Assembly: GCA_019244185.1 (NCBI GenBank)
Contig: JAFATB010000019.1
Coordinates: forward strand, 224,001-288,000
Reading direction: 5' to 3'
Length of the DNA: 64,000 nucleotides
Source of the DNA: Acidobacteriota bacterium
GTDB taxonomy: Bacteria > Acidobacteriota > Thermoanaerobaculia > Gp7-AA8
How positions within the stretch are numbered: position 1 is the stretch's first letter; each line of letters opens with the position of its first letter. Below the pieces are notes generated by a model. The model searched no databases and was not told where the DNA came from. It saw only the letters and a program-made list of their open reading frames with translations. Both the position numbers and the translations under genes were made by a program. This document shows, one piece after another, positions 1-64,000 of this stretch.

Positions 1-1224
1 CGGGTCATCGAGCGGGTCGTACGGACGCACGGGCTCGCGGCGGATCGTTCCGAGCGGCTCGAAGAGTTCGGGCGCGAGGCTATTCGCTTCGACGTACGGC
101 ATCTGTAAGAAGAACTGCCGCGCTGTATTGCCAAGGAGGTGCGGCCGCATCCGCGCCGGGAAGAGGGACAGACTCTGCGCGGCGAGCGTCAGATGCACGC
201 GGTACTTCCGCGCGGCGACCAGCAGGTCTTCAAGACCGCTCTCCGGCCCGGCAAGGTTGTGCGCTTCGTCGAGGATGATCGAGAAGGGCTCGCGCTTCTC
301 GACCGGCATCCGCTCGCGTCGGAGCGCCGCAAGCTGCAGGGCGTTCACGAGGAAGCGGCCGAGCACGTCCGCGGTCGGCCCGAGGTGGCCGCGAGCGAGG
401 TTCACGAGCACTGTCATACGCCCGTCCACGGCAGCGAGGAGGTCGAAGGTGGACTCGGGCCGGCCGAAGAACCGTTGCACGGCGAATGACCCGAGGAAGG
501 GATCGAGCTTGTTCAAGACGGCCGCAACGTACATCTCCTCGCGCGCGCCGAAGCGGTGCGTGAAGTAGTGCTGGGATTCTGGGCTCGCGGTGACGAGGAT
601 GTCGCGGCGGACGGTGGCGATCAGGAGAAACGCGCGGACATCAATCAGCGTCGCAGGGACACGGCTCTCGATGAGCGCGCGCAGCGTCGCGCGGGTGATC
701 TCCTCGACCTTCACGCCCCACGCCCACGAAGCCGCGTCTTCGGCGGCATATAGGCGCTTCAGGACCCCGACGAGGAGATCGACGTGGCGAGAGACATCCA
801 CGCCCTCAATCGGCGCGAGGGGGTTCCACGCGGGAAGCGTCTCCGGCCGCGTGAAGTCGAGGAGCGCAAGGCGCGGGACGCCGCGCTCCTCCGCGAAGGC
901 CCGCGTTCGCGTGAACAGGTCGCCGTGCAGATCGAGGAGCGCGACGCCTTGGCCGAGCTGGAAGTGCGCTCGTGCGATCTGCTCGAGGAGCGACGACTTG
1001 CCCGAGCCGGTCGCGCCGAGGACGAGCGTGTGCTGCCGAAGATCGTCCGGCGTGAGCCAGCAGACGACCTCCGCACCATCGGGGCCTGCGTACGTCGCGA
1101 ACGGCAGGCCGAGGCCGTGCCGTCGCAGTTGCTCATGCAGGAAGCGATCGCGGGCGAGGTAGAAATCGCGGAGGCCGCGAAGCGTTCGCGTGCGCGTGGT
1201 CTGGTGGCGGAGCGCGAGCCTCAT
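1..1224 (-). CDS. VirD4/TraD-like type IV coupling protein / HerA-FtsK ATPase (3' end beyond window start)
   Basis: Not in the ORF track because it runs off the window. Manual translation from ATG 1224 (ATGA overlap with upstream stop) gives HTLVLGATGSGKS (Walker A), LLDLHGDL, WNPL, IILDEAHNL (Walker B), ARKYRVHLTLAAQS and LLGNT. Confidence 0.85.
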   Translation of the reverse strand, partial: MRLALRHQTTRTRTLRGLRDFYLARDRFLHEQLRRHGLGLPFATYAGPDGAEVVCWLTPDDLRQHTLVLGATGSGKSSLLEQIARAHFQLGQGVALLDLHGDLFTRTRAFAEERGVPRLALLDFTRPETLPAWNPLAPIEGVDVSRHVDLLVGVLKRLYAAEDAASWAWGVKVEEITRATLRALIESRVPATLIDVRAFLLIATVRRDILVTASPESQHYFTHRFGAREEMYVAAVLNKLDPFLGSFAVQRFFGRPESTFDLLAAVDGRMTVLVNLARGHLGPTADVLGRFLVNALQLAALRRERMPVEKREPFSIILDEAHNLAGPESGLEDLLVAARKYRVHLTLAAQSLSLFPARMRPHLLGNTARQFFLQMPYVEANSLAPELFEPLGTIRREPVRPYDPLDDP

Positions 1225-1982
1225 CGTTGACGCGCGGCAGAGATCGCGAGAAGCGCTACGACTATCAGGGCCGCCAGCGCGGCCACGGCAACCCACGTCC
1301 ACGCAGTGAGCCAGCGACCGAACTTGCGCCGCCGCCGGAGTACCCGTCGTTCGGACGCGGTGAGCGGCGGCGGGTCGGTCACGATGAGTGCCGCGTGCGC
1401 TGCGTCCCGGGCGATCAGCCGTGCGCGGCGAAGCTGCCGGAGCCGCCATCGTGCCGACACGCTCGTACGGAACCGCAGCTCGCGCGCGAGCGCCGCCATC
1501 TCCAGCGTCGCGGGCGCGCTCGTGCCGTCACGATGCAGGAGGTACAGGTAGGCGGCGAACGCGCTGCGCCCGATCCGCGGGAGTACGTGGATGAACCAGT
1601 GCGTGGGGAGGTCGTGCCGGATGGAGAGTCCCGGCGGATGCACGTCCGTCCAGGCGGGTGGCGCGGTCTCCGGCAGCTCCACGTCGAGCGTGCCGTTGGT
1701 TGCGTCGAACACGAGCATGCCCGCCGTCGAGAGCTGCTCCAGCCAACCGCGAATGCGCCGCCGTGATGCACCGAGGATCCACACGAGATCGTCCATGAAC
1801 ACGCGCCCGCCGGATCGCTGGCGGAGCGCGCGGATCGTGAGAAGCAGGAGGGCGGGCTCGCGGCCGACGTACGCGATGTCTTCGATGAACGCACCGAGAT
1901 CGGTGCGAAGCATCGTCACGCCATCGGGCGGCGTGCCGCGCTGCTGAAGGATGCGGACGGATTCGCGATCACGCTGCTGCAT
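1221..1982 (-). CDS. Hypothetical protein with possible winged-helix segments and a C-terminal transmembrane helix
   Basis: 253 aa ORF coupled to both neighbours. HTH-like segments MDDLVWILGASRRRIRGWLEQL and MAALARELRFRTSVSARWRLRQL; hydrophobic C-terminus. Confidence 0.6.
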   Translation of the reverse strand: MQQRDRESVRILQQRGTPPDGVTMLRTDLGAFIEDIAYVGREPALLLLTIRALRQRSGGRVFMDDLVWILGASRRRIRGWLEQLSTAGMLVFDATNGTLDVELPETAPPAWTDVHPPGLSIRHDLPTHWFIHVLPRIGRSAFAAYLYLLHRDGTSAPATLEMAALARELRFRTSVSARWRLRQLRRARLIARDAAHAALIVTDPPPLTASERRVLRRRRKFGRWLTAWTWVAVAALAALIVVALLAISAARQR

Positions 1983-2670
1983 GCACGTTCGGTGAAGGGA
2001 TGACGAGAAGGGAGAGATCGCCGCGAAGCGGTGTATCGGGTGCTGCGCACGCGGTCACCATCACCGGCTTTCGCACCGCGGCACGCGTGGCGAGGAGCGC
2101 CCGCACATCATCGGATGCGAAGTCCGCCCGCTCCACGAGGACGAGCGGCGCGGCGGCGGCCGCATCCCGAAGCGATGCGCTCATCGTGGCGTTTCCGGGG
2201 ACCGCGATGACGCCGACGCCTTGCGCGTCGAGCGCGGTCCGCACGTACGCGGTGATCCGCCGGAGCATCGCTGCGTCTGCGATGACGGCGAGTCCGCGCC
2301 CGGTCGTGAGACTTCGCCGGAGGAACTGTGCGACGAACGTTCGCACGGCGCGGTGCGCCGCGTCTGGCAGGTCCGCGAGGTCGTCGAGGGTCGTCCGCGC
2401 CGGCCGCGGCGCGGTATCGAGGCGTCCGACGTGCGCAAGCGGCAACTCGTGTTCGAGGAAGTGGAGCACGAGCTCGCGCACGCGGGGTTGCTCGCCGAAG
2501 GCGCGCAGGATCGCGCCGAGCACGTCCCTCGACGGCGCGTGCGTTCCGGCGCGCAGCCGGTTCAGCATCGACAGGCTCACGCCGAGCGCTTCAGCGAGAT
2601 CGCACGCGCGCCACTTGGCCCGGCGCGCGAGCTGGTCCACTTCGCGAATGACGAGGGCTGGTCGGGGCAC
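1969..2670 (-). CDS. XRE-family HTH protein fused to a degenerate IstB/DnaC-like domain
   Basis: N-terminal ACDLAEALGVSLSMLNRLRAGTHAPS (XRE HTH). C-terminal GRGLAVI...LVLVERAD...RKPVMVT pattern without an intact Walker A. Confidence 0.6.
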   Translation of the reverse strand: MPRPALVIREVDQLARRAKWRACDLAEALGVSLSMLNRLRAGTHAPSRDVLGAILRAFGEQPRVRELVLHFLEHELPLAHVGRLDTAPRPARTTLDDLADLPDAAHRAVRTFVAQFLRRSLTTGRGLAVIADAAMLRRITAYVRTALDAQGVGVIAVPGNATMSASLRDAAAAAPLVLVERADFASDDVRALLATRAAVRKPVMVTACAAPDTPLRGDLSLLVIPSPNVHAAA

Positions 2671-2962
2671 GGAATGCGGGGGAAAGCGCGGTCAATGGTG
2701 CCGAAGTCGCGCCCTCGCGAACGACTGCATCGAGTGTCGACGTGCACGGCGTGCGCATCGTCGAGCTGATCCCGAAGCCGTCGAGCGCGCGCGGCGGATG
2801 CGCGGTCGCACGTCGTTGCACGGAAAGACCGTAGGTCGTGTCCCTAGCATGTGCCGGTCGATGTTTGTTTCCTCCACGCTATGCCGGAGCCTCAGCGCCT
2901 CATCCGAGCATGTCACCGCACGCGCCGAGCAGGAGCGGACGCGTGATCGAACCCGGAACGAT

Positions 2963-4684
2963 GTGCCCGAATCGCTTGCCGAAGCCACAGATAGGCAATC
3001 CGCGCTTTCGTCTACAGCTCCGCCACCGCGAAAGGCGGAACGTCGTCAATCGCGACGACATCCTTCGACGCTTTCCGCCGCGGACCGCGCGGTGCTCCTC
3101 GCGCTCGCGCGTTGCCGCATCCTCTCCTTCGATCAAATCCGCCGGCTCGTCTTCCAGCAGCTCTCGCCGCAACGGGTCGGGCAGCGCGTCCGCGCGCTCG
3201 CCGAGCAAGGATGGCTTCGCACCTGGGAGGACGTCTCACGCGTCGGCGGTCGGCCGCGGTATGCCGTTCCGAGCCGCCGCGCACTTGCCGTCGCACGGCA
3301 AATGCTCGCGGCCGATGCGGCGGCGTCTACAGCGACGCACATTGCATCCGTCGTCCTCCGTCACGCCGATCGCCGGCCGCTCGTCCTCGCACCGCGTGTG
3401 ACTCCCGGGTTCCTTTCGCACCAGCGCGAGGTGAACGACCTCCTCATCGCGTACGGCTCAATCCAGGACGTGCGTCTGCATTGGGCGACGAGCTTCGATC
3501 GTCCGCTTCCGCTGCACGCTCGGGGTCTTGCGCTGCCGCAGCCGGATTACGTGCTCGTCCTCGACGATGCGCTGATCTTCGGCGAGCACGATCGCGGGCA
3601 CGAGTCCCTCGCGCACTTCCGCAGAGCGAAGGCGGAACGCTACGCCGCGCTCGCTGCCCAGCCGGACCTTGTGCGCGAGTTCTTCGGCTTCGATCGTTTC
3701 GTGGTGTGGGTGACCGTCCTCGATGCGCGCGCGGGCGCGCCGCTCCGGCGTCTCTCGTCACTCGTGGAGGTCGCGCGCGATGCGGCCGCATCCGACGTCA
3801 TGGCGTTCACGCTCGCCGGCTGGGCCGTGTCCACGCCCGCAGCTCCGATTTGGTTCTGCGATGGCGCGATGCCGGAGGAGCATTACATCGGCGAGGCGAA
3901 GGCGTCGCCGGCACTCCGCTCGATGCCTGCGCATCCGCCTGCTCGCGGCGTATGGCATCAGCTCCACATCCGGCATGCGCACGCCGTGCGCGACCTCATC
4001 GCCGACGTGCGAGGCGGACGAGGTGCGCGTGGTTCACTGACGACCTCCCGGCCTGCTCCTTCACATCCCGGTCCTCTCCCGCCATTCGCGAGAACGCTCT
4101 CGCGCGGCCGATCCGGCCCTCGGCACGACGTCGCATCACTCGCTCGCTTCCATGCGGAGCATCGATCGATCGTGCAGTGCTTCCGAGATGCGCCCGTGTC
4201 GGCCGCCCGAGGGTGCGCTCGCGCGTGGTCGCGGAGAGGAGGACGTGCGCTCCCTGAAATCACAAGTCGAGGTGTGTCATGTCCGAAGTGGTTGCATTCA
4301 AGAGTGGGAAGGATCTCGCCCCGGAAGGAGATCTCGTCGACGAGGACTCGGTGGTCTGTGCCGATTGCGAGGTGCGCGCAAGCGACGAGCGCGCGTACAT
4401 CGATGGGTGGCAGCTCGATCCGCCGGTTTGCCCGAAGTGCCTGCGGTGGGTTGCGACCGATGCGTGCTGTCAGGTCGCGGAGGTGCGCGATGCTCAACAT
4501 TGAACGGTATCGCGGCACGCGCTTCTGGGGTCTGTACGAGGCGGGGCAACTGCTCTGCGTCACGGTCTACAAGAAGGGTGCGGAAGCGGTGAAAACGCGC
4601 ATCGAGCGCGGCACGCCTGCGCCGGCCCCTTCACCGCCGGTAATCGCGCCTGAGCCGCCGCGGCGCACCCGCCGCCCGGCCTGA
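2963..4684 (+). CDS. Replication-relaxation (Replic_Relax) family protein; frame stays open to 4684
   Basis: LSAADRAVLLALARCRILSFDQIRRL wHTH, LSHQREVNDL, PQPDYVL and GEHDRGHES...KAERY motifs typical of the family. Start at GTG 2963 is estimated; the conserved-looking part ends near 3900. Confidence 0.7.
   Translation: MPESLAEATDRQSALSSTAPPPRKAERRQSRRHPSTLSAADRAVLLALARCRILSFDQIRRLVFQQLSPQRVGQRVRALAEQGWLRTWEDVSRVGGRPRYAVPSRRALAVARQMLAADAAASTATHIASVVLRHADRRPLVLAPRVTPGFLSHQREVNDLLIAYGSIQDVRLHWATSFDRPLPLHARGLALPQPDYVLVLDDALIFGEHDRGHESLAHFRRAKAERYAALAAQPDLVREFFGFDRFVVWVTVLDARAGAPLRRLSSLVEVARDAAASDVMAFTLAGWAVSTPAAPIWFCDGAMPEEHYIGEAKASPALRSMPAHPPARGVWHQLHIRHAHAVRDLIADVRGGRGARGSLTTSRPAPSHPGPLPPFARTLSRGRSGPRHDVASLARFHAEHRSIVQCFRDAPVSAARGCARAWSRRGGRALPEITSRGVSCPKWLHSRVGRISPRKEISSTRTRWSVPIARCAQATSARTSMGGSSIRRFARSACGGLRPMRAVRSRRCAMLNIERYRGTRFWGLYEAGQLLCVTVYKKGAEAVKTRIERGTPAPAPSPPVIAPEPPRRTRRPA
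4279..4503 (+). CDS. Small putative zinc-binding protein (CxxC...CxxC)
   Basis: 74 aa with CADC and CPKC motifs; GAGGTG SD upstream of the ATG. Confidence 0.5.
   Translation: MSEVVAFKSGKDLAPEGDLVDEDSVVCADCEVRASDERAYIDGWQLDPPVCPKCLRWVATDACCQVAEVRDAQH
4490..4684 (+). CDS. Small hypothetical protein (MLNIERYRGTRFWGLYEAGQLLCVTVYKKGA...)
   Basis: GGAGG SD at 4479-4483, ATG at 4490, globular-looking 64 aa sequence. It is in frame with the upstream relaxase ORF. Confidence 0.55.
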   Translation: MLNIERYRGTRFWGLYEAGQLLCVTVYKKGAEAVKTRIERGTPAPAPSPPVIAPEPPRRTRRPA

Positions 4685-4805
4685 CCGGCCCGCGCGCCTG
4701 GTGCGAGCGTTCCGCACCCATGCGGCGCCCAAACGGCGTTACAATGCGCGCCTTGAAAGGACCGAACGAGGAGGTAACCCTAGATGGCTCAACGGTTTCG
4801 AGCGC

Positions 4806-4850
4806 ATGGGGTTCAGGTGGTCGGGGGTTCAAATCCCCCCTGCCCGACCA
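4806..4850 (+). repeat. att site: duplicated 3' half of tRNA-Pro(GGG)
   Basis: ATGGGGT anticodon loop, TCAGG 3' stem, T-arm GGGGG-TTCAAAT-CCCCC and acceptor strand ending GACCA. The 5' half (D arm, 5' acceptor strand) is absent. Confidence 0.85.
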
Positions 4851-4875
4851 AACAACCCCCAATCCCACCAAGAAT

Positions 4876-6042
4876 TTACGCCGCCCGTCTCACGAGCGCG
4901 AGCAATCCTCCGACGGATCCTGCGGCGGCAACACTGACCCAATACGCGCTCGCGTTGCTTTGAAGGAGCAGCGTGCCGAGCGTCGGTCCGGCGAGAAGGC
5001 CGGCGGACCAGGTGAGCGTGTACAGGCCTTGATAGCGGCCGCGAAATTGTTCCGGGGCGAGGGTCGATGCGTAGGCACCGCCGACCGGGGCGAAGATCAT
5101 CTCGCCGCTGGTCCAGGCCACGACGCACAGCACGAGTGCGGGGATCGAGTGCGCGAGGCCGATGAGCGCGAAGCCGGCGCCGAACAGCGTGTAGCCGAGG
5201 GCCAGGATGCGTTGCGGAGGATGACGTTGCGTCCATGACGTGAGTGCGAGCTCGAACAGGACGACGAGCGCGCCATTGAGCGAGATCAGAAACCCATAGG
5301 TCTTCGGCGAGAAGCCGGACTGCTGCAGATAGAGCGGGAACGTCGACGTCACCTGCGGCTCGATCCAGGTGATGCACAGCGTCGCGAGCAGGAAGATGAC
5401 GAACGGCTCGTTGCGCAGCGCGTGGCGAAATCCGCCGCTGACGTGCGCTGCATTCGGCTGCGTTCGCGCGCCGTGCGGAAGCGCGGTGAGCGCGATCGAG
5501 CCGAAGAGCAGCGACGTCGCCGCGTCCGCGATGAAGAGTGCGAAGAATGAGTGGCCGGCGAGGAGACCCGCCGTCGCGGGGCCGGTGGCAAAGCCGAGGT
5601 TGTTGGCCAGGCGGAACATGGCGAAGGCGGTGACGCGCTGCTCCCGCGGAACGAGATCGCCGATAAGCGCGCCCGCGGCGGGCCGGTACATCTCCGACGC
5701 CGCGCCGACGATCAGCACGATCGCGACGATCGCCGGGTACGCGCGCGCCTGCGACAACGCGAGCATCGCCGCGCACGACACGAACATGGAGAACGCGATC
5801 GTGTTTCTGCGTCCGATGCTGTCGGCGAGATGACCGCCTAGCATCGCCGCGATCAGATGTCCACCGCCGTACGCGCTCACGGCGAGTCCCGCCTGCGCGG
5901 CGCTGTAGCCGTGCCGCGTCAGATAGAGGATGAGGAACGGCATCACGAACGTGCCGAAGCGGTTGATGAACGCGCCGGCGAAGAGCGTCCACGCCGCGCG
6001 TGGCAACGCGTGCAGATTTGCACGCAGCGAGTATTGAGGCAT
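4876..6042 (-). CDS. MFS transporter
   Basis: 388 aa with about 12 hydrophobic segments and MFS motif A GHLADSIGRR. Confidence 0.9.
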   Translation of the reverse strand: MPQYSLRANLHALPRAAWTLFAGAFINRFGTFVMPFLILYLTRHGYSAAQAGLAVSAYGGGHLIAAMLGGHLADSIGRRNTIAFSMFVSCAAMLALSQARAYPAIVAIVLIVGAASEMYRPAAGALIGDLVPREQRVTAFAMFRLANNLGFATGPATAGLLAGHSFFALFIADAATSLLFGSIALTALPHGARTQPNAAHVSGGFRHALRNEPFVIFLLATLCITWIEPQVTSTFPLYLQQSGFSPKTYGFLISLNGALVVLFELALTSWTQRHPPQRILALGYTLFGAGFALIGLAHSIPALVLCVVAWTSGEMIFAPVGGAYASTLAPEQFRGRYQGLYTLTWSAGLLAGPTLGTLLLQSNASAYWVSVAAAGSVGGLLALVRRAA

Positions 6043-6076
6043 GTCCGCAATCTAGCGGCCGCGCGAATCGCGTGCG

Positions 6077-6093
6077 ATTACCTGGCAGGTAAT
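6077..6093. promoter_or_regulatory. Palindromic operator ATTACCT-N3-AGGTAAT
   Basis: Perfect 7-bp inverted repeat between the divergent MFS and paralog genes; a near-identical copy lies at 8297-8313. Confidence 0.65.
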
Positions 6094-6128
6094 TGAACGC
6101 ACGCGCACGGCGACGCATCGTTGGGCGC

Positions 6129-6770
6129 ATGAGCAACGATTCGTATGCACGCATCTCATTCCTGCGTCCGCACGACGGCGACACCGTCGACTTCGAAGCG
6201 GGCTACATCCGCCATCTCGAATGGCATCGACAAGCGAACGATCCGTGGACGTGGTTCGGATGGACGGTGTGGGCCGGCGAGCGTCAGCGCTGGTTCGTCT
6301 ACGCGACGTTCAATCGCACGCCCGCCGAACTCGACAGCGCCGTCGATCCTGCCGGCGATGAACGCGACAACATCGTCAACGTCACGCCGCACGGCGCGTT
6401 CCTCGGCAGCGCGCTCTTTCGCTACCTGCCCGACGCCTCGCGCGGGAGCGGCGAGCCGTCGGCATCGACGCGCGTCGAACTGACCACGGTCGACCTGCAA
6501 CCGGGCGGTGAAGGGTCGTTCGAACGCGCGCTGAACGAACGGCAGCCGTCGCTGCAGGGCGAGACGCTCTGGTTCCGCATGATCGCCGGCGGACCCGCGC
6601 CGCGCTATCTGAGACTTCGCCCGCGCGCGAACTTCTCGGCGCTGCTCGACTCGATCGAAGAACAAGCGCTGCCGCTGCCAATCGCAACATCAACGACCGT
6701 GAAGTCGACGATCGAGATCCTCAGTCTGCGTCCGGCGATGTGCTACGGCCTGAAGGAGAAACGCTCATGA
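6129..6770 (+). CDS. Hypothetical protein (NIPSNAP/dimeric alpha-beta barrel-like), paralog 1
   Basis: FEAGYIRHLEWHRQANDPWTW motif; clearly similar to the next ORF over its whole length. Confidence 0.7.
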   Translation: MSNDSYARISFLRPHDGDTVDFEAGYIRHLEWHRQANDPWTWFGWTVWAGERQRWFVYATFNRTPAELDSAVDPAGDERDNIVNVTPHGAFLGSALFRYLPDASRGSGEPSASTRVELTTVDLQPGGEGSFERALNERQPSLQGETLWFRMIAGGPAPRYLRLRPRANFSALLDSIEEQALPLPIATSTTVKSTIEILSLRPAMCYGLKEKRS

Positions 6771-7465
6771 AGCGTTGGCTGCTCGCGGTCCTCGTCCTCG
6801 TCCCCGCGATTCTCCCGGCGCAGGAAGCGGCAGTCGGTCCGTTCGCGCGCATCGCCATCCTTCGCGCGAACGACGGCCAGAGCGTCGATCTCGAAGCGGG
6901 GTACCTGCGCCATCTCGAATGGCATCGGCAGGCGAAGGATCCGTTCAAGTGGTACAGCTACACCGTCTGGGCGTCGACGGAGCGACAGCGCTGGCTGATC
7001 TACGCGACGTTCGGGCATACCGCCGAGAGTCTCAGCAATCCGGTCAATCCCGCCGACGACGAGCGCGACAACGTCATCAACGTTCTGCCGCACGCCCAGT
7101 TCCTGGGCAATGGCGTGTATGAGTTTCTGCCGGCGCTCTCGCGCGGCAACGGCGTGCCGACGCCGACGTTGCGCGCGGAGCTCATGACCGTCGAGCTGAA
7201 TCAGGGCGCGGGCAAAGCGTTCGAGGCAGCCATCGCCGCCGAGCAGTCGAAGCTGCAGGGCGAGACGCTTTGGTATCGAATGATCGCGGGCGGCAACCTG
7301 CCGTGCTACGTGCGGCTGCGTCCGCGCGCCAGTCTCGCCGCGATTCTCAACGAGCGCGCGGATCAGGCCTTGCCGGACAAAGTGAGTCCGCTGATCGCAA
7401 AGGTGACCGTCGAAACGCTCAACCTTCGACCGAACATGCTCGTCAACGTCACGGCCGTGCAATGA
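6767..7465 (+). CDS. Hypothetical exported protein, paralog 2
   Basis: ATGA overlap; signal peptide MKRWLLAVLVLVPAILPA; LEAGYLRHLEWHRQAKDPFKW motif shared with paralog 1. Confidence 0.75.
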   Translation: MKRWLLAVLVLVPAILPAQEAAVGPFARIAILRANDGQSVDLEAGYLRHLEWHRQAKDPFKWYSYTVWASTERQRWLIYATFGHTAESLSNPVNPADDERDNVINVLPHAQFLGNGVYEFLPALSRGNGVPTPTLRAELMTVELNQGAGKAFEAAIAAEQSKLQGETLWYRMIAGGNLPCYVRLRPRASLAAILNERADQALPDKVSPLIAKVTVETLNLRPNMLVNVTAVQ

Positions 7466-8261
7466 GGCGCTGCGAGGCTTCTTCCGTCGCCGCGTCGGCG
7501 GGGAAGAACGCCTCGACGCGCAGCTCCTGCAGCGTGATGTCGTGCGGCGTGCCGAGGCTCGTGAGGGTGGAGAAGTAGCGAAGACCGAGATCGTCTTTCT
7601 GAAATTCGATCGCGAGGAACGGCGCCGTCGACGCGTCGAGATCGAGCGTCCGCCATCGCGGCGGAACTCCGGGATACGTCAACAAGTCCGCGAGCAGGCG
7701 CCGCGTGTCCGCGCCTCCGAGTCCGCTGAGAACGTCGCGATGCAGCCACTGAATCAGGGCGGCAGCCATCGCTTCCCAGTTGACGATGTGCTGCCGCAGT
7801 CCGCGCGGATGAAACATCAACCGCATGGCGTTGCCGGCCCACTCGTTCGCGGCGTCGGGATCGGCAAATGCCTCGACGAGCTTCACCGCGCCGTGGTTCG
7901 CCTTCAGCAGATTCCAGGAGCGATCGACGACGATGGCCGGATACGGCTCCTGCTGCCTGAGCATGAAGTCGACCGCGCGCCGCGCCTGTTCGAGCGCGGG
8001 CGCGTCGAGATCGGTGGCGCGGTAGATCGCCGCGTAGCCCGCGGACACGAGCAGATCGTTGCGATCGCGCAGCGGTACGTCGAGCACGCGCGCGAGCACG
8101 AGGATCATCTCGCGGCTCGGTTGCGCGCGTCCCGTCTCGATGAAGCTCACGTGACGCGACGACACGCCCGCTTCGAGCGCGAGGTCGAGCTGACTGACGC
8201 GACGTCGCGAGCGCCACTCGCGGAGCAGGCGTCCGAATGGGCGTTCCAGTTCTGCGGCCAT
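7449..8261 (-). CDS. XRE-family regulator with MmyB-like ligand-binding domain
   Basis: SQLDLALEAGVSSRHVSFIETGRAQPSREM HTH; QEPYPAIVVDRSWN and GTPHDITLQELRVEAFFPAD C-terminal motifs. Confidence 0.9.
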   Translation of the reverse strand: MAAELERPFGRLLREWRSRRRVSQLDLALEAGVSSRHVSFIETGRAQPSREMILVLARVLDVPLRDRNDLLVSAGYAAIYRATDLDAPALEQARRAVDFMLRQQEPYPAIVVDRSWNLLKANHGAVKLVEAFADPDAANEWAGNAMRLMFHPRGLRQHIVNWEAMAAALIQWLHRDVLSGLGGADTRRLLADLLTYPGVPPRWRTLDLDASTAPFLAIEFQKDDLGLRYFSTLTSLGTPHDITLQELRVEAFFPADAATEEASQRLIARP

Positions 8262-8296
8262 GCCGCGCAATCTACACTCCGCGCGAACGGCGAGCC

Positions 8297-8313
8297 ATTA
8301 CCTGCGAAGTAAT
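8297..8313. promoter_or_regulatory. Palindromic operator ATTACCTGCGAAGTAAT upstream of the XRE regulator
   Basis: Same motif and similar flanks as 6077-6093. Confidence 0.6.
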
Positions 8314-8336
8314 GGAACGGCTGCGCCGCTCGTCAA

Positions 8337-9347
8337 TCAGCGAAACGGCGACGCTGCCGGCGCCTGGCTATGCTCCGCAAGCGGTGGACGGCGGGACGTT
8401 TGCCGCGAATGCTGAACGCGTGCGTGGGCTCCCGCGAGCGCGGCCACCATCGCAACGCCGATGATCGCGTACAGCACGCGATAGCGCGTCTGCAGGCGGG
8501 AGACGCTCGCGTAGGTGAGACCGTCGGTGAGCGCTTCGTACGACCAGTAGAGTTGCAGCGGGTAGACAGCGACGAGCACCGCGAGCACGCTCGGGAGAAT
8601 GCCCGTCAGCGCGAGCAGGAGCAGGATCGCGTGCGCGAACGTGAAGAGGGCCAGGCTTGCGGCGAACGTTCCCCGTGGGCCGAAGATCACGGCGTTGGTG
8701 CGGATCGCGTTGAGCGCATCGCCGTGGTGGTCGCGGATCTCCTGCGTGAGGTGTCCCGCGACGAAGATCAGCGCGAAGAACGTTGCGATGGCGAGGCCGC
8801 GGCGGTCGAGCGCGCTGCCGATCGAATAGCCGAGGAGGAAGTGCAGGACTCCGCCGGCGAGATGCGTGAGGGAATTGAGAAGCGGCTTGCCTTTCCAGTT
8901 GAAGCGCGGCAGCGAATAGAGAGCGCTCAGCGTGGCGATCGCGAGCGACAGCGCGAGCGGGGTGGTGCCGAGGCGGCGGAAGAGAAGGATGCTGAGGACG
9001 AGCAGCGTCGCCGTGAGTGCGGCCATCTCGCCGCGGCCGACGCCCCGCACGATGAACACGCCCGCGGCTTTGTTCGGATCGGCGAGGTCGGCGTGCACGC
9101 CCGACCAGTCGTTGAGCAGGAAGATGTGCGCCACGAGGAGGACGTTCGCTACGACGAGCGTCACCAGCGGCGCGACGTGATGCGGCGCGACGTGATGCAG
9201 CGTGAGATGCCGCATCGCGAACGCCGCGCCGAGAAGCGGCGGACCCTGAAGCACGAGAATGTCCTGCGGGCGAAGGCAGGAGAGGTACCGAAACGCGGGA
9301 CCTTTAGCCGTCGTTTCGGCGATCGTGGAGACGTTCGTATCGGTCAT
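8337..9347 (-). CDS. UbiA-family prenyltransferase
   Basis: Multi-TM protein with Asp-rich motifs NDWSGVHADLADPNK and EIRDHHGD, plus YSLPRFNWK. Confidence 0.85.
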   Translation of the reverse strand: MTDTNVSTIAETTAKGPAFRYLSCLRPQDILVLQGPPLLGAAFAMRHLTLHHVAPHHVAPLVTLVVANVLLVAHIFLLNDWSGVHADLADPNKAAGVFIVRGVGRGEMAALTATLLVLSILLFRRLGTTPLALSLAIATLSALYSLPRFNWKGKPLLNSLTHLAGGVLHFLLGYSIGSALDRRGLAIATFFALIFVAGHLTQEIRDHHGDALNAIRTNAVIFGPRGTFAASLALFTFAHAILLLLALTGILPSVLAVLVAVYPLQLYWSYEALTDGLTYASVSRLQTRYRVLYAIIGVAMVAALAGAHARVQHSRQTSRRPPLAEHSQAPAASPFR

Positions 9348-12000
9348 AGAGTCTTAGCCAAAGTGCATAGCCGACGTCCTCGGACCAGTAATACCGAGGA
9401 ACGGTCGCGGTGAGATCGTTGTGGTAGAAGAGCGGCGGATCGAGTCGGATCGCGGCGAAGTCATTCCGTGCGAGCTTGCGCAACAGCGCATCGAGCTCCG
9501 CGCCGGACGGCGCGCTTCCGAGCAGCCGCGCGGCAGACAGCCAGACCTGCTGCCCCGGAATCTCGGTGTGCATGCGCGTCTCGGGCAGTTCGAGATCGCA
9601 GCCGGCACGGTGAAGATCGGGAAGCCGCAGGACCGGAACGAGCGGCGCCTTTCGATAGTAGACCCAGACGCGGTCTTCGTCGATGACCGGCCGCAGCGCT
9701 TCGCACAGCGCGTGGCCGGCAGCGGGCCGGACTTGCGACAAGAGCAACAGCAAATGCATCTGAATCGCGACGTCCGTCGGATTCGGATCGCTGCCCGGAT
9801 CGAGACACTGATACGCGCTTTGCGGCGCGAGCCACGAGCGGTAGAGACCTTCGGGCGTGCGATAGCGTGCGATCGTTTCGAGCGCGGCGTCGAGCTGGCT
9901 GCGATCCGCGCCGGGAGCAACGCGCCAGACGAGTGACGTGTCGTCGGTGTCGGGCGTGATGACGCAGCCGAGCGTGCCGATGCCCGGGCCATCCGGCCGT
10001 CCGTGGTAGCGCACCAAGCCGCCGCGCTCGATCTGCTTCGTCAGATGCTGCCTCGCGTGCTGCACGCTTTCCGCGAGACCGTTCTTCGCCGCGATCGGAT
10101 CCAGCAGATCGACGAGGAGCGCCGTGAGAAACGTGTTCATCTCCGGATGCGGATCCTCGAAGCGCGGCGCGCTCGTGAACCGCGTGAGCCAGTAACCGCC
10201 CGGCTGCTGGTGCTCGCGCAGACGCGCTGCAGCAGTCGCCGGATCGCCGGCCGCGCTGACGTCAGCGATCGGCATGCGCGGCAGCACGCGGAACGTATGC
10301 TCGTCGAGGTAACACCCGTCCCCCCTCGCATCCGCCCACGCGAACGCCGTCACGCGGTGCTCGCCGATGGTGAGGCTCGTGGTGTCGAACGGAATGCGCC
10401 AGCCCGCGCGACTGGTCTCGTGCAGCGCCGCGCGGACGTCCGGGCGATCGACGAACGTCGCGGTCGAGAATGTCTGCCGTCCGTCGACGGTGATCGCCAC
10501 CTGCGGCGGCGTGCGGTGGCCCGCAAGCGCCCAGCCGGTGGCGGCGGCCTGGTCTCCGGCGAAGATCGTCGACGTCGCGCGTCCGCCGCTGACGACTCCA
10601 TCGAAACTGCCACGCACGTTGACGAACAGCTCCGCCGGCGCGAGGCCTTCGCGCACCGCGGCGACGAACGGTGCGTTCCGCAGCGTCCACTCCGGATGCT
10701 TGACGGCGGCGGTCACGGTGAAGAGCGGCAGGTCCATCCAGCCGGAGTATGCGAACGCGCCGACGGTCTCGATGAGAATCGCGACACCCACCGCGGCGAC
10801 GAAGCACGCGCGTCCGACACGACGCAACGACGCAACGACCGGCACCAGCATCCACATCAGCAGCGGCACGAGGTCCGTCATGTAGCGCGGTCCCCACGAG
10901 AAGCCGGCGCGCCAATCCACCTTCGCGTAGAGCAGCAGCTGGATCACGATGCCCACGCTCATCGCGAGCGTGAGCCACCGCTCGTCACGGCTGCGCGGCA
11001 GATGACGGAACGCGACGAGGACGAACAGCAGAAACGGTGAAAAGACGAAGAGCCCGCGGGCGGGACTGAACAGCAGCCCCGCGACGCCGGGGAGGAGATG
11101 GAAGCTGAAGAACTGGGCGGTCCCGATCACGCCATAGCCGCCGCCGACGTTGCCGCCGGCGAAGATGTTGTAGAGCAGCACGAGGCCCAGCGGCAGTGCG
11201 GCCGCCGCAACGAACAACCACGCGCGCCGGCGTCCCGCCCAAACGAGCGCGTACACGCCGAGGACGCCGGCGAGGACGACGTCGGGCGGACGATTGCCCG
11301 CGACGAGTCCGCAGAGCACGCCCGCCGCGAGCGCGCGCGTCGTCGTACACGGCGCGGTCAGCTGCAGCAGCAGTCCGACGATCAGCAGCTGTGCGACGCC
11401 GTGCTGCCACAACGCCTGACTGCAGATCACCCACGCCGTCGTGCCGAAGCCGTACGCGACGGCGAGCAGCAGCGCGGTGCGCGCGTTCGTCCGCCGGCGC
11501 AGCAGCAGATAGAGCAGCGCCACGGTGAGCGCGGCCAGCAGCGACGCGGTGAGCTTCTCCATCACGCGTGCGACGTGATCGAGTCGCGCGTCGGTCCAGC
11601 CGCGCGCGTCGAGGTACGCGACGGCGGGCAGATAGAGCGGCGCGACGAGCACCGGCACCACGACCGGATAGAGCGAGATGATGTGGCCGTTCGGCCGGCG
11701 CACGAGCCAGAACGCGTCCGTCCCGCGACCCTGCGCCGCGAGCTTCTCGATCGGCTCGAGAAACAGAGTGTGATGTTTCCAGATCACGAACGGGAGATAG
11801 CGCGCCGGATAGGTGTCGCCCGCGGTGATGGCGCGGCGGTTCGCGTTGTAGATCAGCAGGCAGAAGATGCCGAGGAGGAGGGCGGCGCGGAAGCGTTTCG
11901 GATCGCGCGCGGTGACGTCCGGACGCACGTCCATCGCCAACGTTCCGGCGGGTGGCGGTGTCGCGGATTGGCGCTCATCTTCATGGTTCTCCTGCTGCAT
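9304..12000 (-). CDS. Fusion protein: GT-C-like polytopic membrane domain + Ig-like domain + class II terpene cyclase-like domain
   Basis: N-terminal TM domain with GDTYPA, SQALWQH, GLLFSPARGLFVFSP and WGPRY. Middle domain GWAL...RPDV...GWRIPFDT. C-terminal QW motif LREHQQPGGYW and DxDD motif PDTDDTS. Start could be 12000 or 11934. Confidence 0.7.
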   Translation of the reverse strand: MQQENHEDERQSATPPPAGTLAMDVRPDVTARDPKRFRAALLLGIFCLLIYNANRRAITAGDTYPARYLPFVIWKHHTLFLEPIEKLAAQGRGTDAFWLVRRPNGHIISLYPVVVPVLVAPLYLPAVAYLDARGWTDARLDHVARVMEKLTASLLAALTVALLYLLLRRRTNARTALLLAVAYGFGTTAWVICSQALWQHGVAQLLIVGLLLQLTAPCTTTRALAAGVLCGLVAGNRPPDVVLAGVLGVYALVWAGRRRAWLFVAAAALPLGLVLLYNIFAGGNVGGGYGVIGTAQFFSFHLLPGVAGLLFSPARGLFVFSPFLLFVLVAFRHLPRSRDERWLTLAMSVGIVIQLLLYAKVDWRAGFSWGPRYMTDLVPLLMWMLVPVVASLRRVGRACFVAAVGVAILIETVGAFAYSGWMDLPLFTVTAAVKHPEWTLRNAPFVAAVREGLAPAELFVNVRGSFDGVVSGGRATSTIFAGDQAAATGWALAGHRTPPQVAITVDGRQTFSTATFVDRPDVRAALHETSRAGWRIPFDTTSLTIGEHRVTAFAWADARGDGCYLDEHTFRVLPRMPIADVSAAGDPATAAARLREHQQPGGYWLTRFTSAPRFEDPHPEMNTFLTALLVDLLDPIAAKNGLAESVQHARQHLTKQIERGGLVRYHGRPDGPGIGTLGCVITPDTDDTSLVWRVAPGADRSQLDAALETIARYRTPEGLYRSWLAPQSAYQCLDPGSDPNPTDVAIQMHLLLLLSQVRPAAGHALCEALRPVIDEDRVWVYYRKAPLVPVLRLPDLHRAGCDLELPETRMHTEIPGQQVWLSAARLLGSAPSGAELDALLRKLARNDFAAIRLDPPLFYHNDLTATVPRYYWSEDVGYALWLRLYDRYERLHDRRNDG

Positions 12001-12116
12001 CCTTCGCCTTCGCAGAGTAGCGGGCGGAGGTCGCGTCCACAAGGCGTAACGGGCGCATCTTCACGACAGACTTTTCTGAATGCCGGCGGCGACGCGCTGG
12101 GCTATCGTGCGCACCG

Positions 12117-15100
12117 ATGACGCCTCCCCGCCGCCTCATCGTCACCGGCATGCACCGGTCGGGCACGTCGTTCGTCGCGTCGCTCGTCGCCGCGTGGAAC
12201 GTGCGCATGGGCGAGCGGTTCCTGGCGCCCGATCGCCACAACCCAAGCGGTTACTTCGAGGACCTCGACTTCGAGGAGCTCGACGCGCAGATGCTCGTCG
12301 ACGCCACGCCGGACGAGGCGGGACATCGCGACTGGGGCTGGACAGAGAGCGAGACGTTCGATGCCGCGCCGCTGCCGGCGCATCGCGATGCCGCCGCCGC
12401 GCTCGTGGCGACGCGCGACCGCGCCGGCGGCGCGTGGGGCTGGAAGGATCCGCGGACGTCGCTGCTCCTCGACTTCTGGGACGACGTCCTCGAACGCGAC
12501 GCGCGCTATCTGCTGATCTATCGGAATCCGTGGGAGGTCGCCGACTCGATGCTGCGCACCGGCGCCGCCGTGTGGCTCACGCATCCCGAGTACGCGGCGA
12601 AGATCTGGGCGCACTACAACCGGCGCATCCTCGAGTTTCACCGGCGCAACCGCGAGCGCACGCTGCTCGTGAGCATTCATCGTCTGTTGCGCGAACCCGG
12701 CGCGTTTGCGTCGATCGTTCAACAGAAGTTCGGCATCGACGCGGACACCGACACGATCGCGGCGCTGCGCAACGACGCGTTGTTCGTAACGAGGCCGGAC
12801 GACGATCCGCTGCCGCGCCTGTGGCGGCATGCGCATCCCGGCACGCTGGACCTCCTCGGCGCGCTCGACGACGCCGCGGACCTCGGCAACGAGCGTAGTT
12901 GGGAAGCGGCCTCGCGCAGAGGCGCCCCGCAACGCGCGGAGCGGCCGCGACTCTCGGTCATCGTGCCGTGCCACGACGACGGCGAGTATCTGCTCGACTC
13001 CGTCGCGAGCGTCGAGCGCACCGCGCCGGCGGCGGAGCTCATCATCGTCGACGACGGCTCGACGCAGCCGCGCACGCGCGAGGTGCTGGATGCGCTGCGC
13101 GAGGCGGGACATCGCGTCATCGAGCAGCCGCACAGCGGGCTCTCCGCGGCGCGCAACCGCGGCATCTCCGCGTCGACGGCCGACTACGTTCTGCCGCTCG
13201 ATGCCGACAATCGAGTGCTGCCCGGTTTCGTCGACGACGCGATTGCGTTGCTCGATGCCGATCCCGCCGCGGGCGTCGTGTACGGCGACCGGCGCGAGTT
13301 CGGCACGCGCAGCGGCGACGTCACCGTGCCGGAGCTCGCGCTGCCGCGCATGCTCTGGAGCAACTACATCGATGCGTGCGCGGTCATCCGCCGTACCGTC
13401 TGGAATGACGCCGGCGGATACGACGTCGCGCTGCGCGAATGGGAAGACTGGGATTTCTGGCTGCGCGCGGCGCAGCGCGGCTGGCGTTTCGCGCGCATTC
13501 CGCGGCCGGTGTTCGAGTACCGCGTGCGTCCCGGCTCACTGCACGACCGCTTCCTGCAGCGCACCGACTATCCGGAGTTGCTGCGCTACATCTACGGCAA
13601 GCATCGCGACGTCGTCTCCGAGCACGCCGCCGAGATTCTGATCGCCGCGCACGACGAGCGCTGGCAGCTCTTCCGCGACATTGAACTGCTGCGCGCGTCG
13701 CGCGATGCGATCCAGTACGAAATCGATCGTCTCGCAAACGCACAGCGCGCGGAAGCGCCAACAAACACGCCGCTGACGAACGCGACGCGCGTCTTCACGA
13801 TCATCGCCCGCAACTACCTCGCACACGCGCGGGTGCTCGCGGCGAGTCTCGCGCGTCACAATCCGCGGGCTCGTCTGCAGGTCGTGGTGTTCGACGATCC
13901 GCAACGCAGCATCACGGACGAAACGTTCGACGTGGTGCACGCGGACGAGCTGCCGTTCGATCCGCCGTCGGAGCTCTTTACGATGGCGGCCATCTACGAC
14001 GTCATGGAGCTCGCCACCGCGATCAAGCCGTGGGCGTTCGCGCATTTCTTCGCGCGCGGCGCGTCGGTCGTCATCTATCTCGATCCCGACATCGAAGTCT
14101 TCGACTCCCTCGGGCCGCTCGAGACGCTGACGCGCGCGCACGGAATGCTGCTCACACCGCACATCACCGCGCCGCTGCCGCGCGACGGCAAGCGTCCCGA
14201 CGAGCGCGATCTCCTCCTCTCCGGCGTCTACAACCTCGGCTTTCTCGCGCTCTCCGCGGAAGCGGCGAACGCGTTTCTGCCGTGGTGGCGCGCGCAGCTG
14301 CGGCGCGACTGCCTCAACGACGCGGCGGAAGGACTGTTCGTCGATCAGCGCTGGGTCGATTTCGCCCCGGCGTTCTTCACGCCGTTCGTCCTCAAGGATC
14401 CCGGCTACAACGTCGCGTACTGGAACCTGCCGCATCGCGTGCTCGCGCGCGACGGCGAGCGCATCGTCGTCAACGAACAACCGCTGCGCTTCCTCCACTA
14501 CAGCGGCTTTTCTCCGCGCGCGCCGCACCTGCTCTCGAAGCATCAGTACGACGATCCGCGCGTGCGCCTCAGCGAGCAGCCGCTGCTCGCCGAGCTCTGC
14601 GCGCGTTACGCGGCGGCGCTGAACGACGCGGGCTACACGGAAAGCGTCTCGCTGCCGTACGGCTTTGCGTCGACGGCCGCGGGGCTGCGGCTCGACGCGC
14701 GGATGCGCAGAGTGTTGCGCCGCACGTATCTCGCGGACGAGGCCAACGCCGGCGCACGCGCGTTTCCGAATCCGTTCTCGCGCGAAGGCGCGGATGACGT
14801 CGTGCTGCGACTGCTGCGGCCCGCGCCGCACGCGCCCGATGTCCCCGCGTATCTCGCGGAGCTCTGGAGCGAGCGCGCGGACCTGCGCGTGGCCTTTCCG
14901 CGCCTCGACTCCACCGACGCGCAACGCTTCCTCGACTGGGTGCGAACGCAGGGCGCGCGCGAGCACGACGTCCCGGCGGAGCTCATCCCTCCCCGCGCGC
15001 CGCGCGCCGCGGAGATCGTCGTGGCGCGACGCGAGCAACTCGCTCCCGGCGTCAACGTCTACGGCTACGCGTTCGCGGAGAGCGGCACCGGACAGATCGT

Positions 15101-16499
15101 GCGATCGGTCGTGGCCGCGCTCGCGGCGGAAGGGATTCAGTACGCGGTCGTGCCGTTCACGCGCGCCGTCACGCGGCAGCAGCAAGCCTTTCGCGACCTC
15201 GGCAGCGCGACTCCGGCGTTCGACACGAACCTCATCTGCGTCAACGCCGACCAGGTTCCGCTGTTCTTCGAGAGCATGCGCGCGCAACTGCCGCGCGGCG
15301 CGCGAAACATCGGCCTCTGGGCGTGGGAAGTCGAAGAGCTCCCGGCCGCGATGGCGCGCAGCGAACGCTATTTCGACGAGGTGTGGGGCATCAGCAGCTT
15401 CACCGCCGAGTCGCTCGCGCGCCGCCTCACGAAACCCGTGCGCGCGTTCCCGCTGCCGGTCGTCGTGCCGCCGGTGCGCCGCCGCACGCGCGCAGAGCTC
15501 GGGATGCCGGACGGCTTTCTCTTTCTCTTCTGCTTCGACTACGACAGCGTGTTCCGCCGCAAGAATCCGCTCGCCGTCGTCGCGGCGTTTCGTGACGCAT
15601 TCGGCGATCGCGCCGACGTCGCGCTTTTCATCAAAACGACGAACGCCGGACGCCACGCCGCGGAACACGAAGAGCTCCGCGCCGCCGCCGCGGGCCGCGC
15701 GAGCATCATCATCCGCGACGCGTACGTCACGAGCGACGACTACTTTTCGATGCTCGACGCGTGCGACTGCTACGTCTCGCTGCATCGCTCCGAAGGGTTC
15801 GGGCTCACGGTCGCGGAAGCGATGGCGCTCGGCAAGCCGGTGATCAGCACCGCGTATTCGTCGACGCTGGAGTTCGCGAACGAGTCGAACAGCTTTCCGG
15901 TGCCGGCGCGGCTCGTCGACGTCGGCGAGCGCGCGGGCCCGTATCCGCCGCGCACGCGCTGGGCCGAGCCCGACGTCGCCATCGCCGCGCAACAGATGGC
16001 GCGCGTCGTCGACGATCGCAACGTCGCCGCGGCCACCGGCGCACGCGCGCGCGCCGACATCGAGACGCTGCACAGCCCCGCCGCGCGCGGGCCGCTGTTG
16101 CGACGCCTGCTGGACGAGAGCCGCGCCGCGCGCGCGATGACGATCACGAACGAGACCGACATGAACGCATTCGATCCGCTCCCGACCTCGCCCGACCCAC
16201 CCGGCGCCTTCGAACACGACGCCATGGCCGTCGAGTCGCTCCTCGGCACGCCGCGTCCCGATCTCCCCTCGCGCATGCAGCGCGTGGCGACGCCGCTGCG
16301 CCGGCTCGTGCTGCGCTTCATGCGCGTCTACTGGGTTCAGCAGCTCGGCGTCGACCGCGCGCTGCTCGCCGCGATGCGCACGCTGCGCCGCGAGTCGCGC
16401 GACGAAGCCGCGCACCTGCGCGAGGAGCTGGCGCGACTGACCGCGGAGGTGCACGCGTTGCGCGAGCACATCAGCGGGTCCGACGAGCGAAAGGACTGA
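12117..16499 (+). CDS. Multidomain sulfotransferase + GT2 + GT-A-type + GT4 glycosyltransferase
   Basis: GMHRSGTS and WGWKDPR (sulfotransferase); SVIVPCHD...VDDGS...LDAD (GT2); FTIIARNYLAHA...YLDPD...DQRW (GT-A); RKNP...SLHRSEGFGLTVAEAMALGKPVI (GT4). Confidence 0.9.
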   Translation: MTPPRRLIVTGMHRSGTSFVASLVAAWNVRMGERFLAPDRHNPSGYFEDLDFEELDAQMLVDATPDEAGHRDWGWTESETFDAAPLPAHRDAAAALVATRDRAGGAWGWKDPRTSLLLDFWDDVLERDARYLLIYRNPWEVADSMLRTGAAVWLTHPEYAAKIWAHYNRRILEFHRRNRERTLLVSIHRLLREPGAFASIVQQKFGIDADTDTIAALRNDALFVTRPDDDPLPRLWRHAHPGTLDLLGALDDAADLGNERSWEAASRRGAPQRAERPRLSVIVPCHDDGEYLLDSVASVERTAPAAELIIVDDGSTQPRTREVLDALREAGHRVIEQPHSGLSAARNRGISASTADYVLPLDADNRVLPGFVDDAIALLDADPAAGVVYGDRREFGTRSGDVTVPELALPRMLWSNYIDACAVIRRTVWNDAGGYDVALREWEDWDFWLRAAQRGWRFARIPRPVFEYRVRPGSLHDRFLQRTDYPELLRYIYGKHRDVVSEHAAEILIAAHDERWQLFRDIELLRASRDAIQYEIDRLANAQRAEAPTNTPLTNATRVFTIIARNYLAHARVLAASLARHNPRARLQVVVFDDPQRSITDETFDVVHADELPFDPPSELFTMAAIYDVMELATAIKPWAFAHFFARGASVVIYLDPDIEVFDSLGPLETLTRAHGMLLTPHITAPLPRDGKRPDERDLLLSGVYNLGFLALSAEAANAFLPWWRAQLRRDCLNDAAEGLFVDQRWVDFAPAFFTPFVLKDPGYNVAYWNLPHRVLARDGERIVVNEQPLRFLHYSGFSPRAPHLLSKHQYDDPRVRLSEQPLLAELCARYAAALNDAGYTESVSLPYGFASTAAGLRLDARMRRVLRRTYLADEANAGARAFPNPFSREGADDVVLRLLRPAPHAPDVPAYLAELWSERADLRVAFPRLDSTDAQRFLDWVRTQGAREHDVPAELIPPRAPRAAEIVVARREQLAPGVNVYGYAFAESGTGQIVRSVVAALAAEGIQYAVVPFTRAVTRQQQAFRDLGSATPAFDTNLICVNADQVPLFFESMRAQLPRGARNIGLWAWEVEELPAAMARSERYFDEVWGISSFTAESLARRLTKPVRAFPLPVVVPPVRRRTRAELGMPDGFLFLFCFDYDSVFRRKNPLAVVAAFRDAFGDRADVALFIKTTNAGRHAAEHEELRAAAAGRASIIIRDAYVTSDDYFSMLDACDCYVSLHRSEGFGLTVAEAMALGKPVISTAYSSTLEFANESNSFPVPARLVDVGERAGPYPPRTRWAEPDVAIAAQQMARVVDDRNVAAATGARARADIETLHSPAARGPLLRRLLDESRAARAMTITNETDMNAFDPLPTSPDPPGAFEHDAMAVESLLGTPRPDLPSRMQRVATPLRRLVLRFMRVYWVQQLGVDRALLAAMRTLRRESRDEAAHLREELARLTAEVHALREHISGSDERKD

Positions 16500-16538
16500 C
16501 GGAATATTGGACCGACGCGCGCTTCTTCCCTTTGCACC

Positions 16539-17381
16539 ATGACGCAGCCCGACACGCACGGAGTCATCGCCGCCGGCGACGCGCAGCGCCTCGCGCGCGA
16601 GGCGGGCGTCGATCCGCGCGGCCTCATGTCGCTGCTGTTGCCGCGCGCCGCGGAGTTCGCGCGGCCACCCGTCTCGAACTTTCACGTCGGCGCGGTCTGC
16701 CGCGGCGCCACGACCGGCAATCTCTACTTCGGCTCGAACATCGAGTTCGCGGGCACCGCGCTCTCGACGACCGTCCACGCCGAACAGTCGGCCGTCACGA
16801 ACGCGTGGATGAGCGGCGAGGAAGGCATCGCCGCGATCGCCGTGACGGCGCCGCCGTGCGGCTACTGCCGGCAGTTCCTCAACGAGCTTGCTACCGCCGA
16901 TCGCCTCGAGATTACAATCGCCGGCGAAACGCATCCGCTTTCGTTTTATCTGCCGGGCTCCTTCGGCCCGCGCGACCTCGGCATCGAGGGCGGTCTGATG
17001 CAGCGCGACGATCACGGCTTCACGCTCGATGCTACCGACGATGACGAGCTGCTGCGTGTCGCGCTCGACGCGGCGAACCGCAGCTACGCGCCGTACTCGC
17101 ACGCATACGGCGGCGTCGCGTTGCGCGCGGCCGACGGCACGATCGTCAGCGGCGCGTACGCGGAGAACGCCGCGTTCAATCCGAGCATGTCGCCGCTGCA
17201 GGTCGCGCTCTCGCGCCTCAATCTGCGCGGCATCGCCTTCGACGCGATCGTCGCGGCGGCACTGGTGCAGAGCGGGCCGGGCATCCACGAGGCGGCCACG
17301 CGCGAGGTGCTCGCGGCGGTCAGCGATGCGCCGCTGCGCGTCGCCAACGCGCGGAATGCCGGTGCTCCGCCGCGCCGTTGA
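16539..17381 (+). CDS. cdd: Cytidine deaminase (homodimeric, E. coli type)
   Basis: HAEQSA, PCGYCRQF, SYAPYS and ENAAFNPS motifs. Confidence 0.92.
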   Translation: MTQPDTHGVIAAGDAQRLAREAGVDPRGLMSLLLPRAAEFARPPVSNFHVGAVCRGATTGNLYFGSNIEFAGTALSTTVHAEQSAVTNAWMSGEEGIAAIAVTAPPCGYCRQFLNELATADRLEITIAGETHPLSFYLPGSFGPRDLGIEGGLMQRDDHGFTLDATDDDELLRVALDAANRSYAPYSHAYGGVALRAADGTIVSGAYAENAAFNPSMSPLQVALSRLNLRGIAFDAIVAAALVQSGPGIHEAATREVLAAVSDAPLRVANARNAGAPPRR

Positions 17382-17388
17382 CGGGGCG

Positions 17389-17694
17389 ATGGACAATCAG
17401 CAGCAGCAACCGCAGAACACGATCCGCATCACGCTCGACGACGACGTCGCGCAGGGGCAGTACGTCAACTTCGCGAACATCATCCATTCGACGAGCGAGT
17501 TCGTGATCGACTTCGGCCGCGTCGTGCCCGGCCGGCCCGACGTGAAGATCTATAGCCGCGTCATCCTCACGCCGCTGCACACCAAGCAGCTGCTCGAAGC
17601 GCTCGGCCACAACGTCGCGCTCTTCGAACAGAAATTCGGCGAGATCCGCGGCGACGTCGACGCGCCGTTCTCGCAGAGCGAGCCGTCGAACTAA
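17389..17694 (+). CDS. DUF3467-like protein
   Basis: GQYVNFANIIHSTSEFVIDF...SRVILTPLHTKQL...FEQKFGEI pattern. Confidence 0.8.
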   Translation: MDNQQQQPQNTIRITLDDDVAQGQYVNFANIIHSTSEFVIDFGRVVPGRPDVKIYSRVILTPLHTKQLLEALGHNVALFEQKFGEIRGDVDAPFSQSEPSN

Positions 17695-17703
17695 CGACGC
17701 ACC

Positions 17704-19005
17704 GTGGCCACGATCAAGATCATCGGCGCCGGACTCGCCGGCAGCGAATGCGCGTACGCGCTCGCGCGCCGCGGACATCGCGTCGTGCTGCACGAGATGC
17801 GTCCCGTGAAGTCGACGCAGGCGCATCACACCAGCAACCTCGCGGAGCTCGTCTGCTCGAACTCCTTCCGCTCGTCCGCGGCGACGAATGCCGTCGGCCT
17901 GCTCAAGCAGGAAATGGCGCGCGTCGGCTCGCTCGTCATCCGCTGCGGCGAAGACGCGCGCGTGCCTGCCGGCGACGCGTTCGCCGTCGATCGCGACCGC
18001 TTCTCCGCCGCCGTCACCGACGCCATCGCGAACGAGCCGAATATCTCGCTGCAGCGCGGCGAAGTGACGACGCTCGATCGCGGCGACGCCGACTTTCTCG
18101 TCGTCGCCACCGGTCCGCTGACGAGCGATCCGCTCTTTCACGCCATCGACGAATTTCTCGGCCGCGACGGCTTGTATTTCTACGACGCCATCGCGCCGAT
18201 CGTCGCCGCCGACTCGCTCGATTTCTCGAAGCTCTACTGGAAATCGCGCTACGGCAAAGGCAACGCAACCGACTACCTCAACGCGGCGATGAACCGCGAA
18301 GAGTACGAAGCGTTCGTCGCGGCGCTCCTTTCCGCCGAGCTCTTCGCGCCGCACGACTTCGAGAAAGCGGTGCACTTCGAAGGCTGCCTGCCGGTCGAGG
18401 AGATCGCCTCGCGCGGCATCGACACGCTGCGCTTCGGCCCGATGAAACCGGTCGGCCTCGAACATCCGGAGACCAACGAGCGGCCGCACGCGGTCGTGCA
18501 GCTGCGCAAGGAAGATCTCTCCGACGAATACTTCAACCTCGTCGGCTTCCAGACCAAGATGCGTATCCCCGAACAGCAGCGCGTCATCCGCATGATTCCG
18601 GGACTCGCGAACGCCACCTTCGCGCGCTTCGGCTCGATGCATCGCAACACGTTCATCAACGGCCCGCGCCATCTGCGCGCGACGTTTCAAACGAAACGCG
18701 ACGAGCGCGTCTTCTTCGCCGGACAGATCACCGGCGTCGAAGGCTACGTCGAGTCGTCCGCCGTCGGCCTCCTCGTCGCGCGCTACATCGACGAGCTCGC
18801 GCGCACCGGCACCGCGACGCCGCTCCCGTATCACACCGCCCTCGGCGCGCTCGGGCGCCACGTCGCGGAGTCGTCGCCCGATCGCTACCAGCCGTCGAAC
18901 GTGACGTGGGCGCTGATCGAAGATGTCGTCGGCCGCGCGAAGAAAATCGAGAAGCGCGAGCGGCAGGCCGCGGCGGCGCTGTCGACGATCGAAAAAATCG
19001 CGTGA
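17704..19005 (+). CDS. trmFO: Methylenetetrahydrofolate-tRNA-(uracil-5-)-methyltransferase
   Basis: GAGLAGSE, AELVCSNS, FEGCLPVE, GPMKPVGL and FAGQITGVEGYVES. Confidence 0.95.
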   Translation: MATIKIIGAGLAGSECAYALARRGHRVVLHEMRPVKSTQAHHTSNLAELVCSNSFRSSAATNAVGLLKQEMARVGSLVIRCGEDARVPAGDAFAVDRDRFSAAVTDAIANEPNISLQRGEVTTLDRGDADFLVVATGPLTSDPLFHAIDEFLGRDGLYFYDAIAPIVAADSLDFSKLYWKSRYGKGNATDYLNAAMNREEYEAFVAALLSAELFAPHDFEKAVHFEGCLPVEEIASRGIDTLRFGPMKPVGLEHPETNERPHAVVQLRKEDLSDEYFNLVGFQTKMRIPEQQRVIRMIPGLANATFARFGSMHRNTFINGPRHLRATFQTKRDERVFFAGQITGVEGYVESSAVGLLVARYIDELARTGTATPLPYHTALGALGRHVAESSPDRYQPSNVTWALIEDVVGRAKKIEKRERQAAAALSTIEKIA

Positions 19006-19043
19006 CCCGGTAGGGAAACACGCGCGGCGCGCACTCCTTGGAC

Positions 19044-20630
19044 ATGCCGCTATCGCAGATCGAGCACATCGTCGTCGTAATGCTGGAGAACCGGTCGTTC
19101 GACAACGTTCTCGGCTGGCTCTACGACGCGCGCAACGCGCCGCCATTCCAGACGCCGCCGAACGATGCGACCTTCGACGGACTCTCCGGCGCGAACGCCT
19201 CGAATCCGTACAACGGCAGGAACGTCCCCGCCGCGTACGGCAGCGCGAACACGACGCCGAATCCCGATCCGAACGAGGAGTATCAGTACGTCTACGCGCA
19301 GCTGAACGGCGGCGCCGGCATCCTGCCGTTCCCGCCTCCGCCGTTGCCGTCGTGCACGGATACGCCGCCGCCCGACATGCAGGGCTTCATCAATGACTAC
19401 GCGGAAGCGCTGCAGACGGAGGCGCCGCACCAAGACCCGACGGCGATCATGGACTGCTTCACGCCGGCGCAGTTGCCGGTGATCTCGACGCTCGCGAACG
19501 CGTACGCTACGTGCGACGCGTGGTTCTGTTCCGTGCCGTCGCAGACGTACACGAACCGCTCGTTCGTCCACGCCGGCACCGCGTCGGGTTACGTCAACAA
19601 CTCGTGGAAGAACCCCGGCTTTCCGCCGCTCGAGTTCTTCGTCAACGACACGCCGACGATCTACAACCTGCTCGAGAACGCCGGCGTCTCGTGGCGCATC
19701 TACTACGGCACCGCGCTCTTTCTCTGCCAGGCGTTTCTCAATCAGCACCAGCTGCGGCCGTTCGCCCTCGACTCCTCGCAGCGCCGCTTCTTCCCGTTCG
19801 CGCAGTTCGCCGCCGACGCCGCGGATGCATCGACCTTCCCGAGCTACGTCTTCATCGAGCCGAACTTCATCGGCAACCCGTGGACGGGACCGGAGAACGA
19901 CGAGCATCCGCAGGCGACGCCGACCGAGGAGGGAGGCGCGTCGAATGTCGAATACGGAGAGGAGTTGCTGTCGAACATCTATTGGACGCTGCGCGGCAAC
20001 GAGGAGCTGTGGAACTCGACGCTGCTGGTGATCCTGTTCGACGAGCACGGCGGGACGTTCGACCACGTGCCTCCGCCGTGCACGATCTCACCCGATGGCG
20101 TGACGGTCGCGAACGCCGGCGGCTACAGCTTCAACTTCGATCGACTCGGCGTGCGCGTGCCCGCGGTGCTCGTCTCGCCGCTCATCGATCAGCAGGTGGT
20201 GCACACGCAGTTCGATCACACCTCCGTGCTGCGCACGGCCATCGAACGCTTTCTGCCGAACGGCACGACGCTCGGCCAGCGCGAGACCGCGGCGTCGTCG
20301 CTCGATGCGATCATCAATCGCACGACGCCGCGCACCGACGATCCCGGCGTGCCGAAGATCACCATCGGCTGGACGCCCGACGACTTCACGATCGAGGATC
20401 CGAAGCTCTCCAAGTTTCAGCGCGAGCTCCTCGCACACGCGATCATCGCGGCCGGCGACGCCGCAAAAGACCTCGGCATCGCCGGCCCCATTCTCGATTT
20501 CCTCGCGCATCTCGCCGGCGACGTCGCGGGCCTCTTCGCGTGGCTCGACCGCCGGTCGGATGCGATCGGCATCGTTCGCCACCTGCTCACGCTCGAGGAA
20601 CATCTCTTCGGCGATCAACGGATCGTGTAG
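19044..20630 (+). CDS. Phosphoesterase / phospholipase C family protein
   Basis: IEHIVVVMLENRSFDN, QTYTNRSF, FDEHGGTFDHVPPP and LGVRVPAVLVSP. Confidence 0.9.
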   Translation: MPLSQIEHIVVVMLENRSFDNVLGWLYDARNAPPFQTPPNDATFDGLSGANASNPYNGRNVPAAYGSANTTPNPDPNEEYQYVYAQLNGGAGILPFPPPPLPSCTDTPPPDMQGFINDYAEALQTEAPHQDPTAIMDCFTPAQLPVISTLANAYATCDAWFCSVPSQTYTNRSFVHAGTASGYVNNSWKNPGFPPLEFFVNDTPTIYNLLENAGVSWRIYYGTALFLCQAFLNQHQLRPFALDSSQRRFFPFAQFAADAADASTFPSYVFIEPNFIGNPWTGPENDEHPQATPTEEGGASNVEYGEELLSNIYWTLRGNEELWNSTLLVILFDEHGGTFDHVPPPCTISPDGVTVANAGGYSFNFDRLGVRVPAVLVSPLIDQQVVHTQFDHTSVLRTAIERFLPNGTTLGQRETAASSLDAIINRTTPRTDDPGVPKITIGWTPDDFTIEDPKLSKFQRELLAHAIIAAGDAAKDLGIAGPILDFLAHLAGDVAGLFAWLDRRSDAIGIVRHLLTLEEHLFGDQRIV

Positions 20631-22453
20631 CGCAGCCCCGCGACGGCACGCCGCCCCGGCGACGCGTAGCCGAACACTTCCTGATAGCGCGTGTTCGTGA
20701 GGTTCTCCAGCTTCACGTACGGCGCGAGAGCGCCGACGTGCGTGCGCACGGTGACGTCCGCGGTGGTGAACGCTTCCGCGTTGACGGTGCCGAACGGGAA
20801 GAGATCGGTGACGTCGGCGCGCGCGCCCTGATGCGTCACGACGAGCTCCGCGTCATAGTTGCCGGCGTTGTAGCCGAACGACAGCGACCCGCTGTGCTTC
20901 GGACGGCGCAGCAGTTCCTCACCCGTCGCCTGATCTTCCGTCTTCAGAAACGTGTAGCTGAGCGCGACGTCGAACGGTCCCGCGTGATGCGAAGCCGCGA
21001 GCTCGACGCCGTTCGCGTTCGCGCGCTGCACGTTCTCGAACGAGCCGCTGCTGCCGAACGCGATGAGGCCGCGGTACTGCGAGCGGAACAGCGTCGCGGA
21101 GAGCGTCGCAACGTTCGTGAAGCGGTCATAGCCGATCTCGACGTTGCGGCTGCGCTCGGGGCCGAGGTTCAGATTGCCGCCGAACGGGAAATAGAGCTCG
21201 CCGATCGACGGCGCGCGGAAGCCTTCGCCGTACGCCGCGCGGATCTTGTGTCCGCCGCGCAGCCACGCCGCGGCGAGGCGCGGTGTGGTCTCGCTGCCGA
21301 AGGTGTCGTAGTGGTCGTAGCGGATACCCGCTGTGAGTTCAACGCGTCCGCTGCCGGCGCCGAATCCGAGCTGGTCTTCCGCGAACACCGAGTCGCTCTT
21401 GCGGCGGCGCGTGTCGAACTGCGCGAAGTTGTCGCGATGATCGACGGCGTCGCGACCGAGCTCGCCGCCGATCGTGATCATGCCGAGCGCGCTCTTACCG
21501 CTCGCGGTCGCGCGCGCCGTGCGGACGCGCGCGTGCGTCGTCGCCTCCTCGGGACCGAACGCGCCGAGGGGATCGGCGAAGTGATCGTCGCGACGGTTCT
21601 CCGCGTAATGCAGCTCGTACGCGATGCGGCCGCCGTCGAAACGCACCGGCACGGCGAACTGCGACTCGGTGCCGTCTTCGCCGCGCGCGGGCGACGGCTC
21701 GAACGCGTCCGCCGCAGCGTTGACGTTGAACGGAATGCCGAGATCGTACGTGCTGCGCCGTCCGAGCACGCCGATCGACAGATGATCGATCGGACGGAAC
21801 GTGAGTCCGCCCAGGAACGTGGTCGAGCGGAAGTCGTCGTTGGCGGCGAAGCCGTCGTCCTGACGATGTTCCGCGCTCGCGTTCGCGCTCCAGCGATCGG
21901 ACGCGTACGCGCCGCTCGCCAGCGCGTTGACCAGACCGTGGCCGCCGCCCGCGACTTCCACGACCGCGCCGCTGCGGCTCGGAGTCGTCAACACGTTGAC
22001 CACTCCGCTGACGGCCTCGGAACCGTACAGCGCCGAGAACGGACCGCGCACGACTTCCACGCGCTCGACGCCCGCTGTCGACATCTGCCCGAAGTTGTAG
22101 CCGGAGAAGTACGGGTTGTTGAGCGGGATGCCGTTCCACAGCACGAGCGCCTGCTTCGAGCTGCCGCCGCGAATGAAGAGCGACGTCGCCTTGCCGTTGC
22201 TGCCGGTGCGCGAGACGGCGACGCCCGGCACTTCGCGCAGAACGTCGGAGACGTCGCGCGCCTCGCGGCGTTCGATGTCCTCGCGATGAATGACCGTCAC
22301 GGAAGCCGGCGTCTCCTCGACGGAGTCCGGCACCGCGGAGGCCGTGACGACGATCTCCTGCGCGACGGGTTGCGTGGTTGTTGTGGTGGTGGTGGTTTGT
22401 GCGGCGAGTGGTGAGACGAGCAGAAAAACGAAAACGAAATGCAGTAGCTTCAC
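20615..22453 (-). CDS. btuB: TonB-dependent cobalamin receptor
   Basis: Signal peptide, TonB box EIVVTAS, plug motif ERVEVVRGPFSALYGSEAVSGVVN and barrel C-terminus; lies downstream of a B12 riboswitch. Confidence 0.85.
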   Translation of the reverse strand: MKLLHFVFVFLLVSPLAAQTTTTTTTTQPVAQEIVVTASAVPDSVEETPASVTVIHREDIERREARDVSDVLREVPGVAVSRTGSNGKATSLFIRGGSSKQALVLWNGIPLNNPYFSGYNFGQMSTAGVERVEVVRGPFSALYGSEAVSGVVNVLTTPSRSGAVVEVAGGGHGLVNALASGAYASDRWSANASAEHRQDDGFAANDDFRSTTFLGGLTFRPIDHLSIGVLGRRSTYDLGIPFNVNAAADAFEPSPARGEDGTESQFAVPVRFDGGRIAYELHYAENRRDDHFADPLGAFGPEEATTHARVRTARATASGKSALGMITIGGELGRDAVDHRDNFAQFDTRRRKSDSVFAEDQLGFGAGSGRVELTAGIRYDHYDTFGSETTPRLAAAWLRGGHKIRAAYGEGFRAPSIGELYFPFGGNLNLGPERSRNVEIGYDRFTNVATLSATLFRSQYRGLIAFGSSGSFENVQRANANGVELAASHHAGPFDVALSYTFLKTEDQATGEELLRRPKHSGSLSFGYNAGNYDAELVVTHQGARADVTDLFPFGTVNAEAFTTADVTVRTHVGALAPYVKLENLTNTRYQEVFGYASPGRRAVAGLRYTIR

Positions 22454-22493
22454 GACGACTCCTCCCTCCGAAGAGGCCGATGCGATTCGAATG

Positions 22494-22652
22494 TTCGAGC
22501 GGTCGGTCTCCTGGCTTCCGGGTCGTCCTTCCCACGTCCCCTTCCCGCTGTCGCAGTGGGGGCCCGCGAGGGCCAAGGCGTGGGTCGTCTCCGGTTACAG
22601 TGGCGGGGGCCGCGCCGGTTTCACACCGGCTTCCCGTTCACCGTCTCGAACG
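22494..22652 (-). promoter_or_regulatory. Cobalamin riboswitch
   Basis: Minus strand reads GGGAAGCCGGTGTGAAACCGGCGCGGCCCCCGCCACTGTAA...CCACTG...GGGAAGG...AAGCCAGGAGACC (B12 box), upstream of btuB. Ends are approximate. Confidence 0.92.
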
Positions 22653-22681
22653 CAAATTGGAAAAGAACAGGGGCCGCGATT

Positions 22682-23998
22682 CTACTGCGTTCGCGGCCGA
22701 TTCCTGAATTTGTCGTAGAGCAGCGTGTGCCGCGACTGCATCGAAATGTCTTCGCCGTTGATGAAGACGCGTTTTACGTTTGTGCGCAGCTCGAGCGGAT
22801 CACCGTCGGTGATGATGACGTTCGCGATCTTCCCGACTTCGAGCGAGCCGAGACGATCGGCGACGCCGAAGATGCGCGCGGGATAGATCGTGATCGCCTT
22901 GAGCGCCTCATCTTTTGGCAGCCCGAACGCCGCGCACGCGGCCGCGTGATACGGCAGGTTGCGCGTGTTGTGCGCCTCGTCGGTCTTGATCGCGAAGAGG
23001 ATGCCGTTGTCGAGCAGCGTCTTCGCGTTCGTGAAGAGCAGATCGTACGGATCGTCTTCGCGCTGCGGCAGCGCGAGCGTCGGCCCGAGGAGCACCGGGA
23101 TGTTGCGCTGCTTGAGGTCGGGGATCACTTCGGCCACGTCCTGCGCGCCGGAGAGAATCACCTTCAAGTTGAATTCGTCCGCGAACGCCAGCGCCGCGCG
23201 GATGTCGCGCGCGAGGTTCGCATGCATCACGACCGGCTCGCGTCCTTCCACGACCGGGACGAGCGCCTCCAGAATGAGGTCGCGGTCGAAGCGATGCACG
23301 TCCTTGTTCGACGCGCGCGCTGACGCCGCGCGCGCGTACGCCTGCGCGTCGCGGAAGACGTCGCGCAGCTTGTCGATCTCCGCCGCGTACGTCTTGCGCC
23401 GGTTCTTCTCCGCTTCCTCGTCCTGCGGCACGTCGCCGAAGTCGCCGCTGCGCAGGCGCGGGAACCGAATGTTCATCGCCGCGGGCGACTTGATCACCAT
23501 CTCCTGCGGCGTCCAGCCCGCGAGCTGAATGAGCGCGCTCTGGCCGGAGATGATGCCGCCTTCGGGAACGGTGACGATGTTCGTGACGCCGTTCACGCGC
23601 GTCACCGGAATGAGCTCGCTGTGCGGATTGATGGCGACCGCAGCGCTCGCGTTCGCGTTGAAGTCGCCGAGCTCCGTCGTGTCGACCGTGCCGGGCACCG
23701 AGTCGATCTCCGTGAGCCCGACGCTCGACGACGCGTCGATCATCCCCGGATAGACGAAGAGCCCCGTGCCGTCGATGACCGTCGCATTCGCCGGAACCGC
23801 GACGTTCGCGCCGACGGCCGTGATGACACCGTTGCCGAAGACGATCGTGCCGTTCGGAATCGGCGCCGACGTAACGGGAACGATCGTCGCGTTGCGGATC
23901 GCGACGAGCGGTTTCACGCCCGGATCGTTCGGAATGACGGACTGCCCGAACGCCGCCGAGCCGGCAAGCAGCAGCGCGGCAAAGAAGACCTTCCTCAT
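22682..23998 (-). CDS. Exported amidohydrolase-family protein (lacks HxH)
   Basis: Signal peptide; [14 protein letters not shown] followed by ASS instead of HxH; [10 protein letters not shown]. Confidence 0.85.
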
Positions 23999-25314
23999 TT
24001 CGATTTCTCCTTCTTCGCGGCGTCGTCTTCCGCTTTGAGGCGCTGCTGCTTCTCGCGCTTCATCGCCTCGCGCTGCTGCAGGTCGCGCTGGCGATCGAAG
24101 ACGATCTCGCCGTCGACGAACGTCGTGTCGACGCGCGCGTACGACGATAGCGGATGCGCGGTCCAGATCGCGAGATCGGCGTCCTTGCCCACTTCGATCG
24201 AGCCCATGCGATGGTCGAGGCGCAGCTGCTTGGCCGGATTGATGGTGCAGAGCCGCAACGCCTCGTCTTCACTCAGGCCGCCGTACTTCATCGACTTCGC
24301 CGCGTCCTGATTGAGGTGCCGCGCGAGCTCGTCGGAGTCGGAGTTCACCGAGACGATCACGTTGTTCCGCGTCATGAGCGCGACGTTGTACGGGATCGCG
24401 TCATACGCCTCGGCTTTGTAGCCCCACCAGTCGATGAACGTGCCGCCGGTGACGCCGTGCGCGGCGATTTCCGGCGCGACCTTATAGCCCTCGAGCACGT
24501 GCTGCAGCTCGCGCACTTTGAACCCGAGCTCGTCGGAGAGATTGAGCAGCATCAGGATCTCATCCGCGCGATAGCAGTGCGAGTGGATGTCGACCTTGCC
24601 GCGCAGGATGTCCGCCATCTCTTCCATGAGCAGATCGCGGCGCGGCGGGATCGCATCTTCGCCGCGCTTCTTCTTCGCGTCGTACTCGTCCCACGCCGCG
24701 AGGTAATCGCGCGCGTCGACGAACGACTTGCGGATCACTTCCTCGACGCCCATGCGCGTGGCCGGATACTGGCGCGGCTGGCCTTCGGGCGGCCGGAAGT
24801 TCGCGGATTTCGGGTTCTCGCCGAGCGCGAACTTGATCGTGCGCGGCGCATCGGGGATCGGCCACTCGGAGATCGGATGGCCCCACTTCCACTTCACGAT
24901 CTGGCTCTGGCCGCCAATCGAGTTCGCGGAGCCGTGCAGCACGAGCGCGGCGGTCGTGCCGCCGGCGAGCTGGCGATACACGTTGATGTCCGTCGCCGTG
25001 AGTACGTCGGCGATGCGCACGTTGCCGCTGTTCGGCAGCGAGATCTCGTTGACGCTGCCTTCGATCGCGGTGTGGCTGTGCGTGTCGATGATGCCGGGCA
25101 GCACGAACTTGCCGCTCGCGTCGATGACCTGCGCGCCCGCCGGCGCGGCGAGGTCGCGGCCGACCGCGGCGATCTTCGTGCCGCGAATGAGCACCGAGCC
25201 GTTCTCGATCGTGCCGTTGGTGATCGTGAGGATGGTCGCGTTGCGGATGAGCGTGACGCGCTCCTGCGCGAACGCGCTGCAGGCGAACAGCAGAACTGCG
25301 ACGAGCTTTCTCAT
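23995..25314 (-). CDS. Exported amidohydrolase-family protein (metal ligands present)
   Basis: [16 protein letters not shown] signal; [27 protein letters not shown] and [10 protein letters not shown]. Confidence 0.9.
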
Positions 25315-26906
25315 TTCGAACGGCTCCCGCTGAATTCGAAATTGCCGAGGGTCGTGCTGACGGTGCCGGAGATCGCATCGCCATCGAGCTTGCCGCGGAA
25401 CGCCCAGTCGGTCGCTTCCGCTCCGTTCTGCGCGTTCGCGGAGATGGTGAAGTCGAACGTCGTGCCGTCGAACGAGCCGCCGCGGATGTCGCCCGAGCCG
25501 CGATCTCCCGCGAACGTGCCGCTGAGATGTCCATCCTCGGAATGCAGCGTCACCGTGATGGCGACGCCGCCCTGCGGCGCGCGCACGGTGAGATTCCACG
25601 TGCCGTCGATCGGCGACGCCGCGCTCGGACCTTCTTTCTTGTCGTCCTTCGGCAGGCGGAGCTCGCGGCCGTCGACGAAGACGTGCGTGAGCTTCGCGTT
25701 CTTGTCGAAGAGCGGCCGGTCGCTGACGATGACGTTCGCGATCTTGCCGCGTTCGAGCGTGCCGAGCTGGCGGTCGACGCCGAAGATGCGCGCCGGCGCG
25801 ATCGTCGTCGCGCGCAATGCGTCGTCGGCGCTGAGGCCGTTCTCGATCGCCTTGCGGATGCCGGGCAGAAAGTCTCCCGCTTTGCCGGAGCCGCTGACGA
25901 GTGCGAACGCGGCGCCGCTCTTCGCCAGCGCGGCGGGCGAAGTCGGCGCGAGCTGGCGGTCGCGGATGATGCGCAGCGGCTGCTCGGCGCGATCGTCCTT
26001 GTCCGCCGGCGCGACCGGCCACTTCACGGAGACGAGCGTCGGAATGCTCTTCAGATCGTTCGCGATCGCATACGCCTGCCGCGCGCCGGAGAGCACGTAG
26101 CGCAGGTTGAACTCGCGCGCGATCGCCTGCGCGCGGCGCATCATCTCTTCGGAGTCGGCGACGAAGACGACCGGCACTTCGCCGCGCAGCACCGGCTGCA
26201 ACGCGTCGAGCGCGGCGTTCTCCGGCGGACGCTGCAGGCCCGCGGGATGACGCTCGTACGTCGCGCGCGCGGCGCCGTGCTGCTGCGCGTCGAGGAAGGT
26301 TTGCCGGATGTACGAGATGACGCCCATCAGGCTGTCCGGATACGTCCACGTCGGCCGCGTGTTGAACGCGATCTGCAGCGCCGCGGGACTCTTCACGACG
26401 CGCGAGTCCGCCGCGCCGCCGAGGTTGAGGACGACCGACTGGCCCTGAAAGATGCCGACGGACGGCGCGGTGACGATGGTCGTGACGCCGGTGGCGCGGC
26501 GCGCGTCGAGCTCGTCGTCGGAGAGCTTGACGTTGCGCATCGCGAGCGAGTCGGGCGACGGCTCCTGCGTGTCGTCGGACGTCTGCGCCGGACGGCGGCG
26601 TCCTTCGCTGCGCGCTGGCGCGGTGAAGCCGGCGGACGTCTGCGCGTCGATCAGGCCGGGATAGACGTGCGCGCCGCGCGCGTCGATCGACGTCGCATCC
26701 GGCGGCACGGCTACGTTCGCGCCGACGGCTTCGATGAGGCCGTTGCGGATGACGATGGTGCCGTTCGGGATGTCAGGACCGGCGACGGGATGGATGGTCG
26801 CGCCGGTGAGCGCGTACACGCCCGGCGCGTCGGCGCGGTCGTGCGGTGCTGCGAGAAGGGTTGCGATGAGAAGAAGCAGGACGGCGACGGTTCGCCGAGT
26901 CGGCAT
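25311..26906 (-). CDS. Exported amidohydrolase-family protein (lacks HxH) with C-terminal beta domain
   Basis: Signal peptide; [10 protein letters not shown]; [10 protein letters not shown]; C-terminal IDGTWNLTV domain; GGAGGTG SD. Confidence 0.85.
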
Positions 26907-26941
26907 GCTCACCTCCGGGTCGCGGATTCTATCCGCAACGT

Positions 26942-28657
26942 TCACGGATGCGCGACGCTGCGCCGCTTGACCGAGCCGACCGCGATCAGATGTCCCGCGT
27001 TCTGCGTGTAGATCCGCCCGCGCGCGTCGATCGAAAGCGGCGTGTACGCCGCGCCGAGGGCGACGTCGAGGAAGATGCTCGCGCGCTGGTGCCCGTTCGC
27101 GTCGATCGCGTAGAGCACGCCATCTTCACCATTGACGTAGGTGGTGCCGCTCGCATCGACCGCGGGCGCGTTGATGCACCACTCGAAGCCGTCGGGATGA
27201 TCGTCGACGCACGCGATGGTGCCGTCCGGCTGGCGCTCGCAGGTCCGCGTGTTCGTGCTCTTGAACTGCCACTCGACATGCAGCGACGGCGAGAGTCGCG
27301 TGATGAAGTACTGCTCGGGATCGTCGAGCGTGCGTCCGGCGGGACAGAAGCGCGGGTCGCCGCAGTACGAGCCGGTTTCGCCGTAGTGATTTTCTTTCGT
27401 GATCAGCGAGTAGCTCTGATCGTGCGACCAGATGGCGGGCATCGTGTCCCAGCCGAACGGATACGCGCCGAGGTATTCGCCGGTCGCGCTGAAATGCATC
27501 AGGTGCCCCTGCGAATAGTTGTAGCGCGTGTAGGCGCCGTAAAAGACGGAGCCGTCCGGCGCGACGATCGGACACGACGTCGAGCTGTCGTTGACGGTTC
27601 CCGCGCCCGGCGTGTTGTCGGTCGGATCGACGCCGGTGTGCGCGCCCTGGCGGCAGCCGCCGGGCGCGCCGTTCGGCGGCAGCAGGACGTTGCAGCCGTC
27701 GTTGAAACGGTCGCGCATCGACGTCGTCCACTTCCACGCGAGGTTGGCGCTCAACGCGGTGATGTACGCGTAGCGGCTGTTGAACTGCGCGCGCGACACG
27801 ACGTAGACCGTGCCGTCGCTCCCGAACGCCGGCGCCGTATTCACGCCGGGCCGCTGCGTGCCGCACGGCGCGGAGGGCGGAACCGCGTCGGGCGACGGCG
27901 GCCACGGAAGCGAGGTGGTGAACGCGGTCACGCAAGGAGCGGTCGCCGCGGGCGCACCGACGGCGAGACTGCTGTACGCAACGCGCGCGGTCGCGCCGGA
28001 TTGCGCCACCCGCACGAGCCACGATTGCGGCATGTCGCTCGTCCACGGATGGATGGTGTTGGGCTGCATCGCGTTGTAGTAGATGTCGCCCGCGGGACTG
28101 ATGACGAGCGGCCCCGAAACGTAGATGGTCGGATCGAACGACGGAAACGGATTGATGCGCTCCGCCGCCCCCGTCGCGCGATCGACGCGCAGAATCGTGC
28201 CCCCGGCCGCGGGCAGATAGACGGATTGCGCGGTGAGCGCCGGATGAAACACCGGCTCGAAGAACGGACCGGCACCGCCTTCCGCGGCCGGCACCGGCTT
28301 CCAGTCCGCCGGCGCGATCCACTGCTGCACGAGGTGGCCGTTGATCCAGCGCCGGTCGACGACGTTCCACGACTGCGTCTGCCAGTCGTCCGACGTGTAC
28401 TGGCCGCTCTTCATGACCATGTAGACGTCGTCGCCATCCGTGAGCGGCGCCTGAAAATGCGCGAGCAACGCGCCGCCGCTGTCCTGCAGCTCCGCGTCGA
28501 GGAACGGATCGTAGACGTAGTCGGCGAGGATCGCCGTGAGCGCCTGCCCGACCACGGGAGAGGAGCCGGTATGCTGCGGATCGCGACCCCACTGCGGCCA
28601 CTGCGCGTGCGCGGCGAGCGCGGTGTACACGACGAGGGCGAGCAGGGTTCGTCTCAT
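26942..28657 (-). CDS. Secreted PQQ-like beta-propeller protein
   Basis: Signal peptide, WPQWGRDPQHTG start, repeated PAxxxDGTVYV-type blades, C-terminal KRRSVAHP. Confidence 0.75.
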   Translation of the reverse strand: MRRTLLALVVYTALAAHAQWPQWGRDPQHTGSSPVVGQALTAILADYVYDPFLDAELQDSGGALLAHFQAPLTDGDDVYMVMKSGQYTSDDWQTQSWNVVDRRWINGHLVQQWIAPADWKPVPAAEGGAGPFFEPVFHPALTAQSVYLPAAGGTILRVDRATGAAERINPFPSFDPTIYVSGPLVISPAGDIYYNAMQPNTIHPWTSDMPQSWLVRVAQSGATARVAYSSLAVGAPAATAPCVTAFTTSLPWPPSPDAVPPSAPCGTQRPGVNTAPAFGSDGTVYVVSRAQFNSRYAYITALSANLAWKWTTSMRDRFNDGCNVLLPPNGAPGGCRQGAHTGVDPTDNTPGAGTVNDSSTSCPIVAPDGSVFYGAYTRYNYSQGHLMHFSATGEYLGAYPFGWDTMPAIWSHDQSYSLITKENHYGETGSYCGDPRFCPAGRTLDDPEQYFITRLSPSLHVEWQFKSTNTRTCERQPDGTIACVDDHPDGFEWCINAPAVDASGTTYVNGEDGVLYAIDANGHQRASIFLDVALGAAYTPLSIDARGRIYTQNAGHLIAVGSVKRRSVAHP

Positions 28658-28732
28658 GGCCACGGAATCATACCCTTCGAAAATTGACTCGCCTCCGGCC
28701 CTTCGCTACCCTCATCCTCTCTCGGAGCCACC

Positions 28733-29965
28733 ATGGTCCTCTTCAACTACGCCACTAAAGAGATCACGGCCAAGATCGTCTATTACGGCCCCGGTCTCTG
28801 CGGCAAGACGACGAACCTGCAGTTCGTGTACGACTCGCTGCCGTCGAACAACAAGAGCAAGATGCTCTCGCTGGCGACGAAGACGGACCGCACGCTCTTC
28901 TTCGACTTCCTCCCTCTCGACCTCGGCAAGATCCGCGGCATGCGCACCAAGCTTCAGCTCTACACGGTGCCCGGCCAGGTCTACTACAACTCGACGCGCC
29001 AGCTCGTGCTCAAGGGCGCGGACGGAATCGTATTCGTCGCCGACAGCCAGGATTTTGCGCTCGATGCAAACCTCGAATCGATGCAGAACCTCGAGGACAA
29101 CCTCAAGCGCCAGGGCGTGCGCCTCCGCGAGATGCCGCTCGTCGTGCAGTACAACAAACGCGATCTCCCGAACGCGCTGCCGGTCGCCGAGATCGAGCGC
29201 GAGCTGAACAAGCAGAAGGTGCCGTCGTTCGAGTCGGTGGCGACGTCGGGACTCGGCGTCGAGGAAACGCTCAAAGGCATCACGCAGCTCGTGCTCGCCC
29301 ACCTCGTGAAAAAGTACGGACTCGAAGGCGCCGAGCCGCTCGAGCGCGAGATCCAGATCCTCAACGCACCCACCGCCGCACCCGCAACGTCGGAGTCGCT
29401 GTGGGACGACGACGACGAGCCGTTCGGCGCGCCCGCGACGCCGCCGCCCGCCCCGCGCGCACCCGCGGTATCCGCTGCATCCACCGCACCGGCTGCTGCC
29501 TCGCGACCTGCACCGCCGCCACCACCACCGCCCGCGCCGACGCTCTCGCCGTTCGCTCCCGTGAACGAGCCGGAGTTCGATCTCGACGACGCCGATCACG
29601 CGGCGAACGAGCACATCCCGCTCGTGGCCACGGAGCTCGTCGGCGGCGGCAGCGCGCTTCCCGAGCTTCCGCCGCTCGAGCCGTTCGGCCGCGACGCCGT
29701 CTCGGATTACTTCAACGCGGATCCGGTCGAGGTGCCGACGACGTCCATCGAGATCCCGCTGCCGCAGGGTCTTCTCGACTCGCTGCCGATCCTCGGCGAG
29801 CAACCCGCCGCGACGACCGTCGCCGCGCGTCCGCCGCAGGAACGCCGCGCGAACGACGGCCTCGTGAAGGAAGTAAGCATCCCGCTCAACCTGACGATGG
29901 ACGAGATCCGCCAGCATCGCCGCCTGCGCCTCAAGATCACGCTCGACGTGAATCTTTTGCCGTAG
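28733..29965 (+). CDS. MglA-family small GTPase with long Pro/acidic C-terminal extension
   Basis: KIVYYGPGLCGKTTNL, DRTLFFDFLP, YTVPGQVYY and QYNKRDLP. Confidence 0.88.
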   Translation: MVLFNYATKEITAKIVYYGPGLCGKTTNLQFVYDSLPSNNKSKMLSLATKTDRTLFFDFLPLDLGKIRGMRTKLQLYTVPGQVYYNSTRQLVLKGADGIVFVADSQDFALDANLESMQNLEDNLKRQGVRLREMPLVVQYNKRDLPNALPVAEIERELNKQKVPSFESVATSGLGVEETLKGITQLVLAHLVKKYGLEGAEPLEREIQILNAPTAAPATSESLWDDDDEPFGAPATPPPAPRAPAVSAASTAPAAASRPAPPPPPPPAPTLSPFAPVNEPEFDLDDADHAANEHIPLVATELVGGGSALPELPPLEPFGRDAVSDYFNADPVEVPTTSIEIPLPQGLLDSLPILGEQPAATTVAARPPQERRANDGLVKEVSIPLNLTMDEIRQHRRLRLKITLDVNLLP

Positions 29966-30947
29966 CCTGTTGTTCGTCTGCGATCACGGAGGAGTGGTCG
30001 AGTGGTTTAAGGCAGCGGTCTTGAAAACCGCCGTACGGGCAACCGTACCGTGGGTTCGAATCCCACCTCCTCCGCCAATCGCCGGTTTCCGCTGCTTGCT
30101 TGATGAGGTGGAAGGGCGAACGCATTCCAAAGTCGAGACTTCCGTCTCGCACGGTGCAGTTCGAAACGAGCAGTCGCAGCAACTTCGCTCGCTCGGGTGG
30201 TGATTGCGTAAGGTACTCATCACGTGCGGCTTGCAGGAGTTCGAACTGCTCGCGAGCTCGGTCAACCAACTCGTCCGTCGTCACGCACGGCACTTCGATG
30301 GCGAGCTGCGATCGTAGCCTCCGTTCTTCCTTCCGCCAGGCGTCGGAGCGCTCGCGCCAGAAACTCTCTGTGATGCGGCCGGTGAGCTTGTCCTCGTACG
30401 CCTGCGCCTGCAGACATGAAAGCTCCGTCAGGCGCGCCTGGGCGCGCGTGGCGCTTGCTGCTGCGGCGCTCCTCGTCTCGTCGTAGGAGGCCGCGAGGTC
30501 ATCGAGGAGCCAACTGCTCACCGCCTCGTCTACGGTGAGCGTCGTGAGGAGCGCGATGGTTTGCTCCTCGAAGGTGCGCTCCGGGTAGTACGTGCGCCGC
30601 TCGCACCCGGTGCAGAAGTAGTACGTGTACTTCCCCTTCTTCAGATCACCGCTGAGAAGACCGTTGCACGCGGCGCAGCGCAGGAGTCCGGCGAAGGTGA
30701 ACTCGTGCGCTCGCGTCTTGGGCTTGCTCCTGAAGCCGAGCGCGTACTGGACTTGGTCGAAGAGGTCGCGCGTGATGAGCGGCTCGTACTTACCCAGGTA
30801 CGTCGTGCCACCCCACGTGAACTCGCCCACGTACGCGGTGTGCTGGAGGATGCGCGCAAGCGCGCTCTTTTGGATGGGCGCGCCGTAGCGTCCGCGCAGG
30901 CCAAGGTCACGACCGATCTTCGCGTGCCATCGCGCAAGGTTGACCAC
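29937..30947 (-). pseudogene. Large serine recombinase, C-terminal part only (recombinase domain fragment, zinc ribbon, coiled coil)
   Basis: ILQHTAYVG...GKYEPLITRDLFDQVQ, FAGLLRCAACNG, YYFC and ERAKLLRLLV. No N-terminal catalytic resolvase domain. The frame runs antisense through tRNA-Ser. Confidence 0.8.
29988..30077 (+). tRNA. tRNA-Ser(TGA)
   Basis: GGAGGAG acceptor stem, anticodon arm GCGGT-CTTGAAA-ACCGC, long variable arm, GTTCGAATC T loop, GCCA end. Confidence 0.97.
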
Positions 30948-31183
30948 AGGTGCACCTCAAGGTCAGTGGCCTTGCGGAACTGCTGTGGTGCCGCCTCGTG
31001 AAAGTACTCCTCGAACGTCTCGGGAAGTTCTGTCGCGTCCGCGAGTGCTTCATCCAGGAGGCGCGGATTGAGCGCGTAGAGCTCGCGACGTCGCAGGTGG
31101 CGACGAACGACTTCTGCCTGCTCGTGCCGGGTGGCGATGGCCGCTTTCAGGCGCTCCTGTTTGGTGAGGTGAAACCATGACAT
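30641..31183 (-). CDS. Hypothetical protein; only the first ~85 codons look genuine, the rest overlaps the recombinase remnant in another frame
   Basis: MSWFHLTKQERLKAAIATRHEQ... is helical and protein-like to about 30925, then turns into shadow-like sequence. Confidence 0.45.
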   Translation of the reverse strand: MSWFHLTKQERLKAAIATRHEQAEVVRRHLRRRELYALNPRLLDEALADATELPETFEEYFHEAAPQQFRKATDLEVHLWSTLRDGTRRSVVTLACADATARPSKRARLRASSSTPRTWASSRGVARRTWVSTSRSSRATSSTKSSTRSASGASPRRERTSSPSPDSCAAPRATVFSAVI

Positions 31184-31288
31184 GACCTCACTATCGCGTG
31201 GGTGCAGGTATATATCCACCACCTGACACACTGGTTACATCCCTCGTCGGGTGCTTTATAAGAACCTGAAGCGTCCCAATCGTGATGA

Positions 31289-32338
31289 ATGATGGGACAC
31301 AAGCACCTGCTGCAATTTCTCGGCATTCTCTACGACTCGCCCAAGGCGATGGGTATCGAGGAGTTTGCACGAACAAATCGGAGGTTCACGGCACGCTCCC
31401 TCTACCGCTGGCAAGCAGAGCTCAGCGACGATCTGCTCTTCTTCCCAAGCGTCGCGTTCCACTCTCTTGGGCTTTCGACCGTTCATCTCTTCATTGATGA
31501 TCCAGGTTCGGCGTGGCTGGAGTTTCCGTATGCGATCCGAGGCGAGTGGGTCGTCTCGCGGCCCGGCCAGCGCACGCTCTACCTGCACTGCCTCGTTCCC
31601 TGCGGCCACGAGCTGGAACTCGCTGGCGTCCTGCGCGACGCAGAAGGCATCACGGCAGCGAAGATCACCAGCATCGAGTCACGTGATGGCTGGCAGGTGC
31701 TGCGCGACTTCGGAAGCAATCCGCTCAGCCGCGCTCCAGCGGTCACTCGTGATCAGCACGTGTGGGACGTCGTAGAACGTCTCCCGCTCCTCATCGCCGT
31801 CATCTTCGAAAGTGTAGAGCACGGCCAGAGTCTGCCGGCGATCTGGGAATCGATCTACCAGCGTCTCGGCAAGCGAACGTGGGAGTACCTGCCACGCTTC
31901 GCCCGTCGGCTTCCGACGAACGGCAAGGCCTACGTGAAGGAATGCTTTGCACTGCTCAACCACACCGGCCTCTTTCGGCAGAACATCATCCGGTATCGGC
32001 CGCTCAACGCCATCGGCACACCCATGTTCCTCCAAGTCGAGGGCGAGTTAAGCGCAATCATCAACGCCTTCGCGCAGCACGCGCCGAGCATCGACGTCTT
32101 CCCCATCACAAATGACTCCGCTCTCCTGCGCGTGGTGAGTACTCACGCACTCACGCAGCACGTCTTCAGCACGCTCCCGAATCTTCCGCGCATCAGCACA
32201 TGGCACTTCGTCGACACTCCACGCAACGAGTGTGAGCCAGTACGGCCGCGATTCGCCTACGAACTACTCTTCGATCCAGCAACCACCGAATGGGTCTTCC
32301 CTACCGAGATGCTCAAGAAGTTCCGAGGTGGACCATGA
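31289..32338 (+). CDS. Hypothetical protein resembling a tandem Lrp/AsnC-like (HTH + RAM) regulator
   Basis: HTH-like GIEEFARTNRRFTARSLYRW followed by PSVAFHSLGLSTVHLFI (Lrp-like linker). A second similar unit may lie around LLNHTGLFRQNIIRYRPL. Confidence 0.5.
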   Translation: MMGHKHLLQFLGILYDSPKAMGIEEFARTNRRFTARSLYRWQAELSDDLLFFPSVAFHSLGLSTVHLFIDDPGSAWLEFPYAIRGEWVVSRPGQRTLYLHCLVPCGHELELAGVLRDAEGITAAKITSIESRDGWQVLRDFGSNPLSRAPAVTRDQHVWDVVERLPLLIAVIFESVEHGQSLPAIWESIYQRLGKRTWEYLPRFARRLPTNGKAYVKECFALLNHTGLFRQNIIRYRPLNAIGTPMFLQVEGELSAIINAFAQHAPSIDVFPITNDSALLRVVSTHALTQHVFSTLPNLPRISTWHFVDTPRNECEPVRPRFAYELLFDPATTEWVFPTEMLKKFRGGP

Positions 32339-32736
32339 CGGAGAAAAAAGAGTTGGGTGCGCAGGCGATGACGGCCGCGCTGCACGGCGAGAAGACGGCC
32401 GTGCTTGAACTACAACACGCGATGATCGGCGAAGAAATCAAGACGCGCGAAGCGATCAAGACGCGCAACCTCGAAAGCATCCATGCAGACGAGGCAACGC
32501 TGCGCGAGGAACTGCAGCAAGTTACGCCCGCGCATGAAGGCGCAGCCGACGATCCGAATGCACGCAAGGAGCGACACCTCCTCGAGCGCCAGGAGACCGA
32601 ACTCCATCGTGAGGAGCGCGCGGAAGAACGCGCCGCATGGACCGATGAGCAACCGCTCACGCGAGAAGACCGCGAGATCCACAAGACCACACTCGAACAG
32701 GAGCAGCGACGCAAGCGCATCGATGAGCTGATGTGA
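32335..32736 (+). CDS. Small coiled-coil protein
   Basis: 133 aa, E/R-rich helical sequence, ATGA overlap, GAGGTG SD. Confidence 0.7.
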   Translation: MTEKKELGAQAMTAALHGEKTAVLELQHAMIGEEIKTREAIKTRNLESIHADEATLREELQQVTPAHEGAADDPNARKERHLLERQETELHREERAEERAAWTDEQPLTREDREIHKTTLEQEQRRKRIDELM

Positions 32737-32737
32737 C

Positions 32738-34669
32738 TTGCTACCCGACCTTTTCCGCAAGCTCAAGCCGTTGTACGGAACAGCGATCGATCTCTTGTGG
32801 ATCGAGTATCAAACCGCCGATGTTGAACGAAAGCGCGAGATCGAGGAGTACCTCACACTCCTCGGCGTCAAGAAGCTCGGCCTCGCGGTTGGTGATGAGA
32901 AGCTTGTCCTCGACGCACCGCCGGCAGCGCTCATCGGTGAAGGCGACTTCACGATCGGGATGGTGAGCTACCCGAGCATCCCACCGTATCCGTTCCGTGT
33001 TAAGCGCAACGAGCTGCTCAGGCACATCTTCATCCTCGGGCCAACAGGAACAGGCAAGAGCACGCTGCTCCTCAACATTCTCGTGCAGATTCAAGCTGCA
33101 CGGATTCCGTTCATGGTCTTCGACTTCAAGCGCAACTATCGCTGCCTCTTGCGTGCTTCAGGCAACGAATCGCTGATTGTGTTCACTGTTGGACGCAATA
33201 CCGCATCGCTGTCGATCAACGCGCTCACACCGCCGCCCGGCGTGGAGTTCGAAGAATGGGCCGAAGCACTCAGCGACATCATCAGCACCAGCTACCTCCT
33301 CCTGCAGGGAGCACGCAACGTGATGAAGGAAGCGTTACTCCAAGCGCATGCGCAACACGGCAACACAGCGACACTGTTGCACGCGCACGCGTTGCTCGCG
33401 CACGAGTTAGACGCAACGAAGAGCGGCAGCCGACGCTACGGGTGGCTGGAGTCGTCCACGCGCAGCTTGGAGGAGCTGACGAAGGGCAGCTTCGGTCGCG
33501 CGTTAAACGCAACGAACGGCACGCCAGTCGCTGACATGCTCACACGTTCTGTCGTGTTCGAGCTACAGGGATTCGGTGATGACCAGAAGCGATTCTTCTG
33601 CCTCCTCTGGCTGGAAATTATCCTGCTCCTGCGCAAGAGCAGCAGCGCGCCCCGCGAGCAACTCCAGCACGCGCTCATCTTCGATGAAGGCCACAACGTG
33701 TTCCCGCGCGAGCGACCTGGCGAAGTGAGCGTCCCGGCGCGGCTCGCGCGTGAGGTGCGCGAGTTCGGCGAAGCAATCATCGCGGCAACGCAGCAGGCCG
33801 ACGTGAGCGAGAGCCTGATCGCGAACAGCGGATTCAAACTCATCCTGCGCTGCGACTACCCGAAGGATGTGACGTTCGCGAGTCAGCTCCTCCAGATCGA
33901 TGCGCGCTGGCTGCCGAAGCTCCCCATCGGCACGGGCATCGCGAGACTTCCCGTCCGGTTCTATTCGCCCATCCTCTTCACCTTTGGCGTGCAACCAATC
34001 AAGAACCTCGCAATTTCTGACGAGGAAGTGCACGCGCAGTGGTTGCGCACACACCTACCCATACCAAACTCCGACGTTACGTCAGCCATCGGGCAGTTGG
34101 GCGACCGCGAGGAGGCGCTCCTGCGCGACGTGGCGCTAACGCCGATCAGTCCGATCACGCATCGCTACCAACGCCTCGGCTGGCACATGGAGGTCGGCAA
34201 CCGCACGAAAGACGCGATCATCAAGCGCGGTCTCGCGCGCTTCGATGCAATCAGCACACCCCGCGGTCAGGTGAAGATCCTTACGCTCACGCCCGACGGC
34301 ACTGCGCTGCTTGCGTCACGCGGCATGACGCTGAAGCAGACACGCGGCGGCGGTGCCGAGCATGAGTTCTGGAAGCATGAACTGCGTACCATCCTCGAAC
34401 GCGCCGACTGGCTGGTCGCAGAGGAGTTTGCGCTCGGCGGTGGCAAGAGTGCTGACCTGCGCGCTGATCGCGGTGATCGTGCGCTCTTCGTCGAAGTCGA
34501 AACGGGACGGTCGGACATCGCTGCGAACGTCGCGAAGTACCCAAGCGACGTTGACCTCGTGATGTTCTTCACGAGCGCCGAGGTCGCGCAGCGCTACCGC
34601 GACCTCGTGCTGCTCGATCGGCCTGGTACGCGCTGCCTGACGCCGGCCGACCTGCACCAACTCACGTAG
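32738..34669 (+). CDS. HerA/VirD4-like (DUF87-type) ATPase fused to C-terminal wHTH and PD-(D/E)xK-like nuclease domain
   Basis: HIFILGPTGTGKS, VFDFKRNY, LIFDEGH, REFGEAIIAATQ; C-terminal EHEFWK...EEFALGGGKSADL...LFVEVETG. Confidence 0.8.
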   Translation: MLPDLFRKLKPLYGTAIDLLWIEYQTADVERKREIEEYLTLLGVKKLGLAVGDEKLVLDAPPAALIGEGDFTIGMVSYPSIPPYPFRVKRNELLRHIFILGPTGTGKSTLLLNILVQIQAARIPFMVFDFKRNYRCLLRASGNESLIVFTVGRNTASLSINALTPPPGVEFEEWAEALSDIISTSYLLLQGARNVMKEALLQAHAQHGNTATLLHAHALLAHELDATKSGSRRYGWLESSTRSLEELTKGSFGRALNATNGTPVADMLTRSVVFELQGFGDDQKRFFCLLWLEIILLLRKSSSAPREQLQHALIFDEGHNVFPRERPGEVSVPARLAREVREFGEAIIAATQQADVSESLIANSGFKLILRCDYPKDVTFASQLLQIDARWLPKLPIGTGIARLPVRFYSPILFTFGVQPIKNLAISDEEVHAQWLRTHLPIPNSDVTSAIGQLGDREEALLRDVALTPISPITHRYQRLGWHMEVGNRTKDAIIKRGLARFDAISTPRGQVKILTLTPDGTALLASRGMTLKQTRGGGAEHEFWKHELRTILERADWLVAEEFALGGGKSADLRADRGDRALFVEVETGRSDIAANVAKYPSDVDLVMFFTSAEVAQRYRDLVLLDRPGTRCLTPADLHQLT

Positions 34670-34781
34670 GTGTTTCTTCGCCGACACGCCGCGAGGAGCT
34701 CGATTCTCGCGAGCAGGAGGTGTTTCACATCTCCGATAACGTCCGATGCAAGAAAGAGTGTGAAACCGCTCGCCGCTTGTG

Positions 34782-34823
34782 AAAACCATTACGAGAAGCC
34801 GCTGCATGCAAGGTACGAACAAG
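34782..34823 (+). repeat. 42-bp direct repeat, copy 1 (AAAACCATTACGAGAAGCCG-N7-CAAGGTACGAACAAG)
   Basis: 20-bp and 15-bp blocks identical to 35254-35295, with a different 7-bp spacer. Confidence 0.9.
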
Positions 34824-34824
34824 C

Positions 34825-35241
34825 GTGCCACGACGAAGCACAGGCGCACGCTCCACCCGACGCACGGCGTCTGGATCAACGATCGTTCAAGCGATCCGCA
34901 TTCTTTCCCAAGGCAAGCCGCTGATCGAGGCCGACGAGTGTGCCATCGTTCCCGCTGACAAGATCGGCCCTGGAGAACTCGTGTTTCGTGTCGCCGGCGA
35001 CATGCCAGACGTCGGACTGGCTGATCGCGACCACCTCATCGTGGAGCCGCGCACCAATGGTGACGCCGCAACCGGCGAGTTCGTCATCGCCACGCTAGGC
35101 AATGACGCGTTCGTCGGCCGGTACTGGAGGAAGCACGGTACACGCTCACTGCTCGACGGCGCGTTCCACGTCATCGCCCAAGGCTCGGCCCTACGGGTGC
35201 TCGGCGCGGTGACGCTCGTGCTCCGCGACGAAACCCACTGA
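34825..35241 (+). CDS. Degenerate LexA/S24 peptidase-like domain protein
   Basis: FRVAGDMPDVGLADRDHLIVEP...ATGEFVIATL...LRVLGAVTLVLR follows the LexA C-terminal fold pattern but lacks the catalytic Ser and Lys. Confidence 0.7.
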   Translation: MPRRSTGARSTRRTASGSTIVQAIRILSQGKPLIEADECAIVPADKIGPGELVFRVAGDMPDVGLADRDHLIVEPRTNGDAATGEFVIATLGNDAFVGRYWRKHGTRSLLDGAFHVIAQGSALRVLGAVTLVLRDETH

Positions 35242-35253
35242 AAACACGCGCCA

Positions 35254-35295
35254 AAAACCATTACGAGAAGCCGGCTCGATCAAGGTACGAACAAG
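35254..35295 (+). repeat. 42-bp direct repeat, copy 2
   Basis: See 34782-34823. Confidence 0.9.
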
Positions 35296-35398
35296 TGTCT
35301 TGAGAGAACCGGTCGACACGCCGTCCTCCTCAGCGCGATTCGCGAAGCATCGACCTTCCTTCTCCCGAGCGCAAACACCCTGCGGAAAGGAATTAGCG

Positions 35399-36403
35399 AT
35401 GGATGATTGCGAATACCTCGGCACGCTCGAACGCGATCCTGATGGGACGGTGCGCATCCGCCGACCGCACATCCCACAAGCACCAGCACGCACGAAACGA
35501 CCAATCCAAGTCCCCTTCAGTGTGGAGCGGCAGATCGCACGCGGCAACGTGTACGCGACCACCGTCATCGGGGACAGCATGCAACCCACCATCCTCGACA
35601 ACGACGTCGTCATCGTCTCCACGAGCCGATCGCCGCGGCAACGGGACATCGTCGTCATCAGGGCCAACGGGCCGCACCCGGTGTACGGCCCCATCGACGG
35701 GTACGTGTGGCGGTACCACGCGCGTGCCGGTGAGACGTACTTAGGCAAGGACAACCCGCGCTACCGCGATCGTCAACCCGTGATGCGCGAGGAGATCGTC
35801 GGTGTCGTCACGCGCATCCTTCCCCGTGCCTACCGCGACGAGCAGGAAAACTACCTGCGCATTCAGCAACACCGCGCGCTCTCACGAGCATGCAACATAA
35901 CCGACCCACGGGACCTCGGGTTCTACCGGGAACGCGATCTACGCGAGCTCCGCGCGATCTTTCAGATCCCCGCAGATGAACTTGTCGACGGGCGGCTTCC
36001 GTGGGGTCTCTTCCGCGCAACCGCGATCACCGATCATCCGCACGTCGGCATCACGACGCAGGAGGTACTGACCGTCGAGCCCACGATCGAGAGCTGTACC
36101 GGACAACTCGTCGTTAAACGCAACGAGGACGGAGAGACGATCCTCGGCGTGCTGCAGCGCGACGGCCTGCGCTCACGGCATCCTGGCGAGTTCTTCATCG
36201 AAACCGAAGAGCGGCGCATCAACGTGTCACGCAACGACGGCCACTATCCCCTCTACCGAGCCATCGCCGTCATCAAGCGCATCCAACGGCGCGGCGTCGT
36301 CATTCGCCTGCCGCAATGGACGGTCAGCGTAACGGCACAGTCGGCGACTCGCCCCCAGGCAGAGGAACGAGCACGCGTGCGCGGCACCGGAGGAAGACGA
36401 TGA
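35399..36403 (+). CDS. Protein with tandem S24/LexA-like domains
   Basis: VIGDSMQPTILDNDVVIV...DNPRY...IVGVVTRI, plus a second degenerate copy HPHVGITTQEVLTVEP...GQLVV...IAVIKRI; GGAAAGGA SD. Confidence 0.75.
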   Translation: MDDCEYLGTLERDPDGTVRIRRPHIPQAPARTKRPIQVPFSVERQIARGNVYATTVIGDSMQPTILDNDVVIVSTSRSPRQRDIVVIRANGPHPVYGPIDGYVWRYHARAGETYLGKDNPRYRDRQPVMREEIVGVVTRILPRAYRDEQENYLRIQQHRALSRACNITDPRDLGFYRERDLRELRAIFQIPADELVDGRLPWGLFRATAITDHPHVGITTQEVLTVEPTIESCTGQLVVKRNEDGETILGVLQRDGLRSRHPGEFFIETEERRINVSRNDGHYPLYRAIAVIKRIQRRGVVIRLPQWTVSVTAQSATRPQAEERARVRGTGGRR

Positions 36404-36867
36404 GCCACGAGTGCACGCGCCGCAGCCTGCTCCAACTCCTCGGCATCACGATCGGCGCCGCCGCCATCCCCGCACGCGCACGAACCCTAGACGTGGAACC
36501 AAGCCGCGATGAACCGATTGAGGCCGAGCAACCGTTGTCAAGTCCCACACGGTTGGAGCGATTCATCCGGTCACATGGCATCAAGCCCGCGCACCTTGCA
36601 CGCGAGTCGGGCTACTCACGACAACACCTCCTCCGCCTGCGCTTTGGTCGCATGCGCCCATCGCTGACCTGCATTGCTGCACTCGTCGTCGCGCTGCGAC
36701 GGCTCACGCAACGACACATCACCGCTAAAGACCTCTTCGAGCCCGGCGATATTCACCTGGCGTGGCGCGAGGTAAGCGGACAGCACGAGGAGCACGACCA
36801 CGAACAACTGCGGGCCGCATTTGGTCGACGAACGTTGCTCGCATTCCTCAACGGAGCACGATCATGA
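36400..36867 (+). CDS. XRE-like HTH protein with N-terminal twin-arginine-like segment
   Basis: TRRSLLQLLGITIGAAAIPARA followed by GIKPAHLARESGYSRQHLLRLRFGRMRPS; GGAGG SD and ATGA overlap. Confidence 0.7.
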   Translation: MSHECTRRSLLQLLGITIGAAAIPARARTLDVEPSRDEPIEAEQPLSSPTRLERFIRSHGIKPAHLARESGYSRQHLLRLRFGRMRPSLTCIAALVVALRRLTQRHITAKDLFEPGDIHLAWREVSGQHEEHDHEQLRAAFGRRTLLAFLNGARS

Positions 36868-36918
36868 GCCGCAAGCATTACGTGTCATTCAAGCGCGGAT
36901 GCGACCTCGGGAGACGAC

Positions 36919-37383
36919 ATGAGTCCCGTTGACGCACAGCACATTCGCGAGCTCTTCCTCCACAGGCAACCCTCCTACCGGTTGAGCGAAGCGGCTCGGC
37001 TCCTTAGCATGACGCGCGGTCGGCTAGAGCGCGAAGCACGCGCCGACCAGGAGGACGCGTATCGTGTGAACGGCCGCTGGCGCTTCACGTGGCGACAACT
37101 AGCGTATCTCGCGTTTCGCCGCTGGTCACTGAGCGACATCCACGAGGCGCTCGGCATTGATGCTACTGCAGTGCTGCCGCCACTCCTCGCGCTGCGCACG
37201 ATCTCCATTCGGCTGCCGGAGTACCTCGTGCAGGCCATCGAGCACTTCGCCGTTACCGACGACACCACCGTGGACAACTGGCTGCACCATGAGCTGGTCG
37301 ACTTTGCCGGCACGGTGGTCGATCGGATGGAGAATGTCATCCCTGGTTACCGGCGCGCATACCTCTTTCCGGGTCAGGAGTAA
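36919..37383 (+). CDS. Excisionase-like HTH plus ribbon-helix-helix-like protein
   Basis: YRLSEAARLLSMTRGRL...VNGRWRF (MerR/Xis-like) and TISIRLPEYLVQAIEHFA (RHH-like). Confidence 0.6.
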   Translation: MSPVDAQHIRELFLHRQPSYRLSEAARLLSMTRGRLEREARADQEDAYRVNGRWRFTWRQLAYLAFRRWSLSDIHEALGIDATAVLPPLLALRTISIRLPEYLVQAIEHFAVTDDTTVDNWLHHELVDFAGTVVDRMENVIPGYRRAYLFPGQE

Positions 37384-37399
37384 GTTGCGCGATTACGGA

Positions 37400-39061
37400 C
37401 TACGCGGCGGGCTGCTGATTGAACACAATCGCTTCGAAATCACGCAGCGGATCTTCGGCCCGGCCTCCTCGTATCGAATGCATCATGTGCGGAATCTTGT
37501 CGAAGGTGCCGTAGGCAGTTCGGAGTGCGGCCCGATACGCGGCATCTTGCTCCGCATCAAACGGATCGCCTCTGCGTAGCGCTTTCGCCAGCACCTCGGC
37601 GAAGACCGTCTGGTTCAATCGGCGCAGCCTGAAGTACGTGTCGAAGACGAGATGCGACATGCGTGACTTGTAGCTCTCGCTCAACTTGGACGAGGTCAGG
37701 ACATCTAGCAGAATGCGGGCGAGGCAGATGATGGCGCTCTTCGGAATGTTGTGGTTCTCGTACTCATCGTTGTTCTGGATGTTGAAGAGCTCCGCGTCGT
37801 CGGTGAGGCGCTCGACCGCCAGAATCCAATCTCGGCAACGGGACACCATCTCGTAGATGAAGTAGGTGTAACGTGTTTCGTAGAAGCTGTCTGACGGAGT
37901 GTGGCGATCACGCGGATCGTGGTTCTCGATCATGCGAGTCGTGAGCACCTCGTAGTAGAGGAGCCACATGTGATGGCGGATGCGTCCGAACAACGTCGCA
38001 GTCACCATCAGATCGAAAAACACTATCGCGGCGTAGAGCGGCGAGTCCCAACAGCCGTCCTCGCGAAAGTGATCGTCTGCGGTCAGGTTGTTCGGATCGG
38101 AGTCATGCTCCCGGCGCAGCGCCAAGAGTTCTTCGTTTGCGGCATCACCGACCGGCTTGTAGATGCTGAGTCGTTCCGAAACGTGCGGATCATTGAAGAA
38201 GTAACTGAGAAGCGGCTCCCCAGAGGAGAACTGCGCGGCACGTCCATGCCCGGCACCGGGGTTGTCACGAAGCTCGCGATGAAGAACGCTGCCGGAATCA
38301 GCTAACAGCGCCCGCATGTAGTGTTTCAGGAACTCGAACATGTCGCGGTTCGGAGTGGCGAGCAGTTTGAAGGCGAGGTACGGCCGTCCTTTCGCCACTG
38401 CCTCGACGAACTCCCGTGAGCGCTGAATTCGACTGAGGAGTTGTTCTGCGCCCTCCCGCCCCGTTGCGGTTTGCGGCAGATAGCGAACCAAGGGCGACGC
38501 GAGCTTTCTTGCGACCGCTCGTATGCGATGTGGTCGGCGGGCGGCCGCTACCGTGTCCGCGTTCAGTCGAAGAGGTGCAAGTTCTTCGAGGTACTCGGCA
38601 GGAGATGGAGCGATCCAGCGCCGCACTCGTTTCCGCCACGAGTCTGTCCCGGCGAGTCGGCTGAGCCGTTCAAGATGACGGTCGACGACGTGCGCTGCTT
38701 CCGCATAGTTTTGGTTCCAAAGCAACTCCTCCATGAGAGCGTAAAGGCGGGGAACTGCGCGGCGCGACAGCCGTGAGAAGCGAAGGTGCATGCCGACTAC
38801 GGAGACCGTCAGCAGCAGAAGGACGAACGAAGCCCGTTCAGGCGTGAGATTCCACCGGCTCAATCCGAGGCGGGGTGTCAAGCCGAACGCGGCGAAGAAC
38901 GAGTAGAACTGGAGGTAACCGATTCCGATGCCGCCCAAGATCAAGAGCAGCCAATCTGTCGGACGGAAGCGGACACCGAGGTCGAGCTGCCGCGCACGAG
39001 GCATCAGTTGGTACGCAGCGACTGCGAGACCGATGACAGCGACCAAGGTGTCGAGAGTCAT
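37400..39061 (-). CDS. Hypothetical membrane-anchored protein
   Basis: 553 aa; about three N-terminal TM segments and a large helical soluble region; no recognised motif. Confidence 0.75.
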   Translation of the reverse strand: MTLDTLVAVIGLAVAAYQLMPRARQLDLGVRFRPTDWLLLILGGIGIGYLQFYSFFAAFGLTPRLGLSRWNLTPERASFVLLLLTVSVVGMHLRFSRLSRRAVPRLYALMEELLWNQNYAEAAHVVDRHLERLSRLAGTDSWRKRVRRWIAPSPAEYLEELAPLRLNADTVAAARRPHRIRAVARKLASPLVRYLPQTATGREGAEQLLSRIQRSREFVEAVAKGRPYLAFKLLATPNRDMFEFLKHYMRALLADSGSVLHRELRDNPGAGHGRAAQFSSGEPLLSYFFNDPHVSERLSIYKPVGDAANEELLALRREHDSDPNNLTADDHFREDGCWDSPLYAAIVFFDLMVTATLFGRIRHHMWLLYYEVLTTRMIENHDPRDRHTPSDSFYETRYTYFIYEMVSRCRDWILAVERLTDDAELFNIQNNDEYENHNIPKSAIICLARILLDVLTSSKLSESYKSRMSHLVFDTYFRLRRLNQTVFAEVLAKALRRGDPFDAEQDAAYRAALRTAYGTFDKIPHMMHSIRGGRAEDPLRDFEAIVFNQQPAA

Positions 39062-39382
39062 AAACCTTGGAATGTTCTAACAGTTGTGGCTGCTCGGACG
39101 TTCCCGCCGGGCTGCGTTAGGCCGCCGAGAGCTCGAAAGTCCCGACCCGGTGCGGTACTAGCCTGATTGGATAGCCGGCGCAAGTGGGGGCGCCACGAGG
39201 CTCGTCGTGCTCGTGGCAAGCTGATACGCTTCGCCAGCGTAGGAGCCGTGTGGTCCATCCTGGAGGAGTACGCGTACAGGCGTCCTGCAGCGCGATACGG
39301 GAGGAGCGACCCGTTCCTGAGTCGGATGGTGTATGCAGCAAGGCCGGAATTCGGATAATGCCATCGGGAATCAAAGCGATGC

Positions 39383-40426
39383 CTATTCCGACGGCCCGCG
39401 CTTTTCACGCCCTGCTTTCGCTACCCCATCCTCGCAGTCCGCGGCAATCCGCTCCAATACTTCCAGCACTGGAAGGCTATTCTTAAGGGGCGACTCCGAC
39501 GGTGTGCCGTGTCGCACGCTGTGACAGAAACTATGAAAGGCGTTCGCATAGCCAGCAGCATCCATACCACCTCGAGCCACGGGCAGCGAATACTCCACAT
39601 GGGCCTTGCCGCCGATGGATTCATCACGAATGTTCGCAATGCCCTCGCCGACGAACCGGGCGTCCCGATGATCTTTGACAACACCCAGGATGCCGGCACC
39701 AGTTACAAATTCTGTGCTCGTCTCGAATTTGTTCCAGTAATTACCAAGATCAAGGTCCGCACGAGCGCCGCGACTGAAGTCCAGTCCGACCTGCAAGGCG
39801 AACCGCCCATTCGCAAACAGCGTAATTCCGCTGGTAACACAGCGTGGTGGGCCAAATAGATCCAATGCCATCTCCACAGGATGGACACCGACAGAATAAA
39901 GATAGCTTCTCACTAACGACATGTTCCACATGCTGCTGCGTGGCTTAGCTGTCAAGAATCGAAGCTTCGCATACTGGATCGGACCATATCTCTCCACAAT
40001 CGCCCGCGTCTGCCGATACACCGTGCCGAAGCGGAAGTTATAATCCACAAATATTGTGCACCGCGCTTCTGTCGCGGCCTCTATCGCGGCAAGTTCGCGC
40101 AATTGGCTCGGGTGCTCCGCTGGCGGCTTTTCTATGAATGCATGAAGTCCGCGAAGAAGCGCGTATCGAGCCACGGCAACGTGGAGATGCGGCGGACCTG
40201 CTACCACGATTGCATCAGCCGCGATCGAATCTAAACACGTTTCCCATGATCCAGCATAAGCACGCACGTTGTAACGTTGTTCGAGTCGTTGCGCCTTCTC
40301 TTCGGTTCTGCAACACATCGCCACCATCTGTACCCCGTCAGCCACTTGGAGCATCGGCAACAAGTTCTCTTGCATATGCTCGCCGAGTCCAAGGATGGCT
40401 ACACGAATTGGCGACACGTGGCTCAC
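39383..40426 (-). CDS. Gfo/Idh/MocA family oxidoreductase
   Basis: RVAILGLG, DAIVVAGPPHLH, HAFIEKPPA, NFRF and GVHPVE; GTGA overlap with the upstream stop. Confidence 0.9.
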   Translation of the reverse strand: MSHVSPIRVAILGLGEHMQENLLPMLQVADGVQMVAMCCRTEEKAQRLEQRYNVRAYAGSWETCLDSIAADAIVVAGPPHLHVAVARYALLRGLHAFIEKPPAEHPSQLRELAAIEAATEARCTIFVDYNFRFGTVYRQTRAIVERYGPIQYAKLRFLTAKPRSSMWNMSLVRSYLYSVGVHPVEMALDLFGPPRCVTSGITLFANGRFALQVGLDFSRGARADLDLGNYWNKFETSTEFVTGAGILGVVKDHRDARFVGEGIANIRDESIGGKAHVEYSLPVARGGMDAAGYANAFHSFCHSVRHGTPSESPLKNSLPVLEVLERIAADCEDGVAKAGREKRGPSE

Positions 40427-42936
40427 GTCGCTTCGTCTCCCGCACGGAAGTACGGACTCAGAACGTCCTCGCATATTTTTGTGAGGACGGCCACCTTCGC
40501 CTCCCGAGCACCACTCGACCGATTGACCGACAAGTCAAAACTCACTTCGCGATCTCGCTCGTTCGGCCCGCGTATGTAGTCTGTCGCGAAGTGCAGCGCG
40601 CTAAACGACACGTCGTGATCCTCCATCCGGTTGTGTGTCGCTACGGCGTTCGCCATACGCGAAATTTCGTTGTCGATGGAGTTGGCGGTCAGCTTCGCTG
40701 AGAGATCCCGCTGGTTATAATCCTCCTCAAGGACTGTCGGTACCGACACATGACAACCGCTATCAAGGTGAGGGAACAGCGCCAGCACACCATTACGTGG
40801 CGCTGTGACCGCATGGACCACACGGTCGTGTTGCAATAACAAATACTCGGACGGGCAAAACATCCGCGAGTAGAGATCCTCCGGCGAAGTCAGCGCGCCG
40901 AGCTTTCCAACGTATAGCACTTCACGCGCGCCAAGCTCGCACACGGCACGCACGACTTCTTCGGAGATCGAGCCCCAGTAACTGTATCGAACGCCGAGCA
41001 GAGTTAAGAATCGCCCGCCGGGAAGCGAGTAACGATACGAGCCATAGTATGGCGTCTCGACCGGCGCTCGAACTTGTGTCGCCCAGCGCGCGTCATCGAG
41101 ATATTGCTTGATCGGCTCGACGTAGCCCAATAGTACGCTATCACCACCGTCAACAAGGTGCGCACCAAGTCCGGTTCTTGTCGGCAATCGCCTCTCAGCC
41201 AACGGATACCGAATTATGCTGATCCGCTCGTCGGCATGCGTCGTTTCTTCGAAGACAATATATCGAACGAGCGAGGCGTAATGCATGACGTAGTCGTGGC
41301 CGGGCGTGACGCACACGAGTAGTCCATCGGGCGCGCCCGGATTGCGACGTCGAAAGAACACTGGCCTGATGTGGTTGAATGCTTTGCTCTGGTGCGACTG
41401 TTCGCTTTCAAGCGGCACGAGGCTTCCCCAGCCATGCTGCACGGCCACCTGCGACACATCATCAGGAAAGACTCCGTGGACCTCTATCTGACCTCCGCGC
41501 GTTATTACGTCCTTGATGTCATCGGCCGGCACCTTGCGATGCACGTAGTCGTTCAGCGCACGATACATGGTGTGGTCGAGCGAGCGGCACACCGGCAAGC
41601 CGGACCATCCCTCAATAATTCGGTCGGCATACGCGGCCAATTCCGGACTTGCTGTCCCCGAGAACGCATACGCGCTGTCGGCCCCGGGAACATCGTCTGC
41701 GCTCGTCACGACGTTAGGCTGCGGCTCGGCGTCGAGGTAGCTCGTCCGGCGCGGCCCCGCCGGGACTGCAAACGTTGGCCCAAACAGGGCCAGTGGAAGG
41801 CCGCTTCTGATCGCGGCCGTTATGACGTCATTGTCGTTCGAACACTGCAGCTTCTGCCTAATCGTCTTCATGTGCGCCACTACTACTGCGCGCGCCAGAT
41901 TCGTATGAGTCGCGATTAGATCTGGCGATTGCAGGCTCAGCATGCCCTTCAGTACTTGGACTTCCTCGGACGACAACTGCTCGTTCCCGAACAGCGGCCC
42001 CAACGACAGTCCTTGTGCCGCGCCAGAGCCGAGCGCAGAGCGCGGCACCATGATCTGACCGGATATGTCGACGAAAAACCCTTGCAGGCCGATGCATCGC
42101 CCGCTTGCGTCGAACAGAGGCCGTTCCGTAACAAGAATGTCAGCCATCCGATCGACCATGATTTCTGTCTCTTGCACATTCACTCGCGGCGGCGCGTTGC
42201 CGGAGATCACTTGGCGATCACCCGCTTGAAAAAAAGGCGCGAGTGCGCGCCACGGCATGACATCGTCGGTTTTTCCGAGCATCGCCGCTGGGGAATCGAA
42301 ACCGGCGGCCTGCGCGTACCTCTCGTTGGCGGCGATATAACGGAGACTCGTGTCTTTTGCCCACGTATAGATGTCAGGGATATTCGCGGTGCCGGCGACA
42401 CCGAAGCTGTTCGGCACTCGGGCCACCAAGTGCGTTTCTGCGGACGGCTGCAACGTTGAACGGACTGCGGCGATCACCTGCTGAATTGCTTGTTCGCCGA
42501 TGTAATCCCGTTCGGCTTGCGTCAGATTCGGCGCGTTAGGCGCCAGATCAACATGGAGCGGGCTCGGCCACTTGGCAAGCACGATCTCTGGGATCCAGCG
42601 TGCACCGGCGGGCAGAATGAGTATTGGTGAGAGATCGCCTCGATCTACCCACCAGCGGACACTCCGATACAGGTCATCATCGGTGAATTCATGCATCGCA
42701 CCCGGCGTGCAGACCAGCAACCAAATGCAGGGGGTCCTGTCGCCTAGGTCGAGGACACCTCGTAGCGCCCTGGCAGCCGGCACGCCCGATCCAGGCCGGA
42801 CGGAGAGCACAAATGATTCTCTTGACGTGCCTCCGCTGACAACCACGGTGCGTCCTTGCAATGAATCATTAAGCCAGTCCGCTACTCGCTGACCATCATC
42901 CGCGCGATAGACGATGAAGACTGGCAATTCCAACAT
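40423..42936 (-). CDS. Multidomain protein: TIR-like + PAS + LuxR-type HTH + nucleoside phosphorylase-like domain
   Basis: VFIVYRADDG...LLVCTPGA (TIR-like); WAKDTSLRYIAANERY...LGKTD...PLFDASGRCIG (PAS); LSSEEVQVL...HMKTIRQKLQC (LuxR); LGAREVLYVGKLGAL...SVPTVLEE...IDNEIS...ATDY (PNP/UDP fold). Confidence 0.75.
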   Translation of the reverse strand: MLELPVFIVYRADDGQRVADWLNDSLQGRTVVVSGGTSRESFVLSVRPGSGVPAARALRGVLDLGDRTPCIWLLVCTPGAMHEFTDDDLYRSVRWWVDRGDLSPILILPAGARWIPEIVLAKWPSPLHVDLAPNAPNLTQAERDYIGEQAIQQVIAAVRSTLQPSAETHLVARVPNSFGVAGTANIPDIYTWAKDTSLRYIAANERYAQAAGFDSPAAMLGKTDDVMPWRALAPFFQAGDRQVISGNAPPRVNVQETEIMVDRMADILVTERPLFDASGRCIGLQGFFVDISGQIMVPRSALGSGAAQGLSLGPLFGNEQLSSEEVQVLKGMLSLQSPDLIATHTNLARAVVVAHMKTIRQKLQCSNDNDVITAAIRSGLPLALFGPTFAVPAGPRRTSYLDAEPQPNVVTSADDVPGADSAYAFSGTASPELAAYADRIIEGWSGLPVCRSLDHTMYRALNDYVHRKVPADDIKDVITRGGQIEVHGVFPDDVSQVAVQHGWGSLVPLESEQSHQSKAFNHIRPVFFRRRNPGAPDGLLVCVTPGHDYVMHYASLVRYIVFEETTHADERISIIRYPLAERRLPTRTGLGAHLVDGGDSVLLGYVEPIKQYLDDARWATQVRAPVETPYYGSYRYSLPGGRFLTLLGVRYSYWGSISEEVVRAVCELGAREVLYVGKLGALTSPEDLYSRMFCPSEYLLLQHDRVVHAVTAPRNGVLALFPHLDSGCHVSVPTVLEEDYNQRDLSAKLTANSIDNEISRMANAVATHNRMEDHDVSFSALHFATDYIRGPNERDREVSFDLSVNRSSGAREAKVAVLTKICEDVLSPYFRAGDEAT

Positions 42937-42942
42937 ACGGTC

Positions 42943-43887
42943 TCACCGCGCGGCCATCTCTTCGTGAAGCCTTGCTCGCTCAGCGGTCAACGCCGCAGCG
43001 AAGGACACGTACTGGTCGACACCCAGGTCGCTGAGAAACGACCACGTTGGACGCGCGGAGACCTGTAGCTCCTCTATCTGTACGTCCTCCGTGTATAGCG
43101 AGTGAACCAACGATTCACTCTCCGCCGGTGTGCGGCCTGTCGCCTGCGCGAAATACCTGGATAGCCTTTCGACGTCAGGCAGGTTGCGAGCGATGGCCGA
43201 TGCCGTGAAGGCTTTGGCAGCAGCGGCGCGCGCACCCTCGTCAAATTCTTCCCAGAGCCACCGGCCGAGCGCCTTGAACTGTGACGCGTGAATCGATTCA
43301 TCGTCTGCGTGCGTTCGGCATATTGTGCGCACCGATTCGGCCAGGCGACTATCGCCGGCAAACTTGCCAAGCTCAATCGAGATGCGCGTCTCCGTGACAA
43401 CACCGTTAAGCACTGTCACGATCTCACGCTGCGAGGCATCCGGCTCCTGGGAGCGCTGGCTTGCAAGCCGTCGTAAGAACAACGGCCCGGTGCGGTCAGG
43501 TGGGCGACCTAATCCAAACTGCGATCGAAGATCGGTAAGAAAGCGTTGGGACTGCTCGGCGTGAAAGCCTTCATCTGTTGCCAACCGGTACAGATCTTGT
43601 TCAGCGCGTTCAGGGATGTCGTACGGCAAACGTCGCACCGACGCGATGGCGGGAATCACCAGACAGTGTTCAACTTCAACGGTGTCTTCCAGGAACCCAC
43701 AGAAACACGCTGCTCCGAAGCGTCGGCTTTCATCGATGGAGCTGAAGTGGGGCTCGAGCAACGTATTCGGTGGATAGTAAATGTCGCCCGTGTCGACGCG
43801 AGGCCGCGGCAGTTCCTGCGATAGCAGTGAAGGCGTTCTCCCGGCACTCTCGTATGTGCTGTATCGTGGGTAGCTCGTGCTGGGCAT
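42943..43887 (-). CDS. AurF-family diiron N-oxygenase
   Basis: TVEVEHCLVIP, TDEGFHA, VTETRIS and HADDESIH give the E...DExxH...E...HxxDExxH ligand pattern of AurF/CmlI. Confidence 0.85.
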   Translation of the reverse strand: MPSTSYPRYSTYESAGRTPSLLSQELPRPRVDTGDIYYPPNTLLEPHFSSIDESRRFGAACFCGFLEDTVEVEHCLVIPAIASVRRLPYDIPERAEQDLYRLATDEGFHAEQSQRFLTDLRSQFGLGRPPDRTGPLFLRRLASQRSQEPDASQREIVTVLNGVVTETRISIELGKFAGDSRLAESVRTICRTHADDESIHASQFKALGRWLWEEFDEGARAAAAKAFTASAIARNLPDVERLSRYFAQATGRTPAESESLVHSLYTEDVQIEELQVSARPTWSFLSDLGVDQYVSFAAALTAERARLHEEMAAR

Positions 43888-43911
43888 GATGCAGCTTCCT
43901 AAATTCGACGA

Positions 43912-44721
43912 CTAAGGATTCACGCCGACCTTATCGTCCAATCGAAGTTGATCGCCTACGTTGACGTGCTTCCCGCCTTCGGACATGTCGAGTCGTGTAT
44001 TGACAGCGACCCGATAGTAGAGCGGCCCGAAACGTGCGCGCGTCGACCAGTCAGGAAGCGTTTCCAATCGCTTCGCGATGAAACGCTTTTCAAAGTCTGG
44101 CGTGGGCTGTCCAGTGATCGAGTCGCGCACCGGTACAACGCAGCGCTTGCAAGGCCCCACGCCATACAGGTGAACGTCGCCGAGGGAGAAGCCGACGTCG
44201 TCGCCGCGCTTGCCGAACAGCCGGTCTTCCCAGAACGCGGTGTCTGCGGATACTTCGACATTCGCTCTGAAGCGTCTTCTCGTTTCATCGAGATCTGACA
44301 ACGCATACCACGAGCTCATTTCGGCGATCGTCCCGGAGCTAATTACCGTTGGCCCCTGCGCATGCGAGTCGTCCGGAAATCCCGAATGCGTATCTCGTTT
44401 TATATGAACAGCCTTTGCGAGCGTGTCCGAGAACCACTCCTCTAAGACGGCCAGGTTTCCGACGAGATCGAATGTACGCGCCTCGGGAGAAGCGGGTGAT
44501 GTCAACGTAACGGCGAGGTTGGCGAGGTCGTACGTCGCCCTGATGTTATTCAGCCGCGCTTCGCTCTTGCCATTGATCCAGCGGTCGGCGTCGTCGTACA
44601 GCGCAAACTCGCGGTCGTGCTCCAGAGCGCCGCTGGGCAAGACAGCAGCAGCGTTGACGGAGATGCCATCAAGAGACTTGATCGGGAAGAGGACAATCTT
44701 GGAAACACGAATCTCCACCAT
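43912..44721 (-). CDS. MOSC domain protein (MOSC_N + MOSC; YcbX/mARC-like)
   Basis: FPIKSLDG, HDREFAL, GFPDD, RRFRANV, FWED and PCKRCVVP. Confidence 0.9.
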   Translation of the reverse strand: MVEIRVSKIVLFPIKSLDGISVNAAAVLPSGALEHDREFALYDDADRWINGKSEARLNNIRATYDLANLAVTLTSPASPEARTFDLVGNLAVLEEWFSDTLAKAVHIKRDTHSGFPDDSHAQGPTVISSGTIAEMSSWYALSDLDETRRRFRANVEVSADTAFWEDRLFGKRGDDVGFSLGDVHLYGVGPCKRCVVPVRDSITGQPTPDFEKRFIAKRLETLPDWSTRARFGPLYYRVAVNTRLDMSEGGKHVNVGDQLRLDDKVGVNP

Positions 44722-45937
44722 AGCTTCCTCATGAAGACGCGGCTGCAGTCACCGATCTCTACTCTGTTATGGAGTGTCAGCAGCGACGGATTCCCTACCT
44801 CCTTGAACAAAAAATCGGAGATTCATTCGAGAACGCCTGTACGATGGGCTCTCGTCCGACGTCATGGTCGATGGCGATTCGAGGCCTCTCGCGGCCGCGA
44901 ACGCACGATCACGTGTCAGCTTGAATGGCAGCGGGATGCAGCAGAACGAGAGCGATTGTCCGCGAGTGGCACTGCGGAAACGACTGCTTGCGATAGCACG
45001 GAGAGCACAACGAAACTCGTGTACCGCTGTCGTGACGATAGCCGCTTGGAGGCATGCGAACTGGCTTCCGAGATGTGCTTGGGCGAAGCCACCACTCTTG
45101 ATCGCCGATGAATCAGGGAGAGTTCGCGTCTTCGAGGAGGGATGTGCTTGCGGCCAATTCGACATACCTGCTGCGACAATCTTGGTGCGCGATTCAAGGC
45201 CGAGCGGCATAGTCGAACTAGATGGACTGGACTCCGGGCAGTTGGCGTGCCTCGAAGCTGGAGATGGCGTCCGAAAGTTGCGAAGAGAATTAGCATGGCA
45301 AGTCGCCGAATCAAAGCGGGTTGAGGCGATACTTCGTTAGTCTGATCCGGATCGAACCGCCGATGCCGCTCGTCGGCGGTTCAATGTCGCCAACTTCCGT
45401 GGTCCTTGCATCACTTTTTTTTGCGGCGGCGAGCGCGCCGGGCGATTCGCGGCCTCAACGTCACGCTCCGTGCGCATCTTCTTCAGCGTCTCGCGTTGAC
45501 CTGTGGGCAGATGCCCGGATGAGCCCCGAGAAGCGCAAGCCGAGACGCCCTTCGCGATTCGGCTGCCGTCGCGCGCGTGCTGGCGCACCCGCGGGGTTGG
45601 TGGAGGCGGAGGCGGTGGCTGGATGCCAACACTACCTGTGTGAAAACCGTCCGAGTTCTGCGCGAAAACCCGTCCCAATCCACCCGGCTTGACGCCGACT
45701 CGCGTAAGGAGAAACACTTGTAACAGTTGACGTTAGGCGAAACCAGTCGATCGCGCTTGTCGACACCTGAACTCCTCACTACTGAAGGTCGCTGCGTCAC
45801 GCCACAGCGAGCAGAGCGGTTCGAAAATCGTCTCGGATACCCCGCCAGGCGGGCGGCAACGTGCCGCTGCGCTGGTTGGCCCAGCCTTCTTCAGGGTTTT
45901 CATTCTGAAGATCGTGCGCTGCGAGACTCGGTCGAAG

Positions 45938-45943
45938 TAGAAT
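45938..45943 (+). promoter_or_regulatory. Putative -10 element for tRNA-Ser(GCT)
   Basis: TAGAAT followed by a GC-rich discriminator GCGCGCC, about 57 bp upstream of the tRNA. Confidence 0.45.
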
Positions 45944-45999
45944 GCGCGCCGCGCGGAATTTCGATTTCGCGTTTCTGCTTAGTGGATTGCGCTTCAGCC

Positions 46000-46093
46000 G
46001 GAGAGATGGGTGAGTGGCTGAAACCAACGGTTTGCTAAACCGTCGTAGGGCCTTAAAGCTCTACCGAGGGTTCGAATCCCTCTCTCTCCGCCA
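46000..46093 (+). tRNA. tRNA-Ser(GCT)
   Basis: GGAGAGA acceptor stem, ACGGT-TTGCTAA-ACCGT anticodon arm, long variable arm, GTTCGAATC, GCCA end. Confidence 0.97.
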
Positions 46094-46120
46094 CCGGGCG
46101 CCAGATGCGCGGCGTTCCGC

Positions 46121-46158
46121 TTCTCAATTCTTCATTCTGCGTTCTGCATTCTTCATTC
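46121..46158. repeat. Short heptamer tandem repeat (TTCTNNN x5)
   Basis: ttctcaa ttcttca ttctgcg ttctgca ttcttca ttc between convergent genes. Confidence 0.65.
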
Positions 46159-47655
46159 AAGCTCCACCGGCGCCAGCGCCTCGCGTGCCGGTCCGTTCAA
46201 CACGTCTCCATCCGGCGTGAACCTCGACCCGTGGCACGGGCAGTCCCATGTGCGCTCGGCGACGTTCCACGCGACGTCGCACTTCATGTGCGTGCAGACG
46301 GGTGAGACGGCGTGCAGCGCGCCGCTCGGGTCCCGATACGCGGCGACTTTTTTGCCGTTGACCGAGAGAATTTTTGCCTCGCCGGCGCGGACGTCCGCGG
46401 TTTCTTTTCCTTCCACGTCGTGAGGCGTGAGGCGATCGGCAACGAGCCGCTTCGGGAACTCCATGTTCTCGGTGAGGAACTCGCGCACGGTCATGTGCGC
46501 GTGCACGCGGTTCGGGCGGAAGGTCTCCGCCCACGGGTTCTCGACGTCGGTCAGAAGATCGGTGCAGATCATCGCGCCGAGGGTGCCCATGGTCATGCCC
46601 TGGCCGGAGTAGCCGGTGGCGATGCAGAGATTGCCGGAGCGGCCGATGAGCGCGAGGCCGCCGTGCGGCTCGATGACCTGTCCCGACCAGCGGTAGCGCA
46701 CCGGACGCGCGCCGAACATCTCGCGCGCGTACGCTTCCACCTTCGCGAACGACGCCTCGGTGTCGTCGTTCTCGCCGACGCGGTGATCTTCGCCGCCGAC
46801 GATGAGAAACGTCCCGGAGTCGGTCTCCTGCCAGCGCGTGTAGTGATACGGATCGGCCGTATCCCAGAACAAACCGTCGGGATGCTCGCCGTCGACGGCC
46901 ATCGCGATCGCGTACGTGCGGTACGGCGCGGCTTTCGTCAGCACGACGGTGAAGCCGGAGATGGGGACGTTCGTGGCCATGATCGCGCCGCGGGCGCGGA
47001 CGGTGCCGCCTTCGCTCTCGATGATGCACGGCGTGCCGTCGTGCACGCCCGTCACCTGCGTGCGCTCGTAGATCTTGCCGCCGCGCGCCACGACCTGCGC
47101 CGCGAGACCGGCCAGGTACTCGCGCGGGTGGAACTGCGCCTGATCGCGGAAGACGACCGCGCCGCGCGTAGCGAATGGCAGCGGCACGTTGTCGGTCCAC
47201 TCGACGTCGAGCCCCGCCTCGCGCGCGGCGGCGAGCTCGTTTTTCAGCTCCCCGACGTACTTCCGCCTTTCCGTGTAGAGGTAGCCCGGCACTTTCCGGA
47301 AATGACACTCGATGGAATGGCGGGAGATCAGCTCCTCGATCTGCGCCATCGCCGCGCGGTTCGCATCGGCCACCGCCCGCGCCTCCTCCACGCTGTATTT
47401 GCGACGGAGGAAGTGATAGCGCGCGTCGACGGCGGCGGTGATGTGCGCGGTGGTGTTGCCCGTCTCGCCGCCGCCGATGACTTCCTTCTCCAGCACGGCC
47501 ACGGTCTGGCCGCGCTCGAGGAGCAGCAGCGCCGCGGTGAGGCCGGTGATGCCGGCGCCGATGACGGCCACGTCGACGTCGATTTCTCCGCGCAGAGGAT
47601 CGAAGCGCGGCGCGGCGGCGGTGGCGTCCCAGAGGGAAGTCGAACGTTGATGCAT
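46153..47655 (-). CDS. FAD-dependent oxidoreductase with C-terminal Rieske domain (YhfW-like)
   Basis: GAGITG, GETGNTTAH, CTHMKC and CPCHGSRF. Confidence 0.92.
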   Translation of the reverse strand: MHQRSTSLWDATAAAPRFDPLRGEIDVDVAVIGAGITGLTAALLLLERGQTVAVLEKEVIGGGETGNTTAHITAAVDARYHFLRRKYSVEEARAVADANRAAMAQIEELISRHSIECHFRKVPGYLYTERRKYVGELKNELAAAREAGLDVEWTDNVPLPFATRGAVVFRDQAQFHPREYLAGLAAQVVARGGKIYERTQVTGVHDGTPCIIESEGGTVRARGAIMATNVPISGFTVVLTKAAPYRTYAIAMAVDGEHPDGLFWDTADPYHYTRWQETDSGTFLIVGGEDHRVGENDDTEASFAKVEAYAREMFGARPVRYRWSGQVIEPHGGLALIGRSGNLCIATGYSGQGMTMGTLGAMICTDLLTDVENPWAETFRPNRVHAHMTVREFLTENMEFPKRLVADRLTPHDVEGKETADVRAGEAKILSVNGKKVAAYRDPSGALHAVSPVCTHMKCDVAWNVAERTWDCPCHGSRFTPDGDVLNGPAREALAPVELE

Positions 47656-47824
47656 GCGATGGAATCCTTTCCGCGCGTCGCCGAGCAAGTTCTGTGCGCG
47701 CGCACGTTTTGCGCTAAATGCAAAGCGGGCCCGGCACGCTTCGTGCTCGGCCTTAAAGCCACCTCATGGAGGTGCCGGCAGTACCGAAACGACTGATTCT
47801 GCGAACCCGAAGGAGACACACCAA

Positions 47825-48277
47825 ATGGCAACGAGCAAGCGCGGTTTTGCGTCGATGGACGCGTTGAAGCAGCGCGAGATCGCCAGCAAGGGCGGTCGCG
47901 CCGCACACGCGAAAGGAACGGCCCACGAGTTCACGTCGGACGAGGCACGCGTCGCCGGCCGCAAGGGCGGCGAGGCGGTGAGCCGCGATCGCGCGCACAT
48001 GGCCGCGATCGGACGGGAAGGTGGCCACAGCCGTGGAGCGCGTGCACGCGCCGCCGCGGGCAGCGGCAACGACATCGCCAGCAGCAACGACTCGCAGCCG
48101 TTCGTCCGCCAAGCGAACGAAGAGCGCGGCGGCTTCGAATCCTCGAGCGGCGGCCGCGGCGCGGCGACCGGCGGCGGCTTCGGCTCGAACGAGCGCCCGG
48201 GAACCTCGCGTTCCGAACGCCCCAGCAACGACAACGCGAACGACGGCGGTCCGCTCTCGAATCGCGACCGCATCTGA
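47825..48277 (+). CDS. KGG-repeat general stress protein (YciG-like)
   Basis: RGFASMD...QREIASKGG, AGRKGG and IGREGG; AAGGAG SD. Confidence 0.88.
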   Translation: MATSKRGFASMDALKQREIASKGGRAAHAKGTAHEFTSDEARVAGRKGGEAVSRDRAHMAAIGREGGHSRGARARAAAGSGNDIASSNDSQPFVRQANEERGGFESSSGGRGAATGGGFGSNERPGTSRSERPSNDNANDGGPLSNRDRI

Positions 48278-48321
48278 CGAGTGCTTCCTGAGGGACGGGT
48301 CACGCGACTCGTCCCTCACCC

Positions 48322-51261
48322 TCACCCTTCCATCGCCATCCGCACGACCTGTGCGAAGTGCAGCGTCTCGCGCCCCGTGGCCTGCTCGATCTGCTCGCGG
48401 CAACTGAAGCCGTCCGCGAGGATGAGCGTCTCCGGACCGGCCGCGCGCACGAGCGGCAGGATCACCCGCTCGCCGATCTCCATCGACATCCCGTAGTGCC
48501 GCTCCTCGAATCCGAACGCGCCGGCCATGCCGCAGCAGCCGGAGTCGGGATGCTCGAGATCGAGTTGCATCCGCCGCAGCACCGCCTCCTCGGCATCGAA
48601 GCGCATGACGGCCTTGTGATGACAGTGCGCCTGCACGAGCGCCTTCCGGTGCAGCGCCGGCAACGGAAATGCGTCGCCTTCCGCGGCGATGAACTCACTG
48701 AGCGTCACCACGCTGCGCGAAAGCTGCAACGCCGTTGCATCACGTGGAAAGAGATTCGGCAACTCGTCGCGGAAGACCGACACGCAGCTCGGCTCGAGTC
48801 CGATGATGGTGAGGTTCTCGTCGAGCTCCGGCCGCAGCACCTCCATCGTCGTGCGCAGCACTTTTTTCGCGCGATCGAGGAAGCCCCAGTCGTACAGCGG
48901 CCTCCCGCAGCAGACGCGCCGCCGCGGAATCGTGACGCCGTAGCCGGCCGCTTCGAGCACGTCCGCCGCCGCACACGCGGTGTCGGGGCGGAAGTGGTTG
49001 TTGAACGTGTCCGGCCAGAGCACGACGCGCTTTTTCCCGCGCGACGCGCCGCGCTCGCGGAACTGCGCGCGGAATGATTTCGGCGCGAAGCGCGGCATCT
49101 GCCGGTGCTTCGAGACGCCGCCGATGCGCCGCGCGAACGGCAGCCGCATCATCGCGTTCGCCAGACGTGGCGTTTTCGATGCGAGTCCCGCCCACCAGTA
49201 GATGAGCCCCATCGTGTAGGCGGGCATCGGCCGTCTACGATTTTCATAGTAGTGAGACAGGAACTCGGCCTTGTACGTGGCCATGTCGACCTGCGTCGGG
49301 CAGTCGCCCTTGCAGCCCTTGCACGACAGGCAGAGGTCGAGCGAGTCCTTGACGGCCTGGTTGTCCCACGAGTCGGGCACGGTCTGGCCCGCGAACATCT
49401 CGAAGAGCAGCCGCGCGCGGCCGCGCGTCGAATGCTCCTCCTCGCGCGTGGCCTGATAGCTCGGGCACATCGTGCCGCCGTCGAGACGGCGGCAGCGGCC
49501 GACGCCGACGCAGCGCAGCACGGCGTGGTTCATCCGGCCGTGGTCTTCTTCGAACGCAAAATGCGTCGGCGGCGACCACGGACTCCAGTCGGCGCCGAGG
49601 CGGAGGTTCTCGTCCGGCATGTACGGCGAGACGAGTTTGCCGGGGTTCATCTTGCCGTCGGGATCCCACAGCGCCTTGAACTCGCGGAAGGCCTGCATGA
49701 GCTCCGGACCGAACATCTTCTCCAGCAGTGCCGCGCGCGCCTGGCCGTCGCCGTGCTCACCGGAGAACGATCCGCCGTGCGATGCCACGAGATCCGCCGC
49801 GTCGTCGAGAAACGCGCGGAACTTCGCGATGCCGGGCGCGGACGTGAGATCGAAGTTCGTGCGCGTGTGCACGCAGCCGTCGCCGAAGTGGCCGTAGAAA
49901 TCGCCGCCGTAGCCGTAGCGCTCGAGGAGCGCGCGCAGCTCGCGCAGATAGCGGCCGAGCTTCTCCGGCGCGACCGCGGCGTCTTCCCACCCTTCCCACA
50001 TGAGCGGCTTGCCGGGAACGTGTCCGGTCGCGCCGAGTCCGGATTCGCGCACGGCCCAGACGAAGCGCGCTTCCTTCGAGTTGTTGTCGAAGAGGCGCGT
50101 CCGCGCGGAGTCGAGCGTCGCCGCGAGCCGCCGCGCTTTCTCCTTCGCCTCGCCGATCGCCTCGCCGCCGAATTCGACGAGGAGCCACCCGCCGCCCGGC
50201 GGCAGGAGCGCGATGCCGTGCGGGTTCATGCGCTTGTGCTCCTGGTCGCGCACGAGGAGATCGTCGAAGCCTTCGAGGCCGATCGGGCCGTAGCCGAGAA
50301 CGCGCGGCACGTCGTCGGCGGCCTCGTAGACGCTTGGATATCCAACGATCAGCAAGGCGCGCGCGGGCGGGCTGTAGACGAGCTTCGCCGTCGCCTCGAG
50401 CACGAGCGCGCACGTCGATTCGGAACCGACGAGAGCGCGCGCGACGTGGAAGCCGTTTTCGGGAAGCAGCTCGTCGAGGTTGTAGCCGGAGACGCGGCGC
50501 GGGATTCGCGGGAAACGCTGGCGGATGAGGTCCGCGTAGCGATCGCGAATGCTCGCCAGGCCGGCGTAGATCGCGCCGCGGCGGCCGCCGTCCGCGATGA
50601 TGCGTCGAAGCTCGTCCTCGCTCGTCGCGCCGACGCGCATCCGGGTGCCGTCGTAGGTCAGCACGTCGAGCGCCTCGATGTTGTCGACCGTCTTGCCGGC
50701 CATGATCGAGTGCACGCCGCAGGAGTTGTTGCCGATCATGCCGCCGAGCGTGCATTGCGCGTGCGTCGCGGGATCGGGCGCGAACGTCAGCGTGTGGCGT
50801 TCGGCCGCGGCGCGCAGATCGTCGAGCACGATGCCCGGCTGCACGCGCGCGAAGCGCTGCGCGGGATTCATCTCCACGACCGCGTGCATGTACTTCGACA
50901 TGTCGAGGATCACCGCGATGTTGCAGCACTGGCCGGCGAGGCTCGTCCCCGCGCCGCGGCCGAGGATCGGCGCGCCGTACTTGCGCGCGAGGGAGACGGC
51001 GGTGATGACGTCGTTCGCGTCACGCGGCAGGACCACGCCGATCGGGACCTGGCGGTAGTTCGACGCGTCGGTCGAATAGAGCGCGCGAGAGCCGTCGTCG
51101 AAGCGCACTTCGCCGAGGATCGACGCGCGGAGCTCGGCCGCGAGCGCGGCGGCGTCGATGTCGAGCGACTGCACGCGGTCGCGATGTTCGATGCGTGCGC
51201 GCACGGAGCGTTCCTCGTGCGGGAACGGCACGGGCGCGGGGCGGTGGAACTCGCGGCTCAC
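48322..51261 (-). CDS. FAD-binding/Fe-S oxidoreductase (YdiJ/GlcD-GlcF-like 2-hydroxyacid dehydrogenase)
   Basis: RGAGTSLAGQ, GGMIGNNSCG, SGEHGDG, CVGVGRC, CLSCKGCKGDCP, CCGRP and CCGMAG. Confidence 0.92.
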   Translation of the reverse strand: MSREFHRPAPVPFPHEERSVRARIEHRDRVQSLDIDAAALAAELRASILGEVRFDDGSRALYSTDASNYRQVPIGVVLPRDANDVITAVSLARKYGAPILGRGAGTSLAGQCCNIAVILDMSKYMHAVVEMNPAQRFARVQPGIVLDDLRAAAERHTLTFAPDPATHAQCTLGGMIGNNSCGVHSIMAGKTVDNIEALDVLTYDGTRMRVGATSEDELRRIIADGGRRGAIYAGLASIRDRYADLIRQRFPRIPRRVSGYNLDELLPENGFHVARALVGSESTCALVLEATAKLVYSPPARALLIVGYPSVYEAADDVPRVLGYGPIGLEGFDDLLVRDQEHKRMNPHGIALLPPGGGWLLVEFGGEAIGEAKEKARRLAATLDSARTRLFDNNSKEARFVWAVRESGLGATGHVPGKPLMWEGWEDAAVAPEKLGRYLRELRALLERYGYGGDFYGHFGDGCVHTRTNFDLTSAPGIAKFRAFLDDAADLVASHGGSFSGEHGDGQARAALLEKMFGPELMQAFREFKALWDPDGKMNPGKLVSPYMPDENLRLGADWSPWSPPTHFAFEEDHGRMNHAVLRCVGVGRCRRLDGGTMCPSYQATREEEHSTRGRARLLFEMFAGQTVPDSWDNQAVKDSLDLCLSCKGCKGDCPTQVDMATYKAEFLSHYYENRRRPMPAYTMGLIYWWAGLASKTPRLANAMMRLPFARRIGGVSKHRQMPRFAPKSFRAQFRERGASRGKKRVVLWPDTFNNHFRPDTACAAADVLEAAGYGVTIPRRRVCCGRPLYDWGFLDRAKKVLRTTMEVLRPELDENLTIIGLEPSCVSVFRDELPNLFPRDATALQLSRSVVTLSEFIAAEGDAFPLPALHRKALVQAHCHHKAVMRFDAEEAVLRRMQLDLEHPDSGCCGMAGAFGFEERHYGMSMEIGERVILPLVRAAGPETLILADGFSCREQIEQATGRETLHFAQVVRMAMEG

Positions 51262-51285
51262 GGGGCGAGTGTATCCGCGGGCTGC

Positions 51286-52380
51286 TTACCGGCTGATGAG
51301 TTTCGAGAAGCGGCTGTTCCTCTTGTCCTGATAGAGGAACGCGAGCCGGTCGCGGTCGAACCACTCGAACCAGGTGTCCCAGTCGATGCGCTCGAGCGTG
51401 TCGGTGCCGCTGAAGCCGGGATAGTCGATGCGCAGCACGCCCGGATCGCCTTTGCGGCTGCCGGTGCGTTTGACGTGCGCGGGGAAGCCGCCGCGCGCCT
51501 CGACCCACTGGCGGATCTCGTCGTGGTTGGTGGTGGTAATGGAGGCGGAGGAGGAGCGCTTCGACGTGGACGAGCGTTTCGCGGGGGTTCGTTTCGCGGA
51601 GCTTTGTTTGCTGGATGACGCTCCGCGCTTCGCGGTGCTGCCGCGCTTTGCGCTGCTGCTGGCTTTCGCGCTGCTGCTGCCCTTTGCGGACGAGCCGCGG
51701 CCGGAGCTCGCGCTGCGTTTGGTGCTCGTGCCGCCGCCGCGTTTCGTGGAGGCGCTGCGCTTCGAGGATGTGCTGCTCTTCGACGACGTACTGCGCTTCG
51801 TGCTGCCGCCGCGTTTCGCGCTGGTGCTGCTCGCGCTGCGCGTCGCGGTCGACTTCGACGCGGCCTTCTTCGATCCGCTCTTCTTCGATGCGGATTTTTT
51901 CGACGAACCTGACGACGTGCTCGCGCGCTTCGTGGACGACGACGCCTTCTTCGCGCTCGAGCCCTTCTTCGCGCTCGACTTCGATCCGCTCGACTTCGAT
52001 GCGCTCTTCTTCGCGGAAGACTTCGACGATGACGATGACGACTTCGACGCCGAGCCCCCGCGCTTCGCGGAGCTCGCACGCTTCCGCGACGAAGACGACG
52101 AACCGCCGCGCGCATTGCCGCGCGCGACGAACTTGTTGAAGCGGTTCCCCTTCTCATCGGACAACAGCAGCGCGAGGCGGTCGCGGTCGAACCATTCGAA
52201 GAATTCGTCCCACTCGATCTCCTCGAGCGTGTCTTCGCCGCTGAAGCCGGGGAAGTCGATGCGCAGGATGCCGGGATCCTTGCGCGAGCCGGTGCGCTTC
52301 ACGCGCGCGGGATGTCCGCCGCGCGTCTCGACCCACTGGCGAATCTCATCGTGATCCGTCGTCGCTTGTGCAGTTGCCAT
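51286..52380 (-). CDS. Protein with two homologous globular domains joined by a histone H1-like S/K/A/R-rich linker
   Basis: TTDHDEIRQWVETRGGHPA...LRIDFPG...WFDRDRLA repeated at both ends; central low-complexity basic region. Confidence 0.8.
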   Translation of the reverse strand: MATAQATTDHDEIRQWVETRGGHPARVKRTGSRKDPGILRIDFPGFSGEDTLEEIEWDEFFEWFDRDRLALLLSDEKGNRFNKFVARGNARGGSSSSSRKRASSAKRGGSASKSSSSSSKSSAKKSASKSSGSKSSAKKGSSAKKASSSTKRASTSSGSSKKSASKKSGSKKAASKSTATRSASSTSAKRGGSTKRSTSSKSSTSSKRSASTKRGGGTSTKRSASSGRGSSAKGSSSAKASSSAKRGSTAKRGASSSKQSSAKRTPAKRSSTSKRSSSASITTTNHDEIRQWVEARGGFPAHVKRTGSRKGDPGVLRIDYPGFSGTDTLERIDWDTWFEWFDRDRLAFLYQDKRNSRFSKLISR

Positions 52381-52423
52381 GCTGCCGGACGCGTGCACAA
52401 CGATTGCCAAATAGAATTGCGCC

Positions 52424-53818
52424 ATGCGCAACGGACTTCTCGCGCGCGCCGGCATGCGCATCGCCGACGCGTGCGAACGCTTTTTCCCGGACGCTTTCGT
52501 CTTCGCGCTCGCCGCGATCGTGCTCGTCTTCCTCGGCGGACTGGCGATCGGCGTCCCCGCGCCGAAGCTCGCCTCCGAGTTCGGCGGCGGCTTCTGGTCG
52601 CTCGTGAATTTCACGATGCAGATGGCGCTGGTGATCATCGGCGGCTTCGTCGTCGCGTCGTCGCCGCCGGTCGCGCGACTGACCGCACGCCTCGCCGCGG
52701 TTCCGAAGAGCGGCCGCGGCGCCGTCGCCTTCGTGGCCGCGTTCGCAATGCTGTCGTCGCTGCTGTCGTGGGGACTCTCGCTGATCTTCACGGGCCTGCT
52801 CGTGCGCGAGATCACGCGCCGCTTCGACGCGAGCCATCGCCGCGTCGACTATCGCGCGATCGGCGCCGCCGCGTACCTCGGCCTCGGCAGCGTCTGGGCG
52901 CTCGGCCTCTCGTCGTCCGCCGCGCTGCTGCAGGCGACGAAGTCGTCGATCCCAGCGTCGCTCCTGCCGATCACCGGCGTCATTCCGCTGACGCAGACGA
53001 TCTTCCTCTGGCAGAACGCGGTCACGGCGATCGTGCTGATCAGCGTGTCCGTGATCGTTGCCTACGTCTCCGCGCCGCGCGACGAAGACGCGCGGACCGC
53101 GCAGTCGCTCGGCGTCGTCTTCGAGCCGGTCGCGGACGACGCGCCGGAGCTGCGCACGCCCGGCGATCGCGCGGAGAACAATCCGATCCTCAGCGTCGTC
53201 ATCGCGCTGCTGATGTTCTGGTACCTCGGGCAGCAGTTCGTCGAGAAAGGCGGCCTCGCCGCGCTCGACCTCAACAACTTCAACTTCGCCTTTCTCGCCG
53301 CGGGTCTGCTGCTGCACTGGCGTCCGCGCTCGTTTCTGCGCGCGGTCGCGAAGTCGGTGCCCGCGACCGCGGGCGTGCTCATCCAGTTCCCGTTCTACGG
53401 CGGCATCTTCGGGATGATCTCGAAGACGCCGATCGCGCAGCGGCTCGCGGAGCTGTTCCTGCTCGTCAGCTCGCGCACGACGTTTCCGCTGTTCGTCGCG
53501 CTCTACTCCGCGCTCCTCGGCATGTTCGTGCCGTCCGGCGGCGGCAAGTGGGTGATCGAGGCGCCGTACGTGATGGCCGCGGCGAACGCGTTCCATCTGC
53601 ACCTCGGCTGGACGGTGCAGATCTACAACGCGGCCGAGGCGCTGCCGAATCTCATCAATCCTTTCTGGATGCTGCCGCTGATGGGCATTCTCGGCGTGAA
53701 GGCGCGCGATCTCGCGGGGTACTCGATCCTGCAGCTACTGTTTCACGTCCCGCTCGTATTGCTGTTGTGCTGGCTATTCGCGGAGACGCTGCCGTATCTT
53801 GCTCCAGTTACCCAGTAA
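52424..53818 (+). CDS. atoE: Short-chain fatty acid transporter (AtoE/TIGR00366 family)
   Basis: PDAFVFA, FTMQM, VDYRA, GLSSSA, IQFPFYGGI, FVPSGGG and NLINPFW. Confidence 0.85.
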   Translation: MRNGLLARAGMRIADACERFFPDAFVFALAAIVLVFLGGLAIGVPAPKLASEFGGGFWSLVNFTMQMALVIIGGFVVASSPPVARLTARLAAVPKSGRGAVAFVAAFAMLSSLLSWGLSLIFTGLLVREITRRFDASHRRVDYRAIGAAAYLGLGSVWALGLSSSAALLQATKSSIPASLLPITGVIPLTQTIFLWQNAVTAIVLISVSVIVAYVSAPRDEDARTAQSLGVVFEPVADDAPELRTPGDRAENNPILSVVIALLMFWYLGQQFVEKGGLAALDLNNFNFAFLAAGLLLHWRPRSFLRAVAKSVPATAGVLIQFPFYGGIFGMISKTPIAQRLAELFLLVSSRTTFPLFVALYSALLGMFVPSGGGKWVIEAPYVMAAANAFHLHLGWTVQIYNAAEALPNLINPFWMLPLMGILGVKARDLAGYSILQLLFHVPLVLLLCWLFAETLPYLAPVTQ

Positions 53819-53867
53819 CGCCCGCGAAACCTAACGTTCCCACGAACGTAACCGTACATATAGAGAT

Positions 53868-54716
53868 ATGAAGGGTCTTCTTCTCGCCGTCTCGCTGCTC
53901 GCCGGAGCGATCACCGGCCACAACACGTGGCAGCGCCAGATCATCGGCGCCGAGCAGGATCATTCGCTCGCGCAGGAAGGTAGCGACTGCGAGCACTTCT
54001 ACTCGACGACCTTCACGAGCTTCCCGGTGCAGATCGACGATCAGGAACAGCGCGAGCTCCCGCTGACGAACATCGAGCAACTGCACGTCGTCACCGGGCA
54101 GGAAGGCAGCGTCTCGATCCGCGGCTGGAACAAGCCGTTCGCGCGTCTCATCGTCTGCCGCCACGCCGTCGGCCAGACACGCGAGCAGACGCGGCGCATC
54201 CTCGAGTCGATTACGGTCTCGCACGCGGAAGGGGAGATCGTCGCGCACGGCCCCGACCTCGACGAGACGCAGGCGTGGTGGGCGAATGTGATCCTTTACG
54301 TGCCGCGCAAGACGAACATCGACGTCCACGCGGCGAACGGCGGCGTCGCGATCCGCAACGTCGAAGGACACGTGACCGCGTCGGCGACGCGCGGCGGCAT
54401 CTCGGTCGCGCAGTCGACAGGCCGCTACGACATCACGACGCAGAGCGGCGGCATCACGCTCGACCGCGTCTCAGGACGCGTCAGCGCGGCCTCGCACGAA
54501 GGTCCGATCGCGCTCAAGCTCGCGCCGCCGGACGTGCCCTCGCTCGAGGTGAAAGCCGAGCGCACGGGCGACATCGTCTGCCGGCTCGACGCGTGCGGCA
54601 ATCGCGGCGCGAGCACGTGGACGGCGAACCGCCGGCTGCTGCGCATCGGCGGCGGCGCGCCCGACTACCGGCTCTCCACGACCGGCGCGCGAATCCTCAT
54701 CGATTACCTGCGCTAA
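53868..54716 (+). CDS. Exported DUF4097-like beta-strand repeat protein
   Basis: Signal peptide and NGGVAI/RGGISV/SGGITL/EGPIAL repeats. Confidence 0.75.
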   Translation: MKGLLLAVSLLAGAITGHNTWQRQIIGAEQDHSLAQEGSDCEHFYSTTFTSFPVQIDDQEQRELPLTNIEQLHVVTGQEGSVSIRGWNKPFARLIVCRHAVGQTREQTRRILESITVSHAEGEIVAHGPDLDETQAWWANVILYVPRKTNIDVHAANGGVAIRNVEGHVTASATRGGISVAQSTGRYDITTQSGGITLDRVSGRVSAASHEGPIALKLAPPDVPSLEVKAERTGDIVCRLDACGNRGASTWTANRRLLRIGGGAPDYRLSTTGARILIDYLR

Positions 54717-54807
54717 CTCGTTCCGCGCCAGCTCTTTTCCGGGGCATGGATGCTGCACTTTCGGACGTGCCCGCAGCGAACCCGTGCGGCGCAGAAAGAG
54801 TGACGCA

Positions 54808-55611
54808 ATGGCAGCACTGGCACCGGTCCTCGACGAGAGCACGATCCGTTTCTACCGGCAGGCCTTGTCCATCCTCGAAGAGGCGAACGTTCCCACCCTC
54901 GTCGGCGGTGCGTACGCGTACGCGCGCTACACCGGCATCGAGCGCCACACCAAAGACTTCGACGTGTTCATCCGCCGCGAAGACTTCCAGCGCGCGGCGT
55001 GGGCGTTTCAGAAAGCAGGCTTCAAGGCCGAGCTGACGTTTCCGCACTGGCTCGGCAAGGCGTTCAAGGGCGACGATTTCGTCGATCTGATTTTCAGCGC
55101 CGGCAACGGCGTGGCCGTCGTCGACGACCGCTGGTTCGAGTACGCGGTGCGCGATCAGGTGTTCGGCGTCGCCGTGCAGCTCATCCCCGCCGAAGAGATG
55201 ATCTGGTCGAAAGGGCTGATCATGGAGCGCGAGCGCTTCGATGGCGCCGACGTCGCGCACGTCATCCGCGCGGTCGGCGACAAGCTCGACTGGAAACGCC
55301 TTCTCGAACGCTACGGCAAATACTGGCGCGCGCTGTACGCGCACCTCGTGCTCTTCGGCTTCATCTATCCCTCGGACCGCGACAAGGTGCCGGGCTGGGT
55401 GGTCAACGAGTTGACCAATCGCCTGCGCGAGGAGACCGAGCAGGGAAACGCGAACGAGAAGGTCTGCTACGGCACGATCATCTCGCGGCAGCAGTACCTC
55501 AAAGACATCGGCGAGTGGGGCTACGAAGACGCGCGGCTCCACGAGGCGACGATGAATCAGGAAGAGATCGATCACTGGACCGCGGGCATTTCGGTCGACG
55601 GAGCGAAGTGA
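54808..55611 (+). CDS. Nucleotidyltransferase family protein
   Basis: LVGGAYA...RHTKDFDVF (GG...DxD), VDLIF and EEMIWSK. Confidence 0.85.
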   Translation: MAALAPVLDESTIRFYRQALSILEEANVPTLVGGAYAYARYTGIERHTKDFDVFIRREDFQRAAWAFQKAGFKAELTFPHWLGKAFKGDDFVDLIFSAGNGVAVVDDRWFEYAVRDQVFGVAVQLIPAEEMIWSKGLIMERERFDGADVAHVIRAVGDKLDWKRLLERYGKYWRALYAHLVLFGFIYPSDRDKVPGWVVNELTNRLREETEQGNANEKVCYGTIISRQQYLKDIGEWGYEDARLHEATMNQEEIDHWTAGISVDGAK

Positions 55612-55613
55612 CG

Positions 55614-56399
55614 ATGGCCGGACCGGAAACGCTCCGCATCGCCGCCGTCGCCGACATCCACGTCAAGAAGACCGCGCAGGGCGCGCTGCAGCCGCTCTTC
55701 ACGCAGATCACCGAACAGGCGGACGTTCTGCTGCTCTGCGGCGATCTCACCGACTACGGCGCTGTCGACGAGGCGAAGATCCTCGCGAAGGACATCACCT
55801 CCGCGCTGCGTATCCCCGCCATCGGCGTCCTCGGCAATCACGACTTCGAGTCGGGACACGAGAAGGACGTCGTTGACATACTCACCGACGCGGGCGTGGT
55901 GATGCTCGACGGCGACTCGTACGAATTCCGCGGCGTCGGCTTCGCCGGCGTGAAGGGCTTCGCGGGCGGCTTCGGCCGCCGCGCGCTCGGCGCGTGGGGC
56001 GAGAAGATCATCAAGGACTTCGTGCACGAGACGATCAACGAGGCGCTGAAGCTCGAGGCCGCGCTGGCGCGCCTGCGCACGCCGCAGAAGATCGGCGTGC
56101 TGCATTACTCGCCGATCCAGGCCACGGTCAACGGCGAGCCGCCGGAGATCATCGCCTTCCTCGGCTCGAGCCGGCTCGAAGAGCCGCTCGACCGCTATCG
56201 CGTGAACGCCGTCTTCCACGGCCACGCGCATCGCGGGACGGCCGAGGGGCGCACGAAGGGGAACGCGCCGGTCTACAACGTGGCCATGCCGGTGCTGGCC
56301 ACGACCTATCCCGATCGTCCGCCGTTCCGCGTGGTGGAAGTGCCGGTGGAGACGGCGGTCGAAAGCCCTGTCGCAAGCAACGCCCTCGCCGCGCACTGA
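55614..56399 (+). CDS. Metallophosphoesterase
   Basis: ADIH, CGDLTD, LGNHD, LHYSP and HGHAH. Confidence 0.92.
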   Translation: MAGPETLRIAAVADIHVKKTAQGALQPLFTQITEQADVLLLCGDLTDYGAVDEAKILAKDITSALRIPAIGVLGNHDFESGHEKDVVDILTDAGVVMLDGDSYEFRGVGFAGVKGFAGGFGRRALGAWGEKIIKDFVHETINEALKLEAALARLRTPQKIGVLHYSPIQATVNGEPPEIIAFLGSSRLEEPLDRYRVNAVFHGHAHRGTAEGRTKGNAPVYNVAMPVLATTYPDRPPFRVVEVPVETAVESPVASNALAAH

Positions 56400-56443
56400 T
56401 CGCGCCGCCGCTTCATGCTCTTCTGTGGTATTACGAAGAGCAA

Positions 56444-56974
56444 GTGACGGAGCTCGAATACTGCGTTCTCGGGATCGTATGGGAAGGCGGACCGCTCACC
56501 GCGTATGAAGTGGCGAAGCCGTTCGCGGAGTCGCCGTCGTCGTACTGGAGCGGCAGCGCGGGCGCGATCTATCCGCTCGTGCGGCGGCTCGAGGAGAAAG
56601 GGTTCCTGCGCGGCAAGAGCGCGCAGTGGAACTCGCGCCGCAAGCGTGTGCTGACGATCACCGAACAGGGACTCGCCGCGTTGCGCGAATGGCTCGCGCC
56701 GCCGTTTCCGCCGTCGGCCGGCGCGGCGAGCTTCGATCCGATCCGCACGCGCGTCGTCTTCATCAACGCGTTGCCCGCGAAGGCGCGCGCACGCTTCTTC
56801 GACGACGCCGAGCGGGTCGTGCGCGAACAGCTCACCGGACTCGAAGAGCTCTACGCCGCGCAGCGCGAGACAGGCACGATGGCGCTCGACGCGCTGAGCA
56901 CGCTCGGCGGCATGCACGAGCTGCGCGCGCGCCTGGCGTGGCTCAGCGAAGTCCGTCGCGAGCTGTCGTCGTGA
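56444..56974 (+). CDS. PadR-family transcriptional regulator
   Basis: GPLTAYEV...YWSGSAGAIYPLVRRLEEKG...TITEQG...LREWL. Confidence 0.85.
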   Translation: MTELEYCVLGIVWEGGPLTAYEVAKPFAESPSSYWSGSAGAIYPLVRRLEEKGFLRGKSAQWNSRRKRVLTITEQGLAALREWLAPPFPPSAGAASFDPIRTRVVFINALPAKARARFFDDAERVVREQLTGLEELYAAQRETGTMALDALSTLGGMHELRARLAWLSEVRRELSS

Positions 56975-56993
56975 TCGCCGCTAGAATCCGGAC

Positions 56994-58265
56994 ATGCGTC
57001 ACCACGCATTTCCGGACGGCGTCACACGCGAGGGGCTGATCGACTGGTATCGCGCCACGCGCCGCCGCACGCGCGCGTTGTTCGACCTCATCCAGCCCGA
57101 CGCGTACTACGACCGCCCGATCGCCCTGCGCAATCCGGTCGTGTTCTACGAAGGCCACCTGCCGGCGTTCGCCGTCAACACGCTGATCAAGCTAGCGCTC
57201 AAACGCGACGGCATCGACGAGCGGCTCGAAACGCTGTTCGCGCGCGGCATCGATCCCGAGGACGAGGCGGCGGTGAAGAACCCGACCGATCTGTGGCCGT
57301 CACGCGATGACGTGCAGGCGTACGGTGCGCGCGCGGATGCGATGATCGAAGACGCGCTCGGCAACGCGACGCTCGAGCGCGACGACGTCCCGGAGCTGCG
57401 CGGCGGCGAGGCGGTGTTCACGGTGCTCGAGCACGAGCTCATGCATCAGGAGACGCTGCTCTACATGCTGCACAACCTGCCGTACGCGAAGAAGCGCACG
57501 ACGTCCGCGCCGGACGTCGACACGCGCGCCGCCGCGCCGCAGCAGCGCATCGCGATTCCGGCAGGACGCGCGACGCTCGGCGCCGCGCGCGATTCCGCGT
57601 TCGGCTGGGACAACGAGTTCGCGCGCATCACCGTCGACGTCGACGCGTTCTCCATCGACGCGCGCAACGTCACGAACGGCGACTACCTCGAATTCATGCA
57701 CGCCACCGGCGCGAACGCGCCGCACTTCTGGATGCGCGGCGACAACGGCGAATGGCTCTGGCGCGGATTGCTCGCGCCCGTGCCGCTGCCGCTCGACGCG
57801 CCGGTGTACGCGACGCACGACGAAGCCGCCGCGTACGCGCGGTGGAAGGGCGCGCGCCTGCCGACGGAAGCGGAGTATCACCGCGCGGCGTACGGCTCGC
57901 CCGACGGCGACGAACGCGCGCAGCCGTGGGGCGACGATGCGCCCGACGCCACGCGCGGCAACTTCGACTTCGCGAGCTACGAGCCGTTGGCGGCGGGCGC
58001 GCATCCGCGCGGCGCGAGCGCGTGGGGCGTGCTCGATCTCGTCGGCAACGGCTGGGAGTGGACGTCGACGACGTTCGACGCGTTCCCCGGCTTTCAGGCG
58101 ATGCCGTCGTATCTGCCGTACTCGACCGACTTCTTCGATGGCGCGCATTACGTGATGAAAGGCGCCTCGCCCGTCACCGCGCGCGAGCTCGTCCGCCGCA
58201 GCTTCCGCAACTGGTTCCGCCCGAACTACCCGTTTGTGTACGCGACGTTCCGCTGCGTGTATTAG
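56994..58265 (+). CDS. OvoA/EgtB-like sulfoxide synthase (DinB + FGE-sulfatase domains)
   Basis: LRNPVVFYEGH, HELMHQE iron motif, RLPTEAE, GNGWEW and RSFRNWF. Confidence 0.85.
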   Translation: MRHHAFPDGVTREGLIDWYRATRRRTRALFDLIQPDAYYDRPIALRNPVVFYEGHLPAFAVNTLIKLALKRDGIDERLETLFARGIDPEDEAAVKNPTDLWPSRDDVQAYGARADAMIEDALGNATLERDDVPELRGGEAVFTVLEHELMHQETLLYMLHNLPYAKKRTTSAPDVDTRAAAPQQRIAIPAGRATLGAARDSAFGWDNEFARITVDVDAFSIDARNVTNGDYLEFMHATGANAPHFWMRGDNGEWLWRGLLAPVPLPLDAPVYATHDEAAAYARWKGARLPTEAEYHRAAYGSPDGDERAQPWGDDAPDATRGNFDFASYEPLAAGAHPRGASAWGVLDLVGNGWEWTSTTFDAFPGFQAMPSYLPYSTDFFDGAHYVMKGASPVTARELVRRSFRNWFRPNYPFVYATFRCVY

Positions 58266-58301
58266 GCGCGTCAGGTGCGTGTTATGCACGCACCGCCCTT
58301 C

Positions 58302-58934
58302 ATGGAAACGAAGGTCTACAAACCCAAAACGTTCAACCTTTCCGGCCTCAACGGCATCTCCGACAAGACGCTGGAGATGCACTTCAAGCTCTACGAAGGC
58401 TACGTCTCGAACACGAACGTGCTGACGGAGAAGATCGCCGCGATTCTCTCCGACGGCCAAGTCGATCAGGACGAGATGCCGGCGTACTCCGAGCTCACGC
58501 GCCGCCTCGGCTTCGAGTACAACGGCATGGTCCTGCACGAGTACTACTTCGGGAACATGAAGCCGCAGGGCGGCGATGAGGCGCCGAAAGGCTCGCGCTT
58601 CCGCGCGGCGGTCGAGAAGAGCTTCCCGAGCTACGACATCTGGAAGACGGACTTCGTCGGCGTCGGCAAGATGCGCGGCGTCGGCTGGGCGATCTGCTTC
58701 CTCGATCCCGCGACCGGCAACGTCTCGAACCACTGGATCACGCTGCACGAGACCGGCAACGTCGCGGGCTTCGTTCCGCTCGTGGTGATGGACGTCTGGG
58801 AACACGCGTTCCTGCTCGACTACAAACCGGCCGAGCGGCCGAAGTACATCGAAGCGTTCCTCTCGAACATGGACTGGGACGCGGTGGAGTCGCGACTCGC
58901 GCAGCACGTGCCGGAGACGGCCGGCGCGCGCTGA
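58302..58934 (+). CDS. Fe/Mn superoxide dismutase family protein (ChrC-like subtype)
   Basis: MHFKLYEGYV, NGMVLHEYYF, GVGWA and MDVWEHAF. Confidence 0.9.
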   Translation: METKVYKPKTFNLSGLNGISDKTLEMHFKLYEGYVSNTNVLTEKIAAILSDGQVDQDEMPAYSELTRRLGFEYNGMVLHEYYFGNMKPQGGDEAPKGSRFRAAVEKSFPSYDIWKTDFVGVGKMRGVGWAICFLDPATGNVSNHWITLHETGNVAGFVPLVVMDVWEHAFLLDYKPAERPKYIEAFLSNMDWDAVESRLAQHVPETAGAR

Positions 58935-58976
58935 CCCGCGAAAACATTTCGCCCCGAGGCCTCGTATCTTGTTCCC

Positions 58977-59924
58977 ATGACGACGCTGATCGAGGTCTCG
59001 GGCCTCCGCAAGCAATACCGGTCGTCGTTCGGCAAGCCGCCGATCACGGCGCTCGACGGCATCGACTTCACGGTCGGTGAAGGCGAGCTGTTCGGCCTGC
59101 TCGGCCCCAACGGCGCCGGAAAAACGACAACCGTCAAAATTCTCCTCGGCCTCACGCGCGCGACCACCGGCCGCGCCGCGGTGTGCGGGCTTCCGGTCAG
59201 CGATCCCGAGTCGCGCCGCCGCGTCGGCTATCTGCCGGAAGGGCACAAGATCCCGAACTACCTCACCGCGCGCCAGGCGCTGTCGATCTTCGGCCGCATG
59301 TCGGGGATGGATTCCGGGGCGATCAAGGCGCGCATCCCGATGCTGCTCGAGCGCGTGCGCCTCTCGCAGTGGATCGACGTGCGCATCAAGAAGTTCTCGA
59401 AAGGCATGACTCAGCGCCTCGGGCTGGCGTGCGCGCTCATCCACTCGCCGCGGGTGCTGCTGCTCGACGAGCCGACCGACGGCGTCGATCCGGTCGGACG
59501 CCGCGAGATCCGCGATCTGCTGCGCGAGGAAGCGAAGCGCGGGGCGACCGTGCTGCTCAACTCGCACCTGCTCTCCGAAATCGAGCTGACCTGCGATCGC
59601 GTGGCGGTGCTGCGTAACGGCAAGGTCGCGGCGTTCGGCACCGTGGACGAGCTGACGCGCAAGAGCGCGTCCTACAAGATGGTCGCGACGCCGATCGACG
59701 ACAGCCTCGTGGCGGCGTTCCGCGAAACCGGTGCCGGCGTCGAGCGCGTCAACGGACACGTCGTGCTCTCCGTCACCGACCTCGCGCATCTCAACGCGCT
59801 CGTCGATCGCCTCCGCGCGAACGGCGGCGTCCTCAGCGAGCTGTCGCCGATGCGCTCGACGCTCGAGGACGTGTTCGTCGATCTCATTCGCGCGGAAGGC
59901 CGCGCCGAGGAGGTGCACCCGTGA
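58977..59924 (+). CDS. ABC transporter ATP-binding protein
   Basis: GPNGAGKTT, FSKGM, LLLDEP and SH. Confidence 0.95.
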   Translation: MTTLIEVSGLRKQYRSSFGKPPITALDGIDFTVGEGELFGLLGPNGAGKTTTVKILLGLTRATTGRAAVCGLPVSDPESRRRVGYLPEGHKIPNYLTARQALSIFGRMSGMDSGAIKARIPMLLERVRLSQWIDVRIKKFSKGMTQRLGLACALIHSPRVLLLDEPTDGVDPVGRREIRDLLREEAKRGATVLLNSHLLSEIELTCDRVAVLRNGKVAAFGTVDELTRKSASYKMVATPIDDSLVAAFRETGAGVERVNGHVVLSVTDLAHLNALVDRLRANGGVLSELSPMRSTLEDVFVDLIRAEGRAEEVHP

Positions 59925-60778
59925 AGGCGCTGGCCGCGAACATCGAAGACGTCTTCCGCGAGGCGGCAGCCCGCTGGACGTTAATCGCCTACTTTTTTCT
60001 GTCGACGATATTCATCATCATTTTTGCGTCTGCAATCAATCTCGATATTGTCAACGGGGCGCTCGCCGGAGCGAAGCTGTTCGGCAAGGAAGTGCAGATG
60101 GGCGGCGACAGCGGCCTCTCCATCGAGAAGCTCGTGCTCGGCTTCGAGGCCGGCTTCTCGGGCTTCCTCTACTTCCTGGCGACGTTCCTGGCGATCTTCG
60201 CCACGGCGCATCTCGTGCCGCGCATGCAGGAGAAGGGCACCATCGATCTCTACCTCTCGCGCCCAGTCGGACGCGTGAAGCTCCTGCTCTCGCGTTACAT
60301 CGCCGGGCTGCTGCTCGCGGGGAGCAATCTCGTTTATCTGATCGGCGCGATCTGGCTGATCGTCGCGTGGAAGACGCACGTGCTGCACGCTCGTTTTCTG
60401 CTCGGCGGCGCGATCATCTTTCTCGTGATCGCGGTGCTGCTCGCGTTCGCGTTCTTCATCGGCGTGTTCACGTCGTCGACCGCGGTCTCGATCATGGCCT
60501 CGTACGGCATCTTCTTCTTCGGCCTCATGCTGGCGGCGCACGAGCGCATCGCGGCGGCGGTGTCGAAGGAGTGGCAGGCCGCGCTCATCAACGGTTTGTA
60601 CTGGATCTTTCCCAAGACCGCGGAGCTGATGCAGGCGGTCGTGGCATTCGTCGGCGGCGAGCAGATGCCGGAGCAACTGCTGCGCAATCTAACTCCCGCT
60701 CCGTTCATCACCACCGCCGCGTTCGGCGTGGTCTGTCTCGTTCTGGCCTCGTGGCTCTTCACCCGAAAGGAGTTCTGA
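59921..60778 (+). CDS. ABC-2 type permease
   Basis: About six TM segments, EKGTIDLYLSRP motif, GTGA overlap. Confidence 0.88.
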   Translation: MKALAANIEDVFREAAARWTLIAYFFLSTIFIIIFASAINLDIVNGALAGAKLFGKEVQMGGDSGLSIEKLVLGFEAGFSGFLYFLATFLAIFATAHLVPRMQEKGTIDLYLSRPVGRVKLLLSRYIAGLLLAGSNLVYLIGAIWLIVAWKTHVLHARFLLGGAIIFLVIAVLLAFAFFIGVFTSSTAVSIMASYGIFFFGLMLAAHERIAAAVSKEWQAALINGLYWIFPKTAELMQAVVAFVGGEQMPEQLLRNLTPAPFITTAAFGVVCLVLASWLFTRKEF

Positions 60779-60783
60779 ACCTC

Positions 60784-61776
60784 ATGAACCGCAAACCGTT
60801 CCTCCGCCTGTCTCTCGCTCTCGCCGCGACGGCCGCGCTGGCGCTTCCCGCGCTGGCGAGTCCGGACGCGCTCGGACTCGTACCGCCGAACGCCGCCTCG
60901 GTCGGGATGGTGAAGCTGCGCGACATGCGCAGCAGCCCGCTCTCGTCGATGCTCTTCCAGCAGACCGACAAGATGTCCACCGACGGTGAAGCCGAGAAGT
61001 TCCTCACCGACGCCGGCCTCGCGCCGTCGAAGGACATCGACGTGCTCGTGGTCTCCACGACGCCGCGCACGAACCTCGGCTCGGACGCCGACGTGCTCGT
61101 CGCCGCCGAAGGCCGCTTCAACGCACAGCGCCTCACCAGCGCGCTCCTCTCGCGCGGCGCGGTGAAGAAGGGCGCGTACCTCCTGCTGCCGGACGATCAC
61201 GACGGCGACGCCAGCGACAGCGGCGCGGTGGCGTTCCCGAGCTCCTCGCTCGTGCTGGCGGGCAATGAGCGCGCGGTCGCCGCGGCGCTCGCCGCGTACG
61301 CGAACGGCGGCAGCGGCTTCCGTTCCGCCGGCGCGCTGGCGATGGACCTCAATCGCATCGACCGCAACGCCACGGCGTGGGCGCTCGTCGACGTCGCGCG
61401 CGCATCGCGTTTGGCCAAGACGAACGCGACGCCGACCGGCCACGGCCCCCAGGGCGCGGCGCTCGCGTCGGCGCTCAAGAGCCTCTCCACGATGGCCGTC
61501 TGGGCCACCGACACCGGCGACGCGCTGCAGCTCGGCGCGATCGGTCTCTCCAGCGACGGCGAGACGCTGCAGCTCATCGAAGACACCGTCCGCGGCGCGC
61601 TCTCCGCGCTGCGTCTCGCGGCGCAGGACAAGGCGCCGGAGATGGTCACCGTGCTGCGCCGCTTCGACGTCACGCGCAAGGACGACTCGATCCGCATCGA
61701 AGGCTCGATTCCCGCGAGCACGCTGCGCGACGTGATGGCGAAGAAGCACGCCAGCGTCAGCACCGGCACGAACTGA
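60784..61776 (+). CDS. Exported hypothetical protein
   Basis: Signal peptide MNRKPFLRLSLALAATAALALPALA; follows the permease after 5 bp. Confidence 0.75.
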   Translation: MNRKPFLRLSLALAATAALALPALASPDALGLVPPNAASVGMVKLRDMRSSPLSSMLFQQTDKMSTDGEAEKFLTDAGLAPSKDIDVLVVSTTPRTNLGSDADVLVAAEGRFNAQRLTSALLSRGAVKKGAYLLLPDDHDGDASDSGAVAFPSSSLVLAGNERAVAAALAAYANGGSGFRSAGALAMDLNRIDRNATAWALVDVARASRLAKTNATPTGHGPQGAALASALKSLSTMAVWATDTGDALQLGAIGLSSDGETLQLIEDTVRGALSALRLAAQDKAPEMVTVLRRFDVTRKDDSIRIEGSIPASTLRDVMAKKHASVSTGTN

Positions 61777-61840
61777 GTCTGCTCATCGACCAAGCCTGCG
61801 AGCTGTCGCGCATCGCGCGCGGCAGCTCGGGGGCACGCGG

Positions 61841-62548
61841 TCAAACGAAGCGCTTGAGGTGCTCGCGCCACCACGGCCAGTCGTGGCCGAAGACACCCGG
61901 CCAGACCTCGAGCACGTTCGGAATCCCCTTCGACCAGAGCAGCGCCGAGAAGTCGCGGTTCTCCTGAATCAGCGAGTCGTGTTCGCCGGTCGCGATGACC
62001 CAGCCGACACGCGAGAGCTTGCCCACCCATTCCGCGTTCATGTTCGGGATGTACGACACGGGATTGTGGAAGTAGCAGTTGTCGTCCCAGTAGCCGTCGA
62101 GGAACGAGCGGATGTCGTAGACGCCGGAGAAGCAGATGGCGCGGCTGACGACGTCCGGATAGCGCGCGGCGAAGTTCGCGGCGTGATACGCGCCGAAGCT
62201 CGCCCCGTAGACGACCAGATCTCCGCGCTGCGCGCGGTTGTAGATGTACGGCACCATCTCGTGGCGCAGGTACGCGTCGTACTGCGTGTGGCGCGCCGCA
62301 CGCACGGCGGGGTGGACGCTCTTGTTGTACCAGCTCTCGTTGTTGACGGTGTCAACCAGGACGAGCTGGATCTCGCCGGCGTCGACTTTCTCCGCCAGCG
62401 AGCCGGCCAGATGAAAGTCCTCGTTCTCGTAGTAGCGTCCGGACGACGTCGGAAACAGCAGCACCGGCCGGCCGAACTTCCCGAACCAGAGCGCCTCCAT
62501 GTCGCGTCCGAGGGAGGGTGAGTACCACTTCACGTATTCGCGATACAT
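61841..62548 (-). CDS. Esterase family alpha/beta hydrolase
   Basis: WYSPSLGRDM, GASFG nucleophile motif, HDWPWW. Confidence 0.88.
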   Translation of the reverse strand: MYREYVKWYSPSLGRDMEALWFGKFGRPVLLFPTSSGRYYENEDFHLAGSLAEKVDAGEIQLVLVDTVNNESWYNKSVHPAVRAARHTQYDAYLRHEMVPYIYNRAQRGDLVVYGASFGAYHAANFAARYPDVVSRAICFSGVYDIRSFLDGYWDDNCYFHNPVSYIPNMNAEWVGKLSRVGWVIATGEHDSLIQENRDFSALLWSKGIPNVLEVWPGVFGHDWPWWREHLKRFV

Positions 62549-62602
62549 AGATTGCCCGGAAGCGGGCGGATTCTATACGATCGCCCCCTTTTGGGAGACG
62601 AC

Positions 62603-63562
62603 ATGAGCAAGAAACGCATCGGCATCATCTTCGGTATGGAAGACACGTTCCCGTGGGCGCTGATCGAAGCGATCAACGCGCGCGGCGGAGACGATGTCGA
62701 GGCGGGACCCGCGGAGCTGTCCTTCCTGAAAGACGACGGCATCTTTCCGTACGACCTCATCCTCGACCGCATCAGCCACGAGGTGCCGTTCTACCGCACG
62801 TATCTGAAGTGCGCCGCGGCGTCGGGCGTGCGCGTCGTCAACAACCCGATCTGGTGGTCGGCCGACGACAAGTTCTTCGACAACCTCGTCGCGAAATCCG
62901 TCAATGTCGCGGTGCCGAAGACGGTGCTGCTCCCGCACAAACAGCATCCGCCCAACACCGAGGCGAAGTCGTTCCGCAACATGCGCTTCGTCAACTGGGA
63001 CGACGTCTTCGCGTACCTCGGCTGGCCGATCTTCATGAAGCCCGCGTACGGCGGCGGCTGGAAGGACGTGTACAAGGTGCACGACCCCGAGGAGTTCTTC
63101 GCCGCGTACGATCAGACCCGCGACCTCACGATGATGGCGCAGGAAGCGATCGAGTTCGAGCTCTACTACCGCTGCTACGTCCTCGGCCGCTCGCGCGTGC
63201 GCATCATGGCCTACGACCCGAAGGCGCCGTTCCACGAGCGCTACGTCAAGAATCCGCCGCCGATGAATCCGGAGTTCGAGGCGCGGATCCATCGCGACGC
63301 GCTCGCGCTCTGCGAGGGACTCGGCTACGACATGAACACCGTCGAGTTCGCGGTGCGCGGCGGCGTGCCGTACGCGATCGACTTCATGAACGCCGCGCCG
63401 GACGCCGACGTGCATTCCGTCGGCCAGGAAAACTTCGACTGGATGGTCACCAACATGGCCGAGGTGTTGCTGGAGATGGTGCGGGGCGAAAAGAAGTTCG
63501 AGCTGACCGGCAACTGGCCGCAGACGCTCAATGTGACCAAGGACGTCGCGACGCCCGTGTAA
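62603..63562 (+). CDS. ATP-grasp (RimK/glutathione synthetase-like) ligase
   Basis: DRISHE, NNP...DDKF, MKPAYGGGWK, QEAI and VEFA...IDFMN. Confidence 0.88.
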   Translation: MSKKRIGIIFGMEDTFPWALIEAINARGGDDVEAGPAELSFLKDDGIFPYDLILDRISHEVPFYRTYLKCAAASGVRVVNNPIWWSADDKFFDNLVAKSVNVAVPKTVLLPHKQHPPNTEAKSFRNMRFVNWDDVFAYLGWPIFMKPAYGGGWKDVYKVHDPEEFFAAYDQTRDLTMMAQEAIEFELYYRCYVLGRSRVRIMAYDPKAPFHERYVKNPPPMNPEFEARIHRDALALCEGLGYDMNTVEFAVRGGVPYAIDFMNAAPDADVHSVGQENFDWMVTNMAEVLLEMVRGEKKFELTGNWPQTLNVTKDVATPV

Positions 63563-63571
63563 ACTGCCGCC

Positions 63572-64000
63572 ATGCCACAGCCGACGTTCACTCTCGGGAT
63601 CGAGGAAGAGTTCCAGGTCATCGACCCCGTCACGCGCGAGCTGAAGTCGCACATTCAGGAGCTCTTCGCGGAAGGCGAGAAGCGCCTCAAGGAAGAGATC
63701 AAGCGGGAGATGCACGATCCCGTGATCGAGGTCGGCACGCCCATCTGCCGCAACGTGGCCGAGGCGCGGCGCGAGATCACGCGGCTGCGCAAGGAGATCA
63801 TCACGCTGACGCGCGACGCCGGACTGCGCATCGCGTCGGCGGGCACGCATCCGATCTCGCACTGGGCGAACGTGGCCATGACGTCGGCGCCGCGCTACGA
63901 CCAGATCCTGTACGAGCTGCAGATGCTCGCGCGCGCGAACCTCATCTTCGGCCTGCACGTGCACGTCGCGGTGGAAGACCCCGAAACGCGCATCGCGCTC
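63572..64000 (+). CDS. Carboxylate-amine ligase, YbdK/GCS2 family (partial, runs off window)
   Basis: FTLGIEEEFQVIDP, IEVGTPIC, AGTHP and IFGLHVHV. Confidence 0.9.
   Translation, partial: MPQPTFTLGIEEEFQVIDPVTRELKSHIQELFAEGEKRLKEEIKREMHDPVIEVGTPICRNVAEARREITRLRKEIITLTRDAGLRIASAGTHPISHWANVAMTSAPRYDQILYELQMLARANLIFGLHVHVAVEDPETRIAL

Follow-up and report, generated by a model that had tools for sequence, protein, structure and literature searches.

AurF-type enzymes catalyse the N-oxygenation of amines, and the known ATP-nucleosidase effectors are defined by the Pfam family PF01048. The quorum-sensing receptor VqmA dimerises or binds DNA in response to its ligand. An AurF homologue belongs to Ukko, a validated anti-phage system proposed as the maker of an anti-phage metabolite (10.1101/2025.01.08.631966). 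Among MOSC enzymes, YcbX and YiiM convert HAP to adenine by reduction (PMC3831636), and N-oxygenated compounds are reduced by mARC (PMC10637980); the chemistry given by an earlier sequence-only reading of this DNA (amine N-oxidation by AurF, reduction of N-hydroxylated bases by MOSC proteins) agrees with what is known of both families. Here we analysed a window of 64,000 nucleotides (Acidobacteriota bacterium, contig JAFATB010000019.1) in which an AurF homologue, as in Ukko, is present, encoded in a four-gene operon. The features of the operon and its surroundings are the following.

29988-46093: low-GC island of 16 kb between two tRNA-Ser genes
29988-30077: tRNA-Ser(tga), island edge
46000-46093: tRNA-Ser(gct), island edge
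37284-45336: cassette of 8.06 kb shared with metagenome locus L015
43912-44721, minus strand: MOSC gene, 269 aa
42943-43887, minus strand: AurF-like gene, 314 aa
40423-42936, minus strand: TIR-PAS-LuxR-PNP-like fusion gene, 837 aa
42442-42936, minus strand: TIR-like domain, residues 1-165 of the 837-aa protein
41782-42384, minus strand: VqmA-like PAS_4 and LuxR/GerE HTH, residues 185-385 of the 837-aa protein
40426-41649, minus strand: PNP-like (NP-I-fold) module, residues 430-837 of the 837-aa protein
39383-40426, minus strand: Gfo/Idh/MocA gene, GTG start, 347 aa
37400-39061, minus strand: 553-aa protein with hydrophobic N-terminal segments, 321 bp downstream of the Gfo/Idh/MocA gene

The ORF coordinates bear out the spacing given by the sequence-only reading: the four genes are co-oriented on the minus strand, with 24 bp between MOSC and the AurF-like gene, 6 bp between the latter and the fusion gene, and an overlap of 4 bp between the fusion gene and Gfo/Idh/MocA. 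An alternative start of the last gene, the ATG at 40474 of the longest ORF, would give a 52-bp overlap with the upstream gene. The operon is, as had been stated, less GC-rich than its host (0.55-0.60 at 39-45 kb versus 0.65-0.70 outside 30-46 kb), and the reported absence of NRPS, PKS or carrier proteins nearby was confirmed, none of these families being matched by any of 21 ORFs scanned from 28.7 to 47.7 kb. The whole island has a GC content of 0.58-0.63 versus 0.65-0.70 outside. It is absent from 30 relatives, and the flanks of its site lie 105 bp apart in G007 (C91) and 55 bp apart in G010 (C299). The cassette was recovered from L015 with 94.6% identity over 8,058 aligned bases (blastn); there it lies immediately next to the tRNA-Ser(tga) flank, and the 7-kb HerA-type segment is missing. 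The empty site in relatives and the recurrence in another context indicate that the cassette is mobile. The operon was not found among 400 genomes of the same class, its distribution is patchy across phyla, and neither the AurF-like nor the PNP-like family was found in viral contigs.

All six domains named in the sequence-only reading were recovered by Pfam (scores read against gathering thresholds, GA), orthologue profiles or predicted fold, whereas PADLOC models left the operon components unmatched apart from a weak TIR similarity. The MOSC protein matched MOSC_N (46.8 bits, GA 25) and MOSC (31.3 bits, GA 22.7), and its sequence contains a 'KRC' motif with Cys194, which we take to be cofactor-binding. 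It is a putative N-hydroxylamine reductase, and its gene is a variable accessory one, a homologue being found upstream of the AurF-like gene in 2 of 24 AurF-like loci (L015 and L017; dN/dS 0.19 versus L015). The AurF-like protein scored below threshold for PF11583 (25.8 bits, GA 29.6), which was exceeded by its orthologues in L018 (38.5 bits) and L027 (34.8 bits). The profile of this family, for which 77 homologues were found, matched AurF (3chh) without gaps at E 3.9e-6. Residues E106, H109, E166, H193, E197 and H200 aligned with AurF positions 136, 139, 196, 223, 227 and 230, and these six diiron ligands were invariant in 53 sequences, suggesting that the active site is intact.

In the window's 837-aa protein, Pfam revealed neither a TIR nor a nucleoside phosphorylase domain, even at E<=10. 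Despite this silence the TIR assignment is right, as orthologues of residues 1-170 matched TIR_2 (L016 39.2, L024 31.0 and L026 30.2 bits; GA 28) and a profile of eight orthologous TIR-like domains matched the SARM1 TIR at E 2.4e-8. The catalytic glutamate, column 92 of alignment A3, falls on the glutamate in the SARM1 stretch 'WVHKEIV', corresponding to E642 (numbering from chain 7knq residue 564). It is present in 18 of 19 rows and replaced by Ser in the window (S92); L015 also carries Ser, and the alignment thus suggests that it was lost only in the window/L015 lineage. D49 of the window domain is changed to Gly. The following part matched PAS_4 (38.2 bits, GA 23.1) and GerE (23.9 bits, GA 23.5), and the top Foldseek matches for a model of residues 1-400 were VqmA of V. 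cholerae and of phage VP882 (E 3.2e-12; about 215 columns, 22% identity). Within the receptor family, conservation is highest in the PAS domain, with 33 of 111 columns at least 90% conserved versus 17 of 165 in the TIR domain. The PAS-LuxR part is therefore predicted from its model to be a VqmA-like ligand-binding transcription factor core, in line with the "built-in sensor" read from the sequence. An ordinary pathway regulator would equally show a LuxR HTH beside an enzyme gene.

The C-terminal module, although likewise silent in Pfam (E<=10) and PADLOC, gave a confident AF2 model (residues 430-837, pLDDT 92.1, pTM 0.92) that matched nucleoside phosphorylases and hydrolases in Foldseek at E 3.8e-10 (VIA: Z 19.3, rmsd 3.0 Å over 204 residues, aligned to model residues 156-406), so that the nucleoside phosphorylase call also holds. 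It comprises a subdomain of about 155 residues and a catalytic domain of the NP-I (PNP/UP/MTAN) fold at protein residues 585-835, approximately. The fold and the invariant motifs SVPTVLEED, SIDNE(757) and FATD(786), with their acidic residues, suggest an intact active site. Unlike the known ATP-nucleosidase effectors, the module is not matched by PF01048, and it represents a family absent from Pfam with a predicted nucleoside phosphorylase/hydrolase fold. This family counts 380 cluster representatives at E<=1e-3, from 1.84 billion. Members are fused to NUDIX or NLR-like ATPases elsewhere. In the NB-ARC/NACHT proteins P0251 and P0253 the module occupies the effector position, and in L001 it is joined to DUF4062/NIR, a domain described as an NADase (10.64898/2026.09.04.749371). 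The family is not purely one of immune effectors, since it also occurs in metabolic or biosynthetic-looking operons, in the order ADK-HIT-aminotransferase-NUDIX-DegT-PNP-like-EamA in L014 and near the NupC transporter in L006. The last protein of the operon is a predicted NAD(P) oxidoreductase (PF01408, GFO_IDH_MocA, 67.8 bits, GA 24; EKP motif at 99-101; top PDB match 3m2t, 'probable dehydrogenase', E 2.6e-33). Fusions of Gfo/Idh/MocA and PNP-like modules were found in P0013 (37% identity), P0129 and P0234.

Comparison of loci showed that the four genes are two separately conserved pairs, and not one conserved pathway. In pair A, the AurF-like gene is immediately followed by a TIR-PAS-LuxR gene in 10 of 24 AurF-like loci; this order holds in 10 of the 12 with at least 45% identity and the downstream flank still present. 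Nine of 15 short receptor homologues have a longest contig equal in size to that of an AurF-like homologue. The accessory enzyme of pair A varies, being MOSC in the window and GGACT, a class-I GATase or an amidase elsewhere. In pair B, the PNP-like gene has Gfo/Idh/MocA as its next downstream gene in 4 of 14 PNP-like loci (L001, L005, L006, L007), and none of the 14 contains an AurF-like or MOSC gene. PNP-like and Gfo/Idh/MocA genes arranged as in the window accompany the AurF-like gene in a single locus of 24 (L015); in L031 a Gfo/Idh/MocA fragment only was seen, at the contig end. The only full-length relatives of the 837-aa protein found were P0006 (56% identity) and L015 (92.6%). The window paired with P0006 (SH-aLRT 88) in a tree built from 138 domains, and both grouped with the toroid-fused P0007 (three rows, SH-aLRT 100) within a toroid-fused clade; the protein joins the two pairs through a fusion of single origin. 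All parts of the cassette are under purifying selection, with dN/dS versus L015 from 0.09 to 0.33.

Pair A loci mostly adjoin defence genes. Two ThsB-TIR genes were found in L020 and L027, caspase/CHAT genes in L020 and L021, a TIR-TPR gene in L021, SLOG plus TIR in L027, DUF6079 in L016, ORC/CDC6-like ATPases in L015 and, directly downstream of the pair in L024 and L026, a PDC-M50A membrane protein (E 1e-36). Thoeris-type TIR, caspase, SLOG or PDC genes accompany pair A in all seven loci with annotated flanks, an association drawn from this handful of loci.

Our best explanation, held tentatively at a little below an even chance, is that the operon was gained by horizontal transfer and encodes a ligand-gated conflict module, probably anti-phage or growth-arresting, that arose by fusion of two older two-gene units. 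We infer its substrates, its direction of signalling and its defence role as follows. The AurF/CmlI-type diiron N-oxygenase of the first unit would act on a small (aryl)amine to give an N-oxygenated product; either this product or the substrate of the oxygenase would be read by the VqmA-like PAS pocket of a one-component receptor made of TIR, PAS and LuxR HTH. The accessory enzyme may supply or regenerate the free amine, a link that we propose for GGACT, GATase and amidase alike; MOSC would reduce the N-hydroxy form to the amine as a reset or self-protection step. Ligand binding would lead, as in VqmA, to dimerisation or DNA binding and would activate the enzymatic domain joined to the receptor. 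That domain would be the TIR in the free-standing receptors of about 390 aa, where it keeps its catalytic Glu; in the window lineage, where that Glu is missing, the second unit has been joined on. Its NP-I-fold nucleosidase or phosphorylase would cut the N-glycosidic bond of a nucleoside or nucleotide, probably of adenine, and the Gfo/Idh/MocA partner may oxidise the released or bound ribose, making cleavage irreversible, so that together they would destroy a nucleotide. In favour of this reading are the conservation of each pair and their separation elsewhere, the defence-type neighbours of pair A and the NLR-like and NIR fusions of the PNP-like module, the active sites that look intact, the loss of the TIR glutamate in this lineage only, the mobility of the cassette, the purifying selection on all parts and, as a precedent, the AurF homologue of Ukko. 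Weighing against it are the near-silence of PADLOC, the absence of both families from viral contigs, the metabolic-looking operons of the PNP-like family and its lack of a PF01048 match, the regulator-like placing of the LuxR HTH, the small number of loci behind the defence association and the below-threshold Pfam score of the AurF-like protein. If correct, the operon would be a ligand-switched module for conflict or defence of a kind not described so far.

The sequence-only reading proposed instead a single pathway whose product is an N-hydroxy or nitro analogue of a nucleobase or nucleoside, such as an antimetabolite, with MOSC for self-protection and a built-in sensor; it would give this up if the genes did not co-occur elsewhere. 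In such a pathway adenine released by the nucleosidase might, for example, be N-hydroxylated to a 6-hydroxylaminopurine-like base, with PAS-LuxR as pathway regulator. Outside the window all four genes were found together only in L015, in a 94.6%-identical copy of the same cassette, which by that standard refutes the one-pathway claim, and we consider such an antimetabolite unlikely. An N-oxidised base is a possible product by analogy with family chemistry, which fits, as do the conserved AurF ligands, the base reduction by MOSC enzymes and the metabolite proposed for Ukko, cited above. Genes for an enzyme of glycosidic bonds and for a sugar oxidoreductase are translationally coupled in one operon, and the occurrence of the receptor-nucleosidase fusion in two lineages argues that the halves work together. 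However, the constant partner of the AurF-like protein is the receptor and not a nucleoside enzyme, the cassette lacks an exporter, and where GGACT, GATase or amidase stands in place of MOSC, this suggests an amine masked by a gamma-glutamyl or acyl group and not a nucleobase.

An island-borne accessory operon for catabolism, salvage or detoxification of aromatic amines and/or nucleosides, regulated by a one-component PAS-LuxR protein, devoid of a conflict role and with a vestigial or structural TIR, seems quite unlikely. The regulator-beside-enzyme layout is typical of one, the accessory enzymes, MOSC included, are all common in catabolism, the window TIR lacks its Glu, and the PNP-like/Gfo/NUDIX/EamA clusters near the nucleoside transporter of L006 appear metabolic. 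Against this stand the Glu kept in the other receptors, the selection on the window TIR (dN/dS 0.30), the defence-type neighbours of pair A, the fusion of the PNP-like module to NLR-like and NIR domains, and the patchy distribution with absence from the same-class genomes searched. Very unlikely, in our view, is VqmA-style communication between cells or between phage and host, with the oxygenase as autoinducer synthase, a mainly transcriptional receptor, and nucleosidase and Gfo/Idh/MocA as an unrelated secondary acquisition. Its structural matches are VqmA and a phage homologue, its HTH passes the Pfam threshold, and the strong conservation of PAS would suit one shared ligand; but classical receptors have no TIR or nucleosidase domain, purifying selection acts on every part of the fusion, pair A has no conserved export or uptake gene beside it, and no conserved operator was seen on reading by eye.

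The 553-aa protein matched nothing in Pfam or PADLOC and fell in the Atlas into clusters of hypothetical proteins only. Its gene is conserved in L015 with a dN/dS of 0.09, indicating that it travels with the cassette.

The five-gene cassette that holds the AurF-like gene appears to be an undescribed, mobile and composite module, whose architecture and genomic neighbourhoods point to biological conflict. The four genes that the sequence-only reading had united in one biosynthetic operon were recovered as the same ORFs on the minus strand, and their spacings of 24 bp, 6 bp and a 4-bp overlap were reproduced from the ORF coordinates:

43912-44721, minus strand, MOSC gene (ORF call)
42943-43887, minus strand, AurF-like gene (ORF call)
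40423-42936, minus strand, gene for the 837-aa fusion of TIR, PAS-LuxR and PNP-like parts (ORF call)
39383-40426, minus strand, Gfo/Idh/MocA gene (GTG start)

As that reading had stated, the operon is less GC-rich than the host (0.55-0.60, against 0.65-0.70 in the flanks), and no NRPS, PKS or carrier protein family was matched in the 21 ORFs scanned between 28.7 and 47.7 kb. Its domain calls were also correct, MOSC_N, MOSC, PAS_4, GerE and GFO_IDH_MocA being above the Pfam threshold. The single biosynthetic pathway proposed from them fared less well: the domain families are as named, but among 24 AurF-like loci the four genes stood together solely in L015, a metagenome locus. A promoter scan was uninformative, with one promoter-like site against 2.5 expected, terminator-like sites scored inside genes and are not trusted, and inspection by eye revealed no conserved operator upstream of MOSC. 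Five DNA metagenome runs contain the stretch (sequencing-run search), and no RNA run was found among the runs listed.

Co-occurrence was analyzed at loci retrieved with the PNP-like or the AurF-like alignment. The PNP-like scan gave 14 loci, with hosts in Planctomycetota, Actinomycetota, Paenibacillus, Methylobacterium, Frankia, Rickettsiaceae, Parachlamydiales and others. The conserved gene set expected from the sequence-only reading was not found there: none of these loci contained an AurF-like or MOSC gene (tblastn at E<=1e-3 and Pfam over 113 ORFs). A Gfo gene lay directly 3' of the PNP-like gene at four of them (L001, L005, L006, L007), NUDIX was found within 4 kb in 4/14, and EamA in 4/14. 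The PNP-like protein P0013 is a toroid-PNP-like-Gfo fusion whose Gfo part is 37% identical to that of the window, and Gfo is also fused to the PNP-like module in P0129 and P0234. The AurF-like scan gave 24 loci. At ten of these (L015, L016, L017, L019, L020, L021, L022, L024, L026, L027), a TIR-PAS-LuxR gene of about 390 aa, homologous to residues 1-390 of the fusion, lies directly 3' of the AurF-like gene. These are 10 of the 12 loci where AurF-like identity is at least 45% and the downstream flank is present, the two without the receptor gene being L018 and L023; L025 is outside this count, its contig stopping within the AurF-like gene. At L037, a divergent PAS-LuxR gene without TIR is found upstream of AurF-like, and at the other loci (<=43% identity) AurF-like is instead preceded by a GNAT gene and followed by an unknown gene of 200 aa. 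MOSC occurred in only 2 of the 24 loci (L015 and L017). GGACT was present in three, as a fusion in L021 and as a gene of its own in L024 and L026; three loci (L016, L020, L037) had a class-I GATase downstream, and an amidase was found in three (L017, L018, L023). Judged from these sequences, what co-occurs is two conserved pairs and not one pathway: pair A, the AurF-like protein with a TIR-PAS-LuxR receptor, and pair B, the PNP-like module with Gfo/Idh/MocA. The 837-aa protein is, by its homologies, the pair-A receptor joined to the pair-B enzyme.

The origin of this protein was addressed with a tree built from 138 PNP-like domains; of 163 candidates, 26 had been excluded for alignments shorter than 300 residues. 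The window protein and P0006, from a second fused lineage, were sisters (SH-aLRT 88) and grouped with the toroid-fused P0007 (SH-aLRT 100), all three nesting within a clade that bears an N-terminal squalene-cyclase-like toroid. This nested placement indicates that the fusion of receptor and PNP-like module arose once. P0006 and P0034 are encoded on one 128-kb contig.

The receptor part begins with a TIR domain, as had been called from sequence. Pfam did not match the window's own TIR domain; the first 170 residues of orthologues matched TIR_2 above GA, and a profile of eight TIR domains (A5) matched the SARM1 TIR with an E of 2.4e-8. A near-invariant Glu of the family ('YkEirWW') aligned with the Glu of SARM1 'WVHKEIV', which is E642 when numbered from residue 564 of chain 7knq and which we take to be the catalytic residue. 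Glu was found at this position in 18 of 19 aligned relatives, and the window protein and its ~93%-identical L015 counterpart have Ser92 where relatives have the catalytic Glu. Four of the five positions at which the window departs from a consensus of at least 85% lie in the TIR. Residues 185-385 are VqmA-like, with Foldseek E values from 3.2e-12 (V. cholerae VqmA) to 1.2e-9 (phage VP882 homologue) over entries 6kju, 6ugl and 7dwm, ~22% identity over ~215 columns, and a phmmer E of 0.013. Pfam gave 38.2 bits for PAS_4 and 23.9 bits for GerE, and the PAS is the best-conserved receptor part (33 of 111 columns at least 90% conserved). The PAS and LuxR HTH architecture and fold are thus those of VqmA (V. 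cholerae; phage VP882; PDB 6ugl, 6kju, 6ide, 7dwm), the receptor of the autoinducer DPO. Unlike VqmA, the window protein has an added N-terminal TIR and a 400-aa C-terminal enzyme module, and its gene partner is a diiron oxygenase instead of Tdh. Free-standing relatives resemble Thoeris and other TIR defence systems in that their TIR keeps the catalytic Glu and that they often adjoin ThsB-type genes. In contrast to these systems, no ThsA-type effector is present here, the TIR is joined in one protein with a ligand-binding transcription factor, and that of the window has Ser for the catalytic Glu.

The AurF-like window protein fell just under the Pfam threshold for PF11583 (25.8 bits, GA 29.6), and some orthologues exceeded it (L018 38.5, L027 34.8 and L035 33.4 bits). 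There are 77 homologues of ~320 aa, and a profile of 53 homologues aligned without gaps with AurF (3chh, E 3.9e-6), supporting the original AurF call. In this alignment E106, H109, E166, H193, E197 and H200 match AurF 136, 139, 196, 223, 227 and 230, presumably the iron ligands; all six are invariant across the 53 sequences and give the diiron set E, ExxH, E, HxxxExxH. From its spacing we infer that the invariant E73, outside the aligned stretch, is the seventh ligand. As in AurF and CmlI (PF11583; PDB 3chh, 5hyh), this is a ferritin-like diiron protein with six position-matched ligands and the extra His of the HxxxExxH motif. It differs from them as a distant subfamily, by profile E value and Pfam score, and its gene adjoins a TIR-PAS-LuxR receptor gene with no PKS/NRPS cluster. 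No AurF-like relatives were found on viral contigs. In a distant clade of 39-43% identity (L028-L030, L032, L034), AurF-like forms a trio with an upstream GNAT acetyltransferase and a downstream protein of ~200 aa, 55-78% identical among loci, and no TIR receptor was found at these five loci. Ukko (UkkA-D) of Streptomyces is presented as a validated four-enzyme anti-phage system with the AurF homologue UkkC (10.1101/2025.01.08.631966), and is alike in being a defence system of metabolic enzymes that include such a homologue. It is set apart by its composition as that source describes it: UkkC is accompanied by an aminotransferase, an SDR and a tryptophan-dioxygenase-like protein, and there is no TIR, PAS-LuxR, MOSC, PNP-like or Gfo component.

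The MOSC protein scored 46.8 bits for MOSC_N and 31.3 bits for MOSC, both above the Pfam threshold (PF03476 / PF03473), and matched no PDB sequence at E<=0.01. Its Cys194, within 'KRCVVP', is presumably the cofactor-binding Cys. The layout of MOSC_N and MOSC is that of mARC and of the N-terminal part of YcbX, and the conserved Cys-containing motif is shared with YcbX, YiiM and mARC; in contrast to these, the window protein has no ferredoxin domain and its gene is linked to an N-oxygenase gene. Reduction of N-hydroxylated bases by MOSC enzymes is described in the available text of PMC3831636 and PMC10637980. No description of a MOSC/N-oxygenase pairing was found in the literature, among the matches listed.

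The C-terminal module (residues 430-837) had been called a nucleoside phosphorylase, and its fold agrees. With four family members searched, no Pfam match was obtained at E<=10, PF01048 included. A model built from an alignment of 24 relatives (pLDDT 92.1, pTM 0.92) retrieved by Foldseek solely nucleoside phosphorylases and hydrolases (from E 3.8e-10; probability 1.00). VIA alignment of model residues 156-406 placed MTAN level with futalosine hydrolase and hexameric PNP; for MTAN, Z was 19.3 and the rmsd 3.0 A over 204 residues. The likeness to these three (6aym, 4bmy, 1ecp) extends over 200-214 residues, with Z 18.7-19.3 and an rmsd of ~3 A, but sequence identity is 10-15%, and context and added domains differ. 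The module is thus an NP-I fold with an N-terminal subdomain of ~155 residues without assigned fold. In the sequence alignment, E757 (SIDNE) is invariant and D786 (FATD) near-invariant; their spacing of 29 residues resembles, as we take it, the E...D pair of MTAN and PNP. The profile of the PNP-like alignment (A1) matched in the PDB solely squalene-hopene cyclases, through toroid columns of other rows, and was uninformative on the PNP-like part. The family comprises 380 cluster representatives at a cutoff of E<=1e-3, and 136 at the stricter E<=1e-30; among 28 longer ones, fusions were to NUDIX (6), Gfo (2), NB-ARC/NACHT (2; P0251, P0253) and an AAA_22 ATPase (1). The module is N-terminal in the NB-ARC/NACHT/TPR (NLR-like) proteins P0251, P0253 and P0256, and C-terminal, behind a NUDIX domain, in P0205, P0206, P0213 and P0225 (~1,150 aa), P0206 and P0225 also having a weak Zeta_toxin-like P-loop match. 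No PNP-like relatives were found on viral contigs. In the available text of 10.1101/2023.01.24.525353, the immune PNP effectors Cap17 and DtcC (Detocs), ATP nucleosidases, are defined by PF01048; like them, the module has an NP-I fold at the end of sensor-containing proteins, and family members hold the effector position of the NLR-like P0251 and P0253. Unlike Cap17 and DtcC, it matches neither PF01048 (E<=10) nor any PADLOC model (E<=0.1 or 0.01), has the additional N-terminal subdomain, is often fused to NUDIX, and has in Gfo/Idh/MocA a partner that looks obligate. The Gfo protein itself scored 67.8 bits for PF01408, the N-terminal Rossmann domain, has the EKP motif (E99-K100-P101) and matched 3m2t over its full length (E 2.6e-33). 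To go by NCBIfam names, oxidation of sugars at the anomeric or 3-position is common among Gfo enzymes. Puromycin-like 3'-aminonucleoside chemistry, an analogy that we draw from Gfo, DegT and NUDIX in PNP-like clusters, was considered and set aside, the window having no aminotransferase or NUDIX.

Near pair A, we found ThsB-type TIR genes (two each at L020 and L027), caspase/CHAT (L020, L021), TIR-TPR (L021), SLOG and TIR (L027), DUF6079 (L016) and ORC/CDC6-like ATPases (L015). At L024 (6228-6653) and L026 (10168-10590), the gene directly 3' of TIR-PAS-LuxR encodes a conserved membrane protein of 141 aa, with 65% identity between these loci; it matches the PADLOC phage-defence candidate PDC-M50A (E 1e-36) and possibly serves pair A as an alternative effector. 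The five cassette proteins matched nothing in PADLOC-DB v2.0.0 at E<=0.1, and relatives showed only weak TIR similarity. On the pair-B side, the L001 protein combines DUF4062, toroid and PNP-like parts and adjoins an adenosine deaminase and an SLOG-TM protein; DUF4062 is an NADase immune effector according to the available text of 10.64898/2026.09.04.749371. L014 (3917-9730), from a Parachlamydiales MAG, holds a tight co-directional ADK-HIT-like-class-V aminotransferase-NUDIX-DegT-PNP-like-EamA operon, whose make-up suggests a nucleoside or nucleotide-sugar pathway not yet described. This operon, by its biosynthetic look, speaks against a purely immune role of the PNP-like family. DUF2797 is found near it, and similar pieces occur at L010, L011 and L013, from intracellular or host-associated lineages. 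No description of pair A, pair B or the fusion was found in the literature searched.

The cassette lies in a 16-kb island of low GC between two tRNA-Ser genes:

29988-30077, tRNA-Ser(tga), left border of the island
46000-46093, tRNA-Ser(gct), right border of the island

The flanks of the island are 105 bp apart in one compared genome (G007) and 55 bp in another (G010), and in 30 relatives window positions 37.4-45.9 kb were uncovered among the matches listed, with 178 weaker matches beyond these. A protein search of 400 same-class genomes gave no full-length relative; the PNP-like module was matched once (G302), the TIR region once (G237), and the other matches were PAS-only (residues ~160-335). 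The unpublished genomes G002, G024 and G152 contribute solely to the not-found tallies. An 8,058-bp stretch of L015 is 94.6% identical to window 37284-45336, and it directly adjoins the tRNA-Ser(tga) flank without the 7-kb HerA-type segment of the window. Because L015 shares this stretch in another setting, the mobile unit is the cassette, which takes in a gene for a 553-aa protein, the Gfo and fusion genes, AurF-like, MOSC and ~0.6 kb upstream. Between window and L015, dN/dS was 0.19 for MOSC, 0.22 for AurF-like and 0.26 for the whole fusion gene (TIR 0.30, PAS-LuxR 0.17, PNP-like 0.33). A decaying chimera was ruled out, since dN/dS is 0.17-0.33 in each domain of the fusion.

The reading that we prefer, tentatively and at a little short of an even chance, is a ligand-gated conflict module made from the two fused pairs. 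GGACT, GATase, amidase and MOSC could each set an amine free, starting from a gamma-glutamyl conjugate, an amide or an N-hydroxylamine; these accessory enzymes therefore probably supply the substrate of the oxygenase or restore it, and MOSC would additionally undo the first oxidation step. The PAS pocket would probably sense this small molecule, and its binding would drive a VqmA-like dimerisation that brings copies of the attached TIR or NP-I domain together. TIR and NP-I domains are both active only when subunits are in contact. The nucleosidase and Gfo of the window would replace the function of the TIR without Glu, Gfo oxidising the ribose freed by the nucleosidase and so rendering cleavage irreversible. 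If true, this would be a new immune logic, an endogenous redox-modified amine gating a TIR or nucleosidase effector. It would also provide a first context and likely role for the AurF subfamily (~77 homologues) and for a nucleosidase-fold family that Pfam does not cover (~380 cluster representatives), in which fusions with Gfo, NUDIX and NLR-type ATPases occur. The fusion found in nature would be a 'Rosetta stone' tying both pairs, and the system is testable as a single 5.3-kb operon.

A write-erase-read immune switch is somewhat unlikely. An AurF-type enzyme would write and MOSC erase an N-oxygenated small molecule, the VqmA-like PAS would read it, and a covalently attached, nucleotide-destroying enzyme would fire, ancestrally the TIR NADase and in this fusion the new NP-I nucleosidase with its ribose dehydrogenase. 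The oxidised amine could be a purine base freed by the nucleosidase, in which case the switch would merge with the antimetabolite idea of the sequence-only reading. In its original form, one pathway making an antimetabolite, that idea agrees with the domain families and disagrees with the separate distribution of the two pairs, and we hold it to be unlikely. An ordinary catabolic operon, regulated by the PAS-LuxR part, has the defence-type neighbours of pair A against it and seems quite improbable. A communication system has the VqmA-like fold on its side, and the TIR and the enzyme module separate the protein from VqmA; this reading has very little probability.

Several further features of the island were observed. 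The 553-aa protein (37400-39061, minus strand) has hydrophobic N-terminal segments and a helical body, matches no family and belongs to a 270-member cluster of hypothetical proteins; its gene moves with the cassette and is under the strongest constraint of the cassette genes (dN/dS 0.09). A seven-ORF segment (31289-37383, plus strand) encodes a HerA/DUF87-type ATPase (32738-34669; PADLOC mad8, E 9e-16), two S24-peptidase-like ORFs, and an HTH protein (36316-36867; weak capH, E 5.8e-4); two unknown ORFs and one of 154 aa make up the rest. The segment recurs in its own genome as a second copy of 81% identity (G000:C6:175170-180798), has partial copies in G015 and G024, and is absent from L015, which makes it a separate insertion. 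Abutting tRNA-Ser(tga), an ORF at 29937-30947 (minus strand) with Recombinase and Zn_ribbon_recom domains, without the resolvase catalytic domain, is probably what is left of a large serine recombinase by which the island arrived. A ~45-bp sequence at 45803-45848, ~150 bp before tRNA-Ser(gct), occurs twice in L015 (2943-2985 and 6472-6518; 89-93% identity), flanking the ORC/CDC6-like ATPase genes, and may be a recombination or att-like site delimiting island modules. The left-flank gene (28733-29965, plus strand) has Arf/Ras/double-GTPase-like matches, and part of its DNA matches many places in its own genome and every relative searched, from which it follows that it belongs to a multi-copy small-GTPase family. 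The right-flank gene (46153-47688, minus strand), a FAD-dependent oxidoreductase (DAO) fused to a C-terminal Rieske 2Fe-2S domain, is kept in relatives and is ordinary host DNA.
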